Part shown: positions 1 to 64,000 of the stretch, in pieces
Layout of the letters: the number at the start of each line of letters is the position of its first letter
How positions within the stretch are numbered: position 1 is the first letter of the stretch
Origin: an uncultured Actinomycetota bacterium
GTDB taxonomy: Bacteria > Actinomycetota > Actinomycetes > Propionibacteriales > Nocardioidaceae
Direction: 5' to 3'
NCBI GenBank assembly: GCA_963812055.1
Contig: CAWEUA010000017.1
Span: 16,253-80,252, forward strand
DNA: 64,000 nt
Program-made: the position numbers and the translations under genes
Notes under the pieces: model-generated
Seen by the model: the letters and a program-made list of their open reading frames with translations, nothing else
The model's database searches: none
What the model was told of the DNA's origin: nothing

Positions 1-763
1 GTACAGGGACGGGCCGACGGGTGTCAGTGCGGCGGCGGCCGCGCAGGCGAGGGTCAGCCCGGCGGCCCGGACGACCACACGGAACGGAGCGCGGTCGAGA
101 CCGAGGCCGACGGTCGTCAGCGGCGCCGATCATCAAGGCGACCGGCCACATCCCGTGCAGCATCGCCCAGAGCCAGACCAGGGGCACCAGCCACCAGCGC
201 AGCCGGTGGTCGTCGAGCGTGCGCAGCCAGGCCGCGACCACCACGGCCGTCAGCAGGTAGCTCACGACCTGCGGTCGCATGGACAGGCCGCTCTCCATCG
301 CGTACAAGGACAGCGCCGTCACCGGCATCGCCACCAGCGCGTCCGCGCGGGCGCGCGCCGCGGCGTACAGACCCAGGAAGAGCAGGACCTCGAGCAGGCC
401 CGAGAGCCAGGCGACGCCGGCCAGGCCGAACCAGTCCTCGGTCTTGGCCATCACGATCTCGGAGAGCCACTGGGTCGGCACCCAGTCGGCGGTGGCGAAC
501 GTGCTCACGCTGCCGGGATGGCGGGGCGACCAGCCTTCGAGGAACTCGTGGCCGAAACGGAGATGGAAGTACGTGTCGGTGTTGGTCAGCGGGCGTGCGG
601 TGTTGACGAACAGCGAGACCAGGATGCCGGCGAGGACCAGCCAGGGGAACGCCGACCGCAGCCGGCGCAGCCAGTCAGCCGGCCGAGCGGAGGCGCTCGA
701 GAGCGAGATCGAAGACGATGTTGAGGGCGTTGACGTTGGACTGACCCCGTCGACGCGACTCAT
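1..763 (-). CDS. Multi-pass membrane protein (possible GT-C-like), partial at window edge, with an apparent 1-base frameshift near 120
   Basis: Minus-strand translation ...AFPWLVLAGILVSLFVNTARPLTNTDTYFHLRFGHEFL...SMRPQVVSYLL...LWAMLHGMWPVALMIGA; hydrophobic sequence continues in the adjacent frame (LTTVGLGLDR...LTPVGPSLY). Start codon uncertain (ATG at 763 overlaps the upstream gene). Confidence 0.55.
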   Translation of the reverse strand, partial: MSRVDGVSPTSTPSTSSSISLSSASARPADWLRRLRSAFPWLVLAGILVSLFVNTARPLTNTDTYFHLRFGHEFLEGWSPRHPGSVSTFATADWVPTQWLSEIVMAKTEDWFGLAGVAWLSGLLEVLLFLGLYAAARARADALVAMPVTALSLYAMESGLSMRPQVVSYLLTAVVVAAWLRTLDDHRLRWWLVPLVWLWAMLHGMWPVALMIGAADDRRPRSRPRSVPCGRPGRRADPRLRGRRRTDTRRPVPV

Positions 764-1379
764 CTGCGTAGTCGATCACGACCGGGGCCTCCGTCCAACT
801 GAGGCCGCGGCGCGAGATCAGGCCGAGGAGCTGGCTGGCATGGGCCATGTCGGCCAGCGTGAGGTCGATCTGCTCGACCGCGTGCCGGGTCAGCACCCGA
901 AGGCCGTTGTGAGTGTCCGTGACGCTCAGCCTCGTCGTGGCTCGGGTGAAGGCGACGCCGGCCCGCAGGACGGTACGCCGAGCGCGCGGGATGTCGTTCT
1001 GGTCGTTCAGGAAGCGTGACCCCAGCACCACGTCGACCCCGGTGTCGCGAGCGACGTTCAGCAGCGACAGTGCGTCTGCGACCCGGTGCTGGCCGTCGGA
1101 GTCGAAGGTGACGACGTAGCGCATGCCCGGGTCGGTGAGTGCGTAGGCAAAGCCCGTCTGCAGCGCGGCACCCTGGCCGAGGTTGCTCGGGTGGCGGACG
1201 ACGCGTGCGCCGGCCGCTCGGGCCAGCGCTGCGGTCTCGTCGCGGCTGCCGTCGTCGACGACGACCACGGTCCCGAACTCGGAGCGAAGGCCGGCAACGA
1301 CGGCAGCGACCCGACCCTCTTCGTTGTACGCCGGGACCACGACGGTCACGTCGGGATGACGCGCCTGCTCTCCGGCCAT
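675..1379 (-). CDS. Glycosyltransferase family 2 (DPM1-like polyprenol-phosphate glycosyltransferase)
   Basis: VVVPAYNE, VVVDDGSRD, HPSNLGQGAAL, FDSDGQH (DxD), DTHNGLR motifs. Confidence 0.85.
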   Translation of the reverse strand: MAGEQARHPDVTVVVPAYNEEGRVAAVVAGLRSEFGTVVVVDDGSRDETAALARAAGARVVRHPSNLGQGAALQTGFAYALTDPGMRYVVTFDSDGQHRVADALSLLNVARDTGVDVVLGSRFLNDQNDIPRARRTVLRAGVAFTRATTRLSVTDTHNGLRVLTRHAVEQIDLTLADMAHASQLLGLISRRGLSWTEAPVVIDYADESRRRGQSNVNALNIVFDLALERLRSAG

Positions 1380-1451
1380 GGCCGCAGAGTAGGAGTTCGC
1401 AGGGGTCCCCGGAGGTGTTTCCGGGCAATTCTGACCGTTCGGCCAGGCAGG

Positions 1452-2304
1452 TCATCCCGCCTGGGTCACGAAGTCGATCAGCTCCTCGACCCGGCCCAGC
1501 AGCGCGGGCTCGCAGTCGGCGTACGACGTGACGTGGCCGAGGATCTCGCGCCAGGCGCGGGCGATGTCGGCCTGGTCCGTGTGCGGCCACCCCAGCGCCT
1601 CGCACACGCCGTGCTTCCACTCGACGTCTCGTGGGACGTCCGGCCACGCGGCGAGACCGAGCCGGTCCGGCTTCACGCCGGCCCAGACGTCGACGAACGG
1701 GTGCCCGACGACCAGCACGTGCTCGCCGACGGGGGAGCGGCGCACGTCGTCGGCGATGCGACTCTCCTTGGAGCCGGCGACGAGGTGGTCGACCAGCACC
1801 CCCACGCGACGCTCCGGGCCGGGGCCGAAGTCGCGCAGCGCCGACACCAGGTCGTCGACGCCGCCGAGGTACTCGACCACGACTCCCTCGAGGCGCAGGT
1901 CGTCGCCCCACACCTTCTCGACCAGCTCGGCGTCGTGACGGCCCTCGACGAAGATCCGGCTCTCCCGGGCCACCCGTGCGCGGGCGCCCGGCACGGCCAC
2001 CGATCCGGACGCGGTACGCCGGGGTGCCGGCCGGCGACGGCGTGGTCACAGGGGCGGACAGCACGACCGGCCGGCCCTCGAGCAGGAAGCCCGGCCCCAA
2101 CGGGAACGACCTGCGTCGCCCGCGACGGTCCTCGAGCGTCAGTGTGTGGAGGTCGCGGTCGACCGTGACGATCTCACCGCAGAAGTCGGTCATGACCTCC
2201 TCGACCACCAGTCCGGGCGTCGCCTCGGCAGGGGTGGCCCGACCGCGCTTCGGGGCTCGCCAGTCGGAGGAGAGCACGTCTGATCCGTAGCGGTCCGGGG
2301 TCAC
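1452..2304 (-). CDS. DUF3097 family protein, split by an apparent 1-base frameshift near 2025
   Basis: N-terminal part (DRYGSDVL...GFCGEIV-like, LEDRRGRRRSFPLGPGFLLEGRPVVL) joins a second frame (RRTASGSVAVPGARARVARESRIFVEGRHDAELVEKVWGDDLR...VDHLVAGSKESR). TAGCGT lies 6 nt before GTG 2304. Confidence 0.75.
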
Positions 2305-2355
2305 CGGTCCACGCTAGGTCCGCACCAGGTGGGCACCACCGAGGCGCGCCGCGCC

Positions 2356-2616
2356 TCAGCCGTCGGACTGGGCCTCGGAGGACGCCTCGCCTGACGACGC
2401 TCCGGGCGCGTCGCCTCCCCCCTTGTCGGCGTCCTCCGAGTCCCCGCCCGAACCGCTCGAGGTGTCCTTGAGGACGTCCTCGGGCACGTCGTCGTCCGCG
2501 GGCTGCGCGAGCGGGTTGTCCTCGCTGGGCCGCACGTCCTCGGGGAGCTCGTCGTCGGTGATCGACATCGGGCCGCCCTCGTCCGCGTCGGCGTGCTCCG
2601 ACGACTGCTCGCTCAT
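2356..2616 (-). CDS. Small acidic low-complexity hypothetical protein
   Basis: MSEQSSEHADADEGGPMSITDDELPEDVRPSEDNPLA...; fills the gap between neighbouring genes. Confidence 0.5.
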   Translation of the reverse strand: MSEQSSEHADADEGGPMSITDDELPEDVRPSEDNPLAQPADDDVPEDVLKDTSSGSGGDSEDADKGGGDAPGASSGEASSEAQSDG

Positions 2617-2679
2617 GTCGACCGTTGTATGCCGCGATCCGAGTCCCCGCACCACCCGGAGGGGTGCATCGTCGAACCT

Positions 2680-3531
2680 TCAGGCGAGCGGCAGGGAACG
2701 ACCGCCCGGTGGCAGCTGCTCGTACCCGCGGGCGACGGCGTGCGTCAGGGCCTCTCGGGGGAACGGCCACTCTCCCTCGGCGAGCGCACGCTCGACGGGG
2801 ATGCCGGCGGCCGCGAGGTCACGGATCGTCTGGGCGGTGATCGCGACGTCCTGACGCTGCTGCTCGACGAAGTCGCGATCGACGATCGCGCCGTGTCCGG
2901 GCACCACGACGGTGTCGCGCGCCACGAGGTTGATCACCACGTCGAGGGTGCCCGGCCAGTCGAGGGGATGGCTGTCCACGCCGAACGCCGGCGGGCCGCT
3001 CTCCTCCACCAGGTCGCCGGCCAGCACGATGTCCGCGTCGCCGATGCGGATGACCGCGTCACCGGCCGTGTGGCCGCGACCGGGGTGGATCAGCTCGACC
3101 TGCCGGTCGCCGAGGTCGAGGACCCGCACGGAGGAGAAGGTGTGGTCCGCCGGCACGATCGCGGTCTCGAGCACCTCGTCGCGGTAGGGGTCGTCCCAGT
3201 CCGGCTCGATGCGCTCCTTGGTCTGCTCGCCGGCGTACACCGTGCGCTCGGCGGCGACCTCGTGGGCGTGGATCGGCACCTCGCCGTACGCCTCGCGAAA
3301 GGCGACGTTGCCGAAGGTGTGGTCGAAGTGCTCGTGGGTGTTGACGATCGCCGTCACGTCGCCGATGCCGAGCTCGCGGACCTCCTCGATGATCGTCCGC
3401 GCCGCCCGGGCCGATGCCTGGGTGTCGACGACGATCACGCCGTCCGATCCCCGGACGAGGCAGACGTTGAGGTCGTACCACTTCTGCCGGGCGACCCAGA
3501 CCCGGTCGGCCACCTCACGGAATCCCGCCAT
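2680..3531 (-). CDS. MBL-fold metallo-hydrolase
   Basis: NTHEHFDHTFGN (HxHxDH), GRGHTAGD, GDLV, VVPGHG motifs. Confidence 0.85.
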   Translation of the reverse strand: MAGFREVADRVWVARQKWYDLNVCLVRGSDGVIVVDTQASARAARTIIEEVRELGIGDVTAIVNTHEHFDHTFGNVAFREAYGEVPIHAHEVAAERTVYAGEQTKERIEPDWDDPYRDEVLETAIVPADHTFSSVRVLDLGDRQVELIHPGRGHTAGDAVIRIGDADIVLAGDLVEESGPPAFGVDSHPLDWPGTLDVVINLVARDTVVVPGHGAIVDRDFVEQQRQDVAITAQTIRDLAAAGIPVERALAEGEWPFPREALTHAVARGYEQLPPGGRSLPLA

Positions 3532-3577
3532 GGGGCGAGCCTAGGGTCAGGGAGGTGACTGGAGCGCTGGAGTAGAG

Positions 3578-3604
3578 TTGGCACTCCCAGGTGGTGAGTG
3601 CCAA
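3578..3604 (+). promoter_or_regulatory. CIRCE element (HrcA operator)
   Basis: TTGGCACTC-N9-GAGTGCCAA, a perfect 9-9-9 inverted repeat directly upstream of hrcA. Confidence 0.92.
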
Positions 3605-3627
3605 AGCGGCAGAAGGAGGAGGTGGCG

Positions 3628-4641
3628 ATGCAGGACGAACGCCGCCTCGCCGTGCTGCGCGCCATCGTCGAGGACTACGTCTCCACGCAGGAGCCCGTCG
3701 GCTCCAAGGCACTCGTCGAGCGGCACGGTCTCGGGGTCTCGCCCGCGACCGTGCGCAACGACATGGCCGCGCTGGAGGAGGAGGGGCTGATCACCCAGCC
3801 CCACACCAGCGCCGGCCGGGTCCCCACGGACAAGGGGTACCGGCTCTTCGTCGACCGGCTCACCACGATCAAGCCGATGACGTCGGCGGAGAAGCGCGCC
3901 ATCGCCTCGATCCTGGACGGCGCGGTCGACCTGGACGACGTCGTCCAGCGCTCGGTGCGGCTGCTGGCCCAGCTGACCCACCAGGTCGCGCTGGTGCAGT
4001 ACCCGACGCTGTCGCGCTCGACCGTGCGCCACATCGACATCGTCGACCTGGCCCCGATGCGTCTGCTCGTGGTGCTGATCCTGAGCTCGGGCCGGGTCGA
4101 GCAGCGACTCGTCGAGCTGACCAACCCGATCGGCGAGGACGACGTCCTGGTGCTCCGGGAGCGTCTGGCCGCGGCCGTCCACGGGCGGATCATCGCCGAC
4201 GCCGGGGCCGCGCTCTCCTCGCTCGAGGCGCCGAACGACGGAGGCATCCAGAACGCCGTCGTGGAGGCCCTCGTCGACGCCCTGTCCGACCACCGGTCCG
4301 CCGAACGGGTCGCCGTGGGTGGCGCCGCCAACCTGGCCCGCTTCGGGGACAACTTCGAGATCTCGGTCCGGCCGCTCCTCGAGGCCCTCGAGGAGCACGT
4401 CGTCCTGCTCAAGCTGCTCGGAGAGGCCCAGACGGGCGGCATGGTGACCGTCCGGATCGGCCACGAGGGGCCCTACCAGGAGTTCGCCACGACCAGCGTC
4501 GTCTCCACCGGGTACGGCCCGGGCGACGAGGCGGTCGGCAACCTCGGCGTGGTCGGCCCCACCCGCATGGACTACCCGGGAACGATGTCAGCGGTGCGCG
4601 CGGTCGCCCGCTACGTGTCCCGCATCCTCGACGAGGCCTAG
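3628..4641 (+). CDS. hrcA: Heat-inducible transcription repressor HrcA
   Basis: [61 protein letters not shown]; AGGAGG RBS before ATG 3628. Confidence 0.95.
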
Positions 4642-4655
4642 GAGCTTCCCGGCAG

Positions 4656-5840
4656 ATGACCCCCGATCCCGACCTGTACAGCGTGCTCGGCGTCGATCGC
4701 GACGCCGACGCCGACGCGATCAAGAAGGCCTACCGCCGGCTCGCGCGCCAGCTGCATCCCGACGTCAACCCCGACCCGGAGACGCAGGAGCGGTTCAAGG
4801 AGGTCTCGCGCGCCTACGACGTGCTGAGCGACCCGCAGAAGCGAGCGGCGTACGACCGTGGCGGTGACGTCTTCGGCGGCGCGGGCGGCTTCGGTGCCGG
4901 CTTCTCCTTCACCGACATCATGGACGCGTTCTTCGGTGGCCAGGCGCCCGGCACGCAGGGCCGGGGACCCCGCCCGCGGGTCCACCGCGGCCAGGACGCG
5001 CTCATCCGGATGGAGGTCTCGCTGGCGGAGGCGGCGTTCGGCGTCGCCCGCGAGCTCAAGGTCGACACCGCCGTCGTCTGTACCGCCTGCAGCGGCGAGG
5101 GGACGGCTCCCGGCAGCCACCCGGTGCCCTGCGAGACCTGTCGCGGCAGCGGCGAGGTCGCCCACGTGCAGCGGTCCTTCCTCGGGGAGATCCGCACCCT
5201 CCGCCCGTGCTCGGCGTGCCGCGGCTACGGCACGCTGATCCCCGACCCGTGTCGGGAGTGCTCGGGTGAGGGTCGGGTGCGCGCCCGGCGTTCGATCATG
5301 GTCAAGATCCCGGCGGGCGTCGACACCGGCACCCGCGTCCAGCTGGCTGGACAGGGCGAGGTCGGCGCGGGCGGTGGCCCGGCCGGCGACCTGTACGTCG
5401 AGGTGCATGTCGCGCCGCACGAGGTGTTCACCCGCGACGGCACGACCCTGCACTGCACCGTCGCGGTCCCGATGACCGCTGCCGCCCTGGGCACGACCCT
5501 GACCCTGCCGACGCTCGAGGCCGACACCGAGACCGGCGCCGACAGCGGGATCGAGACGTCGTTCGAGCTGGACGTGAAGGCCGGCACCCAGTCCGGCAGC
5601 GAGCACACCTTCCGCGCCCGTGGCGTGCCGGGGCTGCGGGGCGGGCGGGGCGACCTCGTGGTGACGGTCATGGTCGAGACGCCGTCGCGGCTCGATCCCC
5701 GTCAGGAGGAGCTCCTCCGCGAGCTCGCCGCCATCCGGGGCGAGGAGAAGCCCGACGGCCGCCTCGGTGGGTCGCGGCCGTCCACCTCCGTCTTCGGACG
5801 CATCCGCGACGCGTTCAACGGTCCGCCGACCCGGCACTGA
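4656..5840 (+). CDS. dnaJ: Molecular chaperone DnaJ
   Basis: J-domain with HPD, G/F-rich region, four CxxCxGxG zinc-finger repeats, KIPAGVDTG. Confidence 0.95.
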
Positions 5841-5843
5841 GCG

Positions 5844-6585
5844 ATGTCGCTCCCCGTCCACTGGGTGGAGTCGCTGGCCGGCGTACGCCCGGGCGACGTG
5901 GTGAGCGTCGAGGGGGACGAGGCGCATCACGCGGTCGCCGTACGCCGCCTCCGCCCGGGCGAGCGACTCGTGCTGACCGACGGCGTGGGGACCACGGTCG
6001 CCGGCACCGTGGCCGAGACCGCGAAGCGTCACCTGACGGTCTCGGCCGACCGGGTGGAGCACCTGGCCGAGCCCGTCCCGAGGATCACGGTCGTCCAGGC
6101 CCTGCCCAAGGGCGATCGCGGCGAGCTCGCCGTCGAGGTGCTGACCGAGGTCGGCGTGGCCACGATCGTGCCCTGGGCAGCCTCGCGCTCGGTTGCCGTG
6201 TGGCGGGGCGACCGCGTCGACAAGGGGTTGGCCCGCTGGCGGGCGACCGCCCGTGAGGCGGCCAAGCAGGCGAGGCGCGCGTGGTTCCCCGAGATCGCCG
6301 CGCCTCGCCTCGACCGACGACGTCGCGACGCTCGTCGCCGGAGCCTCGATGGCCGTCGTCCTGCACGAGGGTGCCGACGTCGGCTTGGGCGACGTGGCGG
6401 TGCCCGACGACGGCAGCGTGCTGCTGGTGGTCGGTCCCGAGGGCGGGCTCAGCGACGAGGAGCTGGAGGTGTTCCGCGGCGCCGGCGCGACCGTCGTACG
6501 GCTGGGGTCGGAGGTGCTCCGCACCTCGACGGCCGGCGTCGTTGCGGTGGCGTCTGTGCTGGCCCGCACCCCGCGCTGGTGCTGA
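5844..6585 (+). CDS. rsmE: 16S rRNA (uracil1498-N3)-methyltransferase RsmE, apparent 1-base frameshift at about 6303
   Basis: GDEAHHAVAVRRL, QALPKGDR, LTEVGV, EAAKQARR in one frame; VVGPEGGLS and LRTSTAG in the next frame. Confidence 0.9.
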
Positions 6586-6598
6586 CCGCCCCGCAGGC

Positions 6599-7639
6599 CT
6601 ACTTCACCGTGATGACGCGCGTGTCCTTCGCGGGCTTGTCCTTCTCCGACCCACCGTCGTTCTGTGCCACCAGGGTGTAGGTGCCGGGCGGCACCTTCGA
6701 CAGGACGATGGTCACCGTCCAGGGGTACAGCCGATCCCCGCCGAAGCCACCGATCGTCGGGATCGAGGCGTAGCTCCGGCCGCCGCGCATCAGCGAGACG
6801 GCCGCCGTGCCCTCGTAGCCGTTGTTCAACCCGGTGACGCGCAGCGTGTCGCCCGACACCGGATCGCCCTGGTTGGGGGTCGAGATGCTGATGTGCGACA
6901 GCGTGTCCAGCACCCTGTCCGCGTCGACGGGTCCGGGGGTGGGAACGCCGAGCACGTCCTGAGCCGGCCCCGCGCGCGTCATGAACTGCACCGGGAGGTG
7001 GGTGTGGAACGCCGCCTGGAGCGTGTACACGACCTGCTGGACCGCGGCCCGGGCGTACGCCGGCGACATGTCGGCCGGCCGGTGCTGCAGGGAGGCGTAG
7101 CCCAGGCTCACCGTGATGAGTCCGGTCTCCGTGTGCAGCTTCGCGTCCCGGAGATCCCCCGCACGCCACGTGGTGGAGTAGTCGGGGTCGAGCGGTGTCG
7201 TCTGGAGGCCCTCCTGCGCCAGCTGTCCCGCGGAGGTCGCCTCGGCGCCGCCGTGGAGCTCGCGGAAGAGGACGGGCTTCTCGTGCGGGTCCTTGCCGAC
7301 GTAGTAGACGGCGTACTCGTGCGTGTCACCCGAGGGCGAGGACGACGGGTCGGCGGCTGCGGTGTCGGTCGCGATGACCGTCGGCGGCCCGGACGAGCCG
7401 TCGGGCTGGCCGGCGTACCCGGGCTCGGCGGAGTTGTTGCTCGCGACGTTGACGACGTACGCGACCAGGCAGATGACCGCGGCGACGATGGCGGCGGCGG
7501 CGTACCAGGGGCGGGCGTGGAAGACGCGCACCACCGGGACACCGGGTCGGACCGAGGCACGCAGCTCCTCGATCCGGTCGTCCGGCTCGACGTCGGAGAC
7601 CGCGTCGCGGAGCAGGTGGCGGAGCTGGTCGTCGTTCAT
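6599..7639 (-). CDS. Membrane-anchored anti-sigma-like protein with GerMN/Gmad2 Ig-like extracytoplasmic domain
   Basis: Short N-terminal cytoplasmic segment (LRHLLRDAVSDVEP), one TM helix (WYAAAAIVAAVICLVAYVV), AVYYVG, QQVVYTLQ; ATGA overlap with the sigma factor stop. Confidence 0.65.
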   Translation of the reverse strand: MNDDQLRHLLRDAVSDVEPDDRIEELRASVRPGVPVVRVFHARPWYAAAAIVAAVICLVAYVVNVASNNSAEPGYAGQPDGSSGPPTVIATDTAAADPSSSPSGDTHEYAVYYVGKDPHEKPVLFRELHGGAEATSAGQLAQEGLQTTPLDPDYSTTWRAGDLRDAKLHTETGLITVSLGYASLQHRPADMSPAYARAAVQQVVYTLQAAFHTHLPVQFMTRAGPAQDVLGVPTPGPVDADRVLDTLSHISISTPNQGDPVSGDTLRVTGLNNGYEGTAAVSLMRGGRSYASIPTIGGFGGDRLYPWTVTIVLSKVPPGTYTLVAQNDGGSEKDKPAKDTRVITVK

Positions 7640-8214
7640 CGAGACTCCTCGAGGACCTCGACGAGCTGGGTGCGCAAGGCGGCGGCGCCACGCGAGGCGT
7701 GGCTCTTCACCGCGCCGCGGCTGATCCCCAGGGTGTCGGCGATCTCCGCCTCGGAGAGATCGAGGTAGTAGCGCAGGACCAGCACCTCGCGCTGGCGACG
7801 CGGCAACGTGCCCAACGCGGCGAGGACCGTCTCTCGCCGGTCGTGGTCGTACGTCGCGAGGTCGGCGGCCGCGGCCGGCTCGGGGGGCTGCTCGCGGTCG
7901 ACGTGGCGACGGACGACGGCGAGGTGCCGCAGGTGGGACCGTGAGCGGTTGACCACGCTCTGGCGGAGGTAGGCCAGCGCCTTGTCGGGGTCCTCGAGCC
8001 GGTTCCAGCGTCCGTGCACCGCGACGAAGCACTCCTGCACGATCTCCTCGGCGGTGCCGACATCGCGGACGAGGAGGACGGCGAGGCGCACCAGCCGGCG
8101 CCAGTGCGCGGCGTACAGCAGCTCCAGCGCCTCGTCGGCGCTCCAGCCGGACACCTGGCTCCGGGGAGCCATCAGCCGGACCTCCGCATGTCCGATCACG
8201 GTAGTAGCACGCAT
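7636..8214 (-). CDS. ECF RNA polymerase sigma factor (SigE-family)
   Basis: LVRLAVLLVRD...AEEIVQECF, YLRQSVVN, LPRRQREVLVLRYYLDLSEAEIADTLGISRGAVKSHASR. Start uncertain. Confidence 0.88.
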   Translation of the reverse strand: MRATTVIGHAEVRLMAPRSQVSGWSADEALELLYAAHWRRLVRLAVLLVRDVGTAEEIVQECFVAVHGRWNRLEDPDKALAYLRQSVVNRSRSHLRHLAVVRRHVDREQPPEPAAAADLATYDHDRRETVLAALGTLPRRQREVLVLRYYLDLSEAEIADTLGISRGAVKSHASRGAAALRTQLVEVLEESR

Positions 8215-8270
8215 CCCCGACGCCCGAGGTTTACCGCGGAGGTGTCGCGCAATCGTGACACGATGAGCGC

Positions 8271-8609
8271 GTGGACGACTGCATCTTCTGCTCGATCGTG
8301 GCCGGAGACATCCCGGCCGAGGTCGTCGCGCGAACCGAGACCGCGGTGGCCTTCCGGGACCTGAACCCGCAGGCGCCGCTGCACGTGCTCGTCGTCCCCC
8401 GCACGCACGTCGCCAACGCCGCTGAGCTCGCCGATCGCGAGCCGGAGACTGTTGCCGAGCTCGTTCGCCTCGCCCGTGACATCGCCGCCGACGCCGGCCA
8501 CGACAGCTATCGGCTGGTGTTCAACACCGGCGCCGAGGCCGGGCAGTCGGTGTTCCACGCCCACCTGCACGTGCTGGCCGGAAGGACGCAGGCGTGGCCT
8601 CCCGGATGA
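8271..8609 (+). CDS. Histidine triad (HIT) nucleotide-binding protein
   Basis: DCIFCSIVAGDIP, FRDLNPQAPLHVLVVP, AGQSVFHAHLHVL. Confidence 0.88.
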   Translation: MDDCIFCSIVAGDIPAEVVARTETAVAFRDLNPQAPLHVLVVPRTHVANAAELADREPETVAELVRLARDIAADAGHDSYRLVFNTGAEAGQSVFHAHLHVLAGRTQAWPPG

Positions 8610-9805
8610 CCGGGAGGGTCGCCGCGGTCGCGGCCGCGGTGGCCGTCGCAGCCTTGGCGATCGCCCTGGCCCTCGTCGCCTCGGGCAACACCGCCTCACC
8701 TTCTGCCGGCGCGAAGCCGTCCAGCTCGCCCACCTCGCCCACCTCCTCAGAGACCCAGCAGCAGACGCATCCGGTGGCCGTGGCGAAGCCGAGGCCGCTG
8801 CGTCCGGGTGAGAGCCGGATGAAGCTGCGGATGGCCTCGACGTTCACGCCGTCGGCACCGAACGGCGTCGGCACGGACGACTACCGCTGCTTCCTGCTGG
8901 ACCCGCACCTCACGCAGGACCGATTCCTGACCGGGACGACCGTCCTGCCCGACAACCCGGACGTCGTGCACCACGTGATCCTGTTCCGGGCCGACCCCGA
9001 CCAGGTGGCGGCCGCGAAGCAGCTCGACGCCCGGGACCCCGGCGAGGGCTGGACCTGCTTCGGCGACAGCGGCCTGCCGAACAGCAACGACCTCGACGAC
9101 GCGCCGTGGCTGGGTGCCTGGGCGCCGGGTTCGCGGGAGTCCGTGGACAGCCCCGGGTACGGCGTACCGCTGCCGGCCGGGAGCCAGATCGTGATGCAGG
9201 TCCACTACAACCTGCTCGCCGGAGCCGGGCCGGACCGGTCCGCGGCCCTGCTGCGGCTGGCGCCTCCGTCGGCCCGGCTGACGCCGATCGAGACCATGCT
9301 GCTGCCCGCCCCGGTCGAGCTTCCGTGCCGCCGCGGCCATCGGGACAACCCGCTGTGCAACCGGACCGCGTCCATCGCCGACGTCGTGCACCGCTTCGGG
9401 GGCGTCGGGCAGACCGACAACTGGCTCAACGTGCTGTGCGGCGAGCAGCGCAACACCGAGGTCACGACCTGTACCCGCACCATCCAGCAACCGACGACGA
9501 TCCGAGCCGTCGCCGGCCACATGCACCTCCTCGGCCGCTCGATCAAGGTGCAGGTCGATCCCGGCACGCCGCGGGCGCGGACGATCCTCGACATCAAGGT
9601 CTGGGACTTCGACAACCAGGTGGCCCGGCAGATCAAGCCGGTCTCGCTCCAGCCGGGCGAGACGGTGAAGGTCACCTGCCGCCACGTCCAGTGGCTGCGC
9701 GACCAGCTGCCGGCCTTCCACGGGCAACCCGACCGGTACGTCGTGTGGGGCGAGGGGACCACCGACGAGATGTGCCTCGGGATCCTGGCCGTCACGCATC
9801 CGTGA
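8606..9805 (+). CDS. Exported copper type II ascorbate-dependent monooxygenase-like (PHM/DBH-like) protein
   Basis: N-terminal hydrophobic anchor; DDYRCF, VVHHVILF, QVHYN, AGHMHLLG, WDFDNQ, WGEGTTDEMC. Confidence 0.7.
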   Translation: MTGRVAAVAAAVAVAALAIALALVASGNTASPSAGAKPSSSPTSPTSSETQQQTHPVAVAKPRPLRPGESRMKLRMASTFTPSAPNGVGTDDYRCFLLDPHLTQDRFLTGTTVLPDNPDVVHHVILFRADPDQVAAAKQLDARDPGEGWTCFGDSGLPNSNDLDDAPWLGAWAPGSRESVDSPGYGVPLPAGSQIVMQVHYNLLAGAGPDRSAALLRLAPPSARLTPIETMLLPAPVELPCRRGHRDNPLCNRTASIADVVHRFGGVGQTDNWLNVLCGEQRNTEVTTCTRTIQQPTTIRAVAGHMHLLGRSIKVQVDPGTPRARTILDIKVWDFDNQVARQIKPVSLQPGETVKVTCRHVQWLRDQLPAFHGQPDRYVVWGEGTTDEMCLGILAVTHP

Positions 9806-9869
9806 CCCATCCGTGACCCGGCAAAGCGTTGGGTCCACCGGCGTGGGCGCCCGTACCATGGGGCTCCTG

Positions 9870-10908
<1,039 letters not shown>

Positions 10909-10972
10909 CGCGCCGGATGGTCGGCCCGGTGATCAACTCGGTGATCAGCCCGGTGTCGCAGGGCGCCCGAGC

Positions 10973-11425
10973 ATGAGCATCGAGGTTCTCGACGAGTCGG
11001 GTCAGGAGATCGACGTCCAGCGGATGGCCGCCTTGAGCCGGTTCGTGATGGACCAGCTGCGCGTGCACCCGCTCGCCGAGCTGTGCATCAAGGCGGTCGA
11101 CGAGCCGACCATCGCCGCGCTGAACGAGCAGTGGATGGAGAAGGAAGGGCCGACCGACGTGCTCGCCTTCCCGATGGACGAGCTGCGGCCGGGGCTGGTC
11201 AACGAGGACCCCGAGGAGGGGGTGCTCGGCGACCTCGTGCTCTGCCCGGCCGTCGCCGAGAGGCAGGGCGCGACCGCCGGCCACGGCACCGAGGCGGAGC
11301 TCGAGCTGCTGACCGTCCACGGCATCCTGCACCTGCTCGGCTACGACCACGCCGAGCCGGAGGAGCACCAGGAGATGTTCGGGCTCCAGGACCAGCTCCT
11401 CGCGGCCTGGCGCGCGGAGCAGTGA
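10973..11425 (+). CDS. ybeY: rRNA maturation RNase YbeY
   Basis: GPTDVLAFP, LGDLVLCP, HGILHLLGYDH (H3xH5xH). Confidence 0.95.
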   Translation: MSIEVLDESGQEIDVQRMAALSRFVMDQLRVHPLAELCIKAVDEPTIAALNEQWMEKEGPTDVLAFPMDELRPGLVNEDPEEGVLGDLVLCPAVAERQGATAGHGTEAELELLTVHGILHLLGYDHAEPEEHQEMFGLQDQLLAAWRAEQ

Positions 11426-11444
11426 ACGGCTGCGTGAGGGCAGG

Positions 11445-12740
11445 GTGAGCGACCCGACCGGCGGTCCGGCCGGTCTCGTGACCGCCGCGGTGCTCGTCGT
11501 CCTGGCGGGCGTGTTCTCGGCCGCCGACGCTGCGCTCACGACGTACTCACGCGCCCGCGCGGAGGAGCTCGTCAGCGAGGGTCGGGCCGGCGCCAAGCGC
11601 CTGGTGGCGCTGCTCGACGACCGCGCCCGCTACCTGAACACCGCCATCCTGCTGCGCCTGCTGTGCGAGACAGGGGCGGCGGTGCTGTTCACCCTCGTCG
11701 TGCTGCGGTGGTACGACGGCTCCGTCTGGCCGACGATCCTGACCGCCGCCGGCGTGATGCTCGTCGTCTCGTTCGTCGCGATCGGCGTGGCCCCGCGCAC
11801 CCTCGGCCGTCAGCACCCCGACCGGGTGGCGCCGGTCGCCGCCGCGATCCTCACGGTCGCGACCCGCATCCTCGGGCCGATCCCGCAGCTGCTGATCCTG
11901 GTCGGCAACGCGATCACCCCCGGTCGTGGCTTCCGCACCGGGCCGTTCTCGACGGAGACCGAGCTGCGCGAGCTGGTGGACTACGCGGAGGCCGCCGCGG
12001 TCATCGAGTCCGGCGAGCGCGCGATGATCCACTCGGTCTTCGAGTTCGGGGACACCATCGCCCGCGAGGTGATGGTGCCGCGCGGCGACGTGGTCTACAT
12101 CGAGCGGTTCAAGAACCTCCGCCAGACGCTGTCGCTGTTCCTGCGCTCCGGGTTCTCGCGGGTGCCCGTGATCGACGAGAACCTCGACGACGTCGTCGGC
12201 TTCGCCTACCTCAAGGACGTCGTCCGCCGCGACTTCGAGGACCCCGACGTCGAGTTCACCCAGCGCGTCGACGAGGTGATGCGCCCGGCCCTCTACGTGC
12301 CCGAGTCGAAGCCGGTCGACGCGTTGCTCTCCGAGATGCAGGCGTCGCGGCAGCACATCGCCGTCGTGGTCGACGAGTACGGCGGCACCGCGGGCCTGGT
12401 CACCATCGAGGACCTGCTGGAGGAGATCGTCGGCGAGATCACCGACGAGTACGACGCGGAGCAGGTCGAGACAGAGCCGCTCGACGACGGCACGATCCGG
12501 GTCTCGTCGCGCTACCCGATCGACGACCTCGACGAGCTGTTCGGCTTCGACGTCGAGGACGACGACGTCGACTCGGTGCTCGGGCTCATGGCCAAGCACC
12601 TCGGTCGCGTCCCGATCGCCGGCGCACACGTCGACGCGCACGGTCTCCGCTTCGTCGCCGAGGCCGCCACCGGACGGCGGAACAAGATCGAGAGCGTGCT
12701 GGTCAGTCGGCTGCCCGTCGCCGACTCCGACACCGGCTAG
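11445..12740 (+). CDS. Hemolysin family / CNNM-CBS-CorC domain protein
   Basis: N-terminal TM (DUF21) region, REVMVPR, SGFSRVPV, VVVDEYGGTAGLVTIEDLLEEIVGEITDEYD, CorC-type C-terminus. Confidence 0.9.
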   Translation: MSDPTGGPAGLVTAAVLVVLAGVFSAADAALTTYSRARAEELVSEGRAGAKRLVALLDDRARYLNTAILLRLLCETGAAVLFTLVVLRWYDGSVWPTILTAAGVMLVVSFVAIGVAPRTLGRQHPDRVAPVAAAILTVATRILGPIPQLLILVGNAITPGRGFRTGPFSTETELRELVDYAEAAAVIESGERAMIHSVFEFGDTIAREVMVPRGDVVYIERFKNLRQTLSLFLRSGFSRVPVIDENLDDVVGFAYLKDVVRRDFEDPDVEFTQRVDEVMRPALYVPESKPVDALLSEMQASRQHIAVVVDEYGGTAGLVTIEDLLEEIVGEITDEYDAEQVETEPLDDGTIRVSSRYPIDDLDELFGFDVEDDDVDSVLGLMAKHLGRVPIAGAHVDAHGLRFVAEAATGRRNKIESVLVSRLPVADSDTG

Positions 12741-12749
12741 CGGACAGGC

Positions 12750-13547
12750 TCAAGGCGTTCCGGCCTTGCGACCGATCAGATGGAACACGCGGCTCAGCTG
12801 TCGGTAGGGGTCACGCCTGCTGGCCTCGAGCTCGACGGCAGCCGTGGACCTGACCCGGTCCTCGTCGTCGGGGTCGAGCTCGACGCCGGCGAACTCCAGC
12901 CAGTCCACGAACAACCACACGCCGTACCAGTCCGTCGGCTCGACCCCGCCGTGGCGGAGCAGGTCGCTGAGCTCTTCCACGGTGTCGGCGCGTCCGCGGA
13001 CCCCGAGCACACCGATCTCGTGTCTCGCGTCGAACGCCGCCAGGGCATCGTCCCAGCGACGCTCGAGAGCCGGGCGTACGGCGCCGGCGTGCGCGTTGCC
13101 GGTCATGATCGACACGACGCCACCGTCGGCGGCGCACCGGCACAGCTGGGCGACCAGCGGCTCCGGCTCCTCGAGGTAGCCGATCACGCCGTGGCACAGG
13201 ACGCCCGCGAATCGCCGGCCGTCCACGGCCTCCTCGGCCGCCAGCCCGTCGGCCTCCACGAACCTCACCCGGCGCTGTGCTGCGTCCGGCAGACGCTCCA
13301 GGCGCTGGTCTGCCTTGGCCAGCATCGCCGGTGACGGGTCGAGCACCGTCACGTCGTATCCCGCCTCGGCCAACGGGAACGACTGGTGGCCGGCACCGCC
13401 ACCGACGTCGAGCAGCGGCCCGGGTGGGGGAGGTAGGTGTTCCATCAGGTGCTGGTGCATGACGTAGGTCCGCACGCGGCCCTTCACGGTGGCATACGCG
13501 CCGTCGGCGAACGGGTCGGCCAGGCTTGCCCAGAGATCATCGGCCAC
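12750..13547 (-). CDS. Class I SAM-dependent methyltransferase
   Basis: LLDVGGGAGH, VTVLDPSPAML, VLCHGVIGYL; start inferred at GTG 13547. Confidence 0.8.
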   Translation of the reverse strand: MADDLWASLADPFADGAYATVKGRVRTYVMHQHLMEHLPPPPGPLLDVGGGAGHQSFPLAEAGYDVTVLDPSPAMLAKADQRLERLPDAAQRRVRFVEADGLAAEEAVDGRRFAGVLCHGVIGYLEEPEPLVAQLCRCAADGGVVSIMTGNAHAGAVRPALERRWDDALAAFDARHEIGVLGVRGRADTVEELSDLLRHGGVEPTDWYGVWLFVDWLEFAGVELDPDDEDRVRSTAAVELEASRRDPYRQLSRVFHLIGRKAGTP

Positions 13548-13622
13548 CTGGCCACGATAGGAGCCGAAAGGGGCTAGCGTCCGTCGGGCGGGGCAGATCA
13601 CCTCGCACGAGAGGGGACTCCG

Positions 13623-13895
13623 ATGTCCGCAACGCTTGTGATCCGCCATCAGGTCGACGAGTACGCCACGTGGCGAGAGCTCTACGACAGCCTGGACTAC
13701 CTCCGGGCCCAGCACGGCTGCACCGAGGACCGGGTGTGGCGGCTGAACGACAACGCCAACGACGTGCTCGTGACCCACGACTTCGCCACCGCGGACCAGG
13801 CCGCCGGCTTCGCACGGGACCCGGAGCTCGCCGCGGGCATGCAGCGCGGCGGCGTGAGCGGGTCGGCGCGGATCGAGATCTTCACCGACGCCTGA
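13623..13895 (+). CDS. Small hypothetical protein (ABM/dimeric alpha-beta barrel-like)
   Basis: GAGGGG RBS; IRHQVDEYATW...ELAAGMQRGGV. Confidence 0.6.
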   Translation: MSATLVIRHQVDEYATWRELYDSLDYLRAQHGCTEDRVWRLNDNANDVLVTHDFATADQAAGFARDPELAAGMQRGGVSGSARIEIFTDA

Positions 13896-13951
13896 GCCGA
13901 ACCGCGGCAATCGCGTTGCCCGCCCGCGGGCGCTGTCCCTAGCGTGGGCGG

Positions 13952-14671
13952 ATGTCCGCTCGGCTCGTCGCCCTCACCTTCCCCGCCTCGGACCCCGCCG
14001 GCCTCGCCGCGTTCTGGTCCGGTGTCCTCGGCTGGGACGCCTCCGCCGACCCGGAGGCCGGCGTCACGCTGCTGCCGGCCGACGACACCGGGTTCCGGAT
14101 CCGGTTCGTCCCGTCCGAGGAGCCGAAGGCGGGGCCGAACCAGATGCACTTCGACCTCACGAGCACCTCGTTCGAGGACCAGCAGGCGACGGTGGACCGC
14201 GCGCTGGCGCTGGGAGCCGGCCACCTCGACGTCGGTCAGCTGCCGGAGGAGGGCCACGTGGTGCTGGCCGATCCGGAGGGCAACGAGTTCTGCGTGATCG
14301 AGCCGGGCAACAACTTCCTCGCCGACTGCGGCTTCGTCGGCGCGCTCGCCGGCGACGGGTCCCAGGAGTGCGGCTACTTCTGGGCGAAGGCCCTGGACTG
14401 GCCGCTGGTGTGGGACCAGGACCAGGAGACCGCGATCCGGTCCCCGCACGGCGGACCCAAGCTGACGTGGGGCGGGCCGCCGCTCGAGCCGAAGCGCGGG
14501 TCGACGTACCGACCGCACGTCGACCTCGCCCCGACCGACGGCGACCAGCGGGCCGAGGTCGAACGGCTCGTCTCGCTCGGTGCCAGGCAGGTCGATCTGG
14601 GCCAGGGTGACGTCAGCTGGGTCGTGCTGGCCGATCCGGACGGCCACGAGTTCTGCCTGCTGAGCTCCTAG
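13952..14671 (+). CDS. VOC (glyoxalase-like) family protein with two domains
   Basis: LAAFWSGVLGW, NQMHFDL, LADPEGNEFCV and LADPDGHEFCL. Confidence 0.85.
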   Translation: MSARLVALTFPASDPAGLAAFWSGVLGWDASADPEAGVTLLPADDTGFRIRFVPSEEPKAGPNQMHFDLTSTSFEDQQATVDRALALGAGHLDVGQLPEEGHVVLADPEGNEFCVIEPGNNFLADCGFVGALAGDGSQECGYFWAKALDWPLVWDQDQETAIRSPHGGPKLTWGGPPLEPKRGSTYRPHVDLAPTDGDQRAEVERLVSLGARQVDLGQGDVSWVVLADPDGHEFCLLSS

Positions 14672-14680
14672 GCTGCCGTC

Positions 14681-15253
14681 GTGGCCCGCGAACCGGCGTA
14701 CACCACACGTCCTCTCGACGAGGACACCTGGAGCGACTTCGCCGCCCTGGTGGAGGCCAACAACGGGATCTGGGGCGGCTGCTGGTGCCTGGGCTTCCAT
14801 CCCGACCCGTTCGGCGAGACTGCGGAGGAGAACCGCGACGCCAAGCGACAGCACGTACGCCGGGGGACGGTCCACCAGATCCTCGTGTACGACGGAGACG
14901 ACTGCGTGGGCTGGTGCCAGTTCGGCTCGCCGGTCGAGCTGCCGGACATCAAGAACCGGAAGGCCTACGAGAAGGAGCTGACGGACCTCCCGGACTGGCG
15001 GATCGGGTGCATCTTCACCGGCTCGAAGCATCGTGGCACCGGAGTCGCGCGCGCGGCCGTGGCGGGCGCGCTGGCGGCGATCGAGGAGGCCGGCGGTGGG
15101 CTGGTCGAGGCCTACCCGGAGCAGGTCGAGGGACGCAAGCCCCAGCGCGGGGCCTACTTCCACACCGGCCCCGAGGACCTGTTCACCGAGTTCGGGTTCG
15201 AGCGCGATCGCCTGATCGCCAAGTGGCGCTGGGTGATGCGGCGACGCGTCTGA
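14681..15253 (+). CDS. GNAT family N-acetyltransferase
   Basis: VGWCQFG, WRIGCIF, HRGTGVARAAV, VEAYP. Confidence 0.75.
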   Translation: MAREPAYTTRPLDEDTWSDFAALVEANNGIWGGCWCLGFHPDPFGETAEENRDAKRQHVRRGTVHQILVYDGDDCVGWCQFGSPVELPDIKNRKAYEKELTDLPDWRIGCIFTGSKHRGTGVARAAVAGALAAIEEAGGGLVEAYPEQVEGRKPQRGAYFHTGPEDLFTEFGFERDRLIAKWRWVMRRRV

Positions 15254-15275
15254 TCCGAGCTCCGGCCGGGCTCGG

Positions 15276-16154
15276 TCAGAGCGGGAGGGGACGGGACACG
15301 GTGATGCTGGTCTTCCCCTCGACGTAGCCGAGGTGCTCGTTGAGGCGCAGCATCGAGACGTTGCCGGCCTGGGTCCACGTGTAGAGCTCGGTGACGCCGT
15401 TCTCGGCCGCCCAGTGCAGCGTGCGGCGCTTCAGGTGCGCGGCGATGCCGCGGCCGCGCCAGGTACGACGTACGGCCGTGAGGGCGTTCTCGCCCCGCTC
15501 CGGCCGGTCGGTGTCGCGGTGGAGCCCCGCGCAGCCGATCACCTCCCCGTCGTACCGAGCCAGGAACATCGGGTCGCCGGCCCAGGAGGTGGCCCACTGC
15601 TCGGAGGAGATCGCCAGCGGCTCGAACACGGCGAAGTCCGCCAGCACCTCCTTGCCGAACGTCTCGTAGGAGGCCGGCCACAGCTCCGGCGCCTGGTCGA
15701 GGGTGATGACCTCCACGCCGACGGGAGGCGGCGACGGCGGCGGCTCGTCGCCGACGGTCCGCACCTGCTCCACCTGCCGGTCGGCCTCGACGAACCCGAA
15801 GTGCTCCGCGAACCCCAGCGACGCGGTGTCCTCGACCATCGACCTCAGCTCGGGCAGGTCCAGGGTCACGATGTGCGCGGCCAGTGACTCCAGGAGCGCG
15901 GTGCCGACACCGCGGCGTCGGTGGTCGGGCAGCACGCGCGGCGCCACGAAGCCGCCACCGGTGGTGTCCGACCGGTCGGCCACGCCGGAGCCCACGACCG
16001 TGCCCTCGACCGTCGCGAGCACCATCAGCCGATCGGCAGAGTCCTGCTCCCTCATCTCGGCGACCGTGTCGGCGCGCTCGCCCGGGACGACGGCCATGCG
16101 GACGCGCCGCCACGCCTCGTAGTCCTCGTCGGAGACGCAGACGGTGATGTCCAT
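15276..16154 (-). CDS. Tandem-domain GNAT family N-acetyltransferase
   Basis: VLPDHRRRGVGTALL and TAVRRTWRGRGIAAHLK; NVSMLRLNEHLGY. Confidence 0.8.
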   Translation of the reverse strand: MDITVCVSDEDYEAWRRVRMAVVPGERADTVAEMREQDSADRLMVLATVEGTVVGSGVADRSDTTGGGFVAPRVLPDHRRRGVGTALLESLAAHIVTLDLPELRSMVEDTASLGFAEHFGFVEADRQVEQVRTVGDEPPPSPPPVGVEVITLDQAPELWPASYETFGKEVLADFAVFEPLAISSEQWATSWAGDPMFLARYDGEVIGCAGLHRDTDRPERGENALTAVRRTWRGRGIAAHLKRRTLHWAAENGVTELYTWTQAGNVSMLRLNEHLGYVEGKTSITVSRPLPL

Positions 16155-16210
16155 GCCGAGGAACCTAGGGCCTGGTCGGCGCGTTGTCGCTCGGCTCCGA
16201 TGTGAGACGG

Positions 16211-17464
16211 ATGCGAAACTGGGGCGTGACCAGCGACGGGGTCCTGGGCTCGGGGCCGTTCCTCCGTTACTGGCGGGCCGACGCCGTGTCGGGATTCGGC
16301 ACCTACATCACCCTCTTCGCGCTGCAGACGTTGGTGGTGCTCACGCTGCACGGCTCGGCGGCGGACGTCGGGTGGCTCAACGCCGCGCGTTGGCTTCCGT
16401 ACCTCGTCTTCGGGCTGGTCGTCGGCGCCCTGGTCGACGGCCGGCGTCGACTCCCGCTCATGGTGGGCACCGACCTGGTGCAGGCCGTGCTCCTGGTGAC
16501 CATCCCCGTCATGTGGTGGCTCGATCTGCTGTCGCTACCGGTGCTGATGCTGATCGTGATCGCGTACGGCACCGCCTCGGTCGTGAACGTCGCCGCCGCG
16601 ATGTCGTTCCTCCCGCGGCTGGTGGATCCGGCACACCTCCAGGCGGCGCACGCGCGTACCGACGGGGCAGATGCAGTGGCGTCGACGGCGGGCCCGGCTC
16701 TGGGCGGCCTCGTCGTCAGTGCGGTCGGCGCCCCGCTGGCCGTGCTCCTGGACTCCGTGACGTACGTGTACTCGGCACTCACCCTCCGCCGGATCGACCT
16801 CGACGAACCGGCACCACGCGCGGGGCTCACGGTGCGGGGGCTCCTGAAGGACGTGGCCGACGGCGTCCGATGGGCCTACCGCGGCTCCGGCTTGACCGCG
16901 CTCGCCCTCTCGACCCATGCGTGGTTCGTCGGACACGCGATCGTCGGGGTCGTCCTCGCGCCGTACGTGCTGCGCACCCTCGACCTCTCGGCGTTCGAGT
17001 TCGGCGTCATCGGGGCGGCCGGTGGAGTCGGCGCGCTGCTGGGCGCGGTCGTCACGACCCGAGTGGGTCGACGGCTCGGCACGGGCCGCACCATCATCCT
17101 GTGCGACCTCATCAATGCCCTCGGAGTCGTGGTCATCGTGCTCGCCGGACAACCCATGTCGCGGGCGGCGACGTTGGCGGTCATCGTGGTCGGGCAGGGC
17201 ATCTACGGAGTGGCCATGGGGATGAGCAACTCCCACGAGACGAGCTACCGCCAGCTGGTCACCCCGGACGAGCTGCAGGCCCGCACCAACACCACCCTGC
17301 GATCGCTCAACCGGGCGGCGGTCGTGGTCACGGCGCCGATCGCCGGGATCCTCGCCGACGCATGGGGGATCCGGCCGATGCTGCTGGTGGCGGCGGCGGT
17401 CTTCGCGCTCGTGGCGGCCGGGCTCGGCGCCACGTCGTTCCGGAACGTCCGGGCGCCGGTGTAG
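16211..17464 (+). CDS. MFS transporter
   Basis: About 12 hydrophobic segments, GALVDGRRR motif A-like, ELQARTNTT. Start uncertain (16184/16211/16226). Confidence 0.85.
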   Translation: MRNWGVTSDGVLGSGPFLRYWRADAVSGFGTYITLFALQTLVVLTLHGSAADVGWLNAARWLPYLVFGLVVGALVDGRRRLPLMVGTDLVQAVLLVTIPVMWWLDLLSLPVLMLIVIAYGTASVVNVAAAMSFLPRLVDPAHLQAAHARTDGADAVASTAGPALGGLVVSAVGAPLAVLLDSVTYVYSALTLRRIDLDEPAPRAGLTVRGLLKDVADGVRWAYRGSGLTALALSTHAWFVGHAIVGVVLAPYVLRTLDLSAFEFGVIGAAGGVGALLGAVVTTRVGRRLGTGRTIILCDLINALGVVVIVLAGQPMSRAATLAVIVVGQGIYGVAMGMSNSHETSYRQLVTPDELQARTNTTLRSLNRAAVVVTAPIAGILADAWGIRPMLLVAAAVFALVAAGLGATSFRNVRAPV

Positions 17465-17502
17465 CGACCGCGCGGGACGGACCCACCACTAGCCTCGGGG
17501 TC

Positions 17503-17826
17503 GTGCCCGACCTGACGCCGGAGGACCAGAAGCTGGTCACGCTCGCACGCGCCACCATGGCGCGGGCGGCCGCGCCCGAAGGGGCGGCGGTCCGCGACCT
17601 CGACGGACGCACGTACGCCGCGGCCGCCGTCGCCCTCGAGCACCTCACCCTCAGCGCCCTGGAGGTGTGCGTCGCCATGGCGATCTCGTCGGGGTCGCGC
17701 GGGCTCGAGGCCGTCGTGCGGCTCGGTGGCGAGGGCGAGCCGGACCTGCGTGCGGTTCACGACTTCGCGGGAGGCGATGTCGTCGTCCATCTGGGAGACG
17801 GGCGGGGACGGATCGCCGGCGCCTAG
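17503..17826 (+). CDS. Cytidine-deaminase-like protein lacking the Zn-binding motifs
   Basis: PEDQKLVTLAR...EGAAVRDLDGRTYAAA...LSALEVCVAMAISSG; backbone position between the hemolysin gene and era; no HAE or PCxxC. Confidence 0.7.
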   Translation: MPDLTPEDQKLVTLARATMARAAAPEGAAVRDLDGRTYAAAAVALEHLTLSALEVCVAMAISSGSRGLEAVVRLGGEGEPDLRAVHDFAGGDVVVHLGDGRGRIAGA

Positions 17827-17835
17827 GGTGTTCGG

Positions 17836-18732
17836 GTGATCTCGGGCACGACGACGGCAGCGGCAGGGACGTTCCACCTCGGTGACCGGACGGTCAACCG
17901 GCTCGGCTTCGGCGCGATGCGGTTGACGGGTACCGGCGGGATGGGCCGGGGTGAGGATCGAGATCCGGAACGGTCGGCCGAGGTCGTCCGGCGCGCGGTG
18001 GAGCTCGGCGTGAACCACATCGACACCGCGGGCTTCTACTTCTCCGCCACCGGCAGCGCCAACCTGATCATCCGCGACGCGCTCGCGCCGTACGCCGACG
18101 GCGTCACGATCGCGACCAAGGTCGGGCCCGGCCGCGACGTGGTCACCGGCGCCTGGGGCGACTGGGCGAGGCCCGAGGACCTGCGAGCCCACGTCGAGCA
18201 CAACCTCGACACCCTGGGGCTGGACAGCATCCCGCTCGTGAACTACCGGAGCAACGGCCGCGACGACGTCCCCGCAGCGGTCGCCGCGTTGGCCGGTCTG
18301 CGCGAGGAGGGGCTGCTCGACCACATCGGCCTCTCGAACGTCGGCGTGGATGTGCTGGCGGCCGCGCGCGGCGTCTCGACGATCGTGTCCGTGCAGAACC
18401 GCCACGCGCCGGGCTACGAGCGGTCCGACACGGGTGACGTCCTCGCCGCGTGTCGCGATGCCGGCATCGCGTTCGTCCCGTTCTTCACCATCGCGGGGCA
18501 GTCCCGCGAGGACTCCGCCCGCGAGCAGTACGACGCAGTCCGAGAGATCGCGGACGCCCACGGGGCCACGCCTGCGCAGGTCAGGATCGCCTGGAACCTC
18601 GCGCTCGGGCCGCACGTCCTCGCCATTCCGGGCACCGGAGATCTCGGGCACCTCGAGCAGAACGTCGCGGCCGCGGGGCTGCGCCTGACCGAGACCGATC
18701 TCGCCGCGCTCGCGGGTCTCGCGACCCCTTGA
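17836..18732 (+). CDS. Aldo/keto reductase
   Basis: NRLGFGAMRL, GVNHIDTAGFY, IATKVG, HIGLSNV, VQNR, IPGT. Confidence 0.88.
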   Translation: MISGTTTAAAGTFHLGDRTVNRLGFGAMRLTGTGGMGRGEDRDPERSAEVVRRAVELGVNHIDTAGFYFSATGSANLIIRDALAPYADGVTIATKVGPGRDVVTGAWGDWARPEDLRAHVEHNLDTLGLDSIPLVNYRSNGRDDVPAAVAALAGLREEGLLDHIGLSNVGVDVLAAARGVSTIVSVQNRHAPGYERSDTGDVLAACRDAGIAFVPFFTIAGQSREDSAREQYDAVREIADAHGATPAQVRIAWNLALGPHVLAIPGTGDLGHLEQNVAAAGLRLTETDLAALAGLATP

Positions 18733-18785
18733 TCCAACCGGACCCCTTCTCCGTTCCGACTCCTCGCGGGAGTAAGTTTCCGTCC

Positions 18786-20156
18786 GTGCTCACCGGACAG
18801 GCTGCCCACGAGGCCGCGGTCGCGCGCCTCACGGCGTCCTACGACGCGATCCCGGCGGGTCAGGCCGTGCGCCTGGCCAAGAAGACCTCCAACCTCTTCC
18901 GTCCCCGCGCGTCGACCGACGCACCCGGGCTCGACGTCTCCGGCCTGGGCGGCGTCATCTCGATCGACGAGCAGGCTCAGACCGCCGACGTGCAGGGGAT
19001 GTGCACCTACGAGGACCTGGTCGACGCGACCCTGCCACGGGGGTTCATCCCCTACGTCGTGCCCCAGCTCCGCACGATCACGCTCGGCGGAGCGGTCAGC
19101 GGTCTGGGCATCGAGTCGACCAGCTTCCGCAGCGGTCTCCCGCACGAGTCCGTGGTCGAGATGGACATCTTCACCGGATCCGGCGAGGTGGTCACGACCG
19201 AGCCCGGAGACGACCTGTTCGACACGTTCCCGAACTCCTATGGCTCCCTGGGCTACGCCACGCGGCTGCGGATCAAGCTGGAGCGCGTCCCGTCGTACGT
19301 CAACCTGCGGCACATCCGCTTCGACGATGCCGGGCTGCTGTCGAAGACCATCTCCCAGATCATGGAGACCCACGAGTACGACGGGGTCCGCGTCGACGGG
19401 CTCGACGGCACGGCGTTCCAGCCGGGGGAGTACTACCTGACCCTGGCGGAGTGGACCGACCGCGCCGAGACGGCGCCCAGCGACTACGTCGGTCAGCAGA
19501 TCTACTACCGCTCGATCCAGGAGAAGGCATCCTCGGGCGTCGGGCGCGACCTGCTCACGATGTACGACTACCTCTGGCGCTGGGACACCGACTGGTTCTG
19601 GTGCTCGCGCGCCTTCGGCGCCCAGCACCCGGTCGCTCGTCGCTTCTGGCCGCGGAAGTACAAGCGCAGTGACGTCTACTACCGGATGGTCCAGCTGGAC
19701 CACCGCCTCCACGTGGGCGCGTGGCTCGACCGTCGCAAGGGCAACCCCGAGGGCGAGCGGGTCGTGCAGGACGTCGAGATCCCGGTCGAGCGGCTCGGCG
19801 AGTTCCTCGACTGGTTCGACGGCGAGGTCGGCATGCGCCCGGTCTGGCTGTGCCCGCTGAACGCCTCCAAGAAGTGGCCGACCTACCCCCTGCGGCCCGG
19901 CGAGGTCTACGTCAACGTCGGCTTCTGGGGCAACGTCCCCGTCGGACCGGAGGCGCCCGATGCGCCGCGCAACCGCGCGATCGAGGCGAAGGTGCACGAG
20001 CTCGACGGGCACAAGTCGCTGTACTCCGAGGCGTTCTACGACCGCGAGACGTTCGACCAGCTGTACGACGGCGCCAACCTGGCGCGCGTGAAGGACCGGT
20101 ATGACCCGGATCACCGACTGACCAGCCTGTACGACAAGGCCGTGAGGAGACGATGA
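18786..20156 (+). CDS. FAD-binding oxidoreductase (Rv3719/BfaA-like methylene-fatty-acyl reductase candidate)
   Basis: VVPQLRTITLGGAVSGLGIESTSFR, FPNSYGSLGY, GHKSLYS, KDRYDP; adjacent to the Cfa-type methyltransferase. TAAGTT lies 7 nt before GTG. Confidence 0.85.
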   Translation: MLTGQAAHEAAVARLTASYDAIPAGQAVRLAKKTSNLFRPRASTDAPGLDVSGLGGVISIDEQAQTADVQGMCTYEDLVDATLPRGFIPYVVPQLRTITLGGAVSGLGIESTSFRSGLPHESVVEMDIFTGSGEVVTTEPGDDLFDTFPNSYGSLGYATRLRIKLERVPSYVNLRHIRFDDAGLLSKTISQIMETHEYDGVRVDGLDGTAFQPGEYYLTLAEWTDRAETAPSDYVGQQIYYRSIQEKASSGVGRDLLTMYDYLWRWDTDWFWCSRAFGAQHPVARRFWPRKYKRSDVYYRMVQLDHRLHVGAWLDRRKGNPEGERVVQDVEIPVERLGEFLDWFDGEVGMRPVWLCPLNASKKWPTYPLRPGEVYVNVGFWGNVPVGPEAPDAPRNRAIEAKVHELDGHKSLYSEAFYDRETFDQLYDGANLARVKDRYDPDHRLTSLYDKAVRRR

Positions 20157-20157
20157 G

Positions 20158-21456
20158 ATGGCCACGATGAAGATCGCGGACGCGTTCACCCAGCTGTTGA
20201 CCGGGCCGCTGCCCCTGCGTGTCACGGCGTACGACGGCAGCGCGGCCGGTCCCGAGGACGCGCCGTTCGGCTTCGAGGTCCGCAACGAGCGCGGCCTGGC
20301 CTACCTGATGACCGCGCCCGGCGACCTCGGCCTCGGCCGCGCGTACGTGGCCGGTGACCTCGGCGTGACCGGCGTGCACCCGGGCGACCCGTACAACGGG
20401 CTCAAGGCGCTGCAGAAGGAGCTGAAGTTCCGGATGCCGTCGCCGAAGGAGGCGGTCGCGCTGGCGAGGGGTCTCGGCCTCTCCCACCTCAAGCCGCCGG
20501 CCCCGCCGCCGCAGGAGCACCTGCCCCGGTGGCGTCGGGCCGCCGAGGGGCTGCGTCACTCACGCAAGCGCGACTCCGAGGCGATCCACCACCACTACGA
20601 CGTGTCGAACGCGTTCTACGAGTACGTCCTCGGCCCGTCGATGACCTACACCTGCGCGGTCTTCCCGGACGCCGACGCGACGTTGGAGCAGGCGCAGTAC
20701 TACAAGTACGACCTGATCGCGAAGAAGCTCGGCCTCGAGCCCGGCATGCGGCTGCTCGACGTGGGTTGCGGCTGGGGCGGGATGGTCCGGCACGCCGCCG
20801 AGCACTACGGCGTCAAGACCATCGGCGTCACGTTGTCGCGCGAGCAGGCGACCTGGGCGCAGGAGAAGATCAAGGAGCAGGGCCTCGACGACCTCGCCGA
20901 GGTGCGGCACAGCGACTACCGCGAGGTGAGCGAGTCCGGCTTCGACGCCGTCTCGTCGATCGGCCTGACCGAGCACATCGGCGTGAAGAACTACAAGGCG
21001 TACTTCTCGTTCCTGCGCGACCGCCTGCGTCCGCAGGGTCGGCTGCTCAACCACTGCATCACCCGCCCGCACAACCGTCGCCAGGAGACCGGGGCGTTCA
21101 TCGACCGCTACGTCTTCCCCGACGGCGAGCTGACCGGGTCGGGCCGGATCATCACCGCGGCGCAGAACGTCGGCCTCGAGGTGATGCACGAGGAGAACTT
21201 CCGGCTCCACTACGCCCGCACGCTGGCCGGCTGGTGCCACAACCTCCAGGAGAACTGGGACGCGTGCGTCGACGAGGTGGGCGAGGGCACCGCCCGGGTG
21301 TGGGGGCTCTACATGGCCGGGTCGCGGCTCGGCTTCGAGCGCAACGAGATCCAGCTGCACCACGTGCTCGGGGTGAAGACCGACGACCAGGGCAACGACG
21401 ACTTCCCGTGGCGCCCGTCGTTCCCGATGGACGCGAGCTACCCCACTGCTGGTTGA
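20158..21456 (+). CDS. cfa: Cyclopropane-fatty-acyl-phospholipid synthase family SAM methyltransferase (Rv3720/BfaB-like)
   Basis: AIHHHYDVSNAFY, GPSMTYTCA, LLDVGCGWGG, SIGLTEHIG, FIDRYVFPDGEL, HYARTL. Confidence 0.88.
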   Translation: MATMKIADAFTQLLTGPLPLRVTAYDGSAAGPEDAPFGFEVRNERGLAYLMTAPGDLGLGRAYVAGDLGVTGVHPGDPYNGLKALQKELKFRMPSPKEAVALARGLGLSHLKPPAPPPQEHLPRWRRAAEGLRHSRKRDSEAIHHHYDVSNAFYEYVLGPSMTYTCAVFPDADATLEQAQYYKYDLIAKKLGLEPGMRLLDVGCGWGGMVRHAAEHYGVKTIGVTLSREQATWAQEKIKEQGLDDLAEVRHSDYREVSESGFDAVSSIGLTEHIGVKNYKAYFSFLRDRLRPQGRLLNHCITRPHNRRQETGAFIDRYVFPDGELTGSGRIITAAQNVGLEVMHEENFRLHYARTLAGWCHNLQENWDACVDEVGEGTARVWGLYMAGSRLGFERNEIQLHHVLGVKTDDQGNDDFPWRPSFPMDASYPTAG

Positions 21457-21610
21457 GGAGGCCCGCTAGGGCCGTCTCGAAACCCGGTGACGGTGTCTGA
21501 TGCCCCAGGCGCGGTCACCGGGTTTCGACTCGCCTGTCACGGCTTCGCAGGCTCAGCCGTGGCCCCGGGCTCCGCGGTTCCTGAGGAGCCGAGGGACGAG
21601 GCGTCTCGAC
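21451..21610. repeat. Extragenic palindromic (REP-like) element between convergent genes
   Basis: 15-bp perfect inverted repeat TCGAAACCCGGTGAC (21477-21491) / GTCACCGGGTTTCGA (21514-21528); 21514-21534 matches 43275-43295 exactly as the reverse complement. Confidence 0.6.
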
Positions 21611-22666
21611 GGGCAACCTGCGCTCACGACGCCCTGCCCTCGTTCCTCGGGCACGGCTGATCGCTTGCCAGGCGGCGATCACGACGAGGGCGTAGGCGAC
21701 CCCGGCGAGCTCGTCGACGACGTAGTGCTCGCCGCCGTACACCAGCGAGACGCCCATCGCGACCGGGTAGAGCGCCAGCAGGGCCTTCTGCCACCAGCGC
21801 CTGCCGAACCAGAAGAAGCCCGCGGCCAACGTCGCGTACGCCATGTGCAGCGACGGCATCGCGGCGACCGGGTTCACGAGGTACCGCCCCTGGTCGAGCG
21901 CACCGCCGACCATCTGCAGGCCGATCAGGTTGAACCCGTCGGAGGTGTAGCGACCGACGGGCGGGCCCGGGAAGACGCCGTGGAAGCCGGCCAGCCAGGG
22001 CGGTGCCATCGGATACAGGTAGTACGTCGCGACTCCCATCACCGCGAGCGCCACGACCATCCGCATCCACACCCGGAAGCGGTCCCGGTTCACCAGCCAG
22101 AGCACGACGGCCACGGTCGGCATCACCAGGAAGTGGCTGCAGTAGGTGAGGCTGATCGGCACGGAGTACCACGGCGTCGAGGCCCCGGGGTGCAGGTGCT
22201 CCTGGAGCCACGTCGTCGGCATGCCGCCCATGCCGAGGTGCTCGCCGATCCAGAGGTCGACCCGGATCGGGGCCTGGACGTGCAGCGGGAGGCCGAGGCG
22301 GTTGTGCACCGCGTCGATCGGGTAGTCGTCGGCCGCCATCTGCGCCGGTGTGTACGGCGTGGCGAAGCCACGGCTGTAGTCGTAGGCCAGAAGCACGGCC
22401 TGGAACGGCAGCCAGTCGAGCATCATCCGCCACCAGGCGTGCCATCCGCGGCCGAGCACCGTGATCGACAACAGGACCAGGACCGCGCCGTAGATCCCGA
22501 GCCGATCCGTGGGGATGCCCTGGACCGAGAGGAAGACCGCGCAGGCCACGACGTACAGCACCAGTGCGGTCCACCGCACCACTCGCCAGTCGAGGCGACG
22601 GCGACGCGCTTGTCCGGGCCCGGGCGCACGGGTGCCCGACTGCGTGGACACGTCGAGCGCGGGCAC
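21515..22666 (-). CDS. PAP2/Aur1-like membrane phosphatase or phosphotransferase
   Basis: Multiple TM segments; YLYPMAPPWL, AAMPSLHMAY, YGGEHYVVD. Confidence 0.75.
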   Translation of the reverse strand: MPALDVSTQSGTRAPGPGQARRRRLDWRVVRWTALVLYVVACAVFLSVQGIPTDRLGIYGAVLVLLSITVLGRGWHAWWRMMLDWLPFQAVLLAYDYSRGFATPYTPAQMAADDYPIDAVHNRLGLPLHVQAPIRVDLWIGEHLGMGGMPTTWLQEHLHPGASTPWYSVPISLTYCSHFLVMPTVAVVLWLVNRDRFRVWMRMVVALAVMGVATYYLYPMAPPWLAGFHGVFPGPPVGRYTSDGFNLIGLQMVGGALDQGRYLVNPVAAMPSLHMAYATLAAGFFWFGRRWWQKALLALYPVAMGVSLVYGGEHYVVDELAGVAYALVVIAAWQAISRARGTRAGRRERRLPVETPRPSAPQEPRSPGPRLSLRSRDRRVETR

Positions 22667-22711
22667 CTGCCGATGCTAGTCCGGGGGTCCGGCGCGACTA
22701 GCCTGGCGGCG

Positions 22712-23473
22712 ATGACCAGCAGGGCCCAGCGGTACGACGGCGTCGTCACGCGACGCGATCAGGTGTCGCCGCACCTCGTGCGGCTGACCCTGTCAGTGCC
22801 GGGCCTGATCTCGACGGGCGTGCCCGACGAGTGGGTCGGACTCGTGATCCCGGGCCAGTTCCAGTCGCGCTACTACACCGTCCGGTCGCTCGAGGGCGAC
22901 GCGCTGGTGCTCGACGTGGTCCTGCACGCGGTGGGCCTGGTCACGGAGTGGGCGAGTGGCGACTGCGTGGGTGAAACTGCGGTCGTGACCGCGCCCCAGG
23001 CGTCGTACGCACCGCCGGACGGTGCCGGGTGGCTCCTCCTGGTCGGCGACCTCACCGCGATGCCGGCGATGCACCGCATCTCCGCCGCGACCTCGTTGCC
23101 GACGCGCATCTGGGCGGAGGTCCCCGACGACCTCTCCGGCTACCTGCCGGACGGTCCTGAGGTCACCTGGCTGGCGCCGCCGAGCGAGGGACAGTCCCGC
23201 CTCGCCGACGTGGTGGCGCAGATCGACTGGCCCGCGGGCGACGGGTACTTCTGGATGGCAGGGGAGTCGGCGCAGATGCGGTCGATCCGCAAGCACCTGA
23301 TGCGCGAGCGCGGGCTCCCGAACGCGGCGTACGACGTGATGGGGTACTGGCGGGCCGTGAGCGCGCGGCAGCCACGGGCCGTCGATCCCGGCCCGATCTG
23401 GCGTGACGGCAAGGCGTCGGGCAAGACCGACGAGGAGATCTGGGCGGCGTACGACGAGGCTCGCGGTGTCTGA
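22712..23473 (+). CDS. Siderophore-interacting protein (FAD-binding reductase)
   Basis: SPHLVRLTL, SRYYTVR, LVGDLTAMPA, YFWMAGES, VMGYWR. Confidence 0.82.
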   Translation: MTSRAQRYDGVVTRRDQVSPHLVRLTLSVPGLISTGVPDEWVGLVIPGQFQSRYYTVRSLEGDALVLDVVLHAVGLVTEWASGDCVGETAVVTAPQASYAPPDGAGWLLLVGDLTAMPAMHRISAATSLPTRIWAEVPDDLSGYLPDGPEVTWLAPPSEGQSRLADVVAQIDWPAGDGYFWMAGESAQMRSIRKHLMRERGLPNAAYDVMGYWRAVSARQPRAVDPGPIWRDGKASGKTDEEIWAAYDEARGV

Positions 23474-24404
23474 GTACTACACGCCACCGGAGGGCTACCG
23501 CAGCGGCTTCGCGTCGTTCGTGGGGCGGCCGAACGCCGGCAAGTCCACGCTGACGAACGCGCTGGTCGGCCGGAAGATCGTGATCACCTCGGACAAGCCG
23601 CAGACCACGCGCACCGTGGTCCGCGGGATCGTCCACCGCACGGACGCCCAGCTGATCCTGGTCGACACCCCGGGGCTCCACCGGCCGCGCACGCTGCTCG
23701 GCGAGCGGCTCAACGACCTGGTGCGCACGACCTGGGCCGAGGTCGACGTCGTGGCGGTGTGCTTCCCGGCGAACGAGAAGATCGGCCCGGGTGACCGGTT
23801 CATCGTCACGGAGCTGGCGAAGATCCGCCGCACGCCCAAGGTCGCCGTCGCCACCAAGACCGACCTCGCGGACCGGCAGCAGATCGGGCAGCACCTCCTC
23901 GACATCGCCGAGCTCGGCCGCGAGACCGGCACCGACTGGCAGGAGATCGTCCCGGTCTCGGCCGTCGCCGGCGACCAGGTGGGTCTGCTCGCGGACCTCC
24001 TCGTCGGCCTGATGCCGGAGGGCCCACCGCTCTACCCCGACGGCGACCTCACGGACGCACCCGAGGAGATCCTGGCCGCCGAGCTGATCCGCGAGGCCGC
24101 GCTGGACGGCGTGCGCGACGAGCTGCCGCACTCCATCGCGGTCGTCGTGGAGGAGATGGGTCTGCGCGAGGGCCGCCCCGACGGCAAGCCGCTGCTCGAC
24201 ATCAGCGCCAACCTGTACGTCGAGCGGTCGTCGCAGAAGGGCATCGTGATCGGACACCAGGGCGCCCGGCTCCGTCAGGTCGGGACGGAGGCCCGCAAGC
24301 AGATCGAGGCGCTCCTCGGAACCCCGGTCTACCTCGACCTCCACGTGAAGATCGCCAAGGACTGGCAGCGCGACCCGAAGCAGCTGCGCAAGCTCGGGTT
24401 CTGA
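23466..24404 (+). CDS. era: GTPase Era
   Basis: GRPNAGKST, KPQTTR, DTPG, TKTD, ELPHS, KH domain with VIGHQG, YLDLHVK. Confidence 0.96.
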   Translation: MSEYYTPPEGYRSGFASFVGRPNAGKSTLTNALVGRKIVITSDKPQTTRTVVRGIVHRTDAQLILVDTPGLHRPRTLLGERLNDLVRTTWAEVDVVAVCFPANEKIGPGDRFIVTELAKIRRTPKVAVATKTDLADRQQIGQHLLDIAELGRETGTDWQEIVPVSAVAGDQVGLLADLLVGLMPEGPPLYPDGDLTDAPEEILAAELIREAALDGVRDELPHSIAVVVEEMGLREGRPDGKPLLDISANLYVERSSQKGIVIGHQGARLRQVGTEARKQIEALLGTPVYLDLHVKIAKDWQRDPKQLRKLGF

Positions 24405-24407
24405 CGG

Positions 24408-25233
24408 TCAGCTCGGCGCCCAGCAGACTCCGTAGGTCCGCCCGGCTCGCCACTGCGGCAGGGTCGGCCACTGGTAGGACCAGCGGTAGTTGAGCGGGTC
24501 GCTCGACGCGTCGGCGCCGGCGTCCTGACAGGGTTGCTGGCCGGCCGAGCGGACCGCGTCGACGCCCGGGTAGGGGCCGGGCTCGAAGGTGACGGTGCGC
24601 AGGGCGACCCAGCTGTGCGGTGCGGCGCAGATGCGTTGTTGGAACCCTTCGCTGCCGGGCTCGGCGGTGCCGCACAGGGCGTAGTGGTCGCGCCCGTCCG
24701 TCCGGTCGAGCACGCCCTCGATCGGGCCCTGGAGCAGCGCGAGGTGCTCGTCGTCGCGGAGCGCGATGGCGACGCACTCGAACCAGTGCGCCCCCGCGGC
24801 GGCCTGGTCGACCGTCGGCGTGAACCAGACGGTCCGCAGCAGGCTCAGCCGCCGGTCCTCCGGCGTGCCGCCGACGAAGGCCGCGAAGCGCCGCGGGCAG
24901 GCGGTCGACTCGAGGCGGTGGACGACGGGTCCGTCGACGGGGAGGGACGCGTCGTACCGCCCCACGAAGAACGTGAGGCCGGTGTGGACGCCGGTGCACG
25001 GCACCGGCTTCTGGGTGCGGGTGGGCGCGAGAGCCGCGGCGTACGCGAGGCGGTAGCAGGTGCGCGCGTGGGGCGGCTTCGGTGGCTTCGGCGGGATCGT
25101 CTCGGTCGCGGTCGGGGTCGGCGAGTGCAGGACCTGGGGCTGCTTCTCCGCGGACGGAGCTGCTCGAGCCCGAGCAGGCGGTCAGGGCGAGAGCGACGGC
25201 GGTGACCAGCGCCAGGCACCAGCGGCTGCTCAT
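24408..25233 (-). CDS. Septum-formation-family lipoprotein, apparent 1-base frameshift near 25160
   Basis: Lipobox LTAC; continues in the adjacent frame with TCYRL, PVPCTGVHT, WFTPT, HWFECV, YGVCWAP. Confidence 0.65.
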
Positions 25234-26021
25234 GAGTCCGTCCTGGCCCAGCACACCGAGCGGCGGTTGCCGGCCGCCCACTCCGGCTCGTGGAACCACG
25301 AGTAGCCGTAGTCGTAGTCGACCGGGTAGTCGAGCCAGGCCCCCACCGACTTCGAGCAGTAGTCGCGGGTCTGCGCCTGGACCGCGTGGTCACCGGGGTA
25401 GGGGTCTCCCGCCGACCCGAGCACGATCGTGGTGACGGCCCGCCAGTCGTGCTTCTCCGAGCAGGGCACCTTGACCGAGCCGCTGACCGTCGCCCCCTGC
25501 GCGCACACCATCCAGGTGTCGTGGGGTCGCCCGAGCAGCAGGCCCTTCGTCGTCTGGGGGAGGTCGACGTAGGTGCGGATCTGGTCGCCGCCGCCGATCA
25601 CGTCGCAGCGATACCAGCGGGCTCCAGCCTCCCACGCAGCCTTGTCGGGACGGAACCACGCCCAGCTCAGGATGGTGCGCATCGCGAGACTCTCGTCCGC
25701 GCCGGTGAAGTCGATGAAGTCGCTGGTGCAGGTGCGGAAGGCGTACGCCGCGACCTTGTCGTCGTCGTACGCCGCCTGGTCGAACTCCGAGGGTAGGGAC
25801 GCGACAGCGATGGTCTGGGCGGTGTGGGTCTCGTCGCACGAGACGGGCTCGGTGTCGTTGCTCGGCTGCGCGACGTCGTCGGGCGTGAGCAGGCGGCAGG
25901 CGCCGATGTCGGGGGCGGCGGCCTTGTCGGAGGACGTGCCGCCGGCCGAGGATCCGAAGCAGGCCGAGAGCAGGGGCGCGAGCAGCAGGAGGGGTGCGAC
26001 CACGCGCAGGGCATGCGGCAC
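25230..26021 (-). CDS. Septum-formation-family lipoprotein
   Basis: Lipobox LSAC; GACRLL, VSCDETHTAQT, WFRPD, RWYRCDV, VPCSEKHDW, RSVCWA. Confidence 0.7.
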   Translation of the reverse strand: MPHALRVVAPLLLLAPLLSACFGSSAGGTSSDKAAAPDIGACRLLTPDDVAQPSNDTEPVSCDETHTAQTIAVASLPSEFDQAAYDDDKVAAYAFRTCTSDFIDFTGADESLAMRTILSWAWFRPDKAAWEAGARWYRCDVIGGGDQIRTYVDLPQTTKGLLLGRPHDTWMVCAQGATVSGSVKVPCSEKHDWRAVTTIVLGSAGDPYPGDHAVQAQTRDYCSKSVGAWLDYPVDYDYGYSWFHEPEWAAGNRRSVCWARTDS

Positions 26022-26078
26022 CGCGGAGAACCCCCACCGGGTCGGGACCAGGACGCGGTGAGCCTACCCTCGGCTCTT

Positions 26079-27512
26079 GTGGCGAAAACTCTCTACCGGG
26101 CCGGCTGGATCGTCGCGTTCCAGGACGGTGAGCACCGGATCCTTCGTGACGGCTGTCTGGTCGTCGAGGACGACCGGATCGTCCATGTGGGGTCGACGTA
26201 CCCCGACCCGGTCGACCGCTACGTCGACCTCCCCGACCGGATCGTGACGCCCGGCTACATCAACACCCATGCCCACCTCGACGAGTCGCCGATCGACAAG
26301 TCGGTGCAGGAGGACGTCGGCAACCGGCAGTTCTGGCTGACCGGGCTGATCGAGATCCTGCCGACGGAGATGGCCGGGCTCGACGAGGACGGCGCGCGGG
26401 CCTGCGTCGACTACTCGCTGATCGAGCTCGCCCGCACCGGCACCACGACGGTCCTGCAGATGGGCGGCATCGAGGAGTACGCCGCCGACGCGATCGAGGC
26501 GAGTGGGCTCCGCGGCTACGTCGCGCCGATGTACCGCTCGGGCCGCTGGTTCACCCCGGACGGCAAGCGGGTCGACTACGCCTGGGATCCCGACGACGGT
26601 CGCCCGGGCTTCGAGGCGGCGACCGCGTTCGTCGAGCGACTCCGCGGCCGGGCCGACGGGCGGGTGCAGGGCTTCCTCGCGCCGGCCCAGGTCGACACCT
26701 GCAGCGAGGCTCTGCTGCGCGACTCGCGGGCAGCGGCGGACGACCTGCAGGTCCCGATCTCGCTGCACGCGTCACAGGGCGTCTGGGAGTTCCAGGAGAT
26801 GACCCGGCGGCATGGCCGGACGCCGGTCGAGTGGCTGTCGGACCTCGGGTTCCTGGGGCCGCGAACCGTCCTCGGCCACGCGGTGTTCATCGCGGGCAAC
26901 TCGTGGGTGAACTTCGCCGGTGATGACCTCGGCCTGCTCGCCGCGTCGGGGACCTCCGTGTCGTACAACGCCTGGTGCTTCATCCGGCGCGGGCTGGTGA
27001 TGGAGTCCTTCCCGGAGTACGTCGAGGCGGGGATCAACATGTGCCTCGGCACCGACACCGCGCCGCAGTCGATGATCGAGTCGCTCCGCTGGACGGCGAT
27101 CGCCGGCAAGGTCGCCTCGCGGCGTACCGATGTGTCCACCGCACGCCAGGTCTTCGACGCCGCCACGGTGAACGCGGCGGACCTCCTCGGGCGCCCGGAC
27201 CTCGGCCGGATCGCAGCCGGAGCCAAGGCGGACCTGCTGTTCTGGCGAGCGGACGGCTTCACCATGACGCCGATGCGCGACCCGATCCGCAACCTCGTCT
27301 ACTACGCCCAGCCGTCCGACCTGGCCGACGTCCTCGTCGACGGACGCCCGGTCGTGGAGGACGGCCACGTGGTCGGCGCGGACGTCGTCCACGCGACGCA
27401 GCGGGTGCAGGAGGCAGGGGAGCGGATGTGGTCGCGATGGTCCGACGCCGACTGGGCCGGTCGGACCCTCGACGAGGTCGCGCCACAGACGTACGCCGAC
27501 TTCACCCGCTGA
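26079..27512 (+). CDS. Amidohydrolase family protein (chlorohydrolase/MTA-SAH deaminase-like)
   Basis: PGYINTHAH, LHASQ, LGHAV, LGTD, GRIAAGAKADL. Confidence 0.85.
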   Translation: MAKTLYRAGWIVAFQDGEHRILRDGCLVVEDDRIVHVGSTYPDPVDRYVDLPDRIVTPGYINTHAHLDESPIDKSVQEDVGNRQFWLTGLIEILPTEMAGLDEDGARACVDYSLIELARTGTTTVLQMGGIEEYAADAIEASGLRGYVAPMYRSGRWFTPDGKRVDYAWDPDDGRPGFEAATAFVERLRGRADGRVQGFLAPAQVDTCSEALLRDSRAAADDLQVPISLHASQGVWEFQEMTRRHGRTPVEWLSDLGFLGPRTVLGHAVFIAGNSWVNFAGDDLGLLAASGTSVSYNAWCFIRRGLVMESFPEYVEAGINMCLGTDTAPQSMIESLRWTAIAGKVASRRTDVSTARQVFDAATVNAADLLGRPDLGRIAAGAKADLLFWRADGFTMTPMRDPIRNLVYYAQPSDLADVLVDGRPVVEDGHVVGADVVHATQRVQEAGERMWSRWSDADWAGRTLDEVAPQTYADFTR

Positions 27513-27547
27513 GGTCGCACCTCCGTCGCCTGGCCTACCATCGCCCG

Positions 27548-28114
27548 GTGCTCGAGGTACGGACAGCGACAGGGCGGGACCGGGCAGACGTCGCGCGAGT
27601 CCTGGCGACGGCCTTCGACGACGACCCCCTCGCCCGCTGGCTGGTGCCGCACCCGCAGTCCCTTCGCCGGCTCTTCGCCGCGCAGGCGCGCTGGATCCAC
27701 GGCGTGCCCGGCTGCACGGACCTCGCGTTGCTCGACGGCGAGCCGGTGGGCGCGGCCATCTGGGATCCGCCCGGACATCGTGTCCCCACCTGGCGCCAGC
27801 TCGCGTCGATGCCCTTCTACGTGGCCGCGATGGGCCGCGGTCTCGGGCGCGGAGTGTCGCTGGAGAACGCGATGCACCGGGCCCGGCCGAGCGCGACGTT
27901 CTGGTATCTCGCCGGGATCGGTGCCGTCCGCCGCGGCGAGGGGATCGGCTCGGCGTTGCTCCGGCACCGGCTCGAGCAGACCAGCGGGCCGGCGTACCTC
28001 GAGAGCAGCAAGAAGGAGAACATCCCGCTCTACGAGCGCTTCGGCTTCGAGCTCCGCGAGACGCTGGAGCTCGCCGACGGTCCGGATCTCTGGCCGATGT
28101 GGCGGGCCGGCTGA
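27548..28114 (+). CDS. GNAT family N-acetyltransferase
   Basis: AFDDDPL, WYLAGIG, RGEGIGSALL, PAYLESS, LYERFGF. Confidence 0.8.
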   Translation: MLEVRTATGRDRADVARVLATAFDDDPLARWLVPHPQSLRRLFAAQARWIHGVPGCTDLALLDGEPVGAAIWDPPGHRVPTWRQLASMPFYVAAMGRGLGRGVSLENAMHRARPSATFWYLAGIGAVRRGEGIGSALLRHRLEQTSGPAYLESSKKENIPLYERFGFELRETLELADGPDLWPMWRAG

Positions 28115-28365
28115 CCCGCACCGCGGAAGGTCCGGCGGTACGCCGCGGGCGAGACGCCGACGTGTGTGCGCAGATGGGCCCGGAGTGACTCGGCCGTGAC
28201 CATCCCGGCGTGCTCGGCGACCTCGTCGACGCCGAGGTCGGTGGCCTCGAGGAGGTGCTGCGCATGCCGGACCCGCTGCTGGATCAGCCACGCCCCGGGG
28301 GACTGCCCGGTCTCCTCACGGAACCGACGAGCGAACGTGGGCAGGCTCATCCCGGCCCGAGAGGC
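28030..28365 (-). pseudogene. C-terminal fragment of an AraC/GlxA-family regulator (HTH only)
   Basis: RAGMSLPTFARRFREETGQSPGAWLIQQRVRHAQHLLEATDLGVDEVAEHAG...SPAAYRRTF; no N-terminal domain upstream. Confidence 0.7.
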
Positions 28366-28460
28366 ACCGCCTCGTGTGCGGCGTTGTCGATCGCCGCCAG
28401 CTCCGCGGTGGTGGCGAGGTCGAGGTCGTCGACCGCGACCCGGGTGACCGTGACGGTCAC
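28347..28460 (-). pseudogene. 5' fragment of a gene (GNAT-like start) truncated at the junction with the AraC fragment
   Basis: GTG 28460 overlaps the upstream stop (GTGA); encodes only VTVTVTRVAVDDLDLATTAELAAIDNAAHEAVPLGPG*. Confidence 0.4.
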
Positions 28461-29215
28461 ACGGCCACCAGGTGGAGGTACGCCAGGCCGAGGATCCCGC
28501 GATAGCCACCGAAGTACGACGCATGCTGGCGCGCCGCGAGCGCCCGCACGTCGGCGGCCTCCGGGTCGTCGTCGGCATGCCCGGCCAGCCACCGGGCGTA
28601 GCCGGCGGTGAAGCCGGACTCGAACGTGTCCCACTCGTCCCGGTCGGCCTCGTGCGCGGCCATCACGGCAAATCCCTGCCGCTCGGCGAGCTCGACCAGC
28701 TCGCCGAGCGGGACGTACTCGTCGTCGCGGCCGGCGAGTGGCGCCGTCGCCGCCGGGGTCGGGGGAGCCGACCAGATGCCCTCGCCGAAGACCAGGCGCC
28801 CGCCCCGGGGGAGCAGGGCGCGCAGGGCGGTCAGGGCGGCCGCGTAGTCGAGCGGCTGCGCCTCGTCGACCTGCGGGCCCCAGATCTGGGAGGCGCCGAT
28901 GCAGGTGATCGCGCCGAAGGCCCCCTCCATCTCCCGGGCGTCCCGGGCCTCGAACGTCGCGCGGTCGGCGACCCCTCGGTCGACCGCGCGCCGGTGCGCG
29001 CTCGCGACAGCCTCCTCGTCGAGGTCGACCCCGAGCCCCCGCGCCGCGGGTGCCGCCTCGAGGACGCGCAGCAGCAGCTCACCCCATCCGCAGCCCACGT
29101 CCAGCACGGTCGAGGGGTCGTCCTCGGTGAGGAACCGGACGAGTCGCCCGGCGCGGTCCTCCGAGAGCGGGGACAGGAAGGTCAGGTCGCGGTGGAGCGG
29201 GGAGAACGTCGGCAT
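28457..29215 (-). CDS. Class I SAM-dependent methyltransferase
   Basis: LTFLSPLS, VLDVGCGWGELL, GLGVDLD, CIGASQIWG, RLVFGEGIW. Confidence 0.8.
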   Translation of the reverse strand: MPTFSPLHRDLTFLSPLSEDRAGRLVRFLTEDDPSTVLDVGCGWGELLLRVLEAAPAARGLGVDLDEEAVASAHRRAVDRGVADRATFEARDAREMEGAFGAITCIGASQIWGPQVDEAQPLDYAAALTALRALLPRGGRLVFGEGIWSAPPTPAATAPLAGRDDEYVPLGELVELAERQGFAVMAAHEADRDEWDTFESGFTAGYARWLAGHADDDPEAADVRALAARQHASYFGGYRGILGLAYLHLVAV

Positions 29216-29268
29216 CGCGGACAGTCTTGTCGCCGGCAGCGCCGGCGGCCAGCGGATTCGCCTCGGCC

Positions 29269-29727
29269 TCAACGGCCGGGGCGGTCCACGCGCTCCCAGG
29301 GCCAGTCGGACGCGAGCCACTGCGCGACGGCGTCGGCCAGGGGGACGTCGAGGTCGGCGCGCTCGGCCGTCACCCACGAGCTCACCGACATGTCCCAGTC
29401 GTCGGAGCGCGAGGGGTAGACGTAGACGCACCCGATGACGTCGTCGGCCTCGAGGTCGAGCACGGTGAAGGTGAACCCGGTGCGCTGCTCGAAGTCGGCG
29501 GCGTGGCGGCGGAGGTCCTCGAGGTTGCGCTCCAGGCTCATGCCCTCGACCGGGGGCCAGCTGCTGCCGGCGAAACCGGGAGTCGCGCGGACGTGCCCGA
29601 TGCTGGAGGTCCAGGCGGCGTGGTCCGACTCGTTGTGCTGCGGCCCGAGAGGCTCGAGCCGGAACCGGTCGGTCACCAGCGAGGTCGGCGGGTCGAAGTC
29701 GGCGGGCACGCACGGGTCCGTGGTCAT
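29269..29727 (-). CDS. GNAT-like N-acetyltransferase
   Basis: FRLEPLGPQHNESDHAAWTSS, NLEDLRRHAADF, VIGCVYVYP. Confidence 0.7.
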   Translation of the reverse strand: MTTDPCVPADFDPPTSLVTDRFRLEPLGPQHNESDHAAWTSSIGHVRATPGFAGSSWPPVEGMSLERNLEDLRRHAADFEQRTGFTFTVLDLEADDVIGCVYVYPSRSDDWDMSVSSWVTAERADLDVPLADAVAQWLASDWPWERVDRPGR

Positions 29728-29831
29728 GCCAGCGACGGTAGGGGTGGCGTGAGTCGTCCGCATCCGAGTTCGTCCCGGCCATGGACACGTGGTGACGCGC
29801 GACGTACCCGGCCTGTTAGCGTGAGGGCGTC

Positions 29832-31694
<1,863 letters not shown>

Positions 31695-31733
31695 CGATGA
31701 TGCGTCGACGCCTCTGGGCCAGGTGGATCCCGG

Positions 31734-32198
31734 TCAGACAGCCGAGTCAGGGGGGCGGAGGACCATCAGCTCGATCCGTTGGTCAGACCCGGGGCGCAGC
31801 GGCGCGAGCTCACCGGTGCCGACGAAGCCGTAGCGCTCGTAGACCGCCCGGGCGTCGCCGTTGGTGACGTTCACGTGGAGCTGGATCCGGGGGAGGAGCG
31901 GCGTGACGGCGTCGAGGATCCGGCGCGCGTGACCGTGACCACGATGCGCAGGGTCGGTCCACATCCCCCAGATCTGGCCGATCCCGTCGAGGTCGAACAC
32001 GCCGCCGACGGACACCGGCCGCGGGTCGTCCACGACGTACACCGGGCCGCTCAGCCGTTGCCGCCAGTCGTCCTCGGTGAAACCCTGTTCGCGCTCGAGG
32101 CTGGAGCCGAAGGCGTCGGGGGAGTCGGCGAGCGAGTGCAGCCGGATGTCCCGGAAGTCCGCCCAGTCATCGGGTCCGAGGCGTCGCAGCTCAGCCAT
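31734..32198 (-). CDS. GNAT family N-acetyltransferase
   Basis: RDIRLHSLADSPDAF, WGMWTDPAHRGHG, AVYERYGF. Confidence 0.8.
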   Translation of the reverse strand: MAELRRLGPDDWADFRDIRLHSLADSPDAFGSSLEREQGFTEDDWRQRLSGPVYVVDDPRPVSVGGVFDLDGIGQIWGMWTDPAHRGHGHARRILDAVTPLLPRIQLHVNVTNGDARAVYERYGFVGTGELAPLRPGSDQRIELMVLRPPDSAV

Positions 32199-32955
32199 CG
32201 TCTTCCCCGAAGATGCAGGCGGTCCCGACGTCCTGGAACCCGACGCGACGGTAGATGCTCGCGGCCGCGTCGTTGTAGGCGCTCAGGAAGAGGGTGCGGA
32301 CTCCGACGTCACGGCAGGCGTGGATCAAGGCGCGGGTGATCGCCGTACCGGTGCCGGCCATCCGATGGGTCGGAGGGACGCCGATGCCCATCAGCTCCGC
32401 GGTCGTTCCGCGGGGTGCGCCGGACCCTCCTCCGATGAGCTGCCCGCCGTCGTCGTACGCCGCGACCTCGATCAGGTTTCCGGCCGCGATCAGCTGGGGT
32501 CGTCGGCCCACCGGCCTCGCCGTGATCTCGTCGTCGCCCTCGAAGGCGGCGTGGACCGCTCCGACGGTCAGGGACAGATCGGCGTCGTCCGCCGCGAGCA
32601 CGCGAGTGCGCTCGGGCGCCGGGACGTCGGCGACATCGGGGAGCGCGAGCAGGGGAAAACGGCCGGCCTTCTCACCGGTCTCGACCACAGCGGGTCGCAG
32701 CGAGGGCGTGACCTGGTCCACCCACTCGATCGCCCGCGGCACGCCGAGCTCCTCCTGGCGCGAGAGCACCCGGCGGACCTCGGCCGCGGTGAACACGTGG
32801 TCGACCCCGAGCCGCGGCCGGGCGTAGAACTGCCAGCCGACGTCGGCGTCGGCGAGGAACAGCGTGAACGGCCCGACCTCCTCGATCGTGGAGACCGCCC
32901 GCGGCACGGCGTCGTAGTAGGCCTCGATCTCATCGAGTCGCACGGCACCGCTCAT
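32191..32955 (-). CDS. GNAT family N-acetyltransferase
   Basis: [32 protein letters not shown]. Confidence 0.75.
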
Positions 32956-33024
32956 GTGCACAGGGTTTCAAGTCACCGGCGATCCAGCGACCGGTTTCTG
33001 CGCGCGACCGGCAGAATGGACCGA

Positions 33025-33753
33025 GTGCCGCTCTACCGCGACGAGGCGATCGTCCTGCGCACCCACAAGCTGGGCGAGGCCGACCGCATCATCACCCTGC
33101 TGACCCGTCAGCACGGGCGGGTGCGCGCGGTGGCGAAGGGCGTCCGCAAGACGACGTCGCGGTGGGGATCGCGGCTCGAGCCCTTCACCCACGTCGATCT
33201 CCAGCTCGCGGAGGGTCGCAACCTGGACGTCGTCACCCAGGCCGACACCCTCGACCCGTTCCCGTCGCGGCTCGGCGACCACTACGACCGCTACACCGCC
33301 GGCACGGTGATGCTCGAGACCGCCGACCGGCTGGTGACCGAGGAGAAGCAGCCCTCGCTGCAGCAGTTCCTGCTGCTGGTGGGCGGTCTGCGAGCGATGA
33401 CGTCGGGGGAGCACGCGCCCGCACAGGTGCTCGACTCCTACCTGCTGCGCTCGCTGGCGGTGGCCGGCTACGCACCGTCGTTCACCCACTGCGCCCGCTG
33501 CGGCGACCCCGGCCCGCACCGGTGGTTCTCTCCGGCCGCCGGTGGCGCCCTGTGTGCCGACTGCCGGGTGCCCGGGGCGGCGTCGCCGTCGGCCGGGACG
33601 CTGGAGGTCATGGGCGCGCTGCTGGCCGGAGACTGGCCGGTCGTCGAGGCCGCCGACCAGCGTCATCTCCGCGAGGCGTCCGGTCTGACCGCGGCCTTCC
33701 TGCACTGGCACCTCGAGCGCGGCCTGCGCTCGCTGGAGTACGTCGAGCGATGA
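33025..33753 (+). CDS. recO: DNA repair protein RecO
   Basis: [39 protein letters not shown]...CADC zinc finger, LERGLRS. Alternative start ATG 33016. Confidence 0.93.
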
Positions 33754-34532
33754 GTCCGCGCGCGACCCGCCGGCGCGACGTACGCCCGCCGAACCCGCAC
33801 CCGTCCGGCACGCGACCGCCCGACATCCCGCGGGACCTGGTGCCCCGACACATCGCCATCACCATGGACGGCAACGGACGCTGGGCCAAGGCGCGCGGGC
33901 TGCCCCGGACGGAGGGGCACACGATGGGCGAGGCTGCCCTCTTCGACGTCGTCGAGGGCGCCATCGAGATCGGCGTCAAGGCCATCTCGGCCTACGCGTT
34001 CTCGACCGAGAACTGGCGGCGCTCGCCCGAGGAGGTCCGCTTCCTGATGGGCTTCAACCGCGACGTCATCCGGCGACGTCGCGACGAGATGCACGAGATG
34101 GGCGTGCGGGTCACCTGGTCCGGCCGGGCGCCACGCCTGTGGAGGTCGGTGATCAAGGAGCTCCAGGTCGCCGAGGAGCTGACCCGCGGCAACGACGTGC
34201 TGACCCTCAACATGTGCGTGAACTACGGCGGCCGAGCGGAGGTGGCGGACACCGCGCGGGCCATCGCGCGCGAGGTCGCCGCGGGGCGGCTCGACCCGGA
34301 GAAGGTCGACGAGAAGGCGTTCGCACGTCATCTCTATGTGCCCGACCTGGGCGAGGCCGACATGGTCTGGCGGACCTCGGGCGAGCACCGGCTGTCGAAC
34401 TTCATGCTGTGGCAGGCGGCGTACGCCGAGCTGGTGTTCACCGACATCCTCTGGCCGGACGTCGACCGGCTCGCCTTGTGGAGGGCGATCGAGCTCTACG
34501 CTCAGCGTGACCGGCGGTTCGGCAAGGCCTGA
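33750..34532 (+). CDS. uppS: Isoprenyl transferase (undecaprenyl/decaprenyl diphosphate synthase)
   Basis: [48 protein letters not shown]. Confidence 0.93.
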
Positions 34533-34577
34533 GCATCGGCCAAGGGCGGGGGACGGATCCATGAGGCGAGGCCGATC

Positions 34578-35657
34578 GTGTCCGTAGGGACGCTGATGTC
34601 GAGGCTGGTCCGGCGTTGGGGTGGCCGCGTGGTCGGCCTGGTGCTCACCGCGATCGGCCTGTACGTCGTCTTCCCCGGCCTGCTGACGCTCTTCGGCTCC
34701 TGGCCCCGGCTGCGTGATGTCGCGATCTGGTGGTTCGTGATCCTGGTGGCCCTGGTCGTGGGCAGCATGGCGTCGCTGTGGTGGCTGACGCGACTGGCGC
34801 TCCAGCAGCGGACCGGCTCCGAGGGCCACATCACCACCGTGAGCTGGAGCGCGGCCGCCTCGGCGCACCTCGCGGGGAACGCCGCCGGGAAGGTCGTGCC
34901 CGGCGGTCCGGCGACCGCCGGCGTCGTCCAGGCGCGGCTCCTGATCCAGTCCGGCCAGCCCGCCGGCCGGGTGGCCTCGGCCATCACCGCGATGGGGCTG
35001 CTCACGACCGGGATCCTGCTGATGCTGCCGTTCCTGACGATCCCGGCACTCCTGATCGGTCCACCACCTGCCCGTCGGCTCGAGTACGGGCTCGTGGTGT
35101 CGCTGATCGTGGCGATCGTGATGGTGGGGTTCAGCGTCGCGATCCTCGTGTGGACGCCGCTCGTGGTGTGGGTGGGCCGGATCTCGGGGCGCCTCATCCA
35201 CGTCGTGAAGAAGGATGTGACGCCGGCGTCCGCTTCGGCCGCTCTGGTCAGGTCGCGGGACCGGGTCGCCGCATCGTTCGAGGGGTGCCGTACCCGGGCC
35301 CTGATCGCGGCTGCGGGGAACCGGATGTTCGACTTCGCCGCCCTCGTGGCCGCACTCGCCGCGATGGGCGCGCACGCTCGGGCGAGCGAGGTGATGATGG
35401 CCTACGCCATCGCACAGGCGCTGGCCCTGATCCCGCTCACGCCGGGCGGGCTCGGCTTCGTGGAGTCGGGCCTGACCACGCTGCTGGTCCTGATCGGCGT
35501 GACGGCGGACCAAGCCGTCGTGGCGACCCTGCTGTACCGCCTGATCGCCTTCTGGATGCCGATCCCGCTCGGCGCCCTCGCCTGGGCCGGTTGGCACCTC
35601 AACCTGCACCTCGGTCGACCGGGCAGGGCGAAGCGCCAGGCGGAGCCGGAGGACTGA
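34578..35657 (+). CDS. Lysylphosphatidylglycerol-synthase TM-region (flippase-like) membrane protein
   Basis: Many TM segments; IPLTPGGLGFVE, LLYRLIAFWMPI. Confidence 0.75.
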   Translation: MSVGTLMSRLVRRWGGRVVGLVLTAIGLYVVFPGLLTLFGSWPRLRDVAIWWFVILVALVVGSMASLWWLTRLALQQRTGSEGHITTVSWSAAASAHLAGNAAGKVVPGGPATAGVVQARLLIQSGQPAGRVASAITAMGLLTTGILLMLPFLTIPALLIGPPPARRLEYGLVVSLIVAIVMVGFSVAILVWTPLVVWVGRISGRLIHVVKKDVTPASASAALVRSRDRVAASFEGCRTRALIAAAGNRMFDFAALVAALAAMGAHARASEVMMAYAIAQALALIPLTPGGLGFVESGLTTLLVLIGVTADQAVVATLLYRLIAFWMPIPLGALAWAGWHLNLHLGRPGRAKRQAEPED

Positions 35658-35671
35658 GCCCGGCGGCTGCT

Positions 35672-35737
35672 CACCGGTTTTCGCTGGGGAAGGCGATCGA
35701 GATCTACGCCCGCCGGGACCAGCGCTTCGGGTGCGCC
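35672..35737 (+). pseudogene. Relic duplicate of the uppS 3' end
   Basis: HRFSLGKAIEIYARRDQRFGCA vs Upp[23 protein letters not shown] (34464-34529); 47/66 nt identical by hand count. Confidence 0.7.
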
Positions 35738-35749
35738 GGAGCCCAAATG

Positions 35750-35825
35750 CTTCGGATTCCGAAGGAAGTTAGGCATCCACCTTCGGATCCAGGGCATTGA
35801 CCAGCCATTTTCGTGAGGTTACGTT
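35750..35825 (+). promoter_or_regulatory. Sigma70-type promoter with upstream operator-like palindrome for the polyamine ABC operon
   Basis: TTGACC (35797-35802)-17 nt-TACGTT (35820-35825); perfect 7-1-7 inverted repeat CTTCGGA-T-TCCGAAG at 35750-35764. Confidence 0.7.
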
Positions 35826-35880
35826 GCGTCAACAACTGCGCGCCTTGAGGGACGGTGCCCGTGTGGGAGGCAGCGGACAA

Positions 35881-37053
35881 GTGAGCTCTGGCGGACCCGA
35901 TTCGGCGTTCGACGTCGAGTTCCGTGCGGTCACGAAGCGGTTCGGCGACCTGACCGCGGTGAACGCCGTCTCCTTCCAGGTGAGGACGGGTGAGTTCCTC
36001 TCGCTGCTGGGCCCGTCGGGGTGCGGCAAGACCACGTCGCTGCGGATGATCGCCGGCTTCGAGCAGCCCGACGAGGGCGAGATCCTGATCGGCGGGGTGG
36101 ACGCCGTCGGCACCCCGCCCTACCGCCGGGACGTCAACACCGTGTTCCAGCAGTACGCGCTCTTCCCCCACATGACGATCCTGGACAACGTCGCCTACGG
36201 CATGAAGCAGAAGCGCGTCGGGAAGTCCGAGCGGTACACGAGGGCACACGAGGCACTCGAGCTGGTGCGGCTCACCGGCCGGGACAAGCACCGACCGGCG
36301 ATGCTCTCCGGTGGACAGCAGCAACGCGTCGCCCTGGCCCGGGCGCTGGTCAACCGGCCGCGGGTGCTCCTCCTCGACGAGCCGCTCGGTGCGCTCGACC
36401 TCAAGCTCCGCAAGGAGATGCAGATCGAGCTCACCCGCATCCAGGACGAGGTCGGGATCACCTTCATCTACGTCACCCACGACCAGGGGGAGGCGCTGTC
36501 GATGTCCGACCGGATCGCGGTGATGTCCGATGGGATCATCGAGCAGCTGGACACACCGGCCGAGATCTACGACCGGCCGCTCACGGCCTTCGTGGCCGAC
36601 TTCATCGGCGAGATGAACTTCCTGGACGGCAAGGTCACCGAGGTCGGCGACGACGAGTTCGACCTCGACACGGGCTCCGGCGTCGTCGTCCGGGCGCGAG
36701 GGGAGGCGACCCGCGGTCAGGCGGCCCGGATCGGCATCCGGCCGGCGCGGCTCAGCATCGTGCCGGGCTCTGCGGCCGGGAACGTCAACGCTGCCCGCGC
36801 GGTGGTGGACACCAAGATGTATCTCGGGGACGAGGTGCAGGTCGTCGCCACCCTCGACGGCGGCACCCAGATGCTCATCCGGGAGCAGCGGTCCGGCGCG
36901 GATCCGCCGCACGACACGATCCGCCCCGGTGACTCGATCACGATCCAGTGGGACCGGACCGCACCGGTGCTCCTGGCCGACCCACCCGCGCGCGACGCGG
37001 TGAACGACACGGGGCAGGAACCTGCGCCGAACAACGAACAGGGGCAACCATGA
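35881..37053 (+). CDS. potA: Spermidine/putrescine-type ABC transporter ATP-binding protein
   Basis: GPSGCGKT, RDVNTVFQQYALFPH, LSGGQQQRVALARA, LLLDEP, YVTHDQ, TOBE-like C-terminus. Start uncertain. Confidence 0.9.
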   Translation: MSSGGPDSAFDVEFRAVTKRFGDLTAVNAVSFQVRTGEFLSLLGPSGCGKTTSLRMIAGFEQPDEGEILIGGVDAVGTPPYRRDVNTVFQQYALFPHMTILDNVAYGMKQKRVGKSERYTRAHEALELVRLTGRDKHRPAMLSGGQQQRVALARALVNRPRVLLLDEPLGALDLKLRKEMQIELTRIQDEVGITFIYVTHDQGEALSMSDRIAVMSDGIIEQLDTPAEIYDRPLTAFVADFIGEMNFLDGKVTEVGDDEFDLDTGSGVVVRARGEATRGQAARIGIRPARLSIVPGSAAGNVNAARAVVDTKMYLGDEVQVVATLDGGTQMLIREQRSGADPPHDTIRPGDSITIQWDRTAPVLLADPPARDAVNDTGQEPAPNNEQGQP

Positions 37054-38282
37054 CCGACCACCGCGACCACCTGAACCTCCTCGCACCGCTGGAGAGCAAG
37101 CCGACGCTGGACCAGCTCCACCGAGATGTCGTGCGCGCGATCGGTCACCCGCTGTCACGCCGCTCCGCACTCGGGATCGGCGGCCTGATGCTGCTGAGCG
37201 CGTGCGGGAGCACGTCGACCGGAGACCAGGGCACCGGCACGAGCACGGCGAGCTCGGACGCGCTGGCGGGCAAGCCGCTCGAGGACCACCTGGAGATCTT
37301 CAACTGGTCCCAGTACGACGACCCGTCGACGTACAAGAAGTTCATGGCGCTCCCGGACGTGTCGAAGGCGGGGCTCAAGATCCACGAGACCTACTACTCG
37401 TCGAACGACGAGCTGCTCGCCAAGCTCAACGCCGGGGGCTCGACGTACGACATCATCGCGCCCAGTCAGAACGCCGTCGCGCAGCTGATCGAGACCAACA
37501 AGCTGCTGAAGATGGACGACGCCCTGCTGCCGAACAAGAAGAACCTCGACCCCAAGTTCCTCAAGGCGGAGTACGACACCACCGGCGAGTACCACGTGAT
37601 CAAGGACTACGGGATCACGATGTTCTACTACAACAACACGATCGTCACCGAGAAGCCCGAGACGATGAAGGACTTCTACGACCTGCTGACGAAGTACGTC
37701 GACAAGGGCCGGACGAACCTGCTCGACGGCGCCGAGGAGGTCGTGCCGCTCGCGCTGATGGCCCTCGGCCTGGACGCCAACACCGAGTCCCAGGACGACT
37801 TCAATCAGGTCTCCGACTTCCTGATGTCGATCCGCAAGGGCGTCACCACGATCAGTGCCTCCGGCTACATCGACGACGCGATCGCGGGGAAGATCATCCT
37901 GGGCCAGGGCTGGAACGGCGACGTGCGCCGGATCGTGCAGGGTCGCAAGAAGCAGGGCGACATCACCGCCGTGCTGTGCAAGGAGAAGTCGGAGATCTGG
38001 TCCGACAACTGGTGCATCCCGGCGACGGCGCCGCACCCGGTCGCGGCGCACGCCTGGATCAACTGGCTGCTCACCCCGTCGACAGCGGTGACCGAGATGG
38101 AGTACCACAACTACCCGATCCCGATCCCGGAGGCGCTGTCCGAGCTGCCGGCCGAGCTGAGCAAGGACCAGCTCTTCAACGTCCCGACCAGCTACACCGA
38201 CAACTACCAGTACATCCTCAACGTGAACCCGCAGGTCGTGCAGGACCGGACCAAGATCTACACGGAGTTCAAGGCAGGCTGA
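37050..38282 (+). CDS. potD: Spermidine/putrescine-type ABC transporter substrate-binding lipoprotein
   Basis: Tat-like SRRSAL plus LSAC lipobox; IFNWSQY, SSNDELLAKL, YDIIAPS, GWNGD, WSDNWCIP. Confidence 0.85.
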   Translation: MTDHRDHLNLLAPLESKPTLDQLHRDVVRAIGHPLSRRSALGIGGLMLLSACGSTSTGDQGTGTSTASSDALAGKPLEDHLEIFNWSQYDDPSTYKKFMALPDVSKAGLKIHETYYSSNDELLAKLNAGGSTYDIIAPSQNAVAQLIETNKLLKMDDALLPNKKNLDPKFLKAEYDTTGEYHVIKDYGITMFYYNNTIVTEKPETMKDFYDLLTKYVDKGRTNLLDGAEEVVPLALMALGLDANTESQDDFNQVSDFLMSIRKGVTTISASGYIDDAIAGKIILGQGWNGDVRRIVQGRKKQGDITAVLCKEKSEIWSDNWCIPATAPHPVAAHAWINWLLTPSTAVTEMEYHNYPIPIPEALSELPAELSKDQLFNVPTSYTDNYQYILNVNPQVVQDRTKIYTEFKAG

Positions 38283-39154
38283 TGGCGTCCACGGAGGACG
38301 CTGTCGAGCGCGGGGGACGGCGGCAGCGATCGTTCAGCCCGCGCTACCCGGGCTGGCTGACGTCGCCCTCGCTGCTCTACTACGCGATCTTCTTCCTCGG
38401 TCCGCTCGCGATCCTGGTCGCGTTCTCCCTCGCCACGCAGACCGGGTTCGACTCGATCAGCTACGGCTTCGACACCAGCCAGTACCACCTGGTGCTGGAC
38501 CCGCTGTACCTGAAGATCTTCTACCGGACCCTGCTGATGGCCGCCGGCGGCTCGCTGCTCACGATCCTGGTGGGCTACCCGATCGCGTACTGGATGGCGC
38601 GCTACCTGTCGACGTACAAGCTGCTGGCGCTGCTGCTGATCCTGGTGCCGTTCTGGACGTCGTTCCTGATCCGCACCTACGCGCTCAAGATCATCCTCGA
38701 CCCCCACGGCTACCTGGCGACGAACCTGGGGATCGACATCATGTTCACCAAGTGGGCCGTCGCCGTCGGGCTGGTCTACAACTATCTCCCGCTCTTCATC
38801 ATCCCGGTGTTCGCGTCGCTGGAGCGGATGGACTGGTCGCTCGTCGAGGCCGCGACCGATCTGGGAGCCAAGCCGTTCAACGCGTTCCGGCAGATCACCC
38901 TCAAGCTCACCATGCCGGGCGTCGTCACCGGGGCACTGCTGGTGTTCATCCCGATGTGCGGGGAGTACATCATCCCGAACATCCTGAGCGGCGGTAACTA
39001 CGAGTTCGTCGGCAACGTGATCGGCGACCAGTTCGCCTCAGCCCAGAACCAGCCGTTCGGTTCCGCGATGTCGATCAGCCTGATGATCGCGCTCTCCGGT
39101 TTCGTCGCGCTGTACATCCTCTTCGCCACGAAGGAGGAGCGTTTCGGTGCCTAG
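38282..39154 (+). CDS. potB: ABC transporter permease (PotB-like)
   Basis: LVPFWTSFLIRTYA, EAATDLGA (EAA loop), GEYIIP. Confidence 0.88.
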   Translation: MASTEDAVERGGRRQRSFSPRYPGWLTSPSLLYYAIFFLGPLAILVAFSLATQTGFDSISYGFDTSQYHLVLDPLYLKIFYRTLLMAAGGSLLTILVGYPIAYWMARYLSTYKLLALLLILVPFWTSFLIRTYALKIILDPHGYLATNLGIDIMFTKWAVAVGLVYNYLPLFIIPVFASLERMDWSLVEAATDLGAKPFNAFRQITLKLTMPGVVTGALLVFIPMCGEYIIPNILSGGNYEFVGNVIGDQFASAQNQPFGSAMSISLMIALSGFVALYILFATKEERFGA

Positions 39155-40088
39155 GGCCAGGATCGGACGGGGCAAGCGGGTCGTCACCGCCAAGCGGGCG
39201 TTCACCGCCTGGGCGATGGTGGTCTTCGCGTTCCTCTACCTGCCGATCGCCGTGATGGTCCTGTTCGCCTTCAACAAGCCCTCGCCGGCGGCGCTCGCGG
39301 GGTTCACCGGGTCCAACGTCTGCGACCTGCCGCCGACCCAGGTCGGCAACGTCACGGTGTGGAACGGCTTCACGACCTGCTGGTTCAACGCCGGGCTGCA
39401 CGACCCGACGTACATCCCGGCGATCCTGACCAGCGCCAAGATCGCGGGCGCGGCCGCCATCGTGTCGACCCTGCTCGGGCTGGGTGCAGCGCTGGCGCTC
39501 GCCCGGATGAACAAGTTCGTGCGGGCGCCCTTCGACTCGCTGGTCTACCTCACCCTGGTCGTCCCGGAGATCGTGATCGCGGTCGCCTCCCTGATCTTCT
39601 TCGTCCAGGTGCGCAACTACATCCCGGTCTTCCCGCAGCTGGGTACGTGGACGATCTTCCTCGGGCAGGTCGTCTTCGGGTCGTCTCTGTCCATGCTGGT
39701 GATCCGGGCCAGGTTCGTCGGGATGGGTGACTCGCTCGAGGAGGCCGGCTACGACCTCGGCTCGGGCCGCCTGGCGACGTTCCGGCAGGTCACGCTGCCC
39801 CGACTCTTCCCGGCGATCCTCTCGGCGGCCCTGCTGTCGTTCACGTTCTCGTTCGACGACTACGTGCTGCCGGCGTTCACCAACGGGACGACGAACACCT
39901 GGCCGATCGTGCTCTACTCCGCTGTCAGGTTCGGGATCACGCCGGCGGTCAACGCGCTCGCGACCCTGATGCTGCTGGCCACGATCATCGTCATCGCGAT
40001 CACCGGGATGGTCCTCCGCCGTTCCCGGGTCACCGCCACGACGGCGTCCGACGCACCCGCCTCGGCCGCTCCGGTCGCGGTCCGCTAG
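39147..40088 (+). CDS. potC: ABC transporter permease (PotC-like)
   Basis: FLYLPI, LVVPEIV, LEEAGYDLG, FTFSFDD. Confidence 0.88.
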   Translation: MPRARIGRGKRVVTAKRAFTAWAMVVFAFLYLPIAVMVLFAFNKPSPAALAGFTGSNVCDLPPTQVGNVTVWNGFTTCWFNAGLHDPTYIPAILTSAKIAGAAAIVSTLLGLGAALALARMNKFVRAPFDSLVYLTLVVPEIVIAVASLIFFVQVRNYIPVFPQLGTWTIFLGQVVFGSSLSMLVIRARFVGMGDSLEEAGYDLGSGRLATFRQVTLPRLFPAILSAALLSFTFSFDDYVLPAFTNGTTNTWPIVLYSAVRFGITPAVNALATLMLLATIIVIAITGMVLRRSRVTATTASDAPASAAPVAVR

Positions 40089-40094
40089 GTCGGC

Positions 40095-40499
40095 CTATCG
40101 GCAGTCGGCGCAGGTGCCGACGATCTCGAGCGTGTGGGACAGGTCCGAGAAGCCGTGCGCGTCCGCGATCGCGGACGTCCACCGCTCGACCGCAGGCCCC
40201 TCGACCTCGACCGTCGCCCCGCACGACCGGCACACCAGATGGTGGTGGTGCGTGTCGGAGCAGCGTCGGTAGATCGCCTCGCCGTCCTCGCGGCGGAGGA
40301 CGTCGACGAGCCCGTGGTCGGCGTACAACGCGAGGGTGCGGTAGACCGTGGCCAAGCCGATGCCGGAGCCGCGCGAGGAGAGCAGCTCGTGGACCTCCTG
40401 CGCGGAGCGGAAGTCGTCGACACCGTCGAGCGCGTCGAGCACCGCCTGGCGCTGGGGAGTCGAGCGCGGACCGGGCCCTACCGGCTCAGTGCTCGTCAT
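40095..40499 (-). CDS. zur: Fur-family transcriptional regulator, most likely Zur
   Basis: TPQRQAV, SAQEVH, GLATVYRTL, HHHHLVCRSC, GTCADC; last gene of the zinc ABC operon. Confidence 0.88.
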   Translation of the reverse strand: MTSTEPVGPGPRSTPQRQAVLDALDGVDDFRSAQEVHELLSSRGSGIGLATVYRTLALYADHGLVDVLRREDGEAIYRRCSDTHHHHLVCRSCGATVEVEGPAVERWTSAIADAHGFSDLSHTLEIVGTCADCR

Positions 40500-41487
40500 A
40501 GTGCTGCCCCTCTCCGGTGACGTGGACCGCGTGGCGGTGGCCGTCGTGGACGTAGTCGACATGGTCGCCGTGCTCGATCGCGAGGTGGCCACACCCCGCC
40601 CCGTGGACGTGGCGATGGCGCTCGTCCGCCTCTTCGTGCAGCGGCAGCGCATCGGCGTCGTACGGGACCTGGGCGCGACGTCGGCGGTCGAGGACCATGC
40701 CGACGGGCGCGGTCGCGACGAACCCGGCCAGCGCGAACAGCACGATCGTGGCGCCCGGCGGGAGGTTGGCGTAGGCCGAGATGAGCACGCCGCCGAGGGA
40801 TGCCACGAGGCCGCCGACCATCGCGAGGAGCATCGTCGAGCGGAAGCTGCGGGTGAACTGCTGCGACGTCGCCACCGGGATGATCATCAGGGCGCTGACC
40901 AGCAGGAGGCCGACCGTGCGCATGGCGACGCTCACCGTCACCGCCGCGAGCACCGAGACCAGGGTGTTGTAGAACCACACGGGTACGCCGCTGGCGCGCG
41001 CGAAGTCCTCGTCGTACGACACCGCGAAGAGCTGCGGCATCAGCGCGAGGCAGACCACGATCACGATGCCGGCGAGCACGACCGAGACGACCACGTCGTC
41101 GTACGAGATCGTGGTGATCGAGCCGAACAGGTAGGCCTGGAGCGCGAAGGCACCGTTCCCGGCCAGCTGCACCAGGACGAGACCGCCGGCGATGCCGCCG
41201 TAGAAGAGCAGCGCGAGGGCGAGGTCGCCGGTTGCCTTGCCGGACGTGCGGATCAGCTCGATCGCGAGCGCGCCGAGCACCGCGACCACGACGGCGGTGA
41301 ACGTCGGCGACGTGCCGGTGAGCAGGCCGAGCGCGACGCCGGTGACCGTGATGTGGCCGATGCCGTCACCCAGCAGGGAGAGCCGGCGCTGGACGAGGTA
41401 GGTGCCGATGCCGGGGGCCGCCAGGCCCGTCACCGCGGCGGCGACGACAGCGCGGATCATGAACGGCGCCAGCAGCAGGTCCCACAT
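40486..41487 (-). CDS. znuB: Metal (zinc) ABC transporter permease with His-rich C-terminal tail
   Basis: RRLSLLGDGIGH, YLFGSI, VGLLLVSALMIIP; tail RHRHVHGAGCGH...HGDHVDYVHDGHRH. Confidence 0.9.
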   Translation of the reverse strand: MWDLLLAPFMIRAVVAAAVTGLAAPGIGTYLVQRRLSLLGDGIGHITVTGVALGLLTGTSPTFTAVVVAVLGALAIELIRTSGKATGDLALALLFYGGIAGGLVLVQLAGNGAFALQAYLFGSITTISYDDVVVSVVLAGIVIVVCLALMPQLFAVSYDEDFARASGVPVWFYNTLVSVLAAVTVSVAMRTVGLLLVSALMIIPVATSQQFTRSFRSTMLLAMVGGLVASLGGVLISAYANLPPGATIVLFALAGFVATAPVGMVLDRRRRAQVPYDADALPLHEEADERHRHVHGAGCGHLAIEHGDHVDYVHDGHRHAVHVTGEGQHYDEH

Positions 41488-42257
41488 CAGCGGTCTCCTT
41501 CCAGCGGTGCCTTCATCGGGGGCAGCAGTCCGTAGACGTCGTCGTCGTGGTGGTGGTGCGCGTGCGCGGCTCCCTCTGCCAGCTGGTCGGGAGGTCCGTC
41601 GTAGGTGATCCGGCCCTCCCGGAGAGCGATGACCCGGTCGATCAGGGGAGCGAACGGGCCGAGCTCGTGGAGTACGACGACGATGCTGGCGCCGGCGTCG
41701 GCCCGGCCGCCCAGCGTCTCGGCGATGGCCAGCTGGCTGGCGTGGTCGACGCCGGCGTTCGGCTCGTCGAGGAGGAGCAGGTCGGGCTCGCCGGCGAGAG
41801 TGCGTGCGACCAGGACCCGCTGCTGCTGTCCGCCCGACAGGGTCGCGACCGTGTGGCCCGCGCGGCCACCGAGCCCCACCAGGTCCACGGCGGCGTCGAC
41901 GAGGTCGTGCTCGTGCCGGGTCATCGGGAGGAACGGACGCCGCCGGGCGATGCGTCCGCTGGCGACGACCTCGCGGACGGTGGCGGGCACGCCCGTGCCG
42001 AGGTTGGAGCGCTGCGGGACGTAGCCGATGCGCTGCCAGTCGCGGAACCGGGGGAGCGGCGTACCGAAGAGCGAGACGGTGCCGGTGCTGACCGGGTTGA
42101 GCCCGACGAGGGCCTTGAGCAGGGTGGACTTGCCCGAGCCGTTGGCCCCGAGGACGGCCACCACCTGGCCGGTGTCGACCTCGAAGGTCACGTCCCGCAC
42201 GATCGGGCGCCCGTCGAGCACGACGCCGACCTGGTCGAGGGAGAGGAGAGCGGTCAC
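41487..42257 (-). CDS. znuC: Metal ABC transporter ATP-binding protein
   Basis: GANGSGKST, IGYVPQR, LSGGQQQR, LLLDEP, VLHE. Confidence 0.9.
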   Translation of the reverse strand: MTALLSLDQVGVVLDGRPIVRDVTFEVDTGQVVAVLGANGSGKSTLLKALVGLNPVSTGTVSLFGTPLPRFRDWQRIGYVPQRSNLGTGVPATVREVVASGRIARRRPFLPMTRHEHDLVDAAVDLVGLGGRAGHTVATLSGGQQQRVLVARTLAGEPDLLLLDEPNAGVDHASQLAIAETLGGRADAGASIVVVLHELGPFAPLIDRVIALREGRITYDGPPDQLAEGAAHAHHHHDDDVYGLLPPMKAPLEGDR

Positions 42258-43153
42258 GTGCAGTCGCCTGCTTTCGCGAGCGCGGCCAGGTTCTGCCGCA
42301 TCAGGGTGAGGTACGTCGCGTCCGGGTCATCCGAGCTGAGGCCCTCGATCGGGTCGAGCACCGCCGACCTGACACCGACGTCGCCGGCCAGGGACTCGGC
42401 CAGGTCGGGGCTGGCCAGGGTCTCGAAGAACACCGTGGTCACGCCCCGGTCCCGGATCAGGTTCGCGAGGTCGTGGAGGCGCTGCAGCGAGGGCTCGGCG
42501 TCGGGCTCGAGCCCGGCGATCGGGACGACGTCGACGCCGTACCGCCGGGCGAGGTACTCGAACGCGTCGTGGCTCACCACGATCGTGTCGACCCGGCAGT
42601 TCGCCAGGGTCCGGCGGTACTCCGCGTCCACGCGCCCGAGGTCGCGGACCAGGCGTCGGCCCTGCGCCCGGTAGTACGCCGCGTGCGCGGGGTCGGCCTC
42701 GGCCATCGTCGAGGCGAAGGCGCGGGTCGCCTCCGCCATCAGCGTGGGGTCCTGCCAGAAGTGCGGGTCCTTGTCGTCACTGGTGTGCTCGACGCCGGAA
42801 CCCGCCACCGGCGCGGCCAGCGGGACGACCGAGGTCACGTCGAGCGCACGGTCGGGGGAGTCGTTGTCCATCGCCTGGTCGATCGACGGCGCCACGCCGC
42901 GCTCGTAGAAGCCGACGCGGGCGTTGTCGATCTCGGCGACCTGGCGGACGGTGAGCTCGTACTCGTGCGGCTCGACACCCGGCGGGGTCAGGTCGACGAC
43001 GTCGTTGTAGCGACCGGCGACCCGCTCGGCGATGAAGTACAGCGGGTAGAACGACGCCACGACCGTGTGCTCACCGGACTTCGGGAGACGGCAGGCGGAG
43101 GTCAGGCCCGCCACCAGGCCCAGGGCCGTCAAGAGCAGCACCCACCGTCGCAT
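42254..43153 (-). CDS. znuA: Metal ABC transporter substrate-binding lipoprotein
   Basis: LTSAC lipobox; SFYPL, GVEPHEYE, DPHFWQDP, SHDAFEYL, FFETL, LDPIEGL. Confidence 0.9.
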   Translation of the reverse strand: MRRWVLLLTALGLVAGLTSACRLPKSGEHTVVASFYPLYFIAERVAGRYNDVVDLTPPGVEPHEYELTVRQVAEIDNARVGFYERGVAPSIDQAMDNDSPDRALDVTSVVPLAAPVAGSGVEHTSDDKDPHFWQDPTLMAEATRAFASTMAEADPAHAAYYRAQGRRLVRDLGRVDAEYRRTLANCRVDTIVVSHDAFEYLARRYGVDVVPIAGLEPDAEPSLQRLHDLANLIRDRGVTTVFFETLASPDLAESLAGDVGVRSAVLDPIEGLSSDDPDATYLTLMRQNLAALAKAGDCT

Positions 43154-43190
43154 GAGAATGATTCTCAGTGAGAATGAGAATCATTGTCAA
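43153..43190 (-). promoter_or_regulatory. Two Zur boxes overlapping a leaderless promoter of znuA
   Basis: TGAGAAT-G-ATTCTCA (43153-43167, perfect 7-1-7) and TGAGAAT-C-ATTGTCA (43175-43189); minus-strand TTGACA at 43190-43185 and GAGAAT 7 nt before the ATG. Confidence 0.85.
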
Positions 43191-43238
43191 GACCGCAGAG
43201 GGTCCGCGAGGAACGAGAGGACGCTCGTGGCGGTCGCA

Positions 43239-43295
43239 GGTTGAGCGAGCCCGCGACGAGGCGAGGGCGCGTCGGGCGAGTCGAAACCCGGTGAC
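43239..43295. repeat. Second copy of the REP-like extragenic element
   Basis: GGTTGAG...GGCGAGTCGAAACCCGGTGAC; 21-nt exact match to the reverse complement of 21514-21534. Confidence 0.55.
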
Positions 43296-43328
43296 CTCCG
43301 AGCCAACCTCGCCGAGTCGTCATATGAC

Positions 43329-43433
43329 GACTCGACGTGATTTCGGCGTACACACGCGCCGACTCGACGTGAGTTCGGCGTACACACGCGCCGACTCGAC
43401 GTGATTCGGGCGTCGACCTGCGCCGACTCGGCG
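43329..43433. repeat. 32-bp tandem repeat, 3 copies plus a partial
   Basis: GACTCGACGTGATTTCGGCGTACACACGCGCC (43329), GACTCGACGTGAGTTCGGCGTACACACGCGCC (43361), GACTCGACGTGATTCGGGCGTCGACCTGCGCC (43393), then GACTCGGCG. Confidence 0.9.
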
Positions 43434-44222
43434 TCAGTGGGTGATGAGCTCGAAGGACTGGCGGGCGAGGTCGGCGTCGGTGTCCCCGCCGGGCTCGGCG
43501 GTGTGGACGACGATCCGGGTGCGGTCGGCCCGGAACAGGTCGTGGGAGTGCTCGAACGGCGTGCCGTCGGCGCTCCGGGTGACCCGGGTGATCGACAGCA
43601 GCGGCTCCTCGCGGTCGATGCCCAGGATCGACGCGTCGTCGGGCGTGGCGCGCACCACCTCGATCCGCTCGGTGGTCTCCTGGGGCTCGATCGAGAAGTG
43701 CTCGTCCAGCAGCGCGTACAGCGAGCCGCCGAGCTGGTAGTCCAGCAGGCCGGGGAACAGCGCGACCGGCAGCCACGCGTGCTCCAGCGAGATCGGCGCG
43801 CCGTCGGCCAGCCGGATGCGGACGATCGCGAACACCAGCTGCCCGGGCTCGAGCTCGAGCGCCTCGCTGGTGGCCGCGGCCGCGGGCGCCGTCCCGGTGG
43901 AGAGGATCCGGGTACCCGCGGTGATGCCCTGCGCCGAGAGCAGCTCGGGGACGCTGCGGATGTGCGAGAGGTCGCGGTCGATCTTCTGGTGGCTGACGAA
44001 CGTCCCACCGCCGCGGCCGATCACCCGGCGTACGGCGCCCGCCTGCTCCATCATGCCCAGCGCCTGCCGCAGCGAGGAGCGGCTGACGCCGAGCTCCATC
44101 GCCAGGCTGCGCTCGGACCCGAGCCGCTGGCCCGGCTGCCAGCGCCCCTCGTCGATCCGGGCCTGGAGCTCGCGCTGGATGGACTCGGCCAGCGGGCCCT
44201 TGGCGTGCGAGATGCTCGTCAT
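43434..44222 (-). CDS. GntR (HutC/UTRA) family transcriptional regulator of the BMC locus
   Basis: GQRLGSERSLAMELGVSRSSLRQAL, GRGGGTFV, UTRA domain (RIRLADGAPISLE, FRADR). Confidence 0.9.
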   Translation of the reverse strand: MTSISHAKGPLAESIQRELQARIDEGRWQPGQRLGSERSLAMELGVSRSSLRQALGMMEQAGAVRRVIGRGGGTFVSHQKIDRDLSHIRSVPELLSAQGITAGTRILSTGTAPAAAATSEALELEPGQLVFAIVRIRLADGAPISLEHAWLPVALFPGLLDYQLGGSLYALLDEHFSIEPQETTERIEVVRATPDDASILGIDREEPLLSITRVTRSADGTPFEHSHDLFRADRTRIVVHTAEPGGDTDADLARQSFELITH

Positions 44223-44276
44223 GTCAGCGCCATTCTGTCGTCAGCACGTCACCCTCGGGGCCAGATCACGAGGACA

Positions 44277-45044
44277 TCACGAGGACATCGCGTCGAGCGA
44301 CTCGGGCAGCACCTGACCGCCGTCCACGGCGATGGCCTGCCCGGTCACGTACGCCGCCTCGTCCGTGGCGAGGAACAGGCAGACGTTGGCGATGTCGTCG
44401 ACGGTGCCGAGCTTGCCGGCGGGGATCGAGGCGGCCATCGAGCTCTGGTACTCCTCGCCGAGCTCGACGAGTCCCTCGGTGAGGATGTTGCCGGGCAGGA
44501 CGGCGTTGACCGTGATGTCCTTCCGGGCGAGCTCGACGGCCGCGGTCCGCATGAAGCCGAGCTGGCCGGCCTTGCTCGCGCCGTAGTGGGCCCAGCCGGG
44601 GAAGCCCGTGATCGGTCCGGTGATCGACGAGGTCAGGATCACCCGGCCGTGTCCCGACGCCTCGAGCGCCGGCAGGCAGGCGATCACCGAGAGCATGTTG
44701 CCCTTGAGGTTCGTGCCCAGCACCTGGTCGATGTCCGCGGACGACATCTCGGCGAGCTTCACGTCGGGGAAGATGCCGGCGTTCGCGCAGAGCACGTCGA
44801 TGCCGCCGTGGCGTTCGACGGCCGCGGCGGCCATCGCCGCGCAGGCGTCGGGGTCGACGACGTCGGCCGAGAACGCCGAGGCACCGTGGCCGAGCTCGTT
44901 CGCCGTCGCCGTCGCCGCGTCGCCGTCGCGACCGACGACGAGGACCTTCGCGCCGGCACGGGCGAAGCCCGCGGCGATGCCCTTGCCGATGCCCTTGCTG
45001 GCACCGGTGACGACCACCGACCGCCCCTCGAGCGATGTGAACAT
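44277..45044 (-). CDS. SDR oxidoreductase; 1-amino-2-propanol (amino-alcohol) dehydrogenase of RMM-type BMC loci
   Basis: [75 protein letters not shown]; closely resembles my recollection of the Rhodococcus/Mycobacterium amino-alcohol dehydrogenases. Confidence 0.9.
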
Positions 45045-45066
45045 CCGATCCTCCATTCGTCCCACG

Positions 45067-46071
45067 TCAGGCGTGGCTCGACAGATACTCCTCCGCCAGG
45101 TGGCAGGTGCCTACGGCGTACGTGGGGGCGAGCTCCTGGGCGACGTCGACGTCGGCGTGCGAGCCGATCCACGCCAGGAGCAGCAGCCGGCGGAACATCA
45201 CGAACGTGCGCAGCTCGGCCTCGTCCTCGGCGGGCAGCGCGGCGACCCGGCGGTAGCCCTCGACCCACTCCTCGGTCGCGGCCGGCACGTCGGGATGGTC
45301 CTCGATGAAGCTGACCGCCGCGCCGAAGTCGTAGAGGAACCAGCCGAAGCCGCAGTCGTCGAAGTCGATCACCGCGGTCGGCGTGCCCGGGCTCTCCAGC
45401 AGGTTGGCCAGCCGGAGGTCGGCATGGATCAGGCCCCAGCGCTCCTGCCCCTGTCCGTACGCCGCGAGCCGGTCTCGGAGCGTCTCGTCGAGGCGGGTGA
45501 GCACCGGCGACGTGTCCGCGTCCACGCCTGGAGCGTCCTGCCACCGGCCCCAGCGCGCGATGCTGCCGAACGCCTCGTCGTACCCCCACGAGAAGCGGCG
45601 GAACCCGGCCGGTGGCTGCCAGGCACGCGCGTGGTCGTGCAGGCGGGCCGTGAGCTCGCCGAGCTCGGCGAAGTTGGCCACCAGCGAGTCCTCGGCGGGG
45701 GAGGCGCCGGGCAGCCACTCGAACATCACCGCCGAGCGTGGCGCCGTCTCGCCCTCGGGATCGGCAACCGTGAGCTCGCGCTCGCCGTCGCGGGCGGTGC
45801 GGATGGCGGGCGTCGTGATCACGCCGTCCTGCCGGAGCGCGTCGATCCAGGCCAGCTCGGAGCGGATCGCGCCGTCCGGGTGGTAGTCGAGCCGGTGCAC
45901 CCGCAGGGCGGCGGCCGTCCCGCCGTCGGGCGTCCGCACCGCGTACGTCGCGTTCTCGGACTGGTTGACCAGCTCGGCGGTCGTTCCCTCGGGCAGGTCG
46001 TACGACGCCAGCGCCTGCCGGGCGATGCGGTCGAGAGCGCTCGGCTCATGGGTGGAGGTGGACTCGCTCAC
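45067..46071 (-). CDS. APH/choline-kinase-fold phosphotransferase; amino-alcohol kinase of RMM-type loci
   Basis: [49 protein letters not shown]. Confidence 0.85.
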
Positions 46072-46078
46072 GGGAGGA

Positions 46079-46744
46079 TCATCGCCCTTCGATCGACCCG
46101 AGCACCTCATCGATCGCCGCGAGAGCCGTCTCGATCGACCCGGAGTCACCGGCCAGGTAGAGCCGGCCCGCCGCACCGATCATCGAGACGTCGACCAGGG
46201 TCAGCCCCGGGGCGGCCTTCTCCGCCTCGTTGGCCGCGACCGCCGCGAACAGCGCGGGCGTCATCTCGCACACCAGCAGCGTCTGCCCCGGCATCACCAT
46301 CGAGGCCTGGCGCGTGCGGTTGACGATGATCGCGTGCTGGTCCGAGATGTCCTCGATGACGTCGCGGTAGAGCACCTGCGGCCGCAGCTGGTCGCCGGCC
46401 TTGGCACCGATCCCGGCCAGGATCGCCTCGCCCGCCCGGGCGACGTCGGCGGCATCCGCCGCATGCACCTCGAGCACGCCGAACTGGCGCTCCACGAACA
46501 GGATCCCCGGGTCGACGTCGGGGACCGCCTTGAGCGCGAGGTCGGTGACCCGCTCGATGGCGAGACCGGGCGCGACCTCGATGATCAGCGCGTGCTGACC
46601 GGCGAACGGCGGGTAGCCGCGGGCCCGCGTCGGGGTCCCGAGGTACGCCGCGAACTGGGGCTGCAGGTCGTGGATCGGCAGGTAGACCCGCAGATCCACG
46701 CCCAGCGCCCGCGTCGCGGCCGCCTCGGTGTCCAGGTGGGACAC
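46079..46744 (-). CDS. BMC-T tandem-domain microcompartment shell protein
   Basis: LRVYLPIHDLQPQFAAYL, IEVAPGLAIE, VERQFGVLE, AANEAEKAA, GAAGRLYLAG. Confidence 0.88.
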   Translation of the reverse strand: MSHLDTEAAATRALGVDLRVYLPIHDLQPQFAAYLGTPTRARGYPPFAGQHALIIEVAPGLAIERVTDLALKAVPDVDPGILFVERQFGVLEVHAADAADVARAGEAILAGIGAKAGDQLRPQVLYRDVIEDISDQHAIIVNRTRQASMVMPGQTLLVCEMTPALFAAVAANEAEKAAPGLTLVDVSMIGAAGRLYLAGDSGSIETALAAIDEVLGSIEGR

Positions 46745-46745
46745 G

Positions 46746-47027
46746 TCAGTCGGCGGCGATCGTGAAGTGTCTGCCGACCTCGACGTGCGGCCGCGGGATC
46801 ACGTGGACGGAGACCAGCTCGCCGACCTGCCCGGCCGCCTCCGACCCGGCCTCGGTGGCGGCCTTCACCGCACCGACGTCTCCGATGATGGTGACGGCGA
46901 CGAGTCCGTCGCCGACCTCCTCGCGGCCGACGATGGTGACGTTGGCGGCCTTGACCATGGCGTCCGCGGCCGCGAGCGCAGCGACGTACCCCTTGGTCTC
47001 GATCATGCCGATGGCGTTGTTGGCCAC
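46746..47027 (-). CDS. BMC-H hexameric shell protein (PduA/EutM-like)
   Basis: [42 protein letters not shown]. Confidence 0.96.
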
Positions 47028-47037
47028 GGTTCTCTCC

Positions 47038-47340
47038 TTACCTCTCCTGACCCGGCTCTGCCGGGTCGGGGCTCGTGGTGCTGCTGTCGGACTGGCTGGA
47101 CTGGGGGTCGACGGAGCCGATGATCAGCGCGTCGACCGGTGGATGGCTCTCGCCGAACCAGGCGGAGGCGACGCTGCCCTGCACGACCAGGACCTCCTCA
47201 CCCACCCCGCTGCCGAGCACGTCGAAGGCGACGAACCTGGCCTCGGAGTCGTGGGCGCGGACCTCGAGGAACGCGCCGTGGGGGATCTCCTTCAGCCGAC
47301 GCGACGCCCAGATGGTGCCGGTCACGGTGGCGCGGATCAT
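47038..47340 (-). CDS. BMC-P pentameric vertex protein (EutN/CcmL family)
   Basis: [41 protein letters not shown]. Confidence 0.9.
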
Positions 47341-47810
47341 CGCGTCTCCCTTCCCTGTACGGATGACGGCGTGGTGCGGTCGGTCCGCTCGATGACGACG
47401 CCGAGGGCCCGCGCCCGGTCGCGGGCCAGCGGCGTCACCACGGCTCGTGCGCCGATCCGCAACGTCCGCTGCTCACGGGCCGCTCGCTGGATGATGCGCT
47501 CGGTGACGGCGCCGCGCTCGACGTCGATCGGTCCGGGACCTGTGGGGGCGCCGGTGCCCGCGTCACCGGCCAGCCGGAACCGGATGCGCCCGGCGCGGAG
47601 GTCGGCGGCGCGGTCGGGGTTCTCGGCGAGGTTGAGCACCTGGGTCACGAGGTCGGCCAGGTCGTGGTCGTCGCGGACGCGCACCCGGCGTACGTCGTCT
47701 CCGGGCGGCGCGGCGGCGGTCTCCGGGTCGGAGGCTCCGCGCGGCAGCACCTCCTGCAGGACCTCGCGCACCATCTGCCGCAGGGCCGCGGTCGTGTCGG
47801 CATCGGTCAT
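47337..47810 (-). CDS. BMC-associated hypothetical protein with N-terminal encapsulation-peptide-like helix
   Basis: TTAALRQMVREVLQEVL at the N-terminus; C-terminal AVTERII...AVVTPLARDRARALGVVI; ATGA overlaps on both sides. Confidence 0.75.
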   Translation of the reverse strand: MTDADTTAALRQMVREVLQEVLPRGASDPETAAAPPGDDVRRVRVRDDHDLADLVTQVLNLAENPDRAADLRAGRIRFRLAGDAGTGAPTGPGPIDVERGAVTERIIQRAAREQRTLRIGARAVVTPLARDRARALGVVIERTDRTTPSSVQGRETR

Positions 47811-48448
47811 CCGACGACCTCCGCGAGCGAGGTGAGCGCGGACTCGGCGGCCTCGGCCGCGTGCCGCACGTCGGCCTCCTGGCCGCTCAGGTAGACCCGC
47901 CCGGTGGCGCCCACCATCCGGTAGTCGATGACCTTGATCCCGGGGCCGACGGCCTTCTCGGCCTCGTTCGTCGCCAGGATCGCGTACGACGCCGGCTGCA
48001 TCTCGAGCACGAACACCGACTCGCCCGGCAGGGCCATCGAGCCGAGCTTGTTGCGGTTGACCAGGAACGCGTGCTGGCTGTCGATACGGCTCATGATCGT
48101 GCTCGCCAGGACCTGGGGCCGGGTGGCCGACGACGCGCTCGTGTCGAGGTGCTCCAGCACGGCGCCGGCCGCCGCACGCACCGCGTCGTTGGGGCCGTGG
48201 AACTCCAGGTAGCCGAACTGGCGCTCGACGATCAGCATCCCCGACGAGATCCGCGCGTGCTTGAGCGCGACGTCGGTCAGCGGCTCGATGTCGAGCCCGG
48301 GGGAGACCTCGATGATCTGGGCCGCGTCGCCGGCGCGAGGCAGCGTGCCGCGGATCCAGGAGCCCAGGTAGCACATCGTCTGCGGCTGGAGCCGGTCGAG
48401 ATGGATGAAGCTGCGGAGCTGGGTGCTGGGTTCAGCCACGGTGCCCAC
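47807..48448 (-). CDS. Second BMC-T tandem-domain shell protein
   Basis: LRSFIHLDRLQPQ, IEVSPGLDIE, VERQFGYLEFH, ATNEAEKA, GATGRVYLSG; paralogous to 46079-46744. Confidence 0.88.
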   Translation of the reverse strand: MGTVAEPSTQLRSFIHLDRLQPQTMCYLGSWIRGTLPRAGDAAQIIEVSPGLDIEPLTDVALKHARISSGMLIVERQFGYLEFHGPNDAVRAAAGAVLEHLDTSASSATRPQVLASTIMSRIDSQHAFLVNRNKLGSMALPGESVFVLEMQPASYAILATNEAEKAVGPGIKVIDYRMVGATGRVYLSGQEADVRHAAEAAESALTSLAEVVG

Positions 48449-50033
48449 CGCCGATCAGGTCGTGGAGCTCTTCGACGATGATCCGGCGCAGCTCCTCGCG
48501 GAGGTCGTCGTCGTTCGTCGTCGCGGCCGCGCGCTCGCGGCGTGCCGGCTCGCGGGCAGCGCCGGCATCGTCGCGGGCATTGGACGGGGTCGGGTACGCC
48601 GGCACCGGGCCCGAGGCGGCGCGCCACGGCGTGAGCCCGGCGAAGTCGCCCATCGGCACCGACGCGTCGGCGTTGTGGGCCAGCCGGACCCAGTTGACCA
48701 GGTGGTCCGGTCGGAGGTTCTCGCCGACGGAGGACCCACCGGCGTACCCGGTGCCGATGGTCATCGTCGGCGCCAGGTGGGTCTCGATGCCGGCGCCCCC
48801 GAGGCTGTTGCCGACGTTCACCGAGACCCGGAGCACGTTGCAGGCGACGCCGAACTCGAGGATGGTCGCCGGGTCGGTCGAGTGCACGGCCGCGGAGTGG
48901 CCGGCGCCGCTGATGCGCAGCACGGCCCGCGCCGCCTTGATGCCCGCGGCGGCGCTGGGCACGCGGACCAGCCCCAGGAGCGGCGTCAGCTTCTCGCGGG
49001 CGAGCGGCTCCTCGGGCACCACCTGCTCGAACTCCGCGACCAGCACCTTCGTGTTGTGCGGCACCTGGACGCCCGCCTTCTCCGCCAACCAGGTGGCGGA
49101 CTTGCCCACGACCGCCGGGTCGAACCGGTCGTGGGGGAAGACGAGGTCGCGGACCAACACGGCCTGCTCGGCGTCGAGCAGGTAGGCGCCCGCGGACCGC
49201 ATCGCCCGGGTGAACGCATCGGCCACCCGGTCCTCGACGATCACCACCGACTCGTTCGTGCACAGGCACGAGTTGTCGAACGCCTTGGACTCGACGATCC
49301 GCCGAGCGGCGGCGTTGAGGTCGGCGGTGGCGTCGACGAGCACCGGCACGTTGCCGGGACCGACGCCGAGGGCCGGGGTACCGGAGCGGTACGCCGCGCG
49401 CACGACGGCGTTGCCGCCGGTCGCGACGATCGCACTGGTGCGTGTGTCGGTCATGAGGGCGTCGATCAGGGGGATCGTCGGTTCGCTCACGACCTGCACC
49501 ACTCCGGCTGGCGCCCCGGCTGCCTCGGCGGCGGCGCCCAGGACCCGAGACGCATCAGCACAGACGCGCTTCGCCATCGGGTGCGGACTCACCACGACGG
49601 CGTTGCGGGTCATCAGGCTGAGCAGGATCTTGAAGTAGACGGTGGCCACCGGGTTGGTCGACGGCGTGAGCGCCAGCACGACCCCGGCGGGGCGAGGCAC
49701 CTCGACGATCTTGAGCTCGTCGTCGATGCGGGGCGTGACGAAGTCGGCGCCGGCGTAGAAGTCGAGCACGCCGCGCGAGCACGCCTCGTTCTTGAGCCGT
49801 TTGTGCTCGACGACGCCGAAGCCGGTCTCGGCGACGGCGCGCTCGGCGTACTCCTGCGCGTGGTCCACCGCCGCGGCCACGACGGCCTCGAGGATCCGGT
49901 CCACCGCGGCCTTGTCGAGCATCCGGAACGCGCGGGAGGCCCACTCGGCACGCTCGAGCATCGCCCGCGCCTGCGGTACGTCGGTCGGCTCGGGCTCGAG
50001 GTACGTCGAGCTCAGGGATGTCGTCTCGCTCAT
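48432..50033 (-). CDS. CoA-acylating aldehyde dehydrogenase (EutE/PduP-like) with C-terminal encapsulation peptide
   Basis: PAGVVLALTPSTNP, ATGG, GVGPGNVP, SKAFDNSCLCTNE (catalytic Cys), EKLTP, GHSAAVH; C-terminal DDLREELRRIIVEELHDLIG. Confidence 0.92.
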   Translation of the reverse strand: MSETTSLSSTYLEPEPTDVPQARAMLERAEWASRAFRMLDKAAVDRILEAVVAAAVDHAQEYAERAVAETGFGVVEHKRLKNEACSRGVLDFYAGADFVTPRIDDELKIVEVPRPAGVVLALTPSTNPVATVYFKILLSLMTRNAVVVSPHPMAKRVCADASRVLGAAAEAAGAPAGVVQVVSEPTIPLIDALMTDTRTSAIVATGGNAVVRAAYRSGTPALGVGPGNVPVLVDATADLNAAARRIVESKAFDNSCLCTNESVVIVEDRVADAFTRAMRSAGAYLLDAEQAVLVRDLVFPHDRFDPAVVGKSATWLAEKAGVQVPHNTKVLVAEFEQVVPEEPLAREKLTPLLGLVRVPSAAAGIKAARAVLRISGAGHSAAVHSTDPATILEFGVACNVLRVSVNVGNSLGGAGIETHLAPTMTIGTGYAGGSSVGENLRPDHLVNWVRLAHNADASVPMGDFAGLTPWRAASGPVPAYPTPSNARDDAGAAREPARRERAAATTNDDDLREELRRIIVEELHDLIGGGHRG

Positions 50034-51310
50034 GCCGCTCCCCGGGCGGTGGAGTCGGTCCGGGCGCTGGCGATCCCGACCGCCACCCGGTCGAGGAGCT
50101 CCTCGGCGAGGTCGGGCGTGAGCAGGAGGCCGGGCTTGAACTGCAGCACCTGCGGGTCGAGGGTCGAGAAGATCGCCCACACACCGTGCTCGTACAGGTG
50201 CCGGCTCACCAGCATCGCGCCCCGCGGATGGTCGAACTCGAGCCCGATCACGAGGCCGTCCTGCCGGATTCCGGTGAACCAGCCCGGGTTGTCGTCGCGG
50301 ATCTGGTCGAGCCCCTCACGCAGCAGGTCCGCGAGGTAGTGCACCATCGAACGGGTCTCGGGGCGGCTGCAGATCTCGAGGGTCTTCATCGCGGCGATGC
50401 AGCCGACCTCGGCCCCGCCGAACGTCGACATGTGGGCGAACCCGTCCTCGGTGAGCCAGCCCGCGCACCGCTCGCTGACCAGCACGGCCGCGATCGGGTA
50501 CATGCCGCCCGACAGCCCCTTGCCGGTGACGAGGATGTCCGGCTCGATGCCGTGCTTGGAGATGCACCAGAGCTCGCCGGTGCGCATCAACCCGGTCTGC
50601 ACCTCGTCGGCGACGTACAGCGCGTCGTACCTCTCGCAGAGCTGCTTGACCGTCTCCAGGTAGCCGGGGTCGGGGAGCGGGAAGCCGTACGTCGCGGGGA
50701 TCGACTCCATCAGCACGGCGGCGACGTCGCGACCGCGCAGCGCATCCTCCATCGCTTCGAGGTCGTTGAACGGGACCTGGGCGACCTCGTCCGGACGGTC
50801 GGCGAGGAACAGCTTCGCGAAGCGGTCGTCGCCGGCCGTGACGGCCAGCCCGGTGTGACCGTGGTAGGCCTTCACGATCGAGACGATCTTGCGCTTGCCG
50901 GTGGCGTGCCGGGCCGTCTTGATGGCGATGTCGATGGCCTCGCCCCCGCCGCTGGCGTAGATCACCTTGGTGAGCCCAGGAGGTGCCGACGCGATCAGCG
51001 CCTCCGCGAGGGCGGTCCGCGCCAGCGACGGGAAGTGGTGGTTGCCGATGTCGAAGCGGTGCATCGCCTGCGCGACGGCGGCGACGACCTCGCGGTTGCG
51101 GTGGCCCACGTTGTAGGTGCCGCCGTTGAGATGGGCGTCGATCAGGCGGCGACCCGACATGTCCCAGATCAGGTAGCCCTCACGCCGGTCGATCACCAGG
51201 GGGGTGCCCGAGTCGATCCAGAACTGGGTCTTGCCCGGGTTCCAGAACTCCTTGGCCTTGTCGAGGACCTCCTGCTTGTCCTCGAAGGAGAAGGCCCCGT
51301 AGTCGGTCAC
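50030..51310 (-). CDS. Class III PLP-dependent aminotransferase-fold enzyme (candidate amino-alcohol-phosphate phospho-lyase)
   Basis: SGGGEA, AYHGHT, ESIPATYG, DEVQTG, TGKGLSGG (PLP Lys), STFGG; first gene of the BMC operon. Confidence 0.9.
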   Translation of the reverse strand: MTDYGAFSFEDKQEVLDKAKEFWNPGKTQFWIDSGTPLVIDRREGYLIWDMSGRRLIDAHLNGGTYNVGHRNREVVAAVAQAMHRFDIGNHHFPSLARTALAEALIASAPPGLTKVIYASGGGEAIDIAIKTARHATGKRKIVSIVKAYHGHTGLAVTAGDDRFAKLFLADRPDEVAQVPFNDLEAMEDALRGRDVAAVLMESIPATYGFPLPDPGYLETVKQLCERYDALYVADEVQTGLMRTGELWCISKHGIEPDILVTGKGLSGGMYPIAAVLVSERCAGWLTEDGFAHMSTFGGAEVGCIAAMKTLEICSRPETRSMVHYLADLLREGLDQIRDDNPGWFTGIRQDGLVIGLEFDHPRGAMLVSRHLYEHGVWAIFSTLDPQVLQFKPGLLLTPDLAEELLDRVAVGIASARTDSTARGAA

Positions 51311-51336
51311 CGCGCTCCTTCCGCCCGCTCCGTAAA

Positions 51337-51396
51337 TGGTTCAACCAAGAGTGCATACCTTTTAGGTCGGTGGTGTCAATGGTGTGTTCGCGAACA
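51337..51396. promoter_or_regulatory. AT-rich divergent control region with candidate operators
   Basis: TGGT-TCA-ACCA (51337-51347), ACCT-TTT-AGGT (51357-51367), minus-strand TTGACA (51379-51374), perfect palindrome TGTTCGCGAACA (51385-51396). Confidence 0.55.
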
Positions 51397-51565
51397 AACC
51401 TGAAACAAACAAAATTGATCGCAGATCTTGTGCGGCGTCGCTCGGCGGTGCGACTCTCGTGCCGCTCGGGGTGATCCAGGACACATCGGTACGGACGCGT
51501 CCGGCTCTCGCTCCAGGGGTTCATGGAGTGGGTGCGAGCGGTCCACAGAGAAGGGCGACCTCTCG

Positions 51566-53164
51566 ATGACGACCCAAGACACCACAGGCAGCGAGTTCGT
51601 CGAGGTGCCGGTCGACTCCGGCCACAAGCTCAAGACCGGGGCCATCGGCATGGTCGCGGTGCTGTTCATGGCGACCGCGAACGCGGCGCCGATCACCGCG
51701 ATGAGCGCGAACACGCCGATCGCGGTCGGCTACGGCAACGGCCTGGCCGCGCCCGGCGGCTTCCTCTTCGCGACCATCGTGCTGACCCTGTTCGCGGTCG
51801 GCTTCGTCGCGATGGCGCGCCACGTCACCACCACAGGTGCGTTCTACGGCTTCATCTCCCAGGGACTGGGTCAGGTCTGGGGCATGGCGGCGGGTCTGGT
51901 CGCCACCTTGGCGTACGTCGTGTTCGAGGGCTCGCTGATCGGCGTGTTCAGCTACTTCACCCAGTCGACGCTGGACTCGTGGTGGGGCATCAAGCCGAAC
52001 TGGTTCCTGATCGCCGTCATCGGCATCGTGCTGATCGCCCTGTTCGGCCACTACGACATCAACATCGCGGCCGCCTTCCTCGGCGTCTGTCTCGTCGCCG
52101 AGGTGCTCCTGCTGGCCGCGATGGCGTTCACGGTGCTCTTCCACGGCGGTGGGGACGACGGCCTGATCCCCGGTGCGATCAACCCGCTCAACGCGTTCAA
52201 GTCACTCGTCGAAGGCGGCAACATGCCCGGCTCGTCGGTGTCCCTCGGGGCCTCGATCGACGGCACCCAGGTCGCCGCCGGCTCCGCAGCGATCGGCGTG
52301 TTCTTCGCCTTCTGGTCGTGGGTCGGCTTCGAGACCACGGCGGTCTACGGCGAGGAGTCGCGCGACCCGAAGCGGATCGTGCCCCCGGCGACCATGATCG
52401 CGGTCGTCGGCCTGGGCATCTTCTACACCTTCGTGTCGTGGATGGCGGTCTCCGGCACGGGCGCCAAGGAGTCGATCACGACCTCGGCCGGCAGCAACCC
52501 CGTCGACCTGATGAAGGGCACCTTCGAGCAGTACCTCGGCCACCCGTCGACGTACCTCTTCGACTTCCTGATCGTGACCGGCTCCTTCGCCTGCGCGTTG
52601 GCCTTCCACAACGCGGCGTCGCGCTACATCTACGCGATCGGGCGTGAGATCCCCCGCACCCAGAACAACCTGGGTTCGACGCACAAGCACCACGGGTCGC
52701 CGCACATCGCGTCGGCCACCCAGTCGGCGATCACCCTCGTGATCACGATCCTGTTCTGGGCGAAGATGGGCAACGACGTCGTCCAGGCGGCCTACATCTA
52801 CGAGTACGGCGTGCTGGCGGTGCTCGGGACGATGGCGATCCTGCTGGTGCAGGCGCTCTGCTCGATCGCGGTGATCTGGTACTTCCAGGTGAAGAAGGTC
52901 CACCACGGCAACTTCTGGACCACGGGCGTGATCCCGGCGCTCGGCGCGATCGGGATGCTCTACGTCTGCTACCTGCTGTTCAGCAACCTGTCCTTCGCCG
53001 GCGGTGCCGCGTCGGGGTCGCTGCTCTACAAGCTGATCCCCTACATCGTCGGGGCGACCTTCGTCATCGGGCTGCTCTTCATGTTCCTGCTCAAGCAGCG
53101 CGACCCGGAGCAGTACGCACGCATCGGCCGCACCGTGCTGGAGGACGCCCACGAGCGGGACTGA
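51566..53164 (+). CDS. APC family amino acid/amine permease
   Basis: About 12 TM segments; MATANAAP, GAFYGFISQGLG, WSWVGFETTAVYGEE, HGSPHIA. Confidence 0.9.
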   Translation: MTTQDTTGSEFVEVPVDSGHKLKTGAIGMVAVLFMATANAAPITAMSANTPIAVGYGNGLAAPGGFLFATIVLTLFAVGFVAMARHVTTTGAFYGFISQGLGQVWGMAAGLVATLAYVVFEGSLIGVFSYFTQSTLDSWWGIKPNWFLIAVIGIVLIALFGHYDINIAAAFLGVCLVAEVLLLAAMAFTVLFHGGGDDGLIPGAINPLNAFKSLVEGGNMPGSSVSLGASIDGTQVAAGSAAIGVFFAFWSWVGFETTAVYGEESRDPKRIVPPATMIAVVGLGIFYTFVSWMAVSGTGAKESITTSAGSNPVDLMKGTFEQYLGHPSTYLFDFLIVTGSFACALAFHNAASRYIYAIGREIPRTQNNLGSTHKHHGSPHIASATQSAITLVITILFWAKMGNDVVQAAYIYEYGVLAVLGTMAILLVQALCSIAVIWYFQVKKVHHGNFWTTGVIPALGAIGMLYVCYLLFSNLSFAGGAASGSLLYKLIPYIVGATFVIGLLFMFLLKQRDPEQYARIGRTVLEDAHERD

Positions 53165-53167
53165 CGG

Positions 53168-54208
53168 GTGACCACTGCTCCCGGGGCAGCGCCCATCCGC
53201 TACGAGCCCGATCCGGACGGCGATCCGGCCCGGCTCACCTACACGTTCGGCGGCGTGGAGCCGGTGGCGTCACTCGCACCCGGCTCCGCGCTCTCGACGT
53301 GGACCTTCGACTGTTTCGGTGGTCGGGTGCGCTCGGCGGCGGACGTGGTCTCGGAGGTCTGCGACCCGGCGTACCTCAACCCGCAGACGGGTCCGTTCTT
53401 CATCGAGGGCGCCGAGCCGGGCGACACGTTGGCGGTGCACTTCGTCTCGATCGAGCCGCGCGAGGCCTGGGGCGTCTCGGCCAACGTGCCGTTCTTCGGG
53501 TCGCTCACGGCCACCCCGACCACCGCGATGCTCCACCCGGCACTGCAGGAGCGCACCTGGTACTACGAGCTGGACCTCGAGGACCGGTTGGTGCGGTACG
53601 AAGCCGTCGACTCGACGTTCGCCCTCGACCTCCCGCTGGACCCGATGCACGGCACGGTCGGGGTCGCGCCGCCGCTGGGCGAGGCACGGTCGTCGCTGAC
53701 GCCGGGCTCCTGGGGCGGGAACATGGACACGCCCGAGATGCGCACGGGCGTCACCTGCTACCTGGGGGTGAACGTCCCGGGCGCCATGTTCAGCCTGGGC
53801 GACGGCCACGCCCGCCAGGGTGAGGGGGAGACCTGCGGCGTCGCCGTCGAGACGGCGATGGACACGGTCGTGATCGTCGACCTGGTGAAGGGGGTGCCCA
53901 CCGTGTGGCCGCGGATCGAGTCCGAGACCCACATCATCTCGACGGGCTCGACGAAGCCGCTCGAGGACGCCTTCCGGATCGCGCACGCCGACATGACCGG
54001 ATGGGTCGGTGCGGAGCTCGGCCTCTCACCGCTCGACGCGTACCAGCTGGTCACCCAGGTCGTGGAGTCGCCGGTGGCCAACGTGGTCGACACCGTCTAC
54101 ACGATGACCGCCAAGGTCGCGAAGACCTACCTGCCGGGAGTCCTGGCGTACGACGGCATCCACGAGCGCCTCCGTGCCCAGGCCGCCGCTCTCCGGGAGC
54201 TGGCGTGA
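53168..54208 (+). CDS. Acetamidase/formamidase family protein
   Basis: NPQTGPFFIEGAEPGDTL, PMHGTVGVAP, WGGNMD, LGDGHARQGEGE-CGVAVE. Confidence 0.88.
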   Translation: MTTAPGAAPIRYEPDPDGDPARLTYTFGGVEPVASLAPGSALSTWTFDCFGGRVRSAADVVSEVCDPAYLNPQTGPFFIEGAEPGDTLAVHFVSIEPREAWGVSANVPFFGSLTATPTTAMLHPALQERTWYYELDLEDRLVRYEAVDSTFALDLPLDPMHGTVGVAPPLGEARSSLTPGSWGGNMDTPEMRTGVTCYLGVNVPGAMFSLGDGHARQGEGETCGVAVETAMDTVVIVDLVKGVPTVWPRIESETHIISTGSTKPLEDAFRIAHADMTGWVGAELGLSPLDAYQLVTQVVESPVANVVDTVYTMTAKVAKTYLPGVLAYDGIHERLRAQAAALRELA

Positions 54209-54630
54209 AGGTCGACCTCGACCTCGCCGAGCAGATGGCGCGCGCCGCGTGTGCGGCCGCGGCCGACGAGCAGTGTCTGGTGTCCGCTGCCGTGGTCGAT
54301 GCCGGCGGCCACCTGGTCGCGTTCCGGAGGATGGACGGCGCCGAGTTCGCCGGGGCCACGGTCGCGGTCGACAAGGCGTACACGGCGGCGGGCAACCGCA
54401 TCGCGACCCTGGCCCTGCGCGACCTGGTGGGCCCCGGGCTCGACCTGACCGGGTACTACGCGGCGTCCGGTGGGCGGTTCATCGCGTTCGGCGGCGGCGT
54501 CCCGTTGTGGTACGACGGGCTCGTGGCGGGTGCGGTCGGTGTCAGCGGAGCGAGCGGCGAGCAGGACCATGCGTTCGCCTCGGCCGCGGCGTCGCTCTGG
54601 GCGGACGCAGGGGGTGCGCTCGATGCCTGA
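54205..54630 (+). CDS. GlcG/HbpS-family heme-binding protein (PduO C-terminal-domain-like)
   Basis: AVVDAGGHLVAFRRMDGA, AVDKAYTAA, FGGGVPL, GAVGVSGASGEQD. Confidence 0.85.
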   Translation: MKVDLDLAEQMARAACAAAADEQCLVSAAVVDAGGHLVAFRRMDGAEFAGATVAVDKAYTAAGNRIATLALRDLVGPGLDLTGYYAASGGRFIAFGGGVPLWYDGLVAGAVGVSGASGEQDHAFASAAASLWADAGGALDA

Positions 54631-56872
54631 CTCGCAGGAGCCGATCGGGCGGGTCCGGTTCATGGACGCGCAGCGGGTGAACCTGGACGGCTTCGCCACG
54701 GAGAACGCCGCGCTCGGCATGATCGCCTACGACTCGCCGTCGGACCCCACCGCGTCGCTGGTCGTCCGCGACGGCCGCGTGGTCGAGATGGACGGGAAGG
54801 CCGAGGACGACTTCGACAGCATCGACGAGTTCATCGCCCGCCACGGGCTCGACCTCGAGGTCGCCGACGAGGCGATGGCGGTCGACGACCTCGCCTACGC
54901 CCGGATGCTGGTGGACCCCGCCGTCCCGCGCGCCGAGCTGGTCCGGCTCGCGAGCGGCATGACGCCGGCGAAGCTGGCCGCCCCCCTCGGGCTGCTGCGT
55001 CCGGCCGAGCTGATGATGGCGATGACCAAGGTGCGGGCACGACGTACGCCGAGCAACCAGGCGCACGTCACCAACCGCCTGGACGACCCGTTGCTGCTGG
55101 CCGCCGACGCGGCGACGGCCGCGGCGTTCGGCTTCCGCGAGCTCGAGACCACCGTGCCGGTCCTGAACGACGCCCCGTCCAACGCCCTGGCGGTCACCCT
55201 GGGCTCGGTCGTCGGTGCGCCCGGCGTGCTCGTGCAGTGCTCGGTCGAGGAGGCCCTGGAGCTCGAGCTCGGGATGCGCGGCTTCGTGTCGTACGCCGAG
55301 ACCGTGTCGCTCTACGGCACCCACGAGGTCTTCGTCGACGGTGACGACACCCCGTGGTCGAAGGCGCTGCTGGCGTCGGCGTACGCCTCGCGTGGGGTCA
55401 AGATGCGGGTCACGTCGGGCGGCGGGGCCGAGGCGCTGATGGGTGGCGCGCAGGGGCACTCGATGTTCTACCTCGAGGCGCGGTGCGTCGCCCTGGCGCG
55501 CGCGATCGGCGCGCAGGGCGTGCAGAACGGCGGCATCGACTCGGCGTCCGTGGCCGCCTCGGTGCCGAAGGGCGTGCGCTCCCTGGCCGCGGAGAACCTG
55601 ATGGTGATGCTCCGCAACCTCGAGTCCTGCTCGGGCAACGACGCCCTGATGAGCGAGTCGGAGATGCGGCGTACGGCGCGCACCCTGCCGACCCTGCTGG
55701 CCGGCTCGGACTTCATCTGCTCGGGCTTCGGCTCGATCCAGCGCTTCGACAACATGTTCGGCCCGAGCAACCTCAACGCCGAGGACATCGACGACTTCCT
55801 GGCCATCCAGCGCGACTGGGGGGTCGACGGCGGGCTCCGGACGACCGACACCGAGCAGCTCGAGCACCTGCGGCGGCGGGCCGCGCAGGTGGCGCGCGAC
55901 GTGTACGCGTGGTTCGGCCTGGCCGACTTCACCGACGAGCAGGTCGAGCTCGCCATGGATGCCGCCGGCTCGAAGGACCTCGGGACGACCGACACGTTGG
56001 CCGTGCTGAACGCGGCGCACACCATCAAGACGTCGGGCATGACCGGTCTGGACGTCGTCTCGGCGCTCCAGCAGTGCGGGTACCCCGACGAGGCGCAGCG
56101 GCTCCTCGACATGCTGGCCGCGCGGGTCAGCGGCGACTACCTGCAGACCGCGGCGATCTTCGACGAGCAGATGAACGTGCTCTCGCTGGTGACCGACCCG
56201 AACGACTACCTCGGACCCGGAACGGGCTACGACCCGACGCCGGAACGGCAGGCCGAGATCGACGCGATCCGGCAGCAGCGCTCGGTGGACGACCTGCGCC
56301 GGGCCCAGGACGACCCCGAGGAGTTCGCGCGGTTCTCGGTGGTCGGCGAGGCCGGCATCGGGACCGCGGCCGGTGAGGTCGTGATCGGGCTGTCCCCGGC
56401 GGTCGGTCGCGCGATCAGCCGGACCCTCTCGGGCCTGACCGTCTCGGAGGCGCTGGCCGAGGTGCTCGCCGGACTCGAGGAGGAGGGGTGCACCGCACGG
56501 CTGGTGCGGATCAACGACTCGATCGACCTCGGCTCCATCGGGCTCAAGGCGGCGCGGCTCGCAGGGTCGGGCATCGGCATCGGTCTGCAGGCGAAGGGGA
56601 CGGCGCTGATCCACCGGCGTGACCTGGCGCCGCTGGCGAACCTCGAGCTGTACAGCGTCGCGCCCACGATCGGACGTCCCGACTACCGGCTGCTGGGCGT
56701 GAACGCCGGTCGTCACGCGAAGGGCGCGACCCCCGACCCGGCGCGCAACCCGTACTCCGACGAGGCCATCGAGGCGCGCTACCACACGCGCGTCGTCGCC
56801 CTGGTCGCGATCGAGCGAGCCCTGGCCACGGGCGGAGCGCCCGAGGAGCTCGCCTGGAAGGGGGAGCCGTGA
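54623..56872 (+). CDS. pduC: Adenosylcobalamin-dependent diol/glycerol dehydratase family, large (alpha) subunit fused to medium (beta) subunit
   Basis: Alpha motifs RARRTPSNQAHVTN, ELETT, YAETVSLYG, DGDDTPWSK, SRGVKMR, YLEARC, QNGG, DNMFG, QRDWGVDGGLR; from about 56333 beta motifs EVVIGLSPAVG, GLEEEG, GSGIGIGLQAKGT, NLELY. Confidence 0.93.
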   Translation: MPDSQEPIGRVRFMDAQRVNLDGFATENAALGMIAYDSPSDPTASLVVRDGRVVEMDGKAEDDFDSIDEFIARHGLDLEVADEAMAVDDLAYARMLVDPAVPRAELVRLASGMTPAKLAAPLGLLRPAELMMAMTKVRARRTPSNQAHVTNRLDDPLLLAADAATAAAFGFRELETTVPVLNDAPSNALAVTLGSVVGAPGVLVQCSVEEALELELGMRGFVSYAETVSLYGTHEVFVDGDDTPWSKALLASAYASRGVKMRVTSGGGAEALMGGAQGHSMFYLEARCVALARAIGAQGVQNGGIDSASVAASVPKGVRSLAAENLMVMLRNLESCSGNDALMSESEMRRTARTLPTLLAGSDFICSGFGSIQRFDNMFGPSNLNAEDIDDFLAIQRDWGVDGGLRTTDTEQLEHLRRRAAQVARDVYAWFGLADFTDEQVELAMDAAGSKDLGTTDTLAVLNAAHTIKTSGMTGLDVVSALQQCGYPDEAQRLLDMLAARVSGDYLQTAAIFDEQMNVLSLVTDPNDYLGPGTGYDPTPERQAEIDAIRQQRSVDDLRRAQDDPEEFARFSVVGEAGIGTAAGEVVIGLSPAVGRAISRTLSGLTVSEALAEVLAGLEEEGCTARLVRINDSIDLGSIGLKAARLAGSGIGIGLQAKGTALIHRRDLAPLANLELYSVAPTIGRPDYRLLGVNAGRHAKGATPDPARNPYSDEAIEARYHTRVVALVAIERALATGGAPEELAWKGEP

Positions 56873-57237
56873 GCCCGGCGACCGGCAAGGCCTGGTCGGG
56901 GCGCCCGGCGTCCGAGCTGAGCGTCGACGGGGTCGTCGGGGGCGAGCTGGGTCCCGACGACATCCGGATCAGCCCCGAGACCCTGCGGCACCAGGCCGAC
57001 GTGGCCCGGGCCCACGCGAACCCCCAGCTGGCGGCGAACTTCGAGCGCGCGGCCGAGCTGACGGCGTTCGACGAGTCGGACATCCTCGCGCTCTACGAGC
57101 TGCTCCGGCCGGGTCGTTCGACGGGCGACCAGCTGCGGGCGAAGGCGGACGAGCTCGAGGCCCGCGAGGCGCCGATCTGTGCGGCGTTCGTGCGCGAGGC
57201 CGCGGCGGTGTACGAGCGGACCGGCCTGACGGCGTGA
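56869..57237 (+). CDS. pduE: Diol/glycerol dehydratase small (gamma) subunit
   Basis: DIRISPETLRHQA, LAANFERAAELT, LYELLRPGRST, FVREAAAVY. Confidence 0.88.
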   Translation: MSPATGKAWSGRPASELSVDGVVGGELGPDDIRISPETLRHQADVARAHANPQLAANFERAAELTAFDESDILALYELLRPGRSTGDQLRAKADELEAREAPICAAFVREAAAVYERTGLTA

Positions 57238-57255
57238 CACCACCATGACCCGGCC

Positions 57256-58839
57256 ATGACGGGGGACCTGGTCGCCGGCATCGACATCGGCAACGCGACC
57301 ACCGAGATCGTCTTCGCGCGCTCTGCTCAGGGCAGACTCACGCCGGTCCTGGCCGAGCAGGTCCCCACCCGCGGCGCGAAGGGTTCGGCGACGTCGGTCA
57401 CGGCCGCGGCCGCCCTGGTCCGGCGGATGTCCGAGCGGCTGGGCGAGCCGCCGGTCCGGGGGGCCGTCGCCCGACTGACGCCGGTGCACACCGGGGTCGT
57501 CAGCGGCGTCGCGGCTGGAGCCGACACCGGCCGGCTGTCCGTCGTCCCGGTCGAGGGGCGGACGCTGGTCCACGCCGGCGCGGCCGTCGGGCGGGGCGTC
57601 TGGGTCGACCAGCTCGAGAGTGCGACCGGACCGGTCGTCGCCCTGGTCCGGTCGGGGACCGGGTACGCCGAGGCCGCCGCTGCCGTGAACCGGGCGGCCG
57701 CCGACGTCGTCGCCGTGGCCCTGGCCGACGACGAGGCGGTGCTGGTCGGCAACCGGTTGGAGTCGCGGGTCCCGGTGCTCGACCAGGTGCCGGTCGAGCG
57801 GCTCGCGGCCGCCTCCCGCGTCGCCCTGGAGGTGGCTTCTCCGGGCGGCGCGCTGGCGCGGGTCGTCGACCCGCTGTGGCTCTCGTCGGAGCTCGGCCTC
57901 GACGCCGCGGACCGGTCCCTTGCGGCGACGGCCGCGTCGCAGCTCGCCGGGCGGTCGTCGGGTCTCGTGCTGCTGGAGACGTCTCCAGCAGCTTCATCCG
58001 CCACGCCGGACGACCTCTCCGCGGTCGTGCGGGTCGAGGGCGGATGGCGCCTGGCCGACACCCGCACGACGTACGCCGACCTGGCTGTGGTCGACGTCAC
58101 CGAGATCGCGTGGCCGCACGAGCCCGGCGACCACCGGCTGGCCGCGGCGTACCTCGCCGGCGAGGAGTCGGCGGTCGACCCGTCCGCCGCGCTCGCCGAG
58201 CGGCTCGGCTTCCCGGTCGAGCTGGTGACGGACGAGGCGGGGATGGCCGAGCTCGGCGCGGCGAGCACGCCGGGCGCCGATCCGGACGCGGCGGTGCTCG
58301 ACCTGGGTGCCGGCACGGCCGATCTCGTGGTGGCCGGGGCCGCGGAGACCCGGGCCGGGTGCGGAGCGCTGCTGACGCTGGCGGTCGCGCAGGCGCTCGG
58401 GATCACGCGAGGGTCGGCGGAGTGGGTGAAGCGCGGCCCGTGCGTCCGGGTCGAGGGTCCGACGGTGCGGGTGGCCGAGACGGGGGAGCGGTACCTCGAC
58501 GACACTCCCGCGCCGTCCTCGGCGATCGGCCGGCTCGCCGTACCCGGACCCGCCGGCCTGCTCGGCTTCGGCGCGGAGCTCCCCGCGGCGTCGTGGCGCG
58601 CGGCCCGGTGGGCGCTGAAGGAGGCGGTGCTCGGTCGGGCGCTGCGCGAGACCGGGCTGACGCTGCCCGCCACGCTGGTCGTGGTCGGTGGTCCCGCCGG
58701 CGACGACGAGGCGCTGACCGCCGTCTCCGCCCTGGTCCCTCCCGGCACCGTGGTCGGCCGGGCGAACGTCGCCGGCGTCCTCGGTCACCGTCACGCCGTC
58801 GCGTGGGGCCTCGCCCTCACCGCCGCATCTCGCTTGTAA
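57256..58839 (+). CDS. pduG: Diol dehydratase reactivase alpha subunit (PduG/DdrA-like)
   Basis: AGIDIGNATTE, TRGAKGS, LADDEAVLVGNRL, VLDLGAGTAD, VVVGG, HAVAWGL. Confidence 0.82.
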   Translation: MTGDLVAGIDIGNATTEIVFARSAQGRLTPVLAEQVPTRGAKGSATSVTAAAALVRRMSERLGEPPVRGAVARLTPVHTGVVSGVAAGADTGRLSVVPVEGRTLVHAGAAVGRGVWVDQLESATGPVVALVRSGTGYAEAAAAVNRAAADVVAVALADDEAVLVGNRLESRVPVLDQVPVERLAAASRVALEVASPGGALARVVDPLWLSSELGLDAADRSLAATAASQLAGRSSGLVLLETSPAASSATPDDLSAVVRVEGGWRLADTRTTYADLAVVDVTEIAWPHEPGDHRLAAAYLAGEESAVDPSAALAERLGFPVELVTDEAGMAELGAASTPGADPDAAVLDLGAGTADLVVAGAAETRAGCGALLTLAVAQALGITRGSAEWVKRGPCVRVEGPTVRVAETGERYLDDTPAPSSAIGRLAVPGPAGLLGFGAELPAASWRAARWALKEAVLGRALRETGLTLPATLVVVGGPAGDDEALTAVSALVPPGTVVGRANVAGVLGHRHAVAWGLALTAASRL

Positions 58840-58906
58840 CACGCCGTCCAGAGCTGTTCCACGTCGTTGCGTCGGCGTGGAAGAGCTGTGGACAGCGTGT
58901 TACAAG
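58833..58906. terminator. Long imperfect hairpin between convergent reactivase and MocR genes
   Basis: CTTGTAACACGC (58833-58844) / GCGTGTTACAAG (58895-58906) with inner TTCCACG/CGTGGAA pairing. Confidence 0.55.
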
Positions 58907-58907
58907 G

Positions 58908-60242
58908 TCAGCGATGCCCGGCCCAGGTGCCGGCGCGGGCGGCGTCGGCGACCAGGTCGGCGACGCCGTCGTGGGAGCCGTTCAGCGAGGAGGTGGTGAT
59001 CCGGATGTGGTCGGACCCGGGCGGGGAGATCCAGAACGGGTCGCCGCTCGCGGCGCGGACGCCGGCCGCGGCCAGGTGGAGCAGCGCCGCGCCTTGCTCG
59101 GCCACCGGCACCCAGACGTTGATCCCGTCGCGGCCGGGCACCTCGACCCCGCGACCCGCGAGCGCGTCGACCATCGCGGCCGTCCGGGCGGCGTACGTCG
59201 CCTGCGCGTCCGCCACGAGCGTCCGCGAGGACTCGTCGGTGAGCAGGTCGAGCAGGATCGACTGCACCAGCCGGCTGCTCCATCCCTGCCCGAGGTAACG
59301 CCGCTCCACGATCGGCCCGACGATGCGCGCCGGCCCCCCGATGGCGGCGAGCCGCAGGTCCGGACCATGGGTCTTGGAGAAGCTCCGCACGAGCACGGTG
59401 CGGTCGGGGAGCAGGCTTCCCAGCGACACGGGAGACCCGGACGGCGTGCCCCCGGCCGAGTCGTCCTCGACCACGAGGACGTCCCGACCCACGAGCGCGG
59501 CGGCCAAGTCCTCGGCTCGTGACTGCGACAGCGACTGACCCGACGGGTTCTGCCCCCACGGCTGGAAGAAGAGGACCTTCGCGCCGGCGTCCATGGCGGC
59601 CACGGCATCCGCGACCACCGGCCCCTCGGCGTCGTACCCGACCGCGATCGGAACGGCGCCCGCCATCTCCAGGAGGTCGAGCAGCGGGGGGAAGCACGGC
59701 TGCTCGACCGCGACCCGGTCGCCGAACCGCAGGTGCGCGGCGACGAACTGGCTGTGGGCGTCCATGGCCCCGTCCACGACGGTCAGGGCCTCGACCGGGT
59801 TGGGCCACGACTCCTCCAGCACCGCGCGCAGGGCGGGCACGACGGGCTCCTCGAGGTAGGAGTGCGCCGTGTCGTCCCGTGGCACGCGCTGCATCGCGGC
59901 GTGCAGGTCGGGCAGGAGGCGCGGATCGGGGAGTCCGGTCGAGAGGTCGACCCGGTAGCCCGCGTGGGAGTCGAGCGCGCGACGGTAGCGACGCGGCCCG
60001 ACCGACGCCTCGCGCACCCGCGTGCCGCGACGGCCGTCGGTCTCGATCAGCCCGGCCCGCGCGAGCTGCGACCAGGCAGCGCTGATGGTGGCAGGAGCGA
60101 CCTGGAGGTCGCGGGCCACCCGGCGGATCGGGGGGAGTCGCTCGCCGGGTCGCAGGACGCCGCGGTCGATGCCGGCGGACAGGGCGAGGGCGATGCCCTT
60201 CGCCGAGTGGTCGTCCACCGCATCGACCAGCTCCTGCCACAT
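58908..60242 (-). CDS. MocR/GabR-family PLP-dependent transcriptional regulator (GntR HTH + aminotransferase-like domain)
   Basis: GERLPPIRRVARDLQVAPATISAAW, GRRGTRV, EQPCFP, QNPSG, VEDD, RSFSKTHGPDLRLA. Alternative start 60254. Confidence 0.9.
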   Translation of the reverse strand: MWQELVDAVDDHSAKGIALALSAGIDRGVLRPGERLPPIRRVARDLQVAPATISAAWSQLARAGLIETDGRRGTRVREASVGPRRYRRALDSHAGYRVDLSTGLPDPRLLPDLHAAMQRVPRDDTAHSYLEEPVVPALRAVLEESWPNPVEALTVVDGAMDAHSQFVAAHLRFGDRVAVEQPCFPPLLDLLEMAGAVPIAVGYDAEGPVVADAVAAMDAGAKVLFFQPWGQNPSGQSLSQSRAEDLAAALVGRDVLVVEDDSAGGTPSGSPVSLGSLLPDRTVLVRSFSKTHGPDLRLAAIGGPARIVGPIVERRYLGQGWSSRLVQSILLDLLTDESSRTLVADAQATYAARTAAMVDALAGRGVEVPGRDGINVWVPVAEQGAALLHLAAAGVRAASGDPFWISPPGSDHIRITTSSLNGSHDGVADLVADAARAGTWAGHR

Positions 60243-60272
60243 GTTTTGTAACATAGCAATGAAAGCATTGCT
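60241..60272. promoter_or_regulatory. Candidate MocR operator palindromes in the divergent promoter
   Basis: ATGTT-TTGT-AACAT (60241-60254) and AGCAATG-AAAG-CATTGCT (60255-60272). Confidence 0.5.
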
Positions 60273-60303
60273 CCAGGTAGGGGTAGGTCGATATTTTCAT
60301 CCC

Positions 60304-61794
60304 ATGACCACCCGGATCCCCCACTGGACCAATGGCGCCGCGACCCAGGGCGGCTCCGGCCGCTCCGGCGCCGTCTTCAACCCCGCGACGGGCGAGCAGA
60401 CCGGCGAGGTCGACCTCGCCAGTGCCGCCGAGCTCGACGCCGCCGTCGCGAGCGCGACCGAGGCCGCCGCCATCTGGCGGTCGGCGTCGCTCGCCACCCG
60501 CACCGGCGTCCTCTTCAAGTTCCGCGAGCTGCTCGCGTCGTCCATGGACGAGCTGGCCGAGATCGTCACCGCCGAGCACGGCAAGGTGCTCTCGGACGCC
60601 AAGGGCGAGATCCAGCGCGGGCTCGAGAACGTCGAGTACGCCTGCGGCGTGGCCGACCACATGAAGGGTGGCTACTCCGAGCAGGCCGGCACCGGCGTGG
60701 ACGTCTACTCGATCCGCCAGCCCCTGGGCGTGGTCGCCGGCATCACGCCGTTCAACTTCCCGGTCATGGTGCCGCTGTGGATGTGTGCCAACGCGATCGC
60801 GACCGGCAACGCCTTCATCCTCAAGCCGAGCGAGAAGGACCCGTCGGCCTCGCTGTTCCTGGCCGAGCTGTGGAAGAAGGCCGGCCTCCCCGACGGCGTC
60901 TTCTCCGTCGTCAACGGCGACAAGGAGGCGGTCGACGCGATTCTCGGCCACGCGGGCATCGCCGCGGTGAGCTTCGTCGGCTCCACCCCGATCGCGCGTT
61001 ACATCTACGAGACCGGCACCCGCAACGGCAAGCGTGTCCAGGCCCTCGGCGGCGCGAAGAACCACATGCTCGTGCTGCCCGACGCCGATGTCGAGATGGC
61101 CGCGGATGCTGCCGTCTCGGCGGCGTACGGCGCGGCGGGCGAGCGCTGCATGGCGATCTCCGTGGCCGTGGCGGTCGGCGACGTGGCCGACCCACTGGTC
61201 GACGCGATCGCCGCCCGCCTGCCCAAGCTCCGCATCGGCGACGGCACCGACCCCGACTCCGAGATGGGTCCCTTGATCACCCGCGAGCACCGCGACAAGG
61301 TCGCCGACTACATCCGGCAGGGCGTCGAGTCCGGCGCGACCGCGGTGGTCGACGGCCGCGAGGCCGACGTCCCGAGCGACGGCTTCTTCCTCGGTACGAC
61401 GCTCCTGGACAAGGTCAGCCCCGAGATGACCGTCTACACCGACGAGATCTTCGGACCGGTGCTCTGCGTCGTCCGGCAGGAGTCGTACGACGACGCGATC
61501 GAGCTGATCAACAGCAACCCGTTCGCCAACGGCACCGCGATCTTCACCCGCGACGGCGGCGCCGCCCGGCGGTACCAGTTCGACGTCGAGGTCGGCATGG
61601 TCGGCGTCAACGTCCCGATCCCGGTCCCGGTGTCCTACTACTCGTTCGGTGGCTGGAAGGCGTCGCTGTTCGGCGACACCCACATGTACGGGCCCGAGGG
61701 GATCGCCTTCTACACCCGCGGCAAGGTGGTCACGTCGCGCTGGCCCGACCCGGCCACGTCGACGATCGACCTCGGCTTCCCGACCCACCGCTGA
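60304..61794 (+). CDS. mmsA: CoA-acylating (methyl)malonate-semialdehyde dehydrogenase
   Basis: ITPFNFPVMVPLW, KPSEKDP, FVGSTP, QALGGAKNH, YGAAGERCMA, EIFGPVL, VGVNVPIPVP, FGGWKASLFGD, KVVTSRWP. Confidence 0.93.
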   Translation: MTTRIPHWTNGAATQGGSGRSGAVFNPATGEQTGEVDLASAAELDAAVASATEAAAIWRSASLATRTGVLFKFRELLASSMDELAEIVTAEHGKVLSDAKGEIQRGLENVEYACGVADHMKGGYSEQAGTGVDVYSIRQPLGVVAGITPFNFPVMVPLWMCANAIATGNAFILKPSEKDPSASLFLAELWKKAGLPDGVFSVVNGDKEAVDAILGHAGIAAVSFVGSTPIARYIYETGTRNGKRVQALGGAKNHMLVLPDADVEMAADAAVSAAYGAAGERCMAISVAVAVGDVADPLVDAIAARLPKLRIGDGTDPDSEMGPLITREHRDKVADYIRQGVESGATAVVDGREADVPSDGFFLGTTLLDKVSPEMTVYTDEIFGPVLCVVRQESYDDAIELINSNPFANGTAIFTRDGGAARRYQFDVEVGMVGVNVPIPVPVSYYSFGGWKASLFGDTHMYGPEGIAFYTRGKVVTSRWPDPATSTIDLGFPTHR

Positions 61795-61823
61795 CGACCG
61801 GCTCGACCCACGAAGGAGTACCC

Positions 61824-63206
61824 ATGACCCCGACGTACGACGGTCCGCTCGCCGGCATCCCGGCCGACGAGGAGTCGGTCCGGAAGCTGGACCGCACCCA
61901 CGTGTTCCACTCGTGGTCGGCGCAGGCGCTGATCGACCCGCTGCCGATCGCGACCGCGTCCGGGTCGCGGTTCACCGACTACGAGGGGAAGTCCTACCTC
62001 GACTTCTCCAGCCAGCTGGTGAACGTCAACATCGGCTACCAGCACCCCAAGCTGGTGCAGGCGATCGCCGACTACGCCCAGCAGATGACGACCATCCAGC
62101 CGGCGTTCGCCAACGACGCCCGGTCGGAGGCGGCTCGGCTGATCACCGAGGTCGCGGGGCACGACCTGAACCAGGTGTTCTTCACCAACGCCGGAGCCGA
62201 GGCCAACGAGAACGCCGTCCGGCTCGCCCGGCTCCACACCGGGCGCCCGAAGATCCTGGCGATGTACCGGAGCTACCACGGCGCCACCCACGGCGTCATC
62301 GGGCTGACCGGCGACCCGCGCCGCTGGGGCACCGAGCCGCACACCATCCCCGGGATCGTGCACTTCTGGGGTCCCTACCCCTATCGGTCGGCCTTCCACT
62401 CGTCCACGCCCGAGGAGGAGACGACCCGGGCGCTGCAGCACCTGCGCGAGACGATCATGGTCGAGGGCGCGAACACGATCGCGGCGATCATCCTGGAGCC
62501 CGTCGTCGGCACCAACGGCATCCTGGTGCCCCCGCCGGGCTACCTCGCCGGCGTGCGCGAGATCTGCGACGAGCACGGCATCCTGCTGATCGCCGACGAG
62601 GTGATGGCCGGGTTCGGGCGCTGCGGTGAGTGGTTCGCGATGCAGCACTGGGACGTCCGGCCCGACCTGATCTCCTTCGCCAAGGGCGTCAACTCCGGCT
62701 ACGTGCCGCTCGGCGGCGTCGTCATCAGTGACCCGGTGGCCGAGACCTTCCAGCAGCGCGCCTACCCCGGCGGCCTCACCTACTCCGGCCACCCGCTCGC
62801 CTGTGCCAGCGCGGTCGCGTCGATCGAGATCTTCAAGGAGGAGGGGATCATCGAGAACGCCCGGAAGCTCGGCACGGACGTGATCGGCCCCGAGCTGGCG
62901 AAGATCGCCGACCGCCATCCCTCCGTCGGCGACGTCCGCGGGCTCGGTGTGTTCTGGGCGGTCGAGCTGGTCAAGGACCGCGAGACGCGCGAGCCCCTGG
63001 TGCCCTACAACGCGGCGGGTGAGGCGGCAGCCCCGATGAACGCCTTCGCCGGTGCCTGCAAGCAGCGTGGTCTCTGGCCCATGACGCACTTCAACCGCAC
63101 CCACGTCGTCCCGCCGTGCACGATCACCGAGCAGGACCTCAGGGAGGGCCTGGCCGCGCTCGACGAGGCGCTCGACACCGCCGACTCGTACTACACCGGC
63201 AGCTGA
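61824..63206 (+). CDS. Class III omega-amino-acid aminotransferase (beta-alanine/taurine:pyruvate-type candidate)
   Basis: VFHSWSAQ, YLDFSSQLVNVNIG, RSYHGAT, EPVVGTNG, DEVMAGFGR, FAKGVNSGY, GGLTYSGHPLA. Confidence 0.9.
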   Translation: MTPTYDGPLAGIPADEESVRKLDRTHVFHSWSAQALIDPLPIATASGSRFTDYEGKSYLDFSSQLVNVNIGYQHPKLVQAIADYAQQMTTIQPAFANDARSEAARLITEVAGHDLNQVFFTNAGAEANENAVRLARLHTGRPKILAMYRSYHGATHGVIGLTGDPRRWGTEPHTIPGIVHFWGPYPYRSAFHSSTPEEETTRALQHLRETIMVEGANTIAAIILEPVVGTNGILVPPPGYLAGVREICDEHGILLIADEVMAGFGRCGEWFAMQHWDVRPDLISFAKGVNSGYVPLGGVVISDPVAETFQQRAYPGGLTYSGHPLACASAVASIEIFKEEGIIENARKLGTDVIGPELAKIADRHPSVGDVRGLGVFWAVELVKDRETREPLVPYNAAGEAAAPMNAFAGACKQRGLWPMTHFNRTHVVPPCTITEQDLREGLAALDEALDTADSYYTGS

Positions 63207-63238
63207 TCCCACCCCGGGGACGACGGCGGCGACTTCCA

Positions 63239-63300
63239 ACTAACTGGCATACAGGCGACGTTCTCCACGGGCGATTCACGTCGCCTGTATGCCAGTTAGT
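63239..63300. repeat. 23-bp perfect inverted repeat (REP/MITE-like or terminator)
   Basis: ACTAACTGGCATACAGGCGACGT (63239-63261) / ACGTCGCCTGTATGCCAGTTAGT (63278-63300), 16-nt loop. Confidence 0.8.
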
Positions 63301-63390
63301 GGACGGCGTACACCTCGAGGTCGATCCCGTCGGGGTCGGACACCACGAGGTGGCGCGGCCCGGAGTCCTCGACAGCTCGGACGGGGTGAC
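63296..63390 (-). pseudogene. Possible C-terminal remnant of a VOC-family gene
   Basis: Reads ...GHPVRAVEDSGPRHLVVSDPDGIDLEVYAVH* with an in-frame stop shortly upstream and no start. Confidence 0.3.
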
Positions 63391-63457
63391 CGGCCTGACG
63401 CGAGCAAGGACGCCGCCGGCCCCGCTCGCTACCCTCGCCCCATGAGGAGGCGTCGCC

Positions 63458-64000
63458 ATGGCCGACTGCTGTGACCAGGACTCCGCGTCAGCGGACTACT
63501 TCGACCTGGGCCGTCACCACCGCCGGGTCTCCACGACCTCGGCGGAGGCGCAGACCTGGTTCGACCGGGGGCTCGCCTGGACCTACGGCTTCCACCACGA
63601 GGAGGCCCAGCGCTGCTTCGAGCGCGCCGTCGAGGCCGACCCGGAGTGCGCGATGGCCCACTGGGGCATCGCCTACGTCGTCGGCCCGAACTACAACTAC
63701 GCCTGGGACGACTTCGATCCCGCCAGCCTCAGCTCGTCGCTGTCCACGGCACGGGTCGCGCGCGAGAACGCCGAACGGCTCGCCGCCCGGACCACCGAGG
63801 TCGAGCAGGCGCTGATCGCGACCCTCGCGGCTCGGTATCCCGTCACCGACGCCGCCGAGGCCGACCCGGGCTGGTGCGAGGGGCACGCCGCGGCGATGCG
63901 GACGGCGTACCGGCGCTTCCCGGACGACCTCGACGTCGCCGCCCTCTTCGCCGAGTCCCTGATGAACGTGACGCCCTGGCAGATGTGGGACCTGCCGACC
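63458..64000 (+). CDS. Tetratricopeptide-repeat protein, partial (runs off the window)
   Basis: GAGGAGG RBS; YFDLG, AQTWFDRGLAWTYGFHHEEA, CAMAHWGIAYVVGPNYN, LFAESLMNVTPWQMW. Confidence 0.8.
   Translation, partial: MADCCDQDSASADYFDLGRHHRRVSTTSAEAQTWFDRGLAWTYGFHHEEAQRCFERAVEADPECAMAHWGIAYVVGPNYNYAWDDFDPASLSSSLSTARVARENAERLAARTTEVEQALIATLAARYPVTDAAEADPGWCEGHAAAMRTAYRRFPDDLDVAALFAESLMNVTPWQMWDLPT

Follow-up and report, generated by a model that had tools for sequence, protein, structure and literature searches.

An RMM1/AAUM1-type microcompartment locus with a divergent B12 dehydratase arm in a Nocardioides genome

A cluster of bacterial microcompartment (BMC) genes in a soil/rhizosphere Nocardioides raises the question of what the encoded organelle would metabolize, and of how its cofactors would be recycled. 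We analyzed the window, a stretch of 64,000 nucleotides. Open reading frames together with Pfam and NCBIfam assignments identify ten complete, intact and tightly coupled minus-strand genes at 43434-51310, in the order PLP enzyme, aldehyde dehydrogenase (AldDH), BMC-T, a 157-aa protein, BMC-P, BMC-H, BMC-T, kinase, SDR and GntR. All ten frames were checked and contain no internal stop, third-position GC is 0.91-0.98 in every one, with codon-position GC typical of expressed genes, and starts and stops are translationally coupled, with 4-nt ATGA/GTGA overlaps at several junctions. Given the intact frames, the high third-position GC and the overlaps, we see no lesions in the operon, and the gene order and integrity described in an earlier note on this DNA are confirmed. 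Its extent, however, was drawn too narrowly: the ten-gene operon is complete within those coordinates, but the functional locus continues beyond 51310, through a control region and a co-oriented, divergent plus-strand arm (51566-58839) whose permease, amidase and B12 dehydratase had been overlooked. The features are as follows.

43434..44222, minus: GntR/HutC-type regulator (Pfam UTRA 2.9e-41, GntR 5.1e-16)
44277..45044, minus: SDR, ortholog of NADP-dependent (S)-1-amino-2-propanol dehydrogenase (aminoacetone reductase) (PDB 6CI8/6CI9 1.4e-97)
45067..46071, minus: APH-fold kinase, ortholog of (S)-1-amino-2-propanol kinase (PDB 6EF6 1.6e-99; Pfam APH 4e-28); start codon ambiguous, 46071 or 46110
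46079..46744, minus: BMC-T(dp), MSM0271 type (PDB 5SUH (MSM0271) 1.4e-91; NCBIfam CcmP 1.9e-59)
46746..47027, minus: BMC-H hexamer (Pfam BMC 7.8e-27; PDB 5L38 (MSM0272) 2.4e-41)
47038..47340, minus: BMC-P pentamer, vertex protein (Pfam EutN_CcmL 8.4e-18; PDB 5L37 (MSM0273) 5.6e-31)
47337..47810, minus: conserved 157-aa protein, between BMC-P and BMC-T (alignment A1)
47807..48448, minus: BMC-T(dp), MSM0275 type (PDB 5L39 (MSM0275) 9.2e-88; CcmP-like E 8e-57)
48432..50033, minus: CoA-acylating AldDH (NCBIfam AdhE N-domain 7.5e-128, EutE-type 5.3e-116)
48435..48512, minus: AldDH C-terminal encapsulation peptide DDDLREELRRIIVEELHDLIGG, after a variable linker
50030..51310, minus: class-III aminotransferase-fold PLP enzyme (Pfam Aminotran_3 5e-69)
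51311..51565, no strand: shared divergent control region, 255 bp, more AT-rich
51566..53164, plus: APC-family amino-acid/amine permease (Pfam AA_permease_2 4.2e-20)
53168..54208, plus: FmdA/AmdA-family amidase-like protein (Pfam FmdA_AmdA 2e-23)
54205..54630, plus: HbpS/GlcG-like (DUF336-type) small protein (Pfam HbpS-like 2.5e-32)
54623..56872, plus: B12-dependent diol/glycerol dehydratase, alpha and beta fused (Pfam Dehydratase_LU 3.7e-234, Dehydratase_MU 2.8e-25)
56869..57237, plus: dehydratase gamma (small) subunit, 122 aa (Pfam Dehydratase_SU 1.1e-33)
57256..58839, plus: diol dehydratase reactivase large subunit (Pfam DDR 4.1e-33, DDR_swiveling 4.8e-16)

For each shell protein, the best solved structure is its positional counterpart in the RMM/AAUM locus of Mycobacterium (Mycolicibacterium) smegmatis, in identical order. 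The PDB search separates the two BMC-T(dp) proteins: the one at 46079..46744, a double-stacking trimer, matches MSM0271 at 1.4e-91 and MSM0275 at 4.7e-43, while the one at 47807..48448 matches MSM0275 at 9.2e-88 and MSM0271 at 1.5e-41. The BMC-H is the sole PF00936 match above cut-off in the genome. 6EF6 and 6CI8 are likewise the best structures for the kinase and SDR, and each gene bears out the proposed resemblance to the M. smegmatis RMM locus. Judged from its sequence, the locus is of the RMM1/AAUM1 type, which, in the Sutter 2021 supplement, has 140 catalogued loci, counts Nocardioides Root79 and Pimelobacter among its members, and is defined by exactly one BMC-H, one BMC-P and two BMC-T(dp).

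The locus is thus a new but ordinary example of a known system. The RMM1/AAUM1 locus of M. smegmatis mc2 155 (MSM0268-0277; Axen 2014; Mallette & Kimber 2017, 2018; Sutter 2021) has the same ten genes in the same order, lacks both a PTAC and an alcohol dehydrogenase, and likewise combines a GntR regulator and an APC permease with a shell set of one BMC-H, one BMC-P and two distinct BMC-T(dp). The present locus differs in its host (Nocardioides, Propionibacteriales), in that no Abhydrolase_3 hydrolases are seen beside the core in the window, and in the added divergent arm of amidase, HbpS-like, fused B12 dehydratase and reactivase genes. RMM2 in the sense of Axen 2014, an RMM core with diol dehydratase genes on the opposite strand, has exactly the layout of the window, and its permease-to-regulator stretch is syntenic with RMM1; in Sutter 2021 the RMM2/AAUM2 label has moved to mostly proteobacterial loci with another gene order, and the window is RMM1 in the current catalogue. 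Relatives occur in at least 440 species genomes, from which 80 loci were fetched and neighbors were counted on 59. Most of the 80 keep the whole ten-gene order, and every related locus has a pair of distinct BMC-T(dp) paralogs. The nearest loci are from Nocardioides MAGs (BMC-T protein 90-91% identical), in line with the Nocardioides-like host suggested earlier; the runs holding the sequence are metagenomic DNA only.

We consider it about 75% probable that the locus encodes an RMM1/AAUM1 metabolosome, with a dehydratase arm, that turns aminoacetone/1-amino-2-propanol into propionyl-CoA; PMC8156839 credits the pathway from aminoacetone to propionyl-CoA to Mallette & Kimber 2018. The permease would take up aminoacetone, 1-amino-2-propanol or a conjugate of either, the NADP(H)-type SDR would convert aminoacetone to (S)-1-amino-2-propanol, the kinase would phosphorylate this product with ATP, the PLP enzyme would remove phosphate and ammonia to leave propionaldehyde, and the AldDH would convert propionaldehyde to propionyl-CoA, with the last two steps taking place inside a shell of one BMC-H, one BMC-P and two double-stacked BMC-T. 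The earlier suggestion of an organelle for amino-alcohol catabolism is supported by the orthology of kinase, SDR and shell to the M. smegmatis RMM. The SDR is 63% identical to the characterised aminopropanol dehydrogenase 6CI8, and its alignment to 6CI8/6CI9 keeps the columns of M. smegmatis T145, W154, F95, L195 and E251 as well as the Gly-Arg after strand beta-2; at the level of sequence, its substrate and NADP determinants are conserved. The kinase, kept in every related locus, is 53% identical to its characterised counterpart 6EF6, with the second-best PDB match at just 2e-14.

The plus-strand arm shares the control region 51311-51565 with the BMC operon. Its first gene, the APC permease, is a probable substrate importer and adjoins the RMM core in 51 of the 59 related loci; the FmdA/AmdA amidase is found in 17 of 59, and the GTG start of the HbpS-like gene (54205) overlaps the amidase stop. 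The regulator, last gene of the operon, joins a GntR HTH to a UTRA effector domain; nearly all related loci keep it, with 47-91% identity. It may act on both divergent promoters, presumably in answer to an inducer; a candidate operator is a 20-bp palindrome (inverted repeat) at 51381-51400, which is not conserved across families.

An organelle with two inputs, in which the B12 dehydratase acts on a vicinal diol that may be cationic or carry an amino group, and the encapsulated AldDH also uses the resulting aldehyde, is a tentative extension compatible with the main reading. Of the 59 related loci, 41 have a dehydratase no more than 10 kb away, arranged in at least three different ways, and the common control region points the same way. 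In a PDB alignment the dehydratase pocket has Asp and Ala at the equivalents of Ser301 and Gln336, and the RMM-linked dehydratases, with Asp in 45/45 and Ala in 44/45, form a special clade. Remnants of a reactivase gene persist in the closest relative, showing that the arm was present ancestrally and was lost there by a later deletion. Nonetheless, the dehydratase subunits all lack an N-terminal extension and an encapsulation peptide, and within the 10 kb examined no dehydratase accompanies many RMM1 loci, among them those of Pimelobacter simplex and several Nocardioides isolates; the M. smegmatis RMM locus presumably has none either. Sutter 2021 judged dehydratase proximity unimportant, although this was said of their RMM2. 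No reactivase small-subunit gene lies 3' of the large-subunit gene. The Salmonella PDU system (PduCDE, PduP, PduL, PduQ) also pairs a B12 diol dehydratase with an acylating propionaldehyde dehydrogenase that bears an encapsulation peptide, and sequesters propionaldehyde. In contrast to PDU, the window lacks PduL, PduQ and PduS/T, its dehydratase alpha and beta subunits are fused and the subunits carry no encapsulation peptides, BMC-T(dp) proteins take the place of PduB/PduT types in its shell, and its signature route is a kinase plus a PLP lyase.

The AldDH, with the catalytic-Cys motif FDNSCLC, is a probable propionaldehyde dehydrogenase. We place its start at the ATG at 50033, which overlaps the stop of the PLP gene, and set aside the ORF start at 50180. 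Its C-terminal encapsulation peptide would target it into the shell; the extreme C-terminus is conserved in related loci as LREEIRRL(V/I)(V/I)EEL..(L/I)..G. Encapsulation-peptide-like helices occur in only two proteins, at the C-terminus of the AldDH and the N-terminus of the 157-aa protein. The PLP enzyme, which would carry out the aldehyde-producing step inside the shell, has no recognisable encapsulation peptide, nor have the kinase and SDR; this counts against the main reading, as do the closed pores that Mallette & Kimber 2017 reportedly saw in both M. smegmatis BMC-T structures. It is unlikely that all four enzymes are encapsulated, in a shell that would let ATP, NADP(H), NAD(H) and CoA pass unusually freely via the two BMC-T(dp), reportedly one of two possibilities listed by Mallette & Kimber 2018. 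That every locus has two distinct BMC-T(dp) paralogs favors such an arrangement. Compared with the solved structures, however, neither the SDR nor the kinase carries a targeting extension beyond the crystallised core, and non-BMC paralogs in M. smegmatis carry out the same chemistry in the cytosol.

In 78 of 80 related loci the 157-aa protein, previously labeled hypothetical, is encoded between BMC-P and BMC-T. It comprises an N-terminal amphipathic helix resembling an encapsulation peptide, a Pro/Ala linker, a small middle domain, and a C-terminal module of about 50 aa (beta-alpha-beta-alpha-beta). It belongs to no Pfam family and its AF2 model (mean pLDDT 83) has no fold match in the PDB, while 927 clusters of it were found among 1.84 billion representatives. 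The module aligns to EutQ residues 5-47 with a score of 28.5, where 0 of 1,500 decoys exceed 23.6; the similarity is weak (hhalign probability 53%; NCBIfam E-values 5e-4 to 0.05), and the family's matches to eut_hyp (31 of 38 members), PduM and EutQ all fall below curated cut-offs. EutQ residues 9-41 bind the shell (PMC12487888), and residues 5-47 span its shell-binding helices H1/H2. Resemblance to this N-terminus suggests that the protein is a shell-cargo linker, which would act like the linkers of EUT and PDU shells (the EutQ N-terminal domain, PduM, TIGR02536 eut_hyp), and it is a conserved component, probably a structural one. Unlike those linkers, it has no cupin domain, carries the module at the C-terminus rather than the N-terminus, and combines it with the N-terminal helix.

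The PLP enzyme, encoded by the first gene of the operon, is a candidate 1-amino-2-propanol O-phosphate phospho-lyase. Its closest solved structures are putrescine aminotransferase (1.5e-52) and then ornithine and acetylornithine transaminases, all of which act on terminal amines, and NCBIfam assigns it no function because every match is below the equivalog cut-off. All of this would suit an aminotransferase, as Axen 2014 originally proposed, that turns aminoacetone into methylglyoxal or aminopropanol into lactaldehyde, with the AldDH detoxifying the aldehyde as acyl-CoA and the kinase in a side role. We find this route improbable, since it leaves no job for a kinase that is a clear ortholog of the characterised aminopropanol kinase and is present in every locus. 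In the ortholog alignment, moreover, catalytic Lys264 is invariant, but the position at which the nearest transaminases hold the keto-acid carboxylate with an Arg is Gln in 62 of the 62 orthologs with a residue at that column, and later literature has adopted the phospho-lyase route. As of 2021 the documented class-III lyases were only ethanolamine-phosphate phospho-lyase, a close relative of it, and PbfA (PMC8154272); neither these nor other known phospho-lyases appear among the top 60 solved-structure matches. The enzyme shares the class-III fold and the proposed 1,2-elimination of phosphate from an amino alcohol phosphorylated by a partner kinase with ETNPPL/AGXT2L1 and bacterial A1RDF1, but has no specific relationship to them; should it be a lyase, it would have arisen separately within the putrescine/ornithine aminotransferase branch. 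No class-III paralog elsewhere in the genome adjoins a kinase. That the locus is a silent or decaying relic is very improbable given its intact frames, expressed-type codon-position GC, coupled starts and stops, and strong conservation across families.

For the amino-alcohol pathway, the four enzymes require NADPH, ATP, PLP and NAD+/CoA, with no internal recycling. The earlier note's statement that no phosphotransacylase, acetate kinase or alcohol dehydrogenase is encoded holds across the window's contig, where we found no PTAC, acetate kinase or Fe-type alcohol dehydrogenase. Its point that recycling is unexplained stands insofar as these enzymes are absent, but the missing PTAC and alcohol dehydrogenase are an already published puzzle of this BMC type, and the unbalanced cofactors conflict with the standard metabolosome model (PMC4207490; PMC11626177). 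Our analysis extends the puzzle to the genome, in which neither PduL nor Pta (PF06130, PF01515) has a match, although at 92% completeness a gene could lie in the missing 8%, and PrpD was not found, while methylmalonyl-CoA mutase has four matches. With PduL/Pta absent and the mutase present, propionyl-CoA is probably exported as such, and would leave the shell as a thioester to enter the methylmalonyl-CoA pathway; CoA and NAD+ would then have to cross the shell, presumably via the BMC-T proteins.

In a window with a GC content of about 0.71, ten open frames follow one another on the minus strand from 43434 to 51310, and their third-position GC is 0.91-0.98. Profile searches assign them as follows.

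Genes of the minus-strand operon (window coordinates, strand, product)
50030-51310, minus, class-III aminotransferase-fold PLP enzyme
48432-50033, minus, CoA-acylating aldehyde dehydrogenase (AldDH)
47807-48448, minus, CcmP-like double BMC-domain protein (trimer shell protein, the BMC-T adjoining the AldDH)
47337-47810, minus, 157-aa protein of no family
47038-47340, minus, EutN/CcmL pentamer shell protein (BMC-P)
46746-47027, minus, canonical hexamer shell protein (BMC-H)
46079-46744, minus, second CcmP-like BMC-T (adjoining the kinase)
45067-46071, minus, APH-fold kinase
44277-45044, minus, short-chain dehydrogenase (SDR)
43434-44222, minus, GntR+UTRA regulator

Inspection of the start codons revealed ATGA-type overlaps at the junctions of the PLP enzyme with the AldDH, of the BMC-T with the 157-aa protein, and of the 157-aa protein with the BMC-P; the remaining junctions have gaps of only a few bases. 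The ten genes are one translationally coupled operon without lesions, and the profile searches together with the start codons bear out the gene order, strand and intactness reported in the earlier note. Two starts alone need correcting: that of the AldDH, which is at 50033 rather than 50180, and that of the kinase, whose codon is ambiguous. The C-terminus of the BMC-P (47038-47100) is a tail of about 20 residues rich in Ser, Thr, Pro and Gln, and it lies beyond the part of the protein that aligns with the M. smegmatis MSM0273 chain. The next genes on this strand, immediately downstream of the regulator, form a ZnuABC-type metal uptake operon (ZnuA, ABC ATPase and ABC-3 permease; 40486-43153), which marks the end of the microcompartment locus.

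The same note had likened the gene set to the RMM locus of M. smegmatis, and solved structures agree. For each of six proteins, the best match in a PDB search was the positional counterpart from that locus, in the same order: 6CI8/6CI9 for the SDR (E 1.4e-97), 6EF6 for the kinase (E 1.6e-99, with the next match at 2e-14), 5SUH (MSM0271) for the BMC-T adjoining the kinase (E 1.4e-91), 5L38 (MSM0272) for the BMC-H (E 2.4e-41), 5L37 (MSM0273) for the BMC-P (E 5.6e-31), and 5L39 (MSM0275) for the BMC-T adjoining the AldDH (E 9.2e-88). MSM0271, 0272, 0273 and 0275 thus map in order onto the window, and the slot of the unnamed 0274 is taken by the 157-aa gene. Identity between the two BMC-T proteins is 44%, and the best match of each is a different M. 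smegmatis paralog. Compared with their characterised M. smegmatis counterparts, the SDR has 63% identical residues and the kinase 53%. Substrate recognition by the M. smegmatis dehydrogenase reportedly involves Thr145, Trp154, Phe95, Leu195 and Glu251; after adjusting the 6CI8 numbering for the 3-residue tag offset of the chain, we found T, W, F, L and E in these five columns of the PDB alignment in both proteins. That alignment also shows that the window SDR keeps the Gly-Arg after strand beta-2, which is typical of NADP(H)-preferring SDRs. A Rhodococcus ortholog is NADP+-dependent according to the statement cited in PMC6787980.

In Axen 2014, an RMM locus counts as RMM2 if its opposite strand carries diol dehydratase genes and as RMM1 if it does not. 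Sutter 2021 (Supplementary Data 2) catalogued 140 RMM1/AAUM1 loci from Actinobacteria and Proteobacteria, with a shell of one BMC-H, one BMC-P and two double-stacking trimers, BMC-T(dp). According to that work, RMM1/AAUM1 is usually the sole BMC type of its genome (with three co-occurrences with MIC1) and has no satellite loci, and its trees place Nocardioides Root79 and Pimelobacter ATCC 6946 in RMM1. The window locus has exactly this shell, with two different BMC-T(dp), and the BMC-H family PF00936 has one match in the whole genome, the operon copy. It encodes the class-III aminotransferase-fold protein, the acylating AldDH, the APH-fold aminopropanol kinase and the aminopropanol SDR in the order regulator, SDR, kinase, T, H, P, x, T, AldDH, PLP enzyme and divergent permease. 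As in RMM1/AAUM1, the core is incomplete: the locus has no phosphotransacylase and no alcohol dehydrogenase of the Fe type, the family searched. Beyond a divergent, AT-richer region of 255 bp (51311-51565), a second set of genes, which the earlier note did not count with the operon, runs in the opposite direction.

Genes of the plus-strand dehydratase arm (window coordinates, strand, product)
51566-53164, plus, APC permease
53168-54208, plus, FmdA/AmdA-like amidase
54205-54630, plus, HbpS/GlcG-like protein
54623-56872, plus, B12 diol/glycerol dehydratase, fused alpha-beta
56869-57237, plus, dehydratase gamma subunit
57256-58839, plus, reactivase large subunit

The Dehydratase_LU+MU, Dehydratase_SU and DDR genes at 54623-58839 lie on the plus strand opposite the RMM core, which is the RMM2 layout of Axen 2014. 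A PDU compartment does not fit, as the dehydratase subunits all lack an N-terminal extension, there is no PduL, and the shell proteins best match RMM types. RMM2/AAUM2 in the sense of Sutter 2021 has another gene order and is mainly proteobacterial, occurring also in Marinimicrobia, whereas the window has the order of the M. smegmatis RMM1 and an actinobacterial host. Judged from its genes, the locus belongs to RMM1/AAUM1 in the current catalogue, with a dehydratase arm. The observation in the earlier note is confirmed, and its interpretation is supported.

Related loci are common. Using the BMC-T as anchor in a scan of one genome per species, we confirmed at least 440 relatives among the 599 pattern matches listed; the best among these were two Nocardioides MAGs, with a BMC-T identity of 90-91%. 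In 80 related loci that we fetched and compared by tblastn with all window proteins, the order of the ten-gene core is kept across Nocardioidaceae, Streptosporangiaceae, Nanopelagicales, Kineosporiaceae, Gordonia and others. The window sequence recurs in soil and rhizosphere metagenomes; all runs found to hold it were metagenomic DNA, and none was RNA. This conservation and recurrence, together with the RMM1 assignment, make the locus a member of a known, widespread kind. It adds little to a catalogue that holds 140 such loci and already includes Nocardioides; what makes it useful is that it is compact, free of lesions and from a genus with relatives that can be cultured.

In the model that PMC8156839 attributes to Mallette and Kimber 2018, aminoacetone is converted to (S)-1-amino-2-propanol, its O-phosphate, propionaldehyde and finally propionyl-CoA. 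For the window, the case for the first two steps is orthology to characterised enzymes, and we infer that the PLP enzyme performs the phospho-lyase step. This role is favoured because the kinase needs a consumer for its product, because no other class-III paralog in the genome adjoins a kinase, and because the Arg with which the nearest transaminases hold the carboxylate of the keto acid is replaced by Gln, within a VLQ(Y/F)KPG motif, in all 62 PLP-enzyme orthologs with a residue there. The missing Arg is only suggestive; we rejected it as proof of a lyase, since other class-III paralogs in the genome also vary at this column. Against the lyase step, the solved structures closest to the enzyme are those of putrescine, ornithine and acetylornithine aminotransferases, and the top 60 solved-structure matches include no documented phospho-lyase. 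As of 2021, the sole documented class-III lyases were ethanolamine-phosphate phospho-lyase, one close relative, and PbfA. The PLP enzyme has no specific sequence relationship to the characterised phospho-lyases, and the absence of ETNPPL from the top 60 makes membership of that family less probable; it does not make it less probable that the enzyme works as a phospho-lyase.

Mallette and Kimber 2018 reportedly described the four enzymes as using four non-overlapping cofactors and proposed either that the shell passes cofactors or that the lyase alone is inside. The earlier note had found no phosphotransacylase, acetate kinase or alcohol dehydrogenase encoded, and this extends to the genome in part: PduL (PF06130) and Pta (PF01515) have no match anywhere in the assembly (4.17 Mb in 25 contigs, 92% complete), and acetate kinase and Fe-type alcohol dehydrogenase match only on other contigs. 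The absence of phosphotransacylases is not absolute, because the assembly is 92% complete. The partner of the acetate kinase (C15:33674-34591) may be phosphoketolase, or a Pta in the missing 8% of the genome. PrpD also has no match in the genome, and methylmalonyl-CoA mutase has four. From the missing PduL, Pta and PrpD and the presence of the mutase, the simplest inference is that propionyl-CoA leaves the shell as a thioester and is assimilated via methylmalonyl-CoA; CoA and NAD(H) must therefore cross the shell if it does. That the window leaves cofactor recycling unexplained, as had been pointed out, is a recognised feature of the type: Axen 2014 noted the missing regeneration of NAD+ and CoA, and a 2024 PNAS paper says of RMM/AAUM and other types that the regeneration of NAD+ 'has yet to be determined'.

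Amphipathic helices resembling encapsulation peptides occur on two proteins only, the AldDH and the 157-aa protein. The AldDH ends in ...DDDLREELRRIIVEELHDLIGG after a variable linker, and the motif LREEIRRL(V/I)(V/I)EEL is the conserved extreme C-terminus of the AldDH in related loci; the PLP enzyme has no extension relative to putrescine aminotransferase. The 157-aa protein begins ...ALRQMVREVLQEVL, conserved as LRxLVREVLREVL, and its gene lies between BMC-P and BMC-T in 78 of the 80 loci. It matches no Pfam family, and single-sequence searches of species genomes gave no confirmable relatives. An AlphaFold2 model from a 38-sequence alignment (mean pLDDT 83) predicts a helix (4-21), a small middle domain of beta-alpha-alpha-beta topology (39-80) and a beta-alpha-beta-alpha-beta module (95-142); compared with the PDB by Foldseek, it has no fold neighbour below E 0.1.

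The C-terminal module has the consensus GAVTERxVxxAAxxGxRLVLGRRAVLTPLARDRARAxGVxIEKER and, searched against 1.84 billion representatives, matches 927 clusters at E<=1e-3. In the best 150 matches, which are same-architecture family members only (546 weaker clusters fall outside this listing), it is nearly always C-terminal. The module aligns to residues 5-47 of E. coli EutQ with an hhalign score of 28.5 (E 1.4e-4, probability 53%); the EutQ side was the E. coli protein, for which a search with the N-terminal part gave near-identical E. coli sequences only. Among 1,500 composition-matched decoys, taken as stop-free fragments from all six frames of the host genome, no score was higher than 23.6, and a comparison with EutT scored 21.2. 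In single scans against NCBIfam, 31 of the 38 members match TIGR02536 'eut_hyp' at E<=1 (best 4.8e-4), five match PduM (best E 0.015), and the window protein matches EutQ positions 9-59 at E 0.053; all of these scores are far below the curated cut-offs of EutQ-N, PduM and TIGR02536. In EutQ, residues 9-41 (H1/H2) bind the shell, and H3/H4 bind the encapsulation peptides of cargo (PMC12487888, 2025). We would give about even odds to the hypothesis that the 157-aa protein is the shell-cargo linker of the RMM type.

In 41 of the 59 related loci whose flank extends to 6 kb or more, the dehydratase lies within 10 kb. Its arrangements number at least three: divergent on the far side of the permease, immediately downstream of the regulator, and convergent. 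In an alignment to the Klebsiella enzymes, the equivalents of Ser301 and Gln336 are Asp and Ala in the window, as they are in 45/45 and 44/45 RMM-linked copies, respectively. This distinct pocket suggests a substrate other than plain 1,2-propanediol, and that RMM loci are so strongly linked to a separate clade of dehydratases argues against calling the dehydratase incidental. The closest relative locus, L001 from a Nocardioides MAG (about 87% identical in nucleotides), is without the block that runs from permease and amidase to dehydratase and reactivase. Of the reactivase gene, an internal piece of 140 bp and the final 135 bp are still present there (L001:6802-6940 and L001:4529-6810 align to window 57697-57836 and 58704-60998), and the arm is therefore ancestral in the lineage, deleted in L001 and not inserted in the window.

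The less ordinary aspects of the locus, each a hypothesis, are the linker-like protein, the linkage to an Asp301 dehydratase and the genome-wide lack of phosphotransacylase. They can be joined into one tentative reading, an organelle that works as an 'open loop' and so differs from the textbook metabolosome, to which we give a probability of roughly 0.3. The 157-aa adaptor, with its encapsulation-peptide-like helix and a docking module of PduM/EutQ-N type, would tie cargo to the shell. Acyl-CoA would leave the shell rather than pass to a phosphotransacylase for recycling. The Asp301 B12 dehydratase would be a dedicated second feeder of the aldehyde-trapping compartment in most soil Actinomycetota, perhaps acting on an amino-substituted diol. 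The same operon is present in Pimelobacter simplex ATCC 6946 and several Nocardioides isolates. Such culturable carriers could address whether the PLP enzyme is a phospho-lyase with an origin separate from that of ETNPPL, how a metabolosome manages with neither phosphotransacylase nor NAD+ recycling, and whether the universally conserved small protein is the shell-cargo linker.

The common divergent control region contains a 20-bp palindrome, GGTGTGTTCG/CGAACAAACC (51381-51400), which is an operator candidate. In Streptosporangiaceae loci, the palindrome that precedes the PLP gene is instead of the TTTGGTC..GACCAAA type. With palindromes that differ and no motif common across families, we make no claim of a conserved GntR operator.

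Elsewhere in the genome there is an amidase paralog (60% identity, C14:240236-241225) and a distant kinase paralog (34% identity, C5:12540-13418), neither with a class-III aminotransferase beside it. Next to the dehydratase arm, the block at 58908-63206 holds a minus-strand MocR-type (GabR-like) regulator, divergent from an aldehyde dehydrogenase and an aminotransferase.

Genes divergent from the MocR-type regulator (window coordinates, product)
about 60322-61794, non-BMC aldehyde dehydrogenase
about 61800-63206, second class-III aminotransferase

Because this block stays beside the RMM operon in L001, where the dehydratase is gone, it looks like a separate unit, one of amine catabolism.

Follow-up and report, generated by a model that had tools for sequence, protein, structure and literature searches.

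Known diol dehydratases and aminopropanol microcompartments

Few B12 enzymes have been studied as thoroughly as the diol and glycerol dehydratases, which also have industrial uses; the characterised members are all known to act on neutral diols. A more distant relative in function is the ethanolamine ammonia-lyase EutBC, also an adenosylcobalamin (AdoCbl) radical enzyme with a TIM-barrel large subunit, which acts on a vicinal amino alcohol and is a conceptual B12 counterpart of a kinase/phospho-lyase route. EutBC has no Ca2+ site, and it is the amine rather than the hydroxyl that migrates.

Close known counterparts of the enzyme described here are K. oxytoca PddABC and K. pneumoniae GldABC/DhaB (1dio, 1eex, 3auj, 1iwp, 9vii), encoded in pdu or dha regulons. 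In K. oxytoca diol dehydratase, Ser301 and Gln336 touch the C3 hydroxyl of glycerol (PMC7674605). The engineered series S301A, Q336A and S301A/Q336A (Yamanishi et al. 2012, in PMC7674605) shows that these two positions determine how the C3 substituent is handled, and mechanism-based inactivation as well. The single mutants reduce inactivation by glycerol 5- to 14-fold and retain activity on 1,2-propanediol, and the double mutation raises the Km for 1,2-propanediol 40-fold (PMC7674605).

Dehydratase genes of this kind also occur beside the RMM2/AAUM2 microcompartment loci (PMC4207490; PMC8217296), relatives of the M. smegmatis RMM1/AAUM system (6ef6, 6ci8, 5l38, 5suh). In the RMM2 type, as defined by Axen et al. 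2014, the diol dehydratase genes lie opposite in strand to the shell operon, and a GntR regulator and an amino acid permease are listed as locus components (PMC4207490). The same authors judged the dehydratase probably unused by the organelle, and they also put forward the option of a "bifunctional BMC" (PMC4207490). Sutter 2021 (PMC8217296) says nothing on the dehydratase, and the GRM review nothing on aminopropanol.

An RMM2 locus with a fused dehydratase

The window, that is, the whole 64,000-nt stretch of DNA analysed, contains such a locus (Table 1). The shell operon (43434-51310) runs on the minus strand, the dehydratase operon (51428-58839) on the plus strand, an arrangement that matches the RMM2 description. 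RMM-type shell proteins of the BMC-H, the BMC-T and the BMC-P class are all encoded, together with the full RMM set of aminopropanol dehydrogenase, kinase, class-III aminotransferase-fold enzyme, acylating aldehyde dehydrogenase (ALDH), GntR regulator and permease. The acylating ALDH is extended N-terminally by about 65 aa, its Aldedh domain starting at residue 67. The aminotransferase-fold enzyme is kept at 72-97% identity in related loci; its phospho-lyase role is presumed here from the M. smegmatis AAUM literature. The permease is found in 51/81 related loci. The microcompartment beside the dehydratase is the known RMM2/AAUM aminoacetone/1-amino-2-propanol locus, whose pathway ends in propionaldehyde. 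An earlier note on this DNA had taken the permease and microcompartment as context for 3-aminopropanal, a reading that this assignment does not favour.

Table 1. Features of the RMM2 locus, the dehydratase operon and neighbouring genes in the window
Feature	Position	Strand	Evidence
GntR/UTRA regulator, RMM operon	43434-44222	-	PF07702 + PF00392
Aminopropanol/aminoacetone short-chain dehydrogenase (SDR) orthologue	44277-45065	-	PDB 6ci8/6ci9 E 6e-98, PF13561
(S)-1-amino-2-propanol kinase orthologue (APH family)	45067-46176	-	PDB 6ef6 E 2.2e-99, PF01636
RMM shell genes, whole block	46079-48448	-	PF00936, PF03319
BMC-T, MSM0271-like	46079-46744	-	PDB 5suh MSM0271 E 1.4e-91
BMC-H	46746-47027	-	shell-block PDB match 5l38 MSM0272 E 2.4e-41
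BMC-P	47038-47340	-	PF03319
Additional BMC-domain protein	47807-48448	-	shell block
Microcompartment acylating aldehyde dehydrogenase	48432-50180	-	TIGR02518 EutE-type 388 bits, NF011927, PF00171
Class-III aminotransferase-fold enzyme, presumed aminopropanol-phosphate phospho-lyase	50030-51310	-	PF00202 233 bits
APC-family amino acid/amine permease, opens plus-strand operon	51428-53164	+	PF13520 72.5 bits
FmdA/AmdA-family amidase	53168-54208	+	PF03069 83 bits, PDB 5ubu E 9e-63
HbpS-like / DUF336 (PduO C-terminal-type) small protein, overlaps dehydratase start	54211-54630	+	PF03928 114.3 bits
Fused alpha-beta AdoCbl-type diol dehydratase subunit, Asp301/Ala336 pocket variant, 749 aa	54623-56872	+	PF02286 778.8 bits, PF02288 88.7 bits
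Asp at Ser301 position (query Asp306), GAC	55538-55540	+	phmmer alignment
Ala at Gln336 position (query Ala341), GCC	55643-55645	+	phmmer alignment
Dehydratase small (gamma) subunit, 122 aa	56869-57237	+	PF02287 116.6 bits
Diol dehydratase reactivase large subunit, 527 aa	57256-58839	+	PF08841 115 bits, PF18427 59.7 bits
MocR-type regulator	58908-60254	-	NF012025 241 bits
CoA-acylating methylmalonate/malonate-semialdehyde dehydrogenase (MMSDH)	60022-61794	+	TIGR01722 697 bits, cut-off 448.5

The large, medium and small subunit domains of AdoCbl diol/glycerol dehydratases (PF02286, PF02288, PF02287) are all present in 54623-57237, as in the Klebsiella enzymes. The fused protein matches NF011979 with 840 bits, above the cut-off of 788, and its PDB matches by phmmer include 9vii (E 1.8e-202) and 1dio (E 2.3e-165), with about 50% identity in the alpha part. 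From its sequence, 54623-57237 is predicted to encode a catalytically complete AdoCbl diol-dehydratase-type enzyme of fused alpha-beta and gamma subunits. The window enzyme differs from its Klebsiella counterparts in this fusion and in lacking the N-terminal extensions of beta and gamma. The beta part begins at the counterpart of residue 48 in 1dio_B and so has no PduD-like extension; the gamma subunit aligns to positions 55-167 of the 174 of NF011972, without the PduE-like extension. There is no Pfam match to EutB or EutC, and the dehydratase falls outside the ethanolamine ammonia-lyase sequence families; its model has only distant fold similarity to EutBC (TM 0.51-0.57, 12-14% identity).

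A putative reactivase partner is represented by a large-subunit homologue at 57256-58839, which is also present in 42/44 well-flanked actinobacterial loci. No reactivase small-subunit gene was found after it, and the ORF that lies at 58867-59298 matches no family. The source genome encodes a PduO-type adenosyltransferase.

A remodelled C3 pocket

Residues were assigned from phmmer alignments to PDB chains of K. pneumoniae glycerol dehydratase (9vii, 1iwp) and K. oxytoca diol dehydratase (1dio); the query residue number minus 5 gives the K. oxytoca number. The active-site region aligns ungapped to all three. The catalytic His143, Glu170 and Asp335 are common to the window and Klebsiella enzymes, and the Ca2+ ligands Gln141, Glu170, Glu221, Gln296 and Ser362, with catalytic His143 and Asp335, are all present and invariant in alignment A1. 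Together with Phe374, these are the active-site equivalents that the earlier note had listed by eye, and the alignment recovers every one of them.

The pocket around substrate C3 departs from the canonical Ser301 and Gln336. QNGAVSC of Klebsiella becomes QNGGIDS, and NDQTFS becomes NDALMS, so that the window has Gly299, Asp301, Ala303, Ala336, Leu337 and Glu340 in place of Ser/Ala, Ser, Ile, Gln, Thr and His. The Asp and Ala codons lie where the earlier note had placed them, and its premise that positions 301 and 336 shape substrate behaviour agrees with the C3-OH contacts and mutant effects on record (PMC7674605). The placement of the Asp had been proposed for checking by alignment or by an AlphaFold model, and the two differ in what they give. 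The AlphaFold2 model, built from a 36-sequence alignment, folds like a diol dehydratase (TM 0.89 to the 5ysh, 1iwp and 1dio alpha chains), but its pLDDT is below 50 in the pocket loops (residues 336/339-361 and 367-382), and it therefore offers no independent view of pocket geometry. That Asp301 lies in the pocket is read from the ungapped alignment and the published structures, not from the model.

The engineered K. oxytoca mutants alter the same two positions. Unlike them, the natural enzymes have a charged Asp at 301 rather than Ala, along with additional co-varying changes.

The Asp301 clade

The same motif recurs throughout the relatives of the window enzyme. All 81 actinobacterial loci (70-96% identity) have QNGGID[S/G/A] and GNDALM, and all 80 alphaproteobacterial loci (48-54% identity) have QNGG[I/V]DG, which makes Asp301, invariant in 161/161 loci, no chance substitution. 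These actinobacterial and alphaproteobacterial enzymes form an undescribed monophyletic Asp301 clade (support 0.997), on which no publication was found in the literature searched. Specificity positions common to the clade are 299, 301, 303, 340, 365, 367 and 380, and its changes beyond the 301/336 pair, overlooked in the first reading, are Gly299, Ala303, Glu340 (for His), Gly365, Ile367 and Asn380. Residue 336 is Ala in 81/81 actinobacterial loci, and in Alphaproteobacteria it varies among Ala, Thr, Cys and Val. Arg337 occurs in 29/30 sampled alphaproteobacterial Asp/Ala enzymes, where it could neutralise Asp301.

Ala336 was rejected as part of a unique signature, and with it the earlier use of Gln336->Ala as a specific marker. 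It also accompanies Ser301 in dehydratases of Gaiellales/Thermoleophilia, a clade without amine context. These enzymes resemble that of the window in their alpha-beta fusion, Ala336 and about 49% identity, but keep Ser299, Ser301, Val303 and His340, have the gamma gene upstream, and are accompanied only by generic SDR and ALDH genes.

Linkage to amino-alcohol catabolism

Linkage was counted in loci flanked on each side by 8 kb or more, an AAUM orthologue being a dehydrogenase, kinase or phospho-lyase. Enzymes with Asp301 and Ala336 adjoin an AAUM orthologue in 69/72 such loci, whether shell genes are present or not, the species being phylogenetically non-independent. The Ser301/Ala336 control clade of Gaiellales has AAUM or amine genes nearby in 0/53 (Fisher p 4e-32 against Asp/Ala, with the same non-independence of species). 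The co-occurrence of Asp301/Ala336 with amine-catabolic genes, which had been suggested for survey among homologs, is thereby borne out. An AAUM orthologue is nearby in 2/23 loci with Asp301 and Thr or Val at 336. The linkage persists through at least three gene arrangements and also where the shell has been lost. In most alphaproteobacterial loci, an SDR, a kinase and a phospho-lyase-like aminotransferase are present without shell or acylating ALDH, the SDR being near the dehydratase in 26/28 Asp/Ala and 5/5 Asp/Cys loci. Other contexts of the Asp clade are also amine-related, including PotD-like binding proteins, a dimethylglycine-dehydrogenase-like enzyme and a BADH-like ALDH.

In phyletic distribution, dehydratase carriers are nested within kinase carriers. 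Among 151 Nocardioidaceae genomes, the dehydratase occurs in 5 and the kinase in 9, and all five dehydratase-positive genomes are kinase-positive. Twelve loci seem to be kinase-less; 10/12 have a kinase elsewhere in the genome, just past the examined flank where coordinates are comparable. This pattern disfavours the dehydratase as a substitute for the kinase route.

Substrate of the Asp301/Ala336 enzymes

The Asp clade occurs in amine-catabolic contexts, unlike the Ser301/Ala336 control, which makes a cationic, nitrogen-bearing C3 substituent reasonable. The conserved pocket Asp and the near-constant amino-alcohol gene neighbours point to a nitrogen-bearing diol as the probable substrate, over plain propanediol. 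As the best reading, held with evenly balanced confidence, we infer that the substrate of the Asp301/Ala336 dehydratase is an amine-bearing diol. Slightly short of that balance is the broader proposal that the Asp301 clade forms a class of B12 radical dehydratases new in its substrate, whose Asp/Ala form would convert an amino-diol such as 3-amino-1,2-propanediol to 3-aminopropanal or aminoacetone, the pocket carboxylate binding the cationic nitrogen.

The C3-substituent pocket is remodelled at Gly299, Asp301, Ala303, Ala336, Leu337, Glu340 and Gly365. Under the amine-bearing-diol reading, the Asp301+Ala336 subtype would belong to aminoacetone/1-amino-2-propanol (RMM2/AAUM) catabolism as an accessory arm dedicated to it. 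The substrate would be a vicinal diol whose C3 side carries a cationic nitrogen, and it would most likely be handled by the standard mechanism, in which the 5'-deoxyadenosyl radical would take a hydrogen from C1, the Ca2+-bound 2-hydroxyl would move to C1, and water would be lost from the gem-diol. In the simplest candidate, 3-amino-1,2-propanediol, Asp301 may act as counter-ion or hydrogen-bond acceptor, and the product would be 3-aminopropanal with normal regiochemistry or aminoacetone if the C2 hydrogen is abstracted. A route from 3-amino-1,2-propanediol through 3-aminopropanal to beta-alanine may be one option among several.

The S301A and Q336A mutants are still active on 1,2-propanediol, so a neutral diol may also be the substrate. 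The enzyme would then be an ordinary 1,2-propanediol dehydratase giving the RMM organelle a second propionaldehyde route, its 301/336 changes avoiding glycerol binding and mechanism-based inactivation, as the lowered inactivation of the single mutants would suggest. Propionaldehyde would be the meeting point of both routes, which would share the acylating ALDH and shell (PMC4207490), and in ten alphaproteobacterial carriers the whole genome shows no recognisable reactivase, as expected for an inactivation-resistant enzyme. For such a purpose, however, Ala would suffice, yet the charged Asp is invariant; the shell-less alphaproteobacterial loci keep the upper-pathway SDR, kinase and phospho-lyase and not the acylating ALDH and shell on which the routes would converge; the Ser301/Ala336 clade, which is neutral-diol-like, shows no AAUM linkage; and the double mutant has the much poorer Km for propanediol given above. 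A neutral-diol substrate is accordingly considered unlikely, though a serious alternative.

The nested pattern, with a dehydratase never found without a kinase, would be explained by a sub-variant of the amine-bearing-diol reading in which regiochemistry is reversed. Abstraction of the C2 hydrogen and migration of the 1-hydroxyl of an amino-diol such as 3-amino-1,2-propanediol would yield aminoacetone, which would enter the SDR, kinase and phospho-lyase pathway. The tightest linkage is indeed to the aminoacetone reductase orthologue, the SDR counted above, and the absence of encapsulation-type N-terminal extensions also fits. Ketone formation from a terminal 1,2-diol is not known, however, for any diol or glycerol dehydratase, and the argument from Asp301 to the C3 substituent presupposes the normal binding mode, which yields an aldehyde. 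This sub-variant appears improbable.

The linkage to the dehydrogenase that makes 1-amino-2-propanol could alternatively mean that 1-amino-2-propanol itself is the substrate. The hydroxyl would move from C2 to C1 and the carbinolamine collapse to propionaldehyde and ammonia, a B12 shortcut parallel to kinase and phospho-lyase, much as ethanolamine ammonia-lyase parallels an ethanolamine kinase/phospho-lyase route. Inducer, permease and product would be those of the AAUM pathway. The amine, though, would sit in the unchanged O1 site (Ca2+, Glu170, Gln296), whereas the changes are in the C3 pocket, and an alternative route should sometimes displace the kinase, which carriers nearly always retain. 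Nor is there a B12 riboswitch that might switch between routes: no B12 riboswitch or other RNA was found at the Rfam gathering threshold over 40-64 kb, or at E<=1 over 54100-54700. Direct action on aminopropanol is therefore rated as decidedly improbable.

Implications for RMM2 and related pathways

The window dehydratase is a known kind of enzyme in a new, pocket-altered variant, set in amino-alcohol catabolism rather than in a pdu or dha regulon. If the amine-bearing-diol reading is true, the acidic-pocket clade would represent a new class of reaction, and it would offer a natural template to those who engineer substrate range and inactivation resistance. The aminoacetone/aminopropanol pathway would be extended in many Actinobacteria and Alphaproteobacteria of soil and fresh water, whether or not they have a microcompartment. 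The purpose of the RMM2 diol dehydratase would be explained as well, a question since 2014, the year in which its gene was considered probably irrelevant to the organelle; unlike that view, the present comparison finds that the RMM2 dehydratase belongs to a pocket-altered clade and that its amino-alcohol linkage spans two phyla, also without shells. Clade members occur in the abundant freshwater Nanopelagicales and in soil Streptosporangiaceae and Hyphomicrobiales, so the substrate may be an overlooked nitrogen and carbon source. Carriers in culture include Actinoplanes subtropicus NRRL B-24665, Kineosporia, Microbispora and Ancylobacter aquaticus DSM 101.

Amidases and other neighbouring genes

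The earlier note had also drawn support from a neighbouring amidase and a beta-alanine-type module. The module (MocR and MMSDH) is ruled out as conserved support, its orthologues being confined to 6/81 related loci, all in close Nocardioides. No conserved downstream enzyme for 3-aminopropanal is present in clade loci, where MMSDH has that narrow distribution and a BADH-like ALDH occurs in few. The amidase, present in just 31/81 related loci, does not hold up as a conserved partner; in a test of 6 genomes, its orthologues (67-68% identity) were confined to those that carry the dehydratase. In most alphaproteobacterial Asp/Ala loci, an isochorismatase-family BiuH/RutB-like hydrolase lies directly 3' of the gamma gene.

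That two unrelated amide hydrolases track the dehydratase, one in each phylum, would fit a carboxamide or ureido group as the C3 substituent. Glyceramide, for example, would give 3-oxopropanamide, from which the amidase would free malonate semialdehyde for the MMSDH next door. Such a substrate is highly improbable, since most loci have no amidase, the MMSDH is lineage-specific, and the near-universal linkage to aminopropanol genes would be left unexplained.

The apparent 414-nt gap 5' of the dehydratase is not empty. It holds the HbpS-like gene at 54211-54630, overlooked in the first reading, whose stop is overlapped by the dehydratase ATG at 54623 and which is present in 19/44 well-flanked actinobacterial loci.

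Gene organization of the locus

The window has a G+C content of 71%, and its nearest relatives are Nocardioides MAGs, whose dehydratase proteins share 93-96% identity with its own. Third-position G+C frame analysis, combined with Pfam and NCBIfam searches, defines two divergent operons, one on the minus strand at 43434-51310 and one on the plus strand at 51428-58839. What looks like a 414-nt gap separating the amidase from the dehydratase is filled by a small HbpS-like/DUF336 gene, missed by the earlier note; its stop and the ATG of the dehydratase overlap (ATGCCTGA). The HbpS-like/DUF336 domain also makes up the C-terminus of PduO adenosyltransferases. No small-subunit gene follows the reactivase. 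Immediately upstream of the RMM regulator gene, the minus strand at 41487-43153 encodes a ZnuA-type metal-binding protein and an ABC ATPase, both unrelated to the dehydratase.

Features of the dehydratase locus
Feature	Position	Strand	Remark
GntR/UTRA regulator	within 43434-51310	minus	
Short-chain dehydrogenase	within 43434-51310	minus	
APH-family kinase	within 43434-51310	minus	
Shell genes (four)	within 43434-51310	minus	
Acylating aldehyde dehydrogenase	within 43434-51310	minus	
Class-III aminotransferase-fold enzyme	within 43434-51310	minus	
APC permease	within 51428-58839	plus	
FmdA/AmdA amidase	53168-54208	plus	
Small HbpS-like/DUF336 protein	54211-54630	plus	PF03928, 114 bits
Fused alpha-beta dehydratase	54623-56872	plus	
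Dehydratase gamma subunit	56869-57237	plus	
Reactivase large subunit	57256-58839	plus	527 aa
MocR-type PLP regulator and CoA-acylating methylmalonate/malonate-semialdehyde dehydrogenase (MMSDH)	58908-61794	divergent	MMSDH: TIGR01722, 697 bits

The kinase matches the structure of the M. smegmatis (S)-1-amino-2-propanol kinase (6ef6, E 2e-99), the dehydrogenase matches 6ci8/6ci9 (E 6e-98), and the shell proteins match MSM0272 and MSM0271. Judged by sequence, the microcompartment is of the known RMM/AAUM (aminoacetone/1-amino-2-propanol) type, and the locus belongs to its RMM2/AAUM2 form. According to Mallette and Kimber, the AAUM order reportedly runs from dehydrogenase to kinase, phospho-lyase, propionaldehyde and acylating aldehyde dehydrogenase (ALDH). 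The amine permease and microcompartment that the earlier note counted among the neighbours are thus present, but they belong to a pathway whose known assignment is aminoacetone/1-amino-2-propanol. By definition, RMM2 combines RMM with diol dehydratase genes encoded on the other strand, and its dehydratase has been read as probably unused by the organelle, or else as making the organelle bifunctional (Axen et al. 2014, PMC4207490).

RMM shell genes also occur in a few Alphaproteobacteria (loci L112, L114, L142, L154 and L161, from Aestuariivirga and others), at 83-85% identity to Nocardioides for BMC-H and about 71% for the MSM0271-like BMC-T. These values lie far above the 50% of the dehydratases, which suggests a recent transfer of the shell module between phyla.

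A modified substrate pocket

In phmmer searches of PDB chains, the dehydratase aligns with the Klebsiella glycerol/diol dehydratases without gaps in the active site (E 1.8e-202 to 2.3e-165). Its domains and catalytic residues are those of the AdoCbl diol/glycerol dehydratase family, and its pocket is not the canonical one: QNGGIDS replaces QNGAVSC, and NDALMS replaces NDQTFS. With a constant five-residue offset to K. oxytoca numbering, the codons reported earlier are exact (Asp301, GAC 55538-55540; Ala336, GCC 55643-55645), and the residues listed with them (Gln141, His143, Glu170, Glu221, Gln296, Asp335, Ser362, Phe374) are all retained.

The AlphaFold2 model has the right fold, with a TM of 0.89 to the alpha chains of 5ysh, 1iwp and 1dio. 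Its pocket loops are unreliable, so published structures and the ungapped alignment (about 50% identity) are the basis for placing the Asp in the pocket. In Pdu systems, PduD and PduE carry N-terminal extensions with the role of encapsulation peptides; the window dehydratase has no such extensions and may therefore act in the cytosol.

The premise that positions 301 and 336 govern substrate handling is confirmed by a review in which Ser301 lies opposite the glycerol C3-OH in one binding mode (PMC7674605). The Km for 1,2-propanediol rises from 0.06 mM to 0.38 mM in S301A, 0.57 mM in Q336A and 2.4 mM in the double mutant, and glycerol inactivation is altered in all three (PMC7674605).

Asp301 defines a clade

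A HMMER scan of 1.84 billion cluster representatives revealed three motif classes: the classic Ser301/Gln336, Ser301/Ala336, and Asp301 with Ala, Thr, Asn, Ser or Cys at 336. QNGGID[S/G/A] with GNDALM is found in 81/81 actinobacterial loci (taken from contigs, one genome per species), whose carriers include Nocardioides, Streptosporangiaceae, Kineosporiaceae, Nanopelagicales and Actinoplanes. A second scan, seeded with a representative at 51% identity, yielded QNGG[I/V]DG in all 80 alphaproteobacterial loci, with carriers such as Ancylobacter, Hyphomicrobium, Shinella, Aestuariivirga, Ruegeria and Dongia. A maximum-likelihood tree groups the Asp301 sequences from the two phyla in a single clade (support 0.997) that shares Gly299, Ala303, Gly365, Ile367 and Asn380; in most members, Glu340 also replaces His. 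On its own, Ala336 does not diagnose the clade, since it is found with Ser301 too. Asp301 is a character of the clade, not a quirk of the window. No publication describing this clade or naming its substrate was found; as a variant of a well-known enzyme, it is genuine, conserved and undescribed.

The Gaiellales/Thermoleophilia sequences (L162-L241), used as a Ser301/Ala336 control, form a large clade with fused alpha-beta subunits, QNGSISC and GNDAIA motifs, and the gamma gene upstream.

Linkage to aminopropanol genes

Among loci flanked on each side by 8 kb or more, an AAUM orthologue (kinase, dehydrogenase or aminotransferase) lies near 43/44 actinobacterial Asp/Ala dehydratases, 26/28 alphaproteobacterial Asp/Ala and 5/5 Asp/Cys enzymes, 2/23 alphaproteobacterial Asp/Thr or Val enzymes, and none of the 53 Gaiellales controls, whose neighbours are generic short-chain dehydrogenases (SDR) and ALDH only. 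With species as non-independent samples, a Fisher test of Asp/Ala gives p 4e-32 in comparison with Ser/Ala and 8e-16 in comparison with Asp/Thr,Val. Several features argue that the link is real: it is kept in at least three actinobacterial gene orders, is present in two phyla, and persists in most alphaproteobacterial loci without shell genes and acylating ALDH. The partners retained there are a dehydrogenase (58-69% identity to that of the window), a kinase (41-52%), a PotD-like binding protein, an APC permease and a phospho-lyase-like aminotransferase, whose best NCBIfam match is the aminotransferase half of kinase-aminotransferase fusions. The dehydratase is therefore linked to the upper steps of the pathway, which handle the amine, and not just to the disposal of propionaldehyde.

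Of 151 Nocardioidaceae genomes, five encode the dehydratase and nine the kinase, the latter including all five dehydratase carriers. In 10 of 12 seemingly kinase-less loci, the kinase is elsewhere in the genome, just beyond the fetched flank where coordinates are comparable. This distribution is that of a supplement to the kinase route, not of a replacement for it. Direct dehydration of 1-amino-2-propanol is a rival account of its role.

Candidate substrates

With radical machinery and Ca2+ site intact, the enzyme would be expected to work like a diol dehydratase. The pocket changes fall at the C3-substituent site, where a carboxylate is gained and bulk is lost at 299, 303 and 336. Together with the amine-catabolic linkage, they make a vicinal diol whose C3 side bears a cationic nitrogen the simplest reading, given roughly even chances. 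In alphaproteobacterial enzymes, Arg337 could pair with Asp301, which weakens the argument for a counter-ion.

Within that reading, the default under normal regiochemistry, conversion of 3-amino-1,2-propanediol to 3-aminopropanal, is considered unlikely. This proposal of the earlier note, whose interpretation is partly supported overall, has two points against it. A conserved downstream enzyme is missing, with MocR and MMSDH orthologues in only 6/81 loci and BADH-like ALDH in few alphaproteobacterial ones, and the dependence of the dehydratase on the kinase pathway is left unexplained. Aminoacetone as the product of the amino-diol would account for that dependence, but needs unprecedented regiochemistry. 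The MocR/MMSDH module is probably separate from the dehydratase, because only the closest Nocardioides relatives have orthologues of it.

A glycerol-proof 1,2-propanediol dehydratase is a rival reading that draws on the mutant data for these two positions (PMC7674605) and on ten alphaproteobacterial Asp-clade carrier genomes (L116, L108, L130, L090, L085, L147, L153, L110, L099 and L118) in which no reactivase (PF08841) is recognisable anywhere. The clade may be resistant to inactivation or depend on an unknown repair factor. A new substrate class for the Asp301 clade is plausible but unproven.

Amide hydrolases of two unrelated families are inherited together with the Asp/Ala dehydratase. In Actinobacteria the hydrolase is FmdA/AmdA, present in 31/81 loci and, among six genomes tested, only in dehydratase-positive ones; in most alphaproteobacterial Asp/Ala loci, an isochorismatase-family (BiuH/RutB-like) hydrolase lies directly 3' of the gamma gene (e.g. 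L153:12539-13411). This suggests that the pathway includes hydrolysis of an amide or ureido group, a step so far unrecognised, and an amide-bearing diol is a further rival substrate.

Asp/Thr loci lack AAUM genes, but their surroundings are still amine-flavoured. In Shinella pollutisoli (L090:14231-20916) and others, these comprise a PotD-like ABC importer, a dimethylglycine-dehydrogenase-like flavoenzyme, Fe-ADH, ALDH and SDR, and the substrate of this subtype may be an N-methylated amino-diol. A few Asp/Thr loci, for example in Ruegeria, adjoin a sugar/polyol-type ABC system instead.

What the first reader, a model, noticed from the sequence alone, without database searches (positions are those of the whole stretch)
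58908..63206. MocR-controlled semialdehyde dehydrogenase + omega-aminotransferase pair abutting the dehydratase operon
Seen: a MocR regulator is divergent from mmsA and a class III aminotransferase, starting about 70 bp after the reactivase. Established: this enzyme pair degrades beta-alanine to malonate semialdehyde and then acetyl-CoA, and in actinobacteria usually accompanies pyrimidine or polyamine catabolic genes. No pyrimidine-catabolic genes flank it here. Inference: it could finish a route amino-diol -> 3-aminopropanal -> beta-alanine -> acetyl-CoA. Alternatively it serves polyamine catabolism linked to the Pot-type transporter at 35.9-40.1 kb.
Basis: inference. Interest (0 to 1): 0.6.

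Follow-up and report, generated by a model that had tools for sequence, protein, structure and literature searches.

The report
MocR-controlled beta-alanine breakdown module
This is an ordinary, self-contained three-gene unit (a sensor-regulator, a transaminase and a semialdehyde dehydrogenase) that most likely breaks down beta-alanine-type amino acids, and it lies beside the vitamin-B12 dehydratase genes only in one narrow Nocardioides lineage.

Summary
A MocR-type regulator (58908-60254, minus strand) is divergent from mmsA (60304-61794) and a class III aminotransferase (61821-63206). The regulator's 3' end lies 68 nt past the reactivase stop.

The proposed link to the dehydratase is not supported.
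- Of 64 dehydratase loci with enough flank, only the six nearest Nocardioides relatives carry the module; none of the other 58 do.
- In the same genus, the aminotransferase was found in 15 of 24 other genomes and the dehydratase in one, 240 kb from the pair.
- A strong hairpin separates the convergent reactivase and MocR genes.
- A conserved bipartite operator (TTTGTrACA-N3-CA-N9-TTGT) sits before mmsA in 14 other Nocardioidaceae loci. Its only convincing copy in this genome is at the mocR/mmsA promoter.

Same-genus orthologues sit in pyrimidine-type operons or PucR/oxidase operons. One 99%-complete genome keeps the trio without a dehydratase or dihydropyrimidinase.

The arrangement matches the beta-alanine-inducible OapR/oapTD system of Cupriavidus necator and the PydD/MSDH arm of pyrimidine degradation. 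The best reading is an autonomous beta-alanine/3-aminoisobutyrate catabolic module: a new member of a known kind, of low interest. This scan has noted similar modules in at least ten other genomes.

The parts
58833..58906 (.). Perfect-stem-rich palindrome (34-nt arms, 6-nt loop) filling the gap between the convergent reactivase and MocR genes. It is a likely bidirectional terminator and belongs to a dispersed palindromic repeat family.
   Evidence: inverted repeat I1, 88% complementary; dG -58.8 kcal/mol, z -8.9, 0 of 200 shuffles fold as well; related copies on C25, C1, C15 and C13; the six close relatives have non-homologous but also hairpin-forming spacers
58908..60254 (-). MocR-subfamily GntR regulator, 448 aa (444 aa if it starts at the ATG at 60242). 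It has a wHTH domain and a fold-type I aminotransferase-like sensor domain, with the SFSK lysine motif at residues 291-294.
   Evidence: It is the only MocR-type gene found with this query in the assembly.
60244..60277 (+). Predicted MocR operator: TTTGTAACA (60245-60253), CA (60257-60258) and TTGC (60268-60271). The two boxes form a direct repeat with 22-bp register. The site overlaps the mocR start region and lies 27-60 bp upstream of the mmsA ATG.
   Evidence: conserved in six close relatives and in L019; the same motif before mmsA in 13 further family loci, including four where mocR is co-directional; a PWM built without the window scores this site 35.9 bits, the best in the genome; the runner-up scores 17.5
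60304..61794 (+). mmsA: CoA-acylating methylmalonate/malonate-semialdehyde dehydrogenase, 496 aa. The catalytic Cys lies in GERCMA (motif starts at residue 279).
   Evidence: TIGR01722, 698 bits against cut-off 448.5; E 1.6e-181 to PDB 4ZZ7; the only MMSDH-type gene in the assembly
61821..63206 (+). Class III (omega) aminotransferase of the PRK06062 / 'taurine--2-oxoglutarate transaminase' family, 461 aa. The PLP lysine lies in SFAKG (motif starts at residue 285) and the Asp in DEVMAG (starts at 259).
   Evidence: NF004718, 751 bits against cut-off 472; best solved relative 6JIX, E 1.1e-110; automatic names

Best explanation
This is a self-contained, MocR-regulated catabolic module for beta-alanine and closely related beta/omega-amino acids such as 3-aminoisobutyrate.

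Proposed mechanism:
- The PLP-bearing sensor domain of MocR binds the amino acid as an external aldimine (inferred from GabR and OapR).
- MocR sits on a bipartite direct-repeat operator that overlaps its own start and the mmsA promoter. It switches on mmsA and the aminotransferase gene and autoregulates (inferred from the operator position).
- The aminotransferase passes the amino group to 2-oxoglutarate or pyruvate, giving malonate or methylmalonate semialdehyde.
- MmsA oxidatively decarboxylates that product to acetyl-CoA or propionyl-CoA.

Shown here: the gene identities, the operon anatomy, the conserved operator, and independence from the dehydratase locus. Inferred: the effector, the amino acceptor and the substrate range.

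The adjacency to the B12 dehydratase operon is a single juxtaposition inherited within one narrow Nocardioides clade. It is not a conserved functional linkage.
For: - Family assignments are above curated cut-offs, and catalytic motifs are intact.
- MocR orthologues (45-55% identical) lie next to mmsA in 13 of the 16 best Nocardioidaceae hits.
- mmsA and the aminotransferase are adjacent in 9 of 16 same-genus loci.
- The operator TTTGTrACA-N3-CA-N9-TTGT is present before mmsA in all 14 compared foreign loci. Its only strong copy in this genome is at 60244-60277 (35.9 against 17.5 bits).
- Four same-genus orthologous pairs sit in operons with CN-hydrolase (ureidopropionase-like) and amidohydrolase (dihydropyrimidinase-like) genes. 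The products of those enzymes would be beta-alanine or 3-aminoisobutyrate.
- The same architecture is experimentally beta-alanine-inducible in Cupriavidus necator (OapR/oapTD, PMC7057948; mmsA1-aptA-MocR, PMC6572756).
- PydD plus MSDH is a described terminal arm of Pyd clusters (PMC7332683).
- Independence from the dehydratase. A strong hairpin lies between the convergent genes.
- G013 (99% complete) keeps MocR-mmsA-AT although neither a dehydratase nor a dihydropyrimidinase was found in it.
Against: - No substrate or effector has been assayed.
- The closest solved relative of the aminotransferase, and all automatic names, say taurine:2-oxoglutarate.
- The module carries no transporter.
- This assembly shows no reductive pyrimidine genes, so the physiological source of beta-alanine here is unknown.
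- This is the only mmsA in the assembly, so it may also serve other routes, such as valine catabolism.
- The seven-genome clade does keep the module beside the dehydratase, so a local functional link cannot be excluded.
Confidence: 0.75

Rival explanations
1. One reading: in this clade the module completes a route amino-diol -> 3-aminopropanal (B12 dehydratase) -> beta-alanine -> malonate semialdehyde -> acetyl-CoA. On this reading the adjacency is functional.
For: - The adjacency is kept in the window and in six related MAG loci.
- The assembly lacks pyrimidine-catabolic genes that would otherwise supply beta-alanine.
- Earlier scan notes report an acidic-pocket dehydratase clade that travels with amino-alcohol genes (not tested here).
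Against: - Zero of 58 other dehydratase loci with at least 7 kb of flank carry the module. By contrast, the RMM-type aminotransferase is nearby in 28 of 64 and the FmdA-like gene in 19 of 64.
- The seven adjacent aminotransferases form one clade, which points to a single event.
- In G009, G231, G237 and G115 the pair sits elsewhere, and G090 has the dehydratase but no orthologous aminotransferase.
- Fourteen same-genus genomes have the aminotransferase without the dehydratase.
- The genes are convergent with a -58.8 kcal/mol hairpin between them.
- No MocR operator was found at the dehydratase or RMM promoters.
- The route needs an aminoaldehyde dehydrogenase that the module does not encode (inference).
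Confidence: 0.1
2. The module serves polyamine catabolism fed by the Pot-type ABC transporter at 35.8-40.1 kb (spermidine or 1,3-diaminopropane -> 3-aminopropanal -> beta-alanine).
For: - A PotA-like ATPase with a TOBE domain and a permease are present in the window.
- Three same-genus orthologous pairs sit with a PucR regulator and an FAD oxidase, a context typical of amine catabolism.
Against: - The transporter is 19 kb away, beyond the whole RMM and dehydratase loci.
- The module has no conserved Pot-type neighbour in 16 same-genus loci; the only hits were ATPase paralogues at 43-45% identity.
- No operator copy was found near the transporter.
- No aminoaldehyde dehydrogenase or polyamine oxidase is encoded in the module.
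Confidence: 0.08
3. The module is a taurine or hypotaurine nitrogen-assimilation unit. On this reading the aminotransferase is a true taurine:2-oxoglutarate transaminase and MocR is a TauR analogue.
For: - The best solved relative is BkToa, PDB 6JIX.
- Sources name close homologues 'taurine--2-oxoglutarate transaminase'.
- TauR regulators belong to the MocR subfamily, and Rhodococcus has them (PMC5320631).
Against: - The partner enzyme is a bona fide MMSDH, not Xsc, IsfD/TauF or SafD.
- No xsc above cut-off was found in the assembly: best 293 bits against a cut-off of 676.
- The operator bears no resemblance to the TauR consensus CTGGACYTAA quoted in PMC5320631.
- Same-genus orthologues sit in pyrimidine-type operons.
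Confidence: 0.05

Closest known systems
OapR / oapT-oapD (H16_A0271 / aptA H16_A0272 / mmsA1 H16_A0273) of Cupriavidus necator H16, the beta-alanine-inducible MocR system (PMC7057948, PMC6572756; regulog predicted in PMC5320631)
   Same: - A MocR-family regulator is divergent from an operon holding an omega-aminotransferase and a (methyl)malonate-semialdehyde dehydrogenase.
- The operator is built of short repeated boxes in the divergent region.
- The regulator probably activates the operon and represses itself.
   Different: - The host is an actinobacterium, whereas the 2016 survey listed the OapR group only in alpha- and betaproteobacteria.
- The gene order is mmsA then aminotransferase.
- The aminotransferase belongs to PRK06062 (Toa-like), not the AptA/beta-alanine-pyruvate type: NF052567 scores 248 bits against a cut-off of 500.
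- The operator sequence is different.
- Orthology of the regulators was not tested.
PydD (beta-alanine aminotransferase) plus MSDH, the terminal arm of bacterial reductive pyrimidine degradation clusters (PMC7332683)
   Same: The same two enzyme activities are adjacent. Same-genus orthologues sit with CN-hydrolase and amidohydrolase genes.
   Different: Here the upstream Pyd genes are not adjacent, and they were not found anywhere in the 92%-complete assembly.
Taurine:2-oxoglutarate aminotransferase BkToa of Bifidobacterium kashiwanohense (PDB 6JIX)
   Same: It is the closest solved relative of the aminotransferase, aligned nearly end to end at E 1.1e-110.
   Different: BkToa works with a sulfoacetaldehyde reductase in taurine nitrogen assimilation (PMC6616044). 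Here the partner is MMSDH, and no Xsc was found.
GabR / gabT-gabD of Bacillus subtilis (PDB 4N0B)
   Same: A MocR-type PLP sensor is divergent from an omega-aminotransferase plus semialdehyde dehydrogenase operon, and it uses a direct-repeat operator.
   Different: Sequence similarity is very weak: E 0.0027 to GabR and 33 bits to NF052285 against a cut-off of 600. The dehydrogenase is CoA-acylating MMSDH, not succinate-semialdehyde dehydrogenase.

Membership tests
MocR subfamily of GntR regulators | N-terminal GntR-type winged HTH | tested here: met
   PF00392, 43.7 bits (cut-off 27), residues 19-80
MocR subfamily of GntR regulators | C-terminal fold-type I aminotransferase-like domain with the PLP lysine | tested here: met
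   PF00155, 44.6 bits (cut-off 19.7), residues 102-421. The SFSK motif starts at residue 291 and is followed by an Arg, as in class I aminotransferases. The check is by motif only.
MocR subfamily of GntR regulators | Binds repeated short boxes in the control region of adjacent target genes | tested here: inconclusive
   A conserved bipartite motif lies before mmsA in 14 foreign loci and is unique in this genome. Binding itself cannot be tested here.
OapR / oapTD beta-alanine-inducible system | MocR regulator beside an operon of omega-aminotransferase plus (methyl)malonate-semialdehyde dehydrogenase | tested here: met
   linkage is conserved in the family
OapR / oapTD beta-alanine-inducible system | Aminotransferase of the beta-alanine/omega-amino acid:pyruvate (AptA/OapT) type | tested here: not met
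   NF052567 (AptA) scores 248 bits against a cut-off of 500. The protein belongs instead to NF004718/PRK06062.
OapR / oapTD beta-alanine-inducible system | Regulator orthologous to C. necator OapR; beta-alanine as effector | not tested
The effector needs an experiment.
CoA-acylating methylmalonate-semialdehyde dehydrogenase (TIGR01722) | Score above the curated cut-off and an intact catalytic Cys | tested here: met
   698.2 bits against 448.5. GERCMA and PFNFP motifs are present. E 1.6e-181 to PDB 4ZZ7.
PRK06062 / Toa-like class III aminotransferases | Score above the curated cut-off; PLP Lys and Asp motifs | tested here: met
   NF004718, 751.2 bits against 472. SFAKG and DEVMAG motifs are present.
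PRK06062 / Toa-like class III aminotransferases | Taurine:2-oxoglutarate activity | not testable with these tools
   Only names and the 6JIX similarity are available. The gene context argues for beta-alanine-type substrates.
RMM2 / acidic-pocket B12 dehydratase locus | Conserved co-location with the dehydratase across lineages | tested here: not met
   6 of 64 loci with enough flank carry the module, and all six are from the clade with dehydratase at least 90% identical; 0 of 58 others do. It is also absent from L042-L044 and lies 240 kb away in G009.
Reductive pyrimidine degradation (Pyd) cluster | Adjacent dihydropyrimidinase and ureidopropionase genes | tested here: not met
   None are in the window or the assembly. 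They are present beside orthologous pairs in L028, L030, L032 and L034.

The most novel reading that the evidence does not exclude
In this one Nocardioides clade, the MocR-mmsA-aminotransferase module may have been captured next to the RMM2 / acidic-pocket B12 dehydratase island and now drains its product. The route would be amino-diol -> 3-aminopropanal -> beta-alanine -> acetyl-CoA, in a genome where no pyrimidine-derived source of beta-alanine was found.
Probability: 0.1. Interest if true: 0.55.

Novelty: new member of a known kind. Interest (0 to 1): 0.2.

Why it matters
Mostly it matters as a clarification. The module should not be used as evidence for the substrate of the neighbouring atypical B12 dehydratase, because the two are linked only in one narrow lineage and appear to be regulated separately.

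There are two modest positive results. The first is a conserved Nocardioidaceae operator for this MocR group (TTTGTrACA-N3-CA-N9-TTGT), which a gel-shift or reporter assay could test directly. The second is evidence that the PRK06062 'taurine--2-oxoglutarate transaminase' label is probably a misnomer for these actinobacterial enzymes, since they partner with MMSDH and, in same-genus relatives, with pyrimidine-degradation genes.

Tried and rejected
- **Flank synteny.** I looked for shared flanking genes between the window and the module's loci in same-genus genomes, using TPR, ABM, tRNA synthetase, RMM and Pot genes as queries. None was shared apart from ABC ATPase paralogues. So no ancestral insertion site could be defined.
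- **Neighbour clustering.** Clustering all neighbours of the module in 16 loci gave only subgroup-specific contexts and no universal partner.
- **Consensus scans.** The sigma-70 scan found no promoter. The only terminator-like hit, on the minus strand inside mmsA, is at chance level. The promoter result is uninformative for a high-GC actinobacterium.
- **Simple regex scans for the operator.** These gave a handful of chance-like hits. They were replaced by the PWM scan.
- **panD and the aminotransferase.** I considered that the aminotransferase might be biosynthetic for beta-alanine, because panD was not found. Across the genus, panD and the aminotransferase are not associated: the aminotransferase is present in 5 of 8 panD-negative genomes and 10 of 16 panD-positive genomes. 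I dropped this as a main reading.
- **GabR, PdxR, PtsJ, EhuR or TauR membership.** All NCBIfam scores for the regulator are far below cut-off, and PDB similarity to GabR and PdxR is marginal.
- **BkToa structure paper.** It was not in the library, so residue-level specificity comparison was not done.
Full report
**What is there**

Third-position GC and ORF analysis together with Pfam and NCBIfam scans confirm three genes at the stated coordinates.
- A MocR-subfamily regulator lies at 58908-60254 on the minus strand. It has a GntR HTH and a class I/II aminotransferase-like domain, and the SFSK lysine motif starts at residue 291.
- mmsA lies at 60304-61794 on the plus strand. It scores 698 bits against TIGR01722 (cut-off 448.5) and E 1.6e-181 to the solved MMSDH 4ZZ7, with the GERCMA cysteine intact.
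- A class III aminotransferase lies 26 nt further on, at 61821-63206. It scores 751 bits against NF004718/PRK06062 (cut-off 472).

The best solved relative of the aminotransferase is the taurine:2-oxoglutarate aminotransferase 6JIX (E 1.1e-110). Close homologues are very numerous and are automatically named 'taurine--2-oxoglutarate transaminase'. In the 4.17-Mb, 92%-complete assembly, each of the three genes is the only one of its type.

**Boundary with the dehydratase operon**

The reactivase ends at 58839 and MocR ends at 58908 on the other strand, so the two genes are convergent. The whole 68-nt gap is a palindrome with 34-nt arms. It folds at -58.8 kcal/mol, with z = -8.9 against shuffles. 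It belongs to a dispersed palindromic repeat family with copies on at least four other contigs. In the six closest relatives the spacer is not homologous but again forms a hairpin. This looks like a transcriptional boundary.

Downstream of the aminotransferase come a TPR protein, an ABM-domain protein, a class II tRNA synthetase and an HD phosphohydrolase. These are unrelated housekeeping-type genes.

**Regulation**

The mocR-mmsA spacer is the only AT-rich tract nearby and is nearly invariant in the six close relatives. MocR orthologues at 45-55% identity in other Nocardioidaceae lie beside mmsA in 13 of the 16 best hits. Nine are divergent and four co-directional.

In all of these loci, and in L019, the sequence before mmsA carries the same bipartite motif, TTTGTrACA-N3-CA-N9-TTGT. 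This is a direct repeat in 22-bp register. Its presence in the co-directional loci ties it to the mmsA promoter rather than to mocR.

I built a weight matrix from these 14 foreign sites, leaving out the window and its near relatives. It scores 60244-60277 at 35.9 bits, the top hit on both strands of the genome. The runner-up scores 17.5 bits, below the range of every training site (27-43 bits). The predicted regulon is therefore the mocR/mmsA divergon alone, with nothing at the dehydratase, RMM or Pot promoters.

Box 1 abuts the probable mocR start at 60242, which suggests autoregulation. That point is an inference.

**Is the module linked to the dehydratase?**

- A scan of one genome per species found 76 loci with a relative of the fused dehydratase. 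Sixty-four of them have at least 7 kb downstream.
- mmsA and the aminotransferase are present in six of these, all Nocardioides-type MAGs with a dehydratase at least 90% identical. They are present in none of the other 58.
- By contrast, the RMM-type aminotransferase is nearby in 28 of the 64, and the FmdA-like gene in 19.
- Three further family loci lack the module within the fetched flanks, about 6-7 kb past the reactivase.
- Among 24 other same-genus genomes, the aminotransferase was found in 15 and the dehydratase in one, G009. There the two are about 240 kb apart.
- In dehydratase-positive G231, G237 and G115 the pair lies on other contigs. G090 has the dehydratase but no orthologous aminotransferase.
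- In a maximum-likelihood tree the seven dehydratase-adjacent aminotransferases form one clade (92/97 support), consistent with one juxtaposition event that was then inherited.

**What the module does**

Same-genus orthologous pairs sit in informative contexts.
- Four loci (L028, L030, L032, L034) have a MocR regulator, or at least the same operon. That operon holds a CN-hydrolase, an amidohydrolase, a luciferase-like monooxygenase and an NMT1-type ABC transporter, followed by the aminotransferase and mmsA. This is a pyrimidine-degradation-type operon whose product would be beta-alanine or 3-aminoisobutyrate.
- Three loci (L024-L026) have a PucR regulator and an FAD oxidase.

The literature supplies direct analogues.
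- C. necator OapR, a MocR-family regulator divergent from oapT and oapD (aptA-mmsA1), responds to beta-alanine. The reported Km is about 200 uM, and 3-aminobutanoate and 3-amino-2-hydroxypropanoate also induce (PMC7057948, PMC6572756).
- PydD plus MSDH is a described end of Pyd clusters (PMC7332683).
- The 2016 MocR survey listed the OapR group only in alpha- and betaproteobacteria (PMC5320631).

This actinobacterial group is therefore an analogous, not demonstrably orthologous, member. Its aminotransferase belongs to a different subfamily: the AptA model scores 248 bits against a cut-off of 500.

**Open points**

This assembly has no dihydropyrimidinase or ureidopropionase orthologue, no xsc and no detectable panD. 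The source of the substrate here is therefore unknown.

G013 is 99% complete and keeps the same MocR-mmsA-aminotransferase trio, yet no dehydratase and no dihydropyrimidinase were found in it. The module therefore does not need either pathway. Exogenous beta-amino acids or polyamine-derived beta-alanine remain possible inputs.

The taurine reading is weak because the partner enzyme is a genuine MMSDH and no Xsc was found.

**Verdict**

The basic functional assignment is supported, and the proposed coupling to the dehydratase is not. This is a new member of a known kind of system and is of low interest. The useful by-product is a testable operator motif. No claim in this report rests on the unpublished genome G189.

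Noticed in passing
window 58833-58906; related copies at G000 C25:312340-312409, C25:342295-342368, C25:143037-143107, C1:9611-9680, C15:58916-58987, C15:60174-60247, C13:58928-58999: The terminator-like hairpin between the reactivase and MocR belongs to a dispersed palindromic (REP/MITE-like) repeat family whose ends read CTTGTAACACG...CGTGTTACAAG. The six closest relatives have unrelated hairpins at the same junction.
   Followed up: partly
whole assembly G000; same-genus genomes G005, G008, G009, G018, G241: No panD (aspartate 1-decarboxylase, TIGR00223) was found in this 92%-complete assembly, nor in five same-genus genomes that are 97-100% complete. Twenty-one of 30 genus members have it. 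How the panD-negative strains make beta-alanine for CoA is unclear. Presence of the aminotransferase does not track panD.
   Followed up: partly
L032:1822-12162 (also L028, L030, L034): Same-genus genomes carry a MocR-controlled operon: CN-hydrolase, amidohydrolase, luciferase-like monooxygenase, NMT1-type ABC transporter, aminotransferase and mmsA. No classical dihydropyrimidine dehydrogenase sits in the operon.
   Followed up: partly
L047:17336-18712 and L049:17405-18781: In two of the six close relatives the aminotransferase is only 76-77% identical to the window's, although the adjacent mmsA is 93% identical. The two form their own well-supported sub-branch. This suggests gene-level replacement or recombination inside the module.
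   Followed up: no
window 60240-60254: mocR has two in-frame ATG codons, with the A at 60254 and at 60242 on the minus strand. The first lies inside operator box 1. Orthologues start immediately next to the box, which favours 60242 (444 aa).
   Followed up: partly
window 48432-50180 (-): The 582-aa RMM-locus aldehyde dehydrogenase matches Pfam Aldedh only weakly and partially (89 bits, residues 67-329). It is an atypical enzyme.
   Followed up: no
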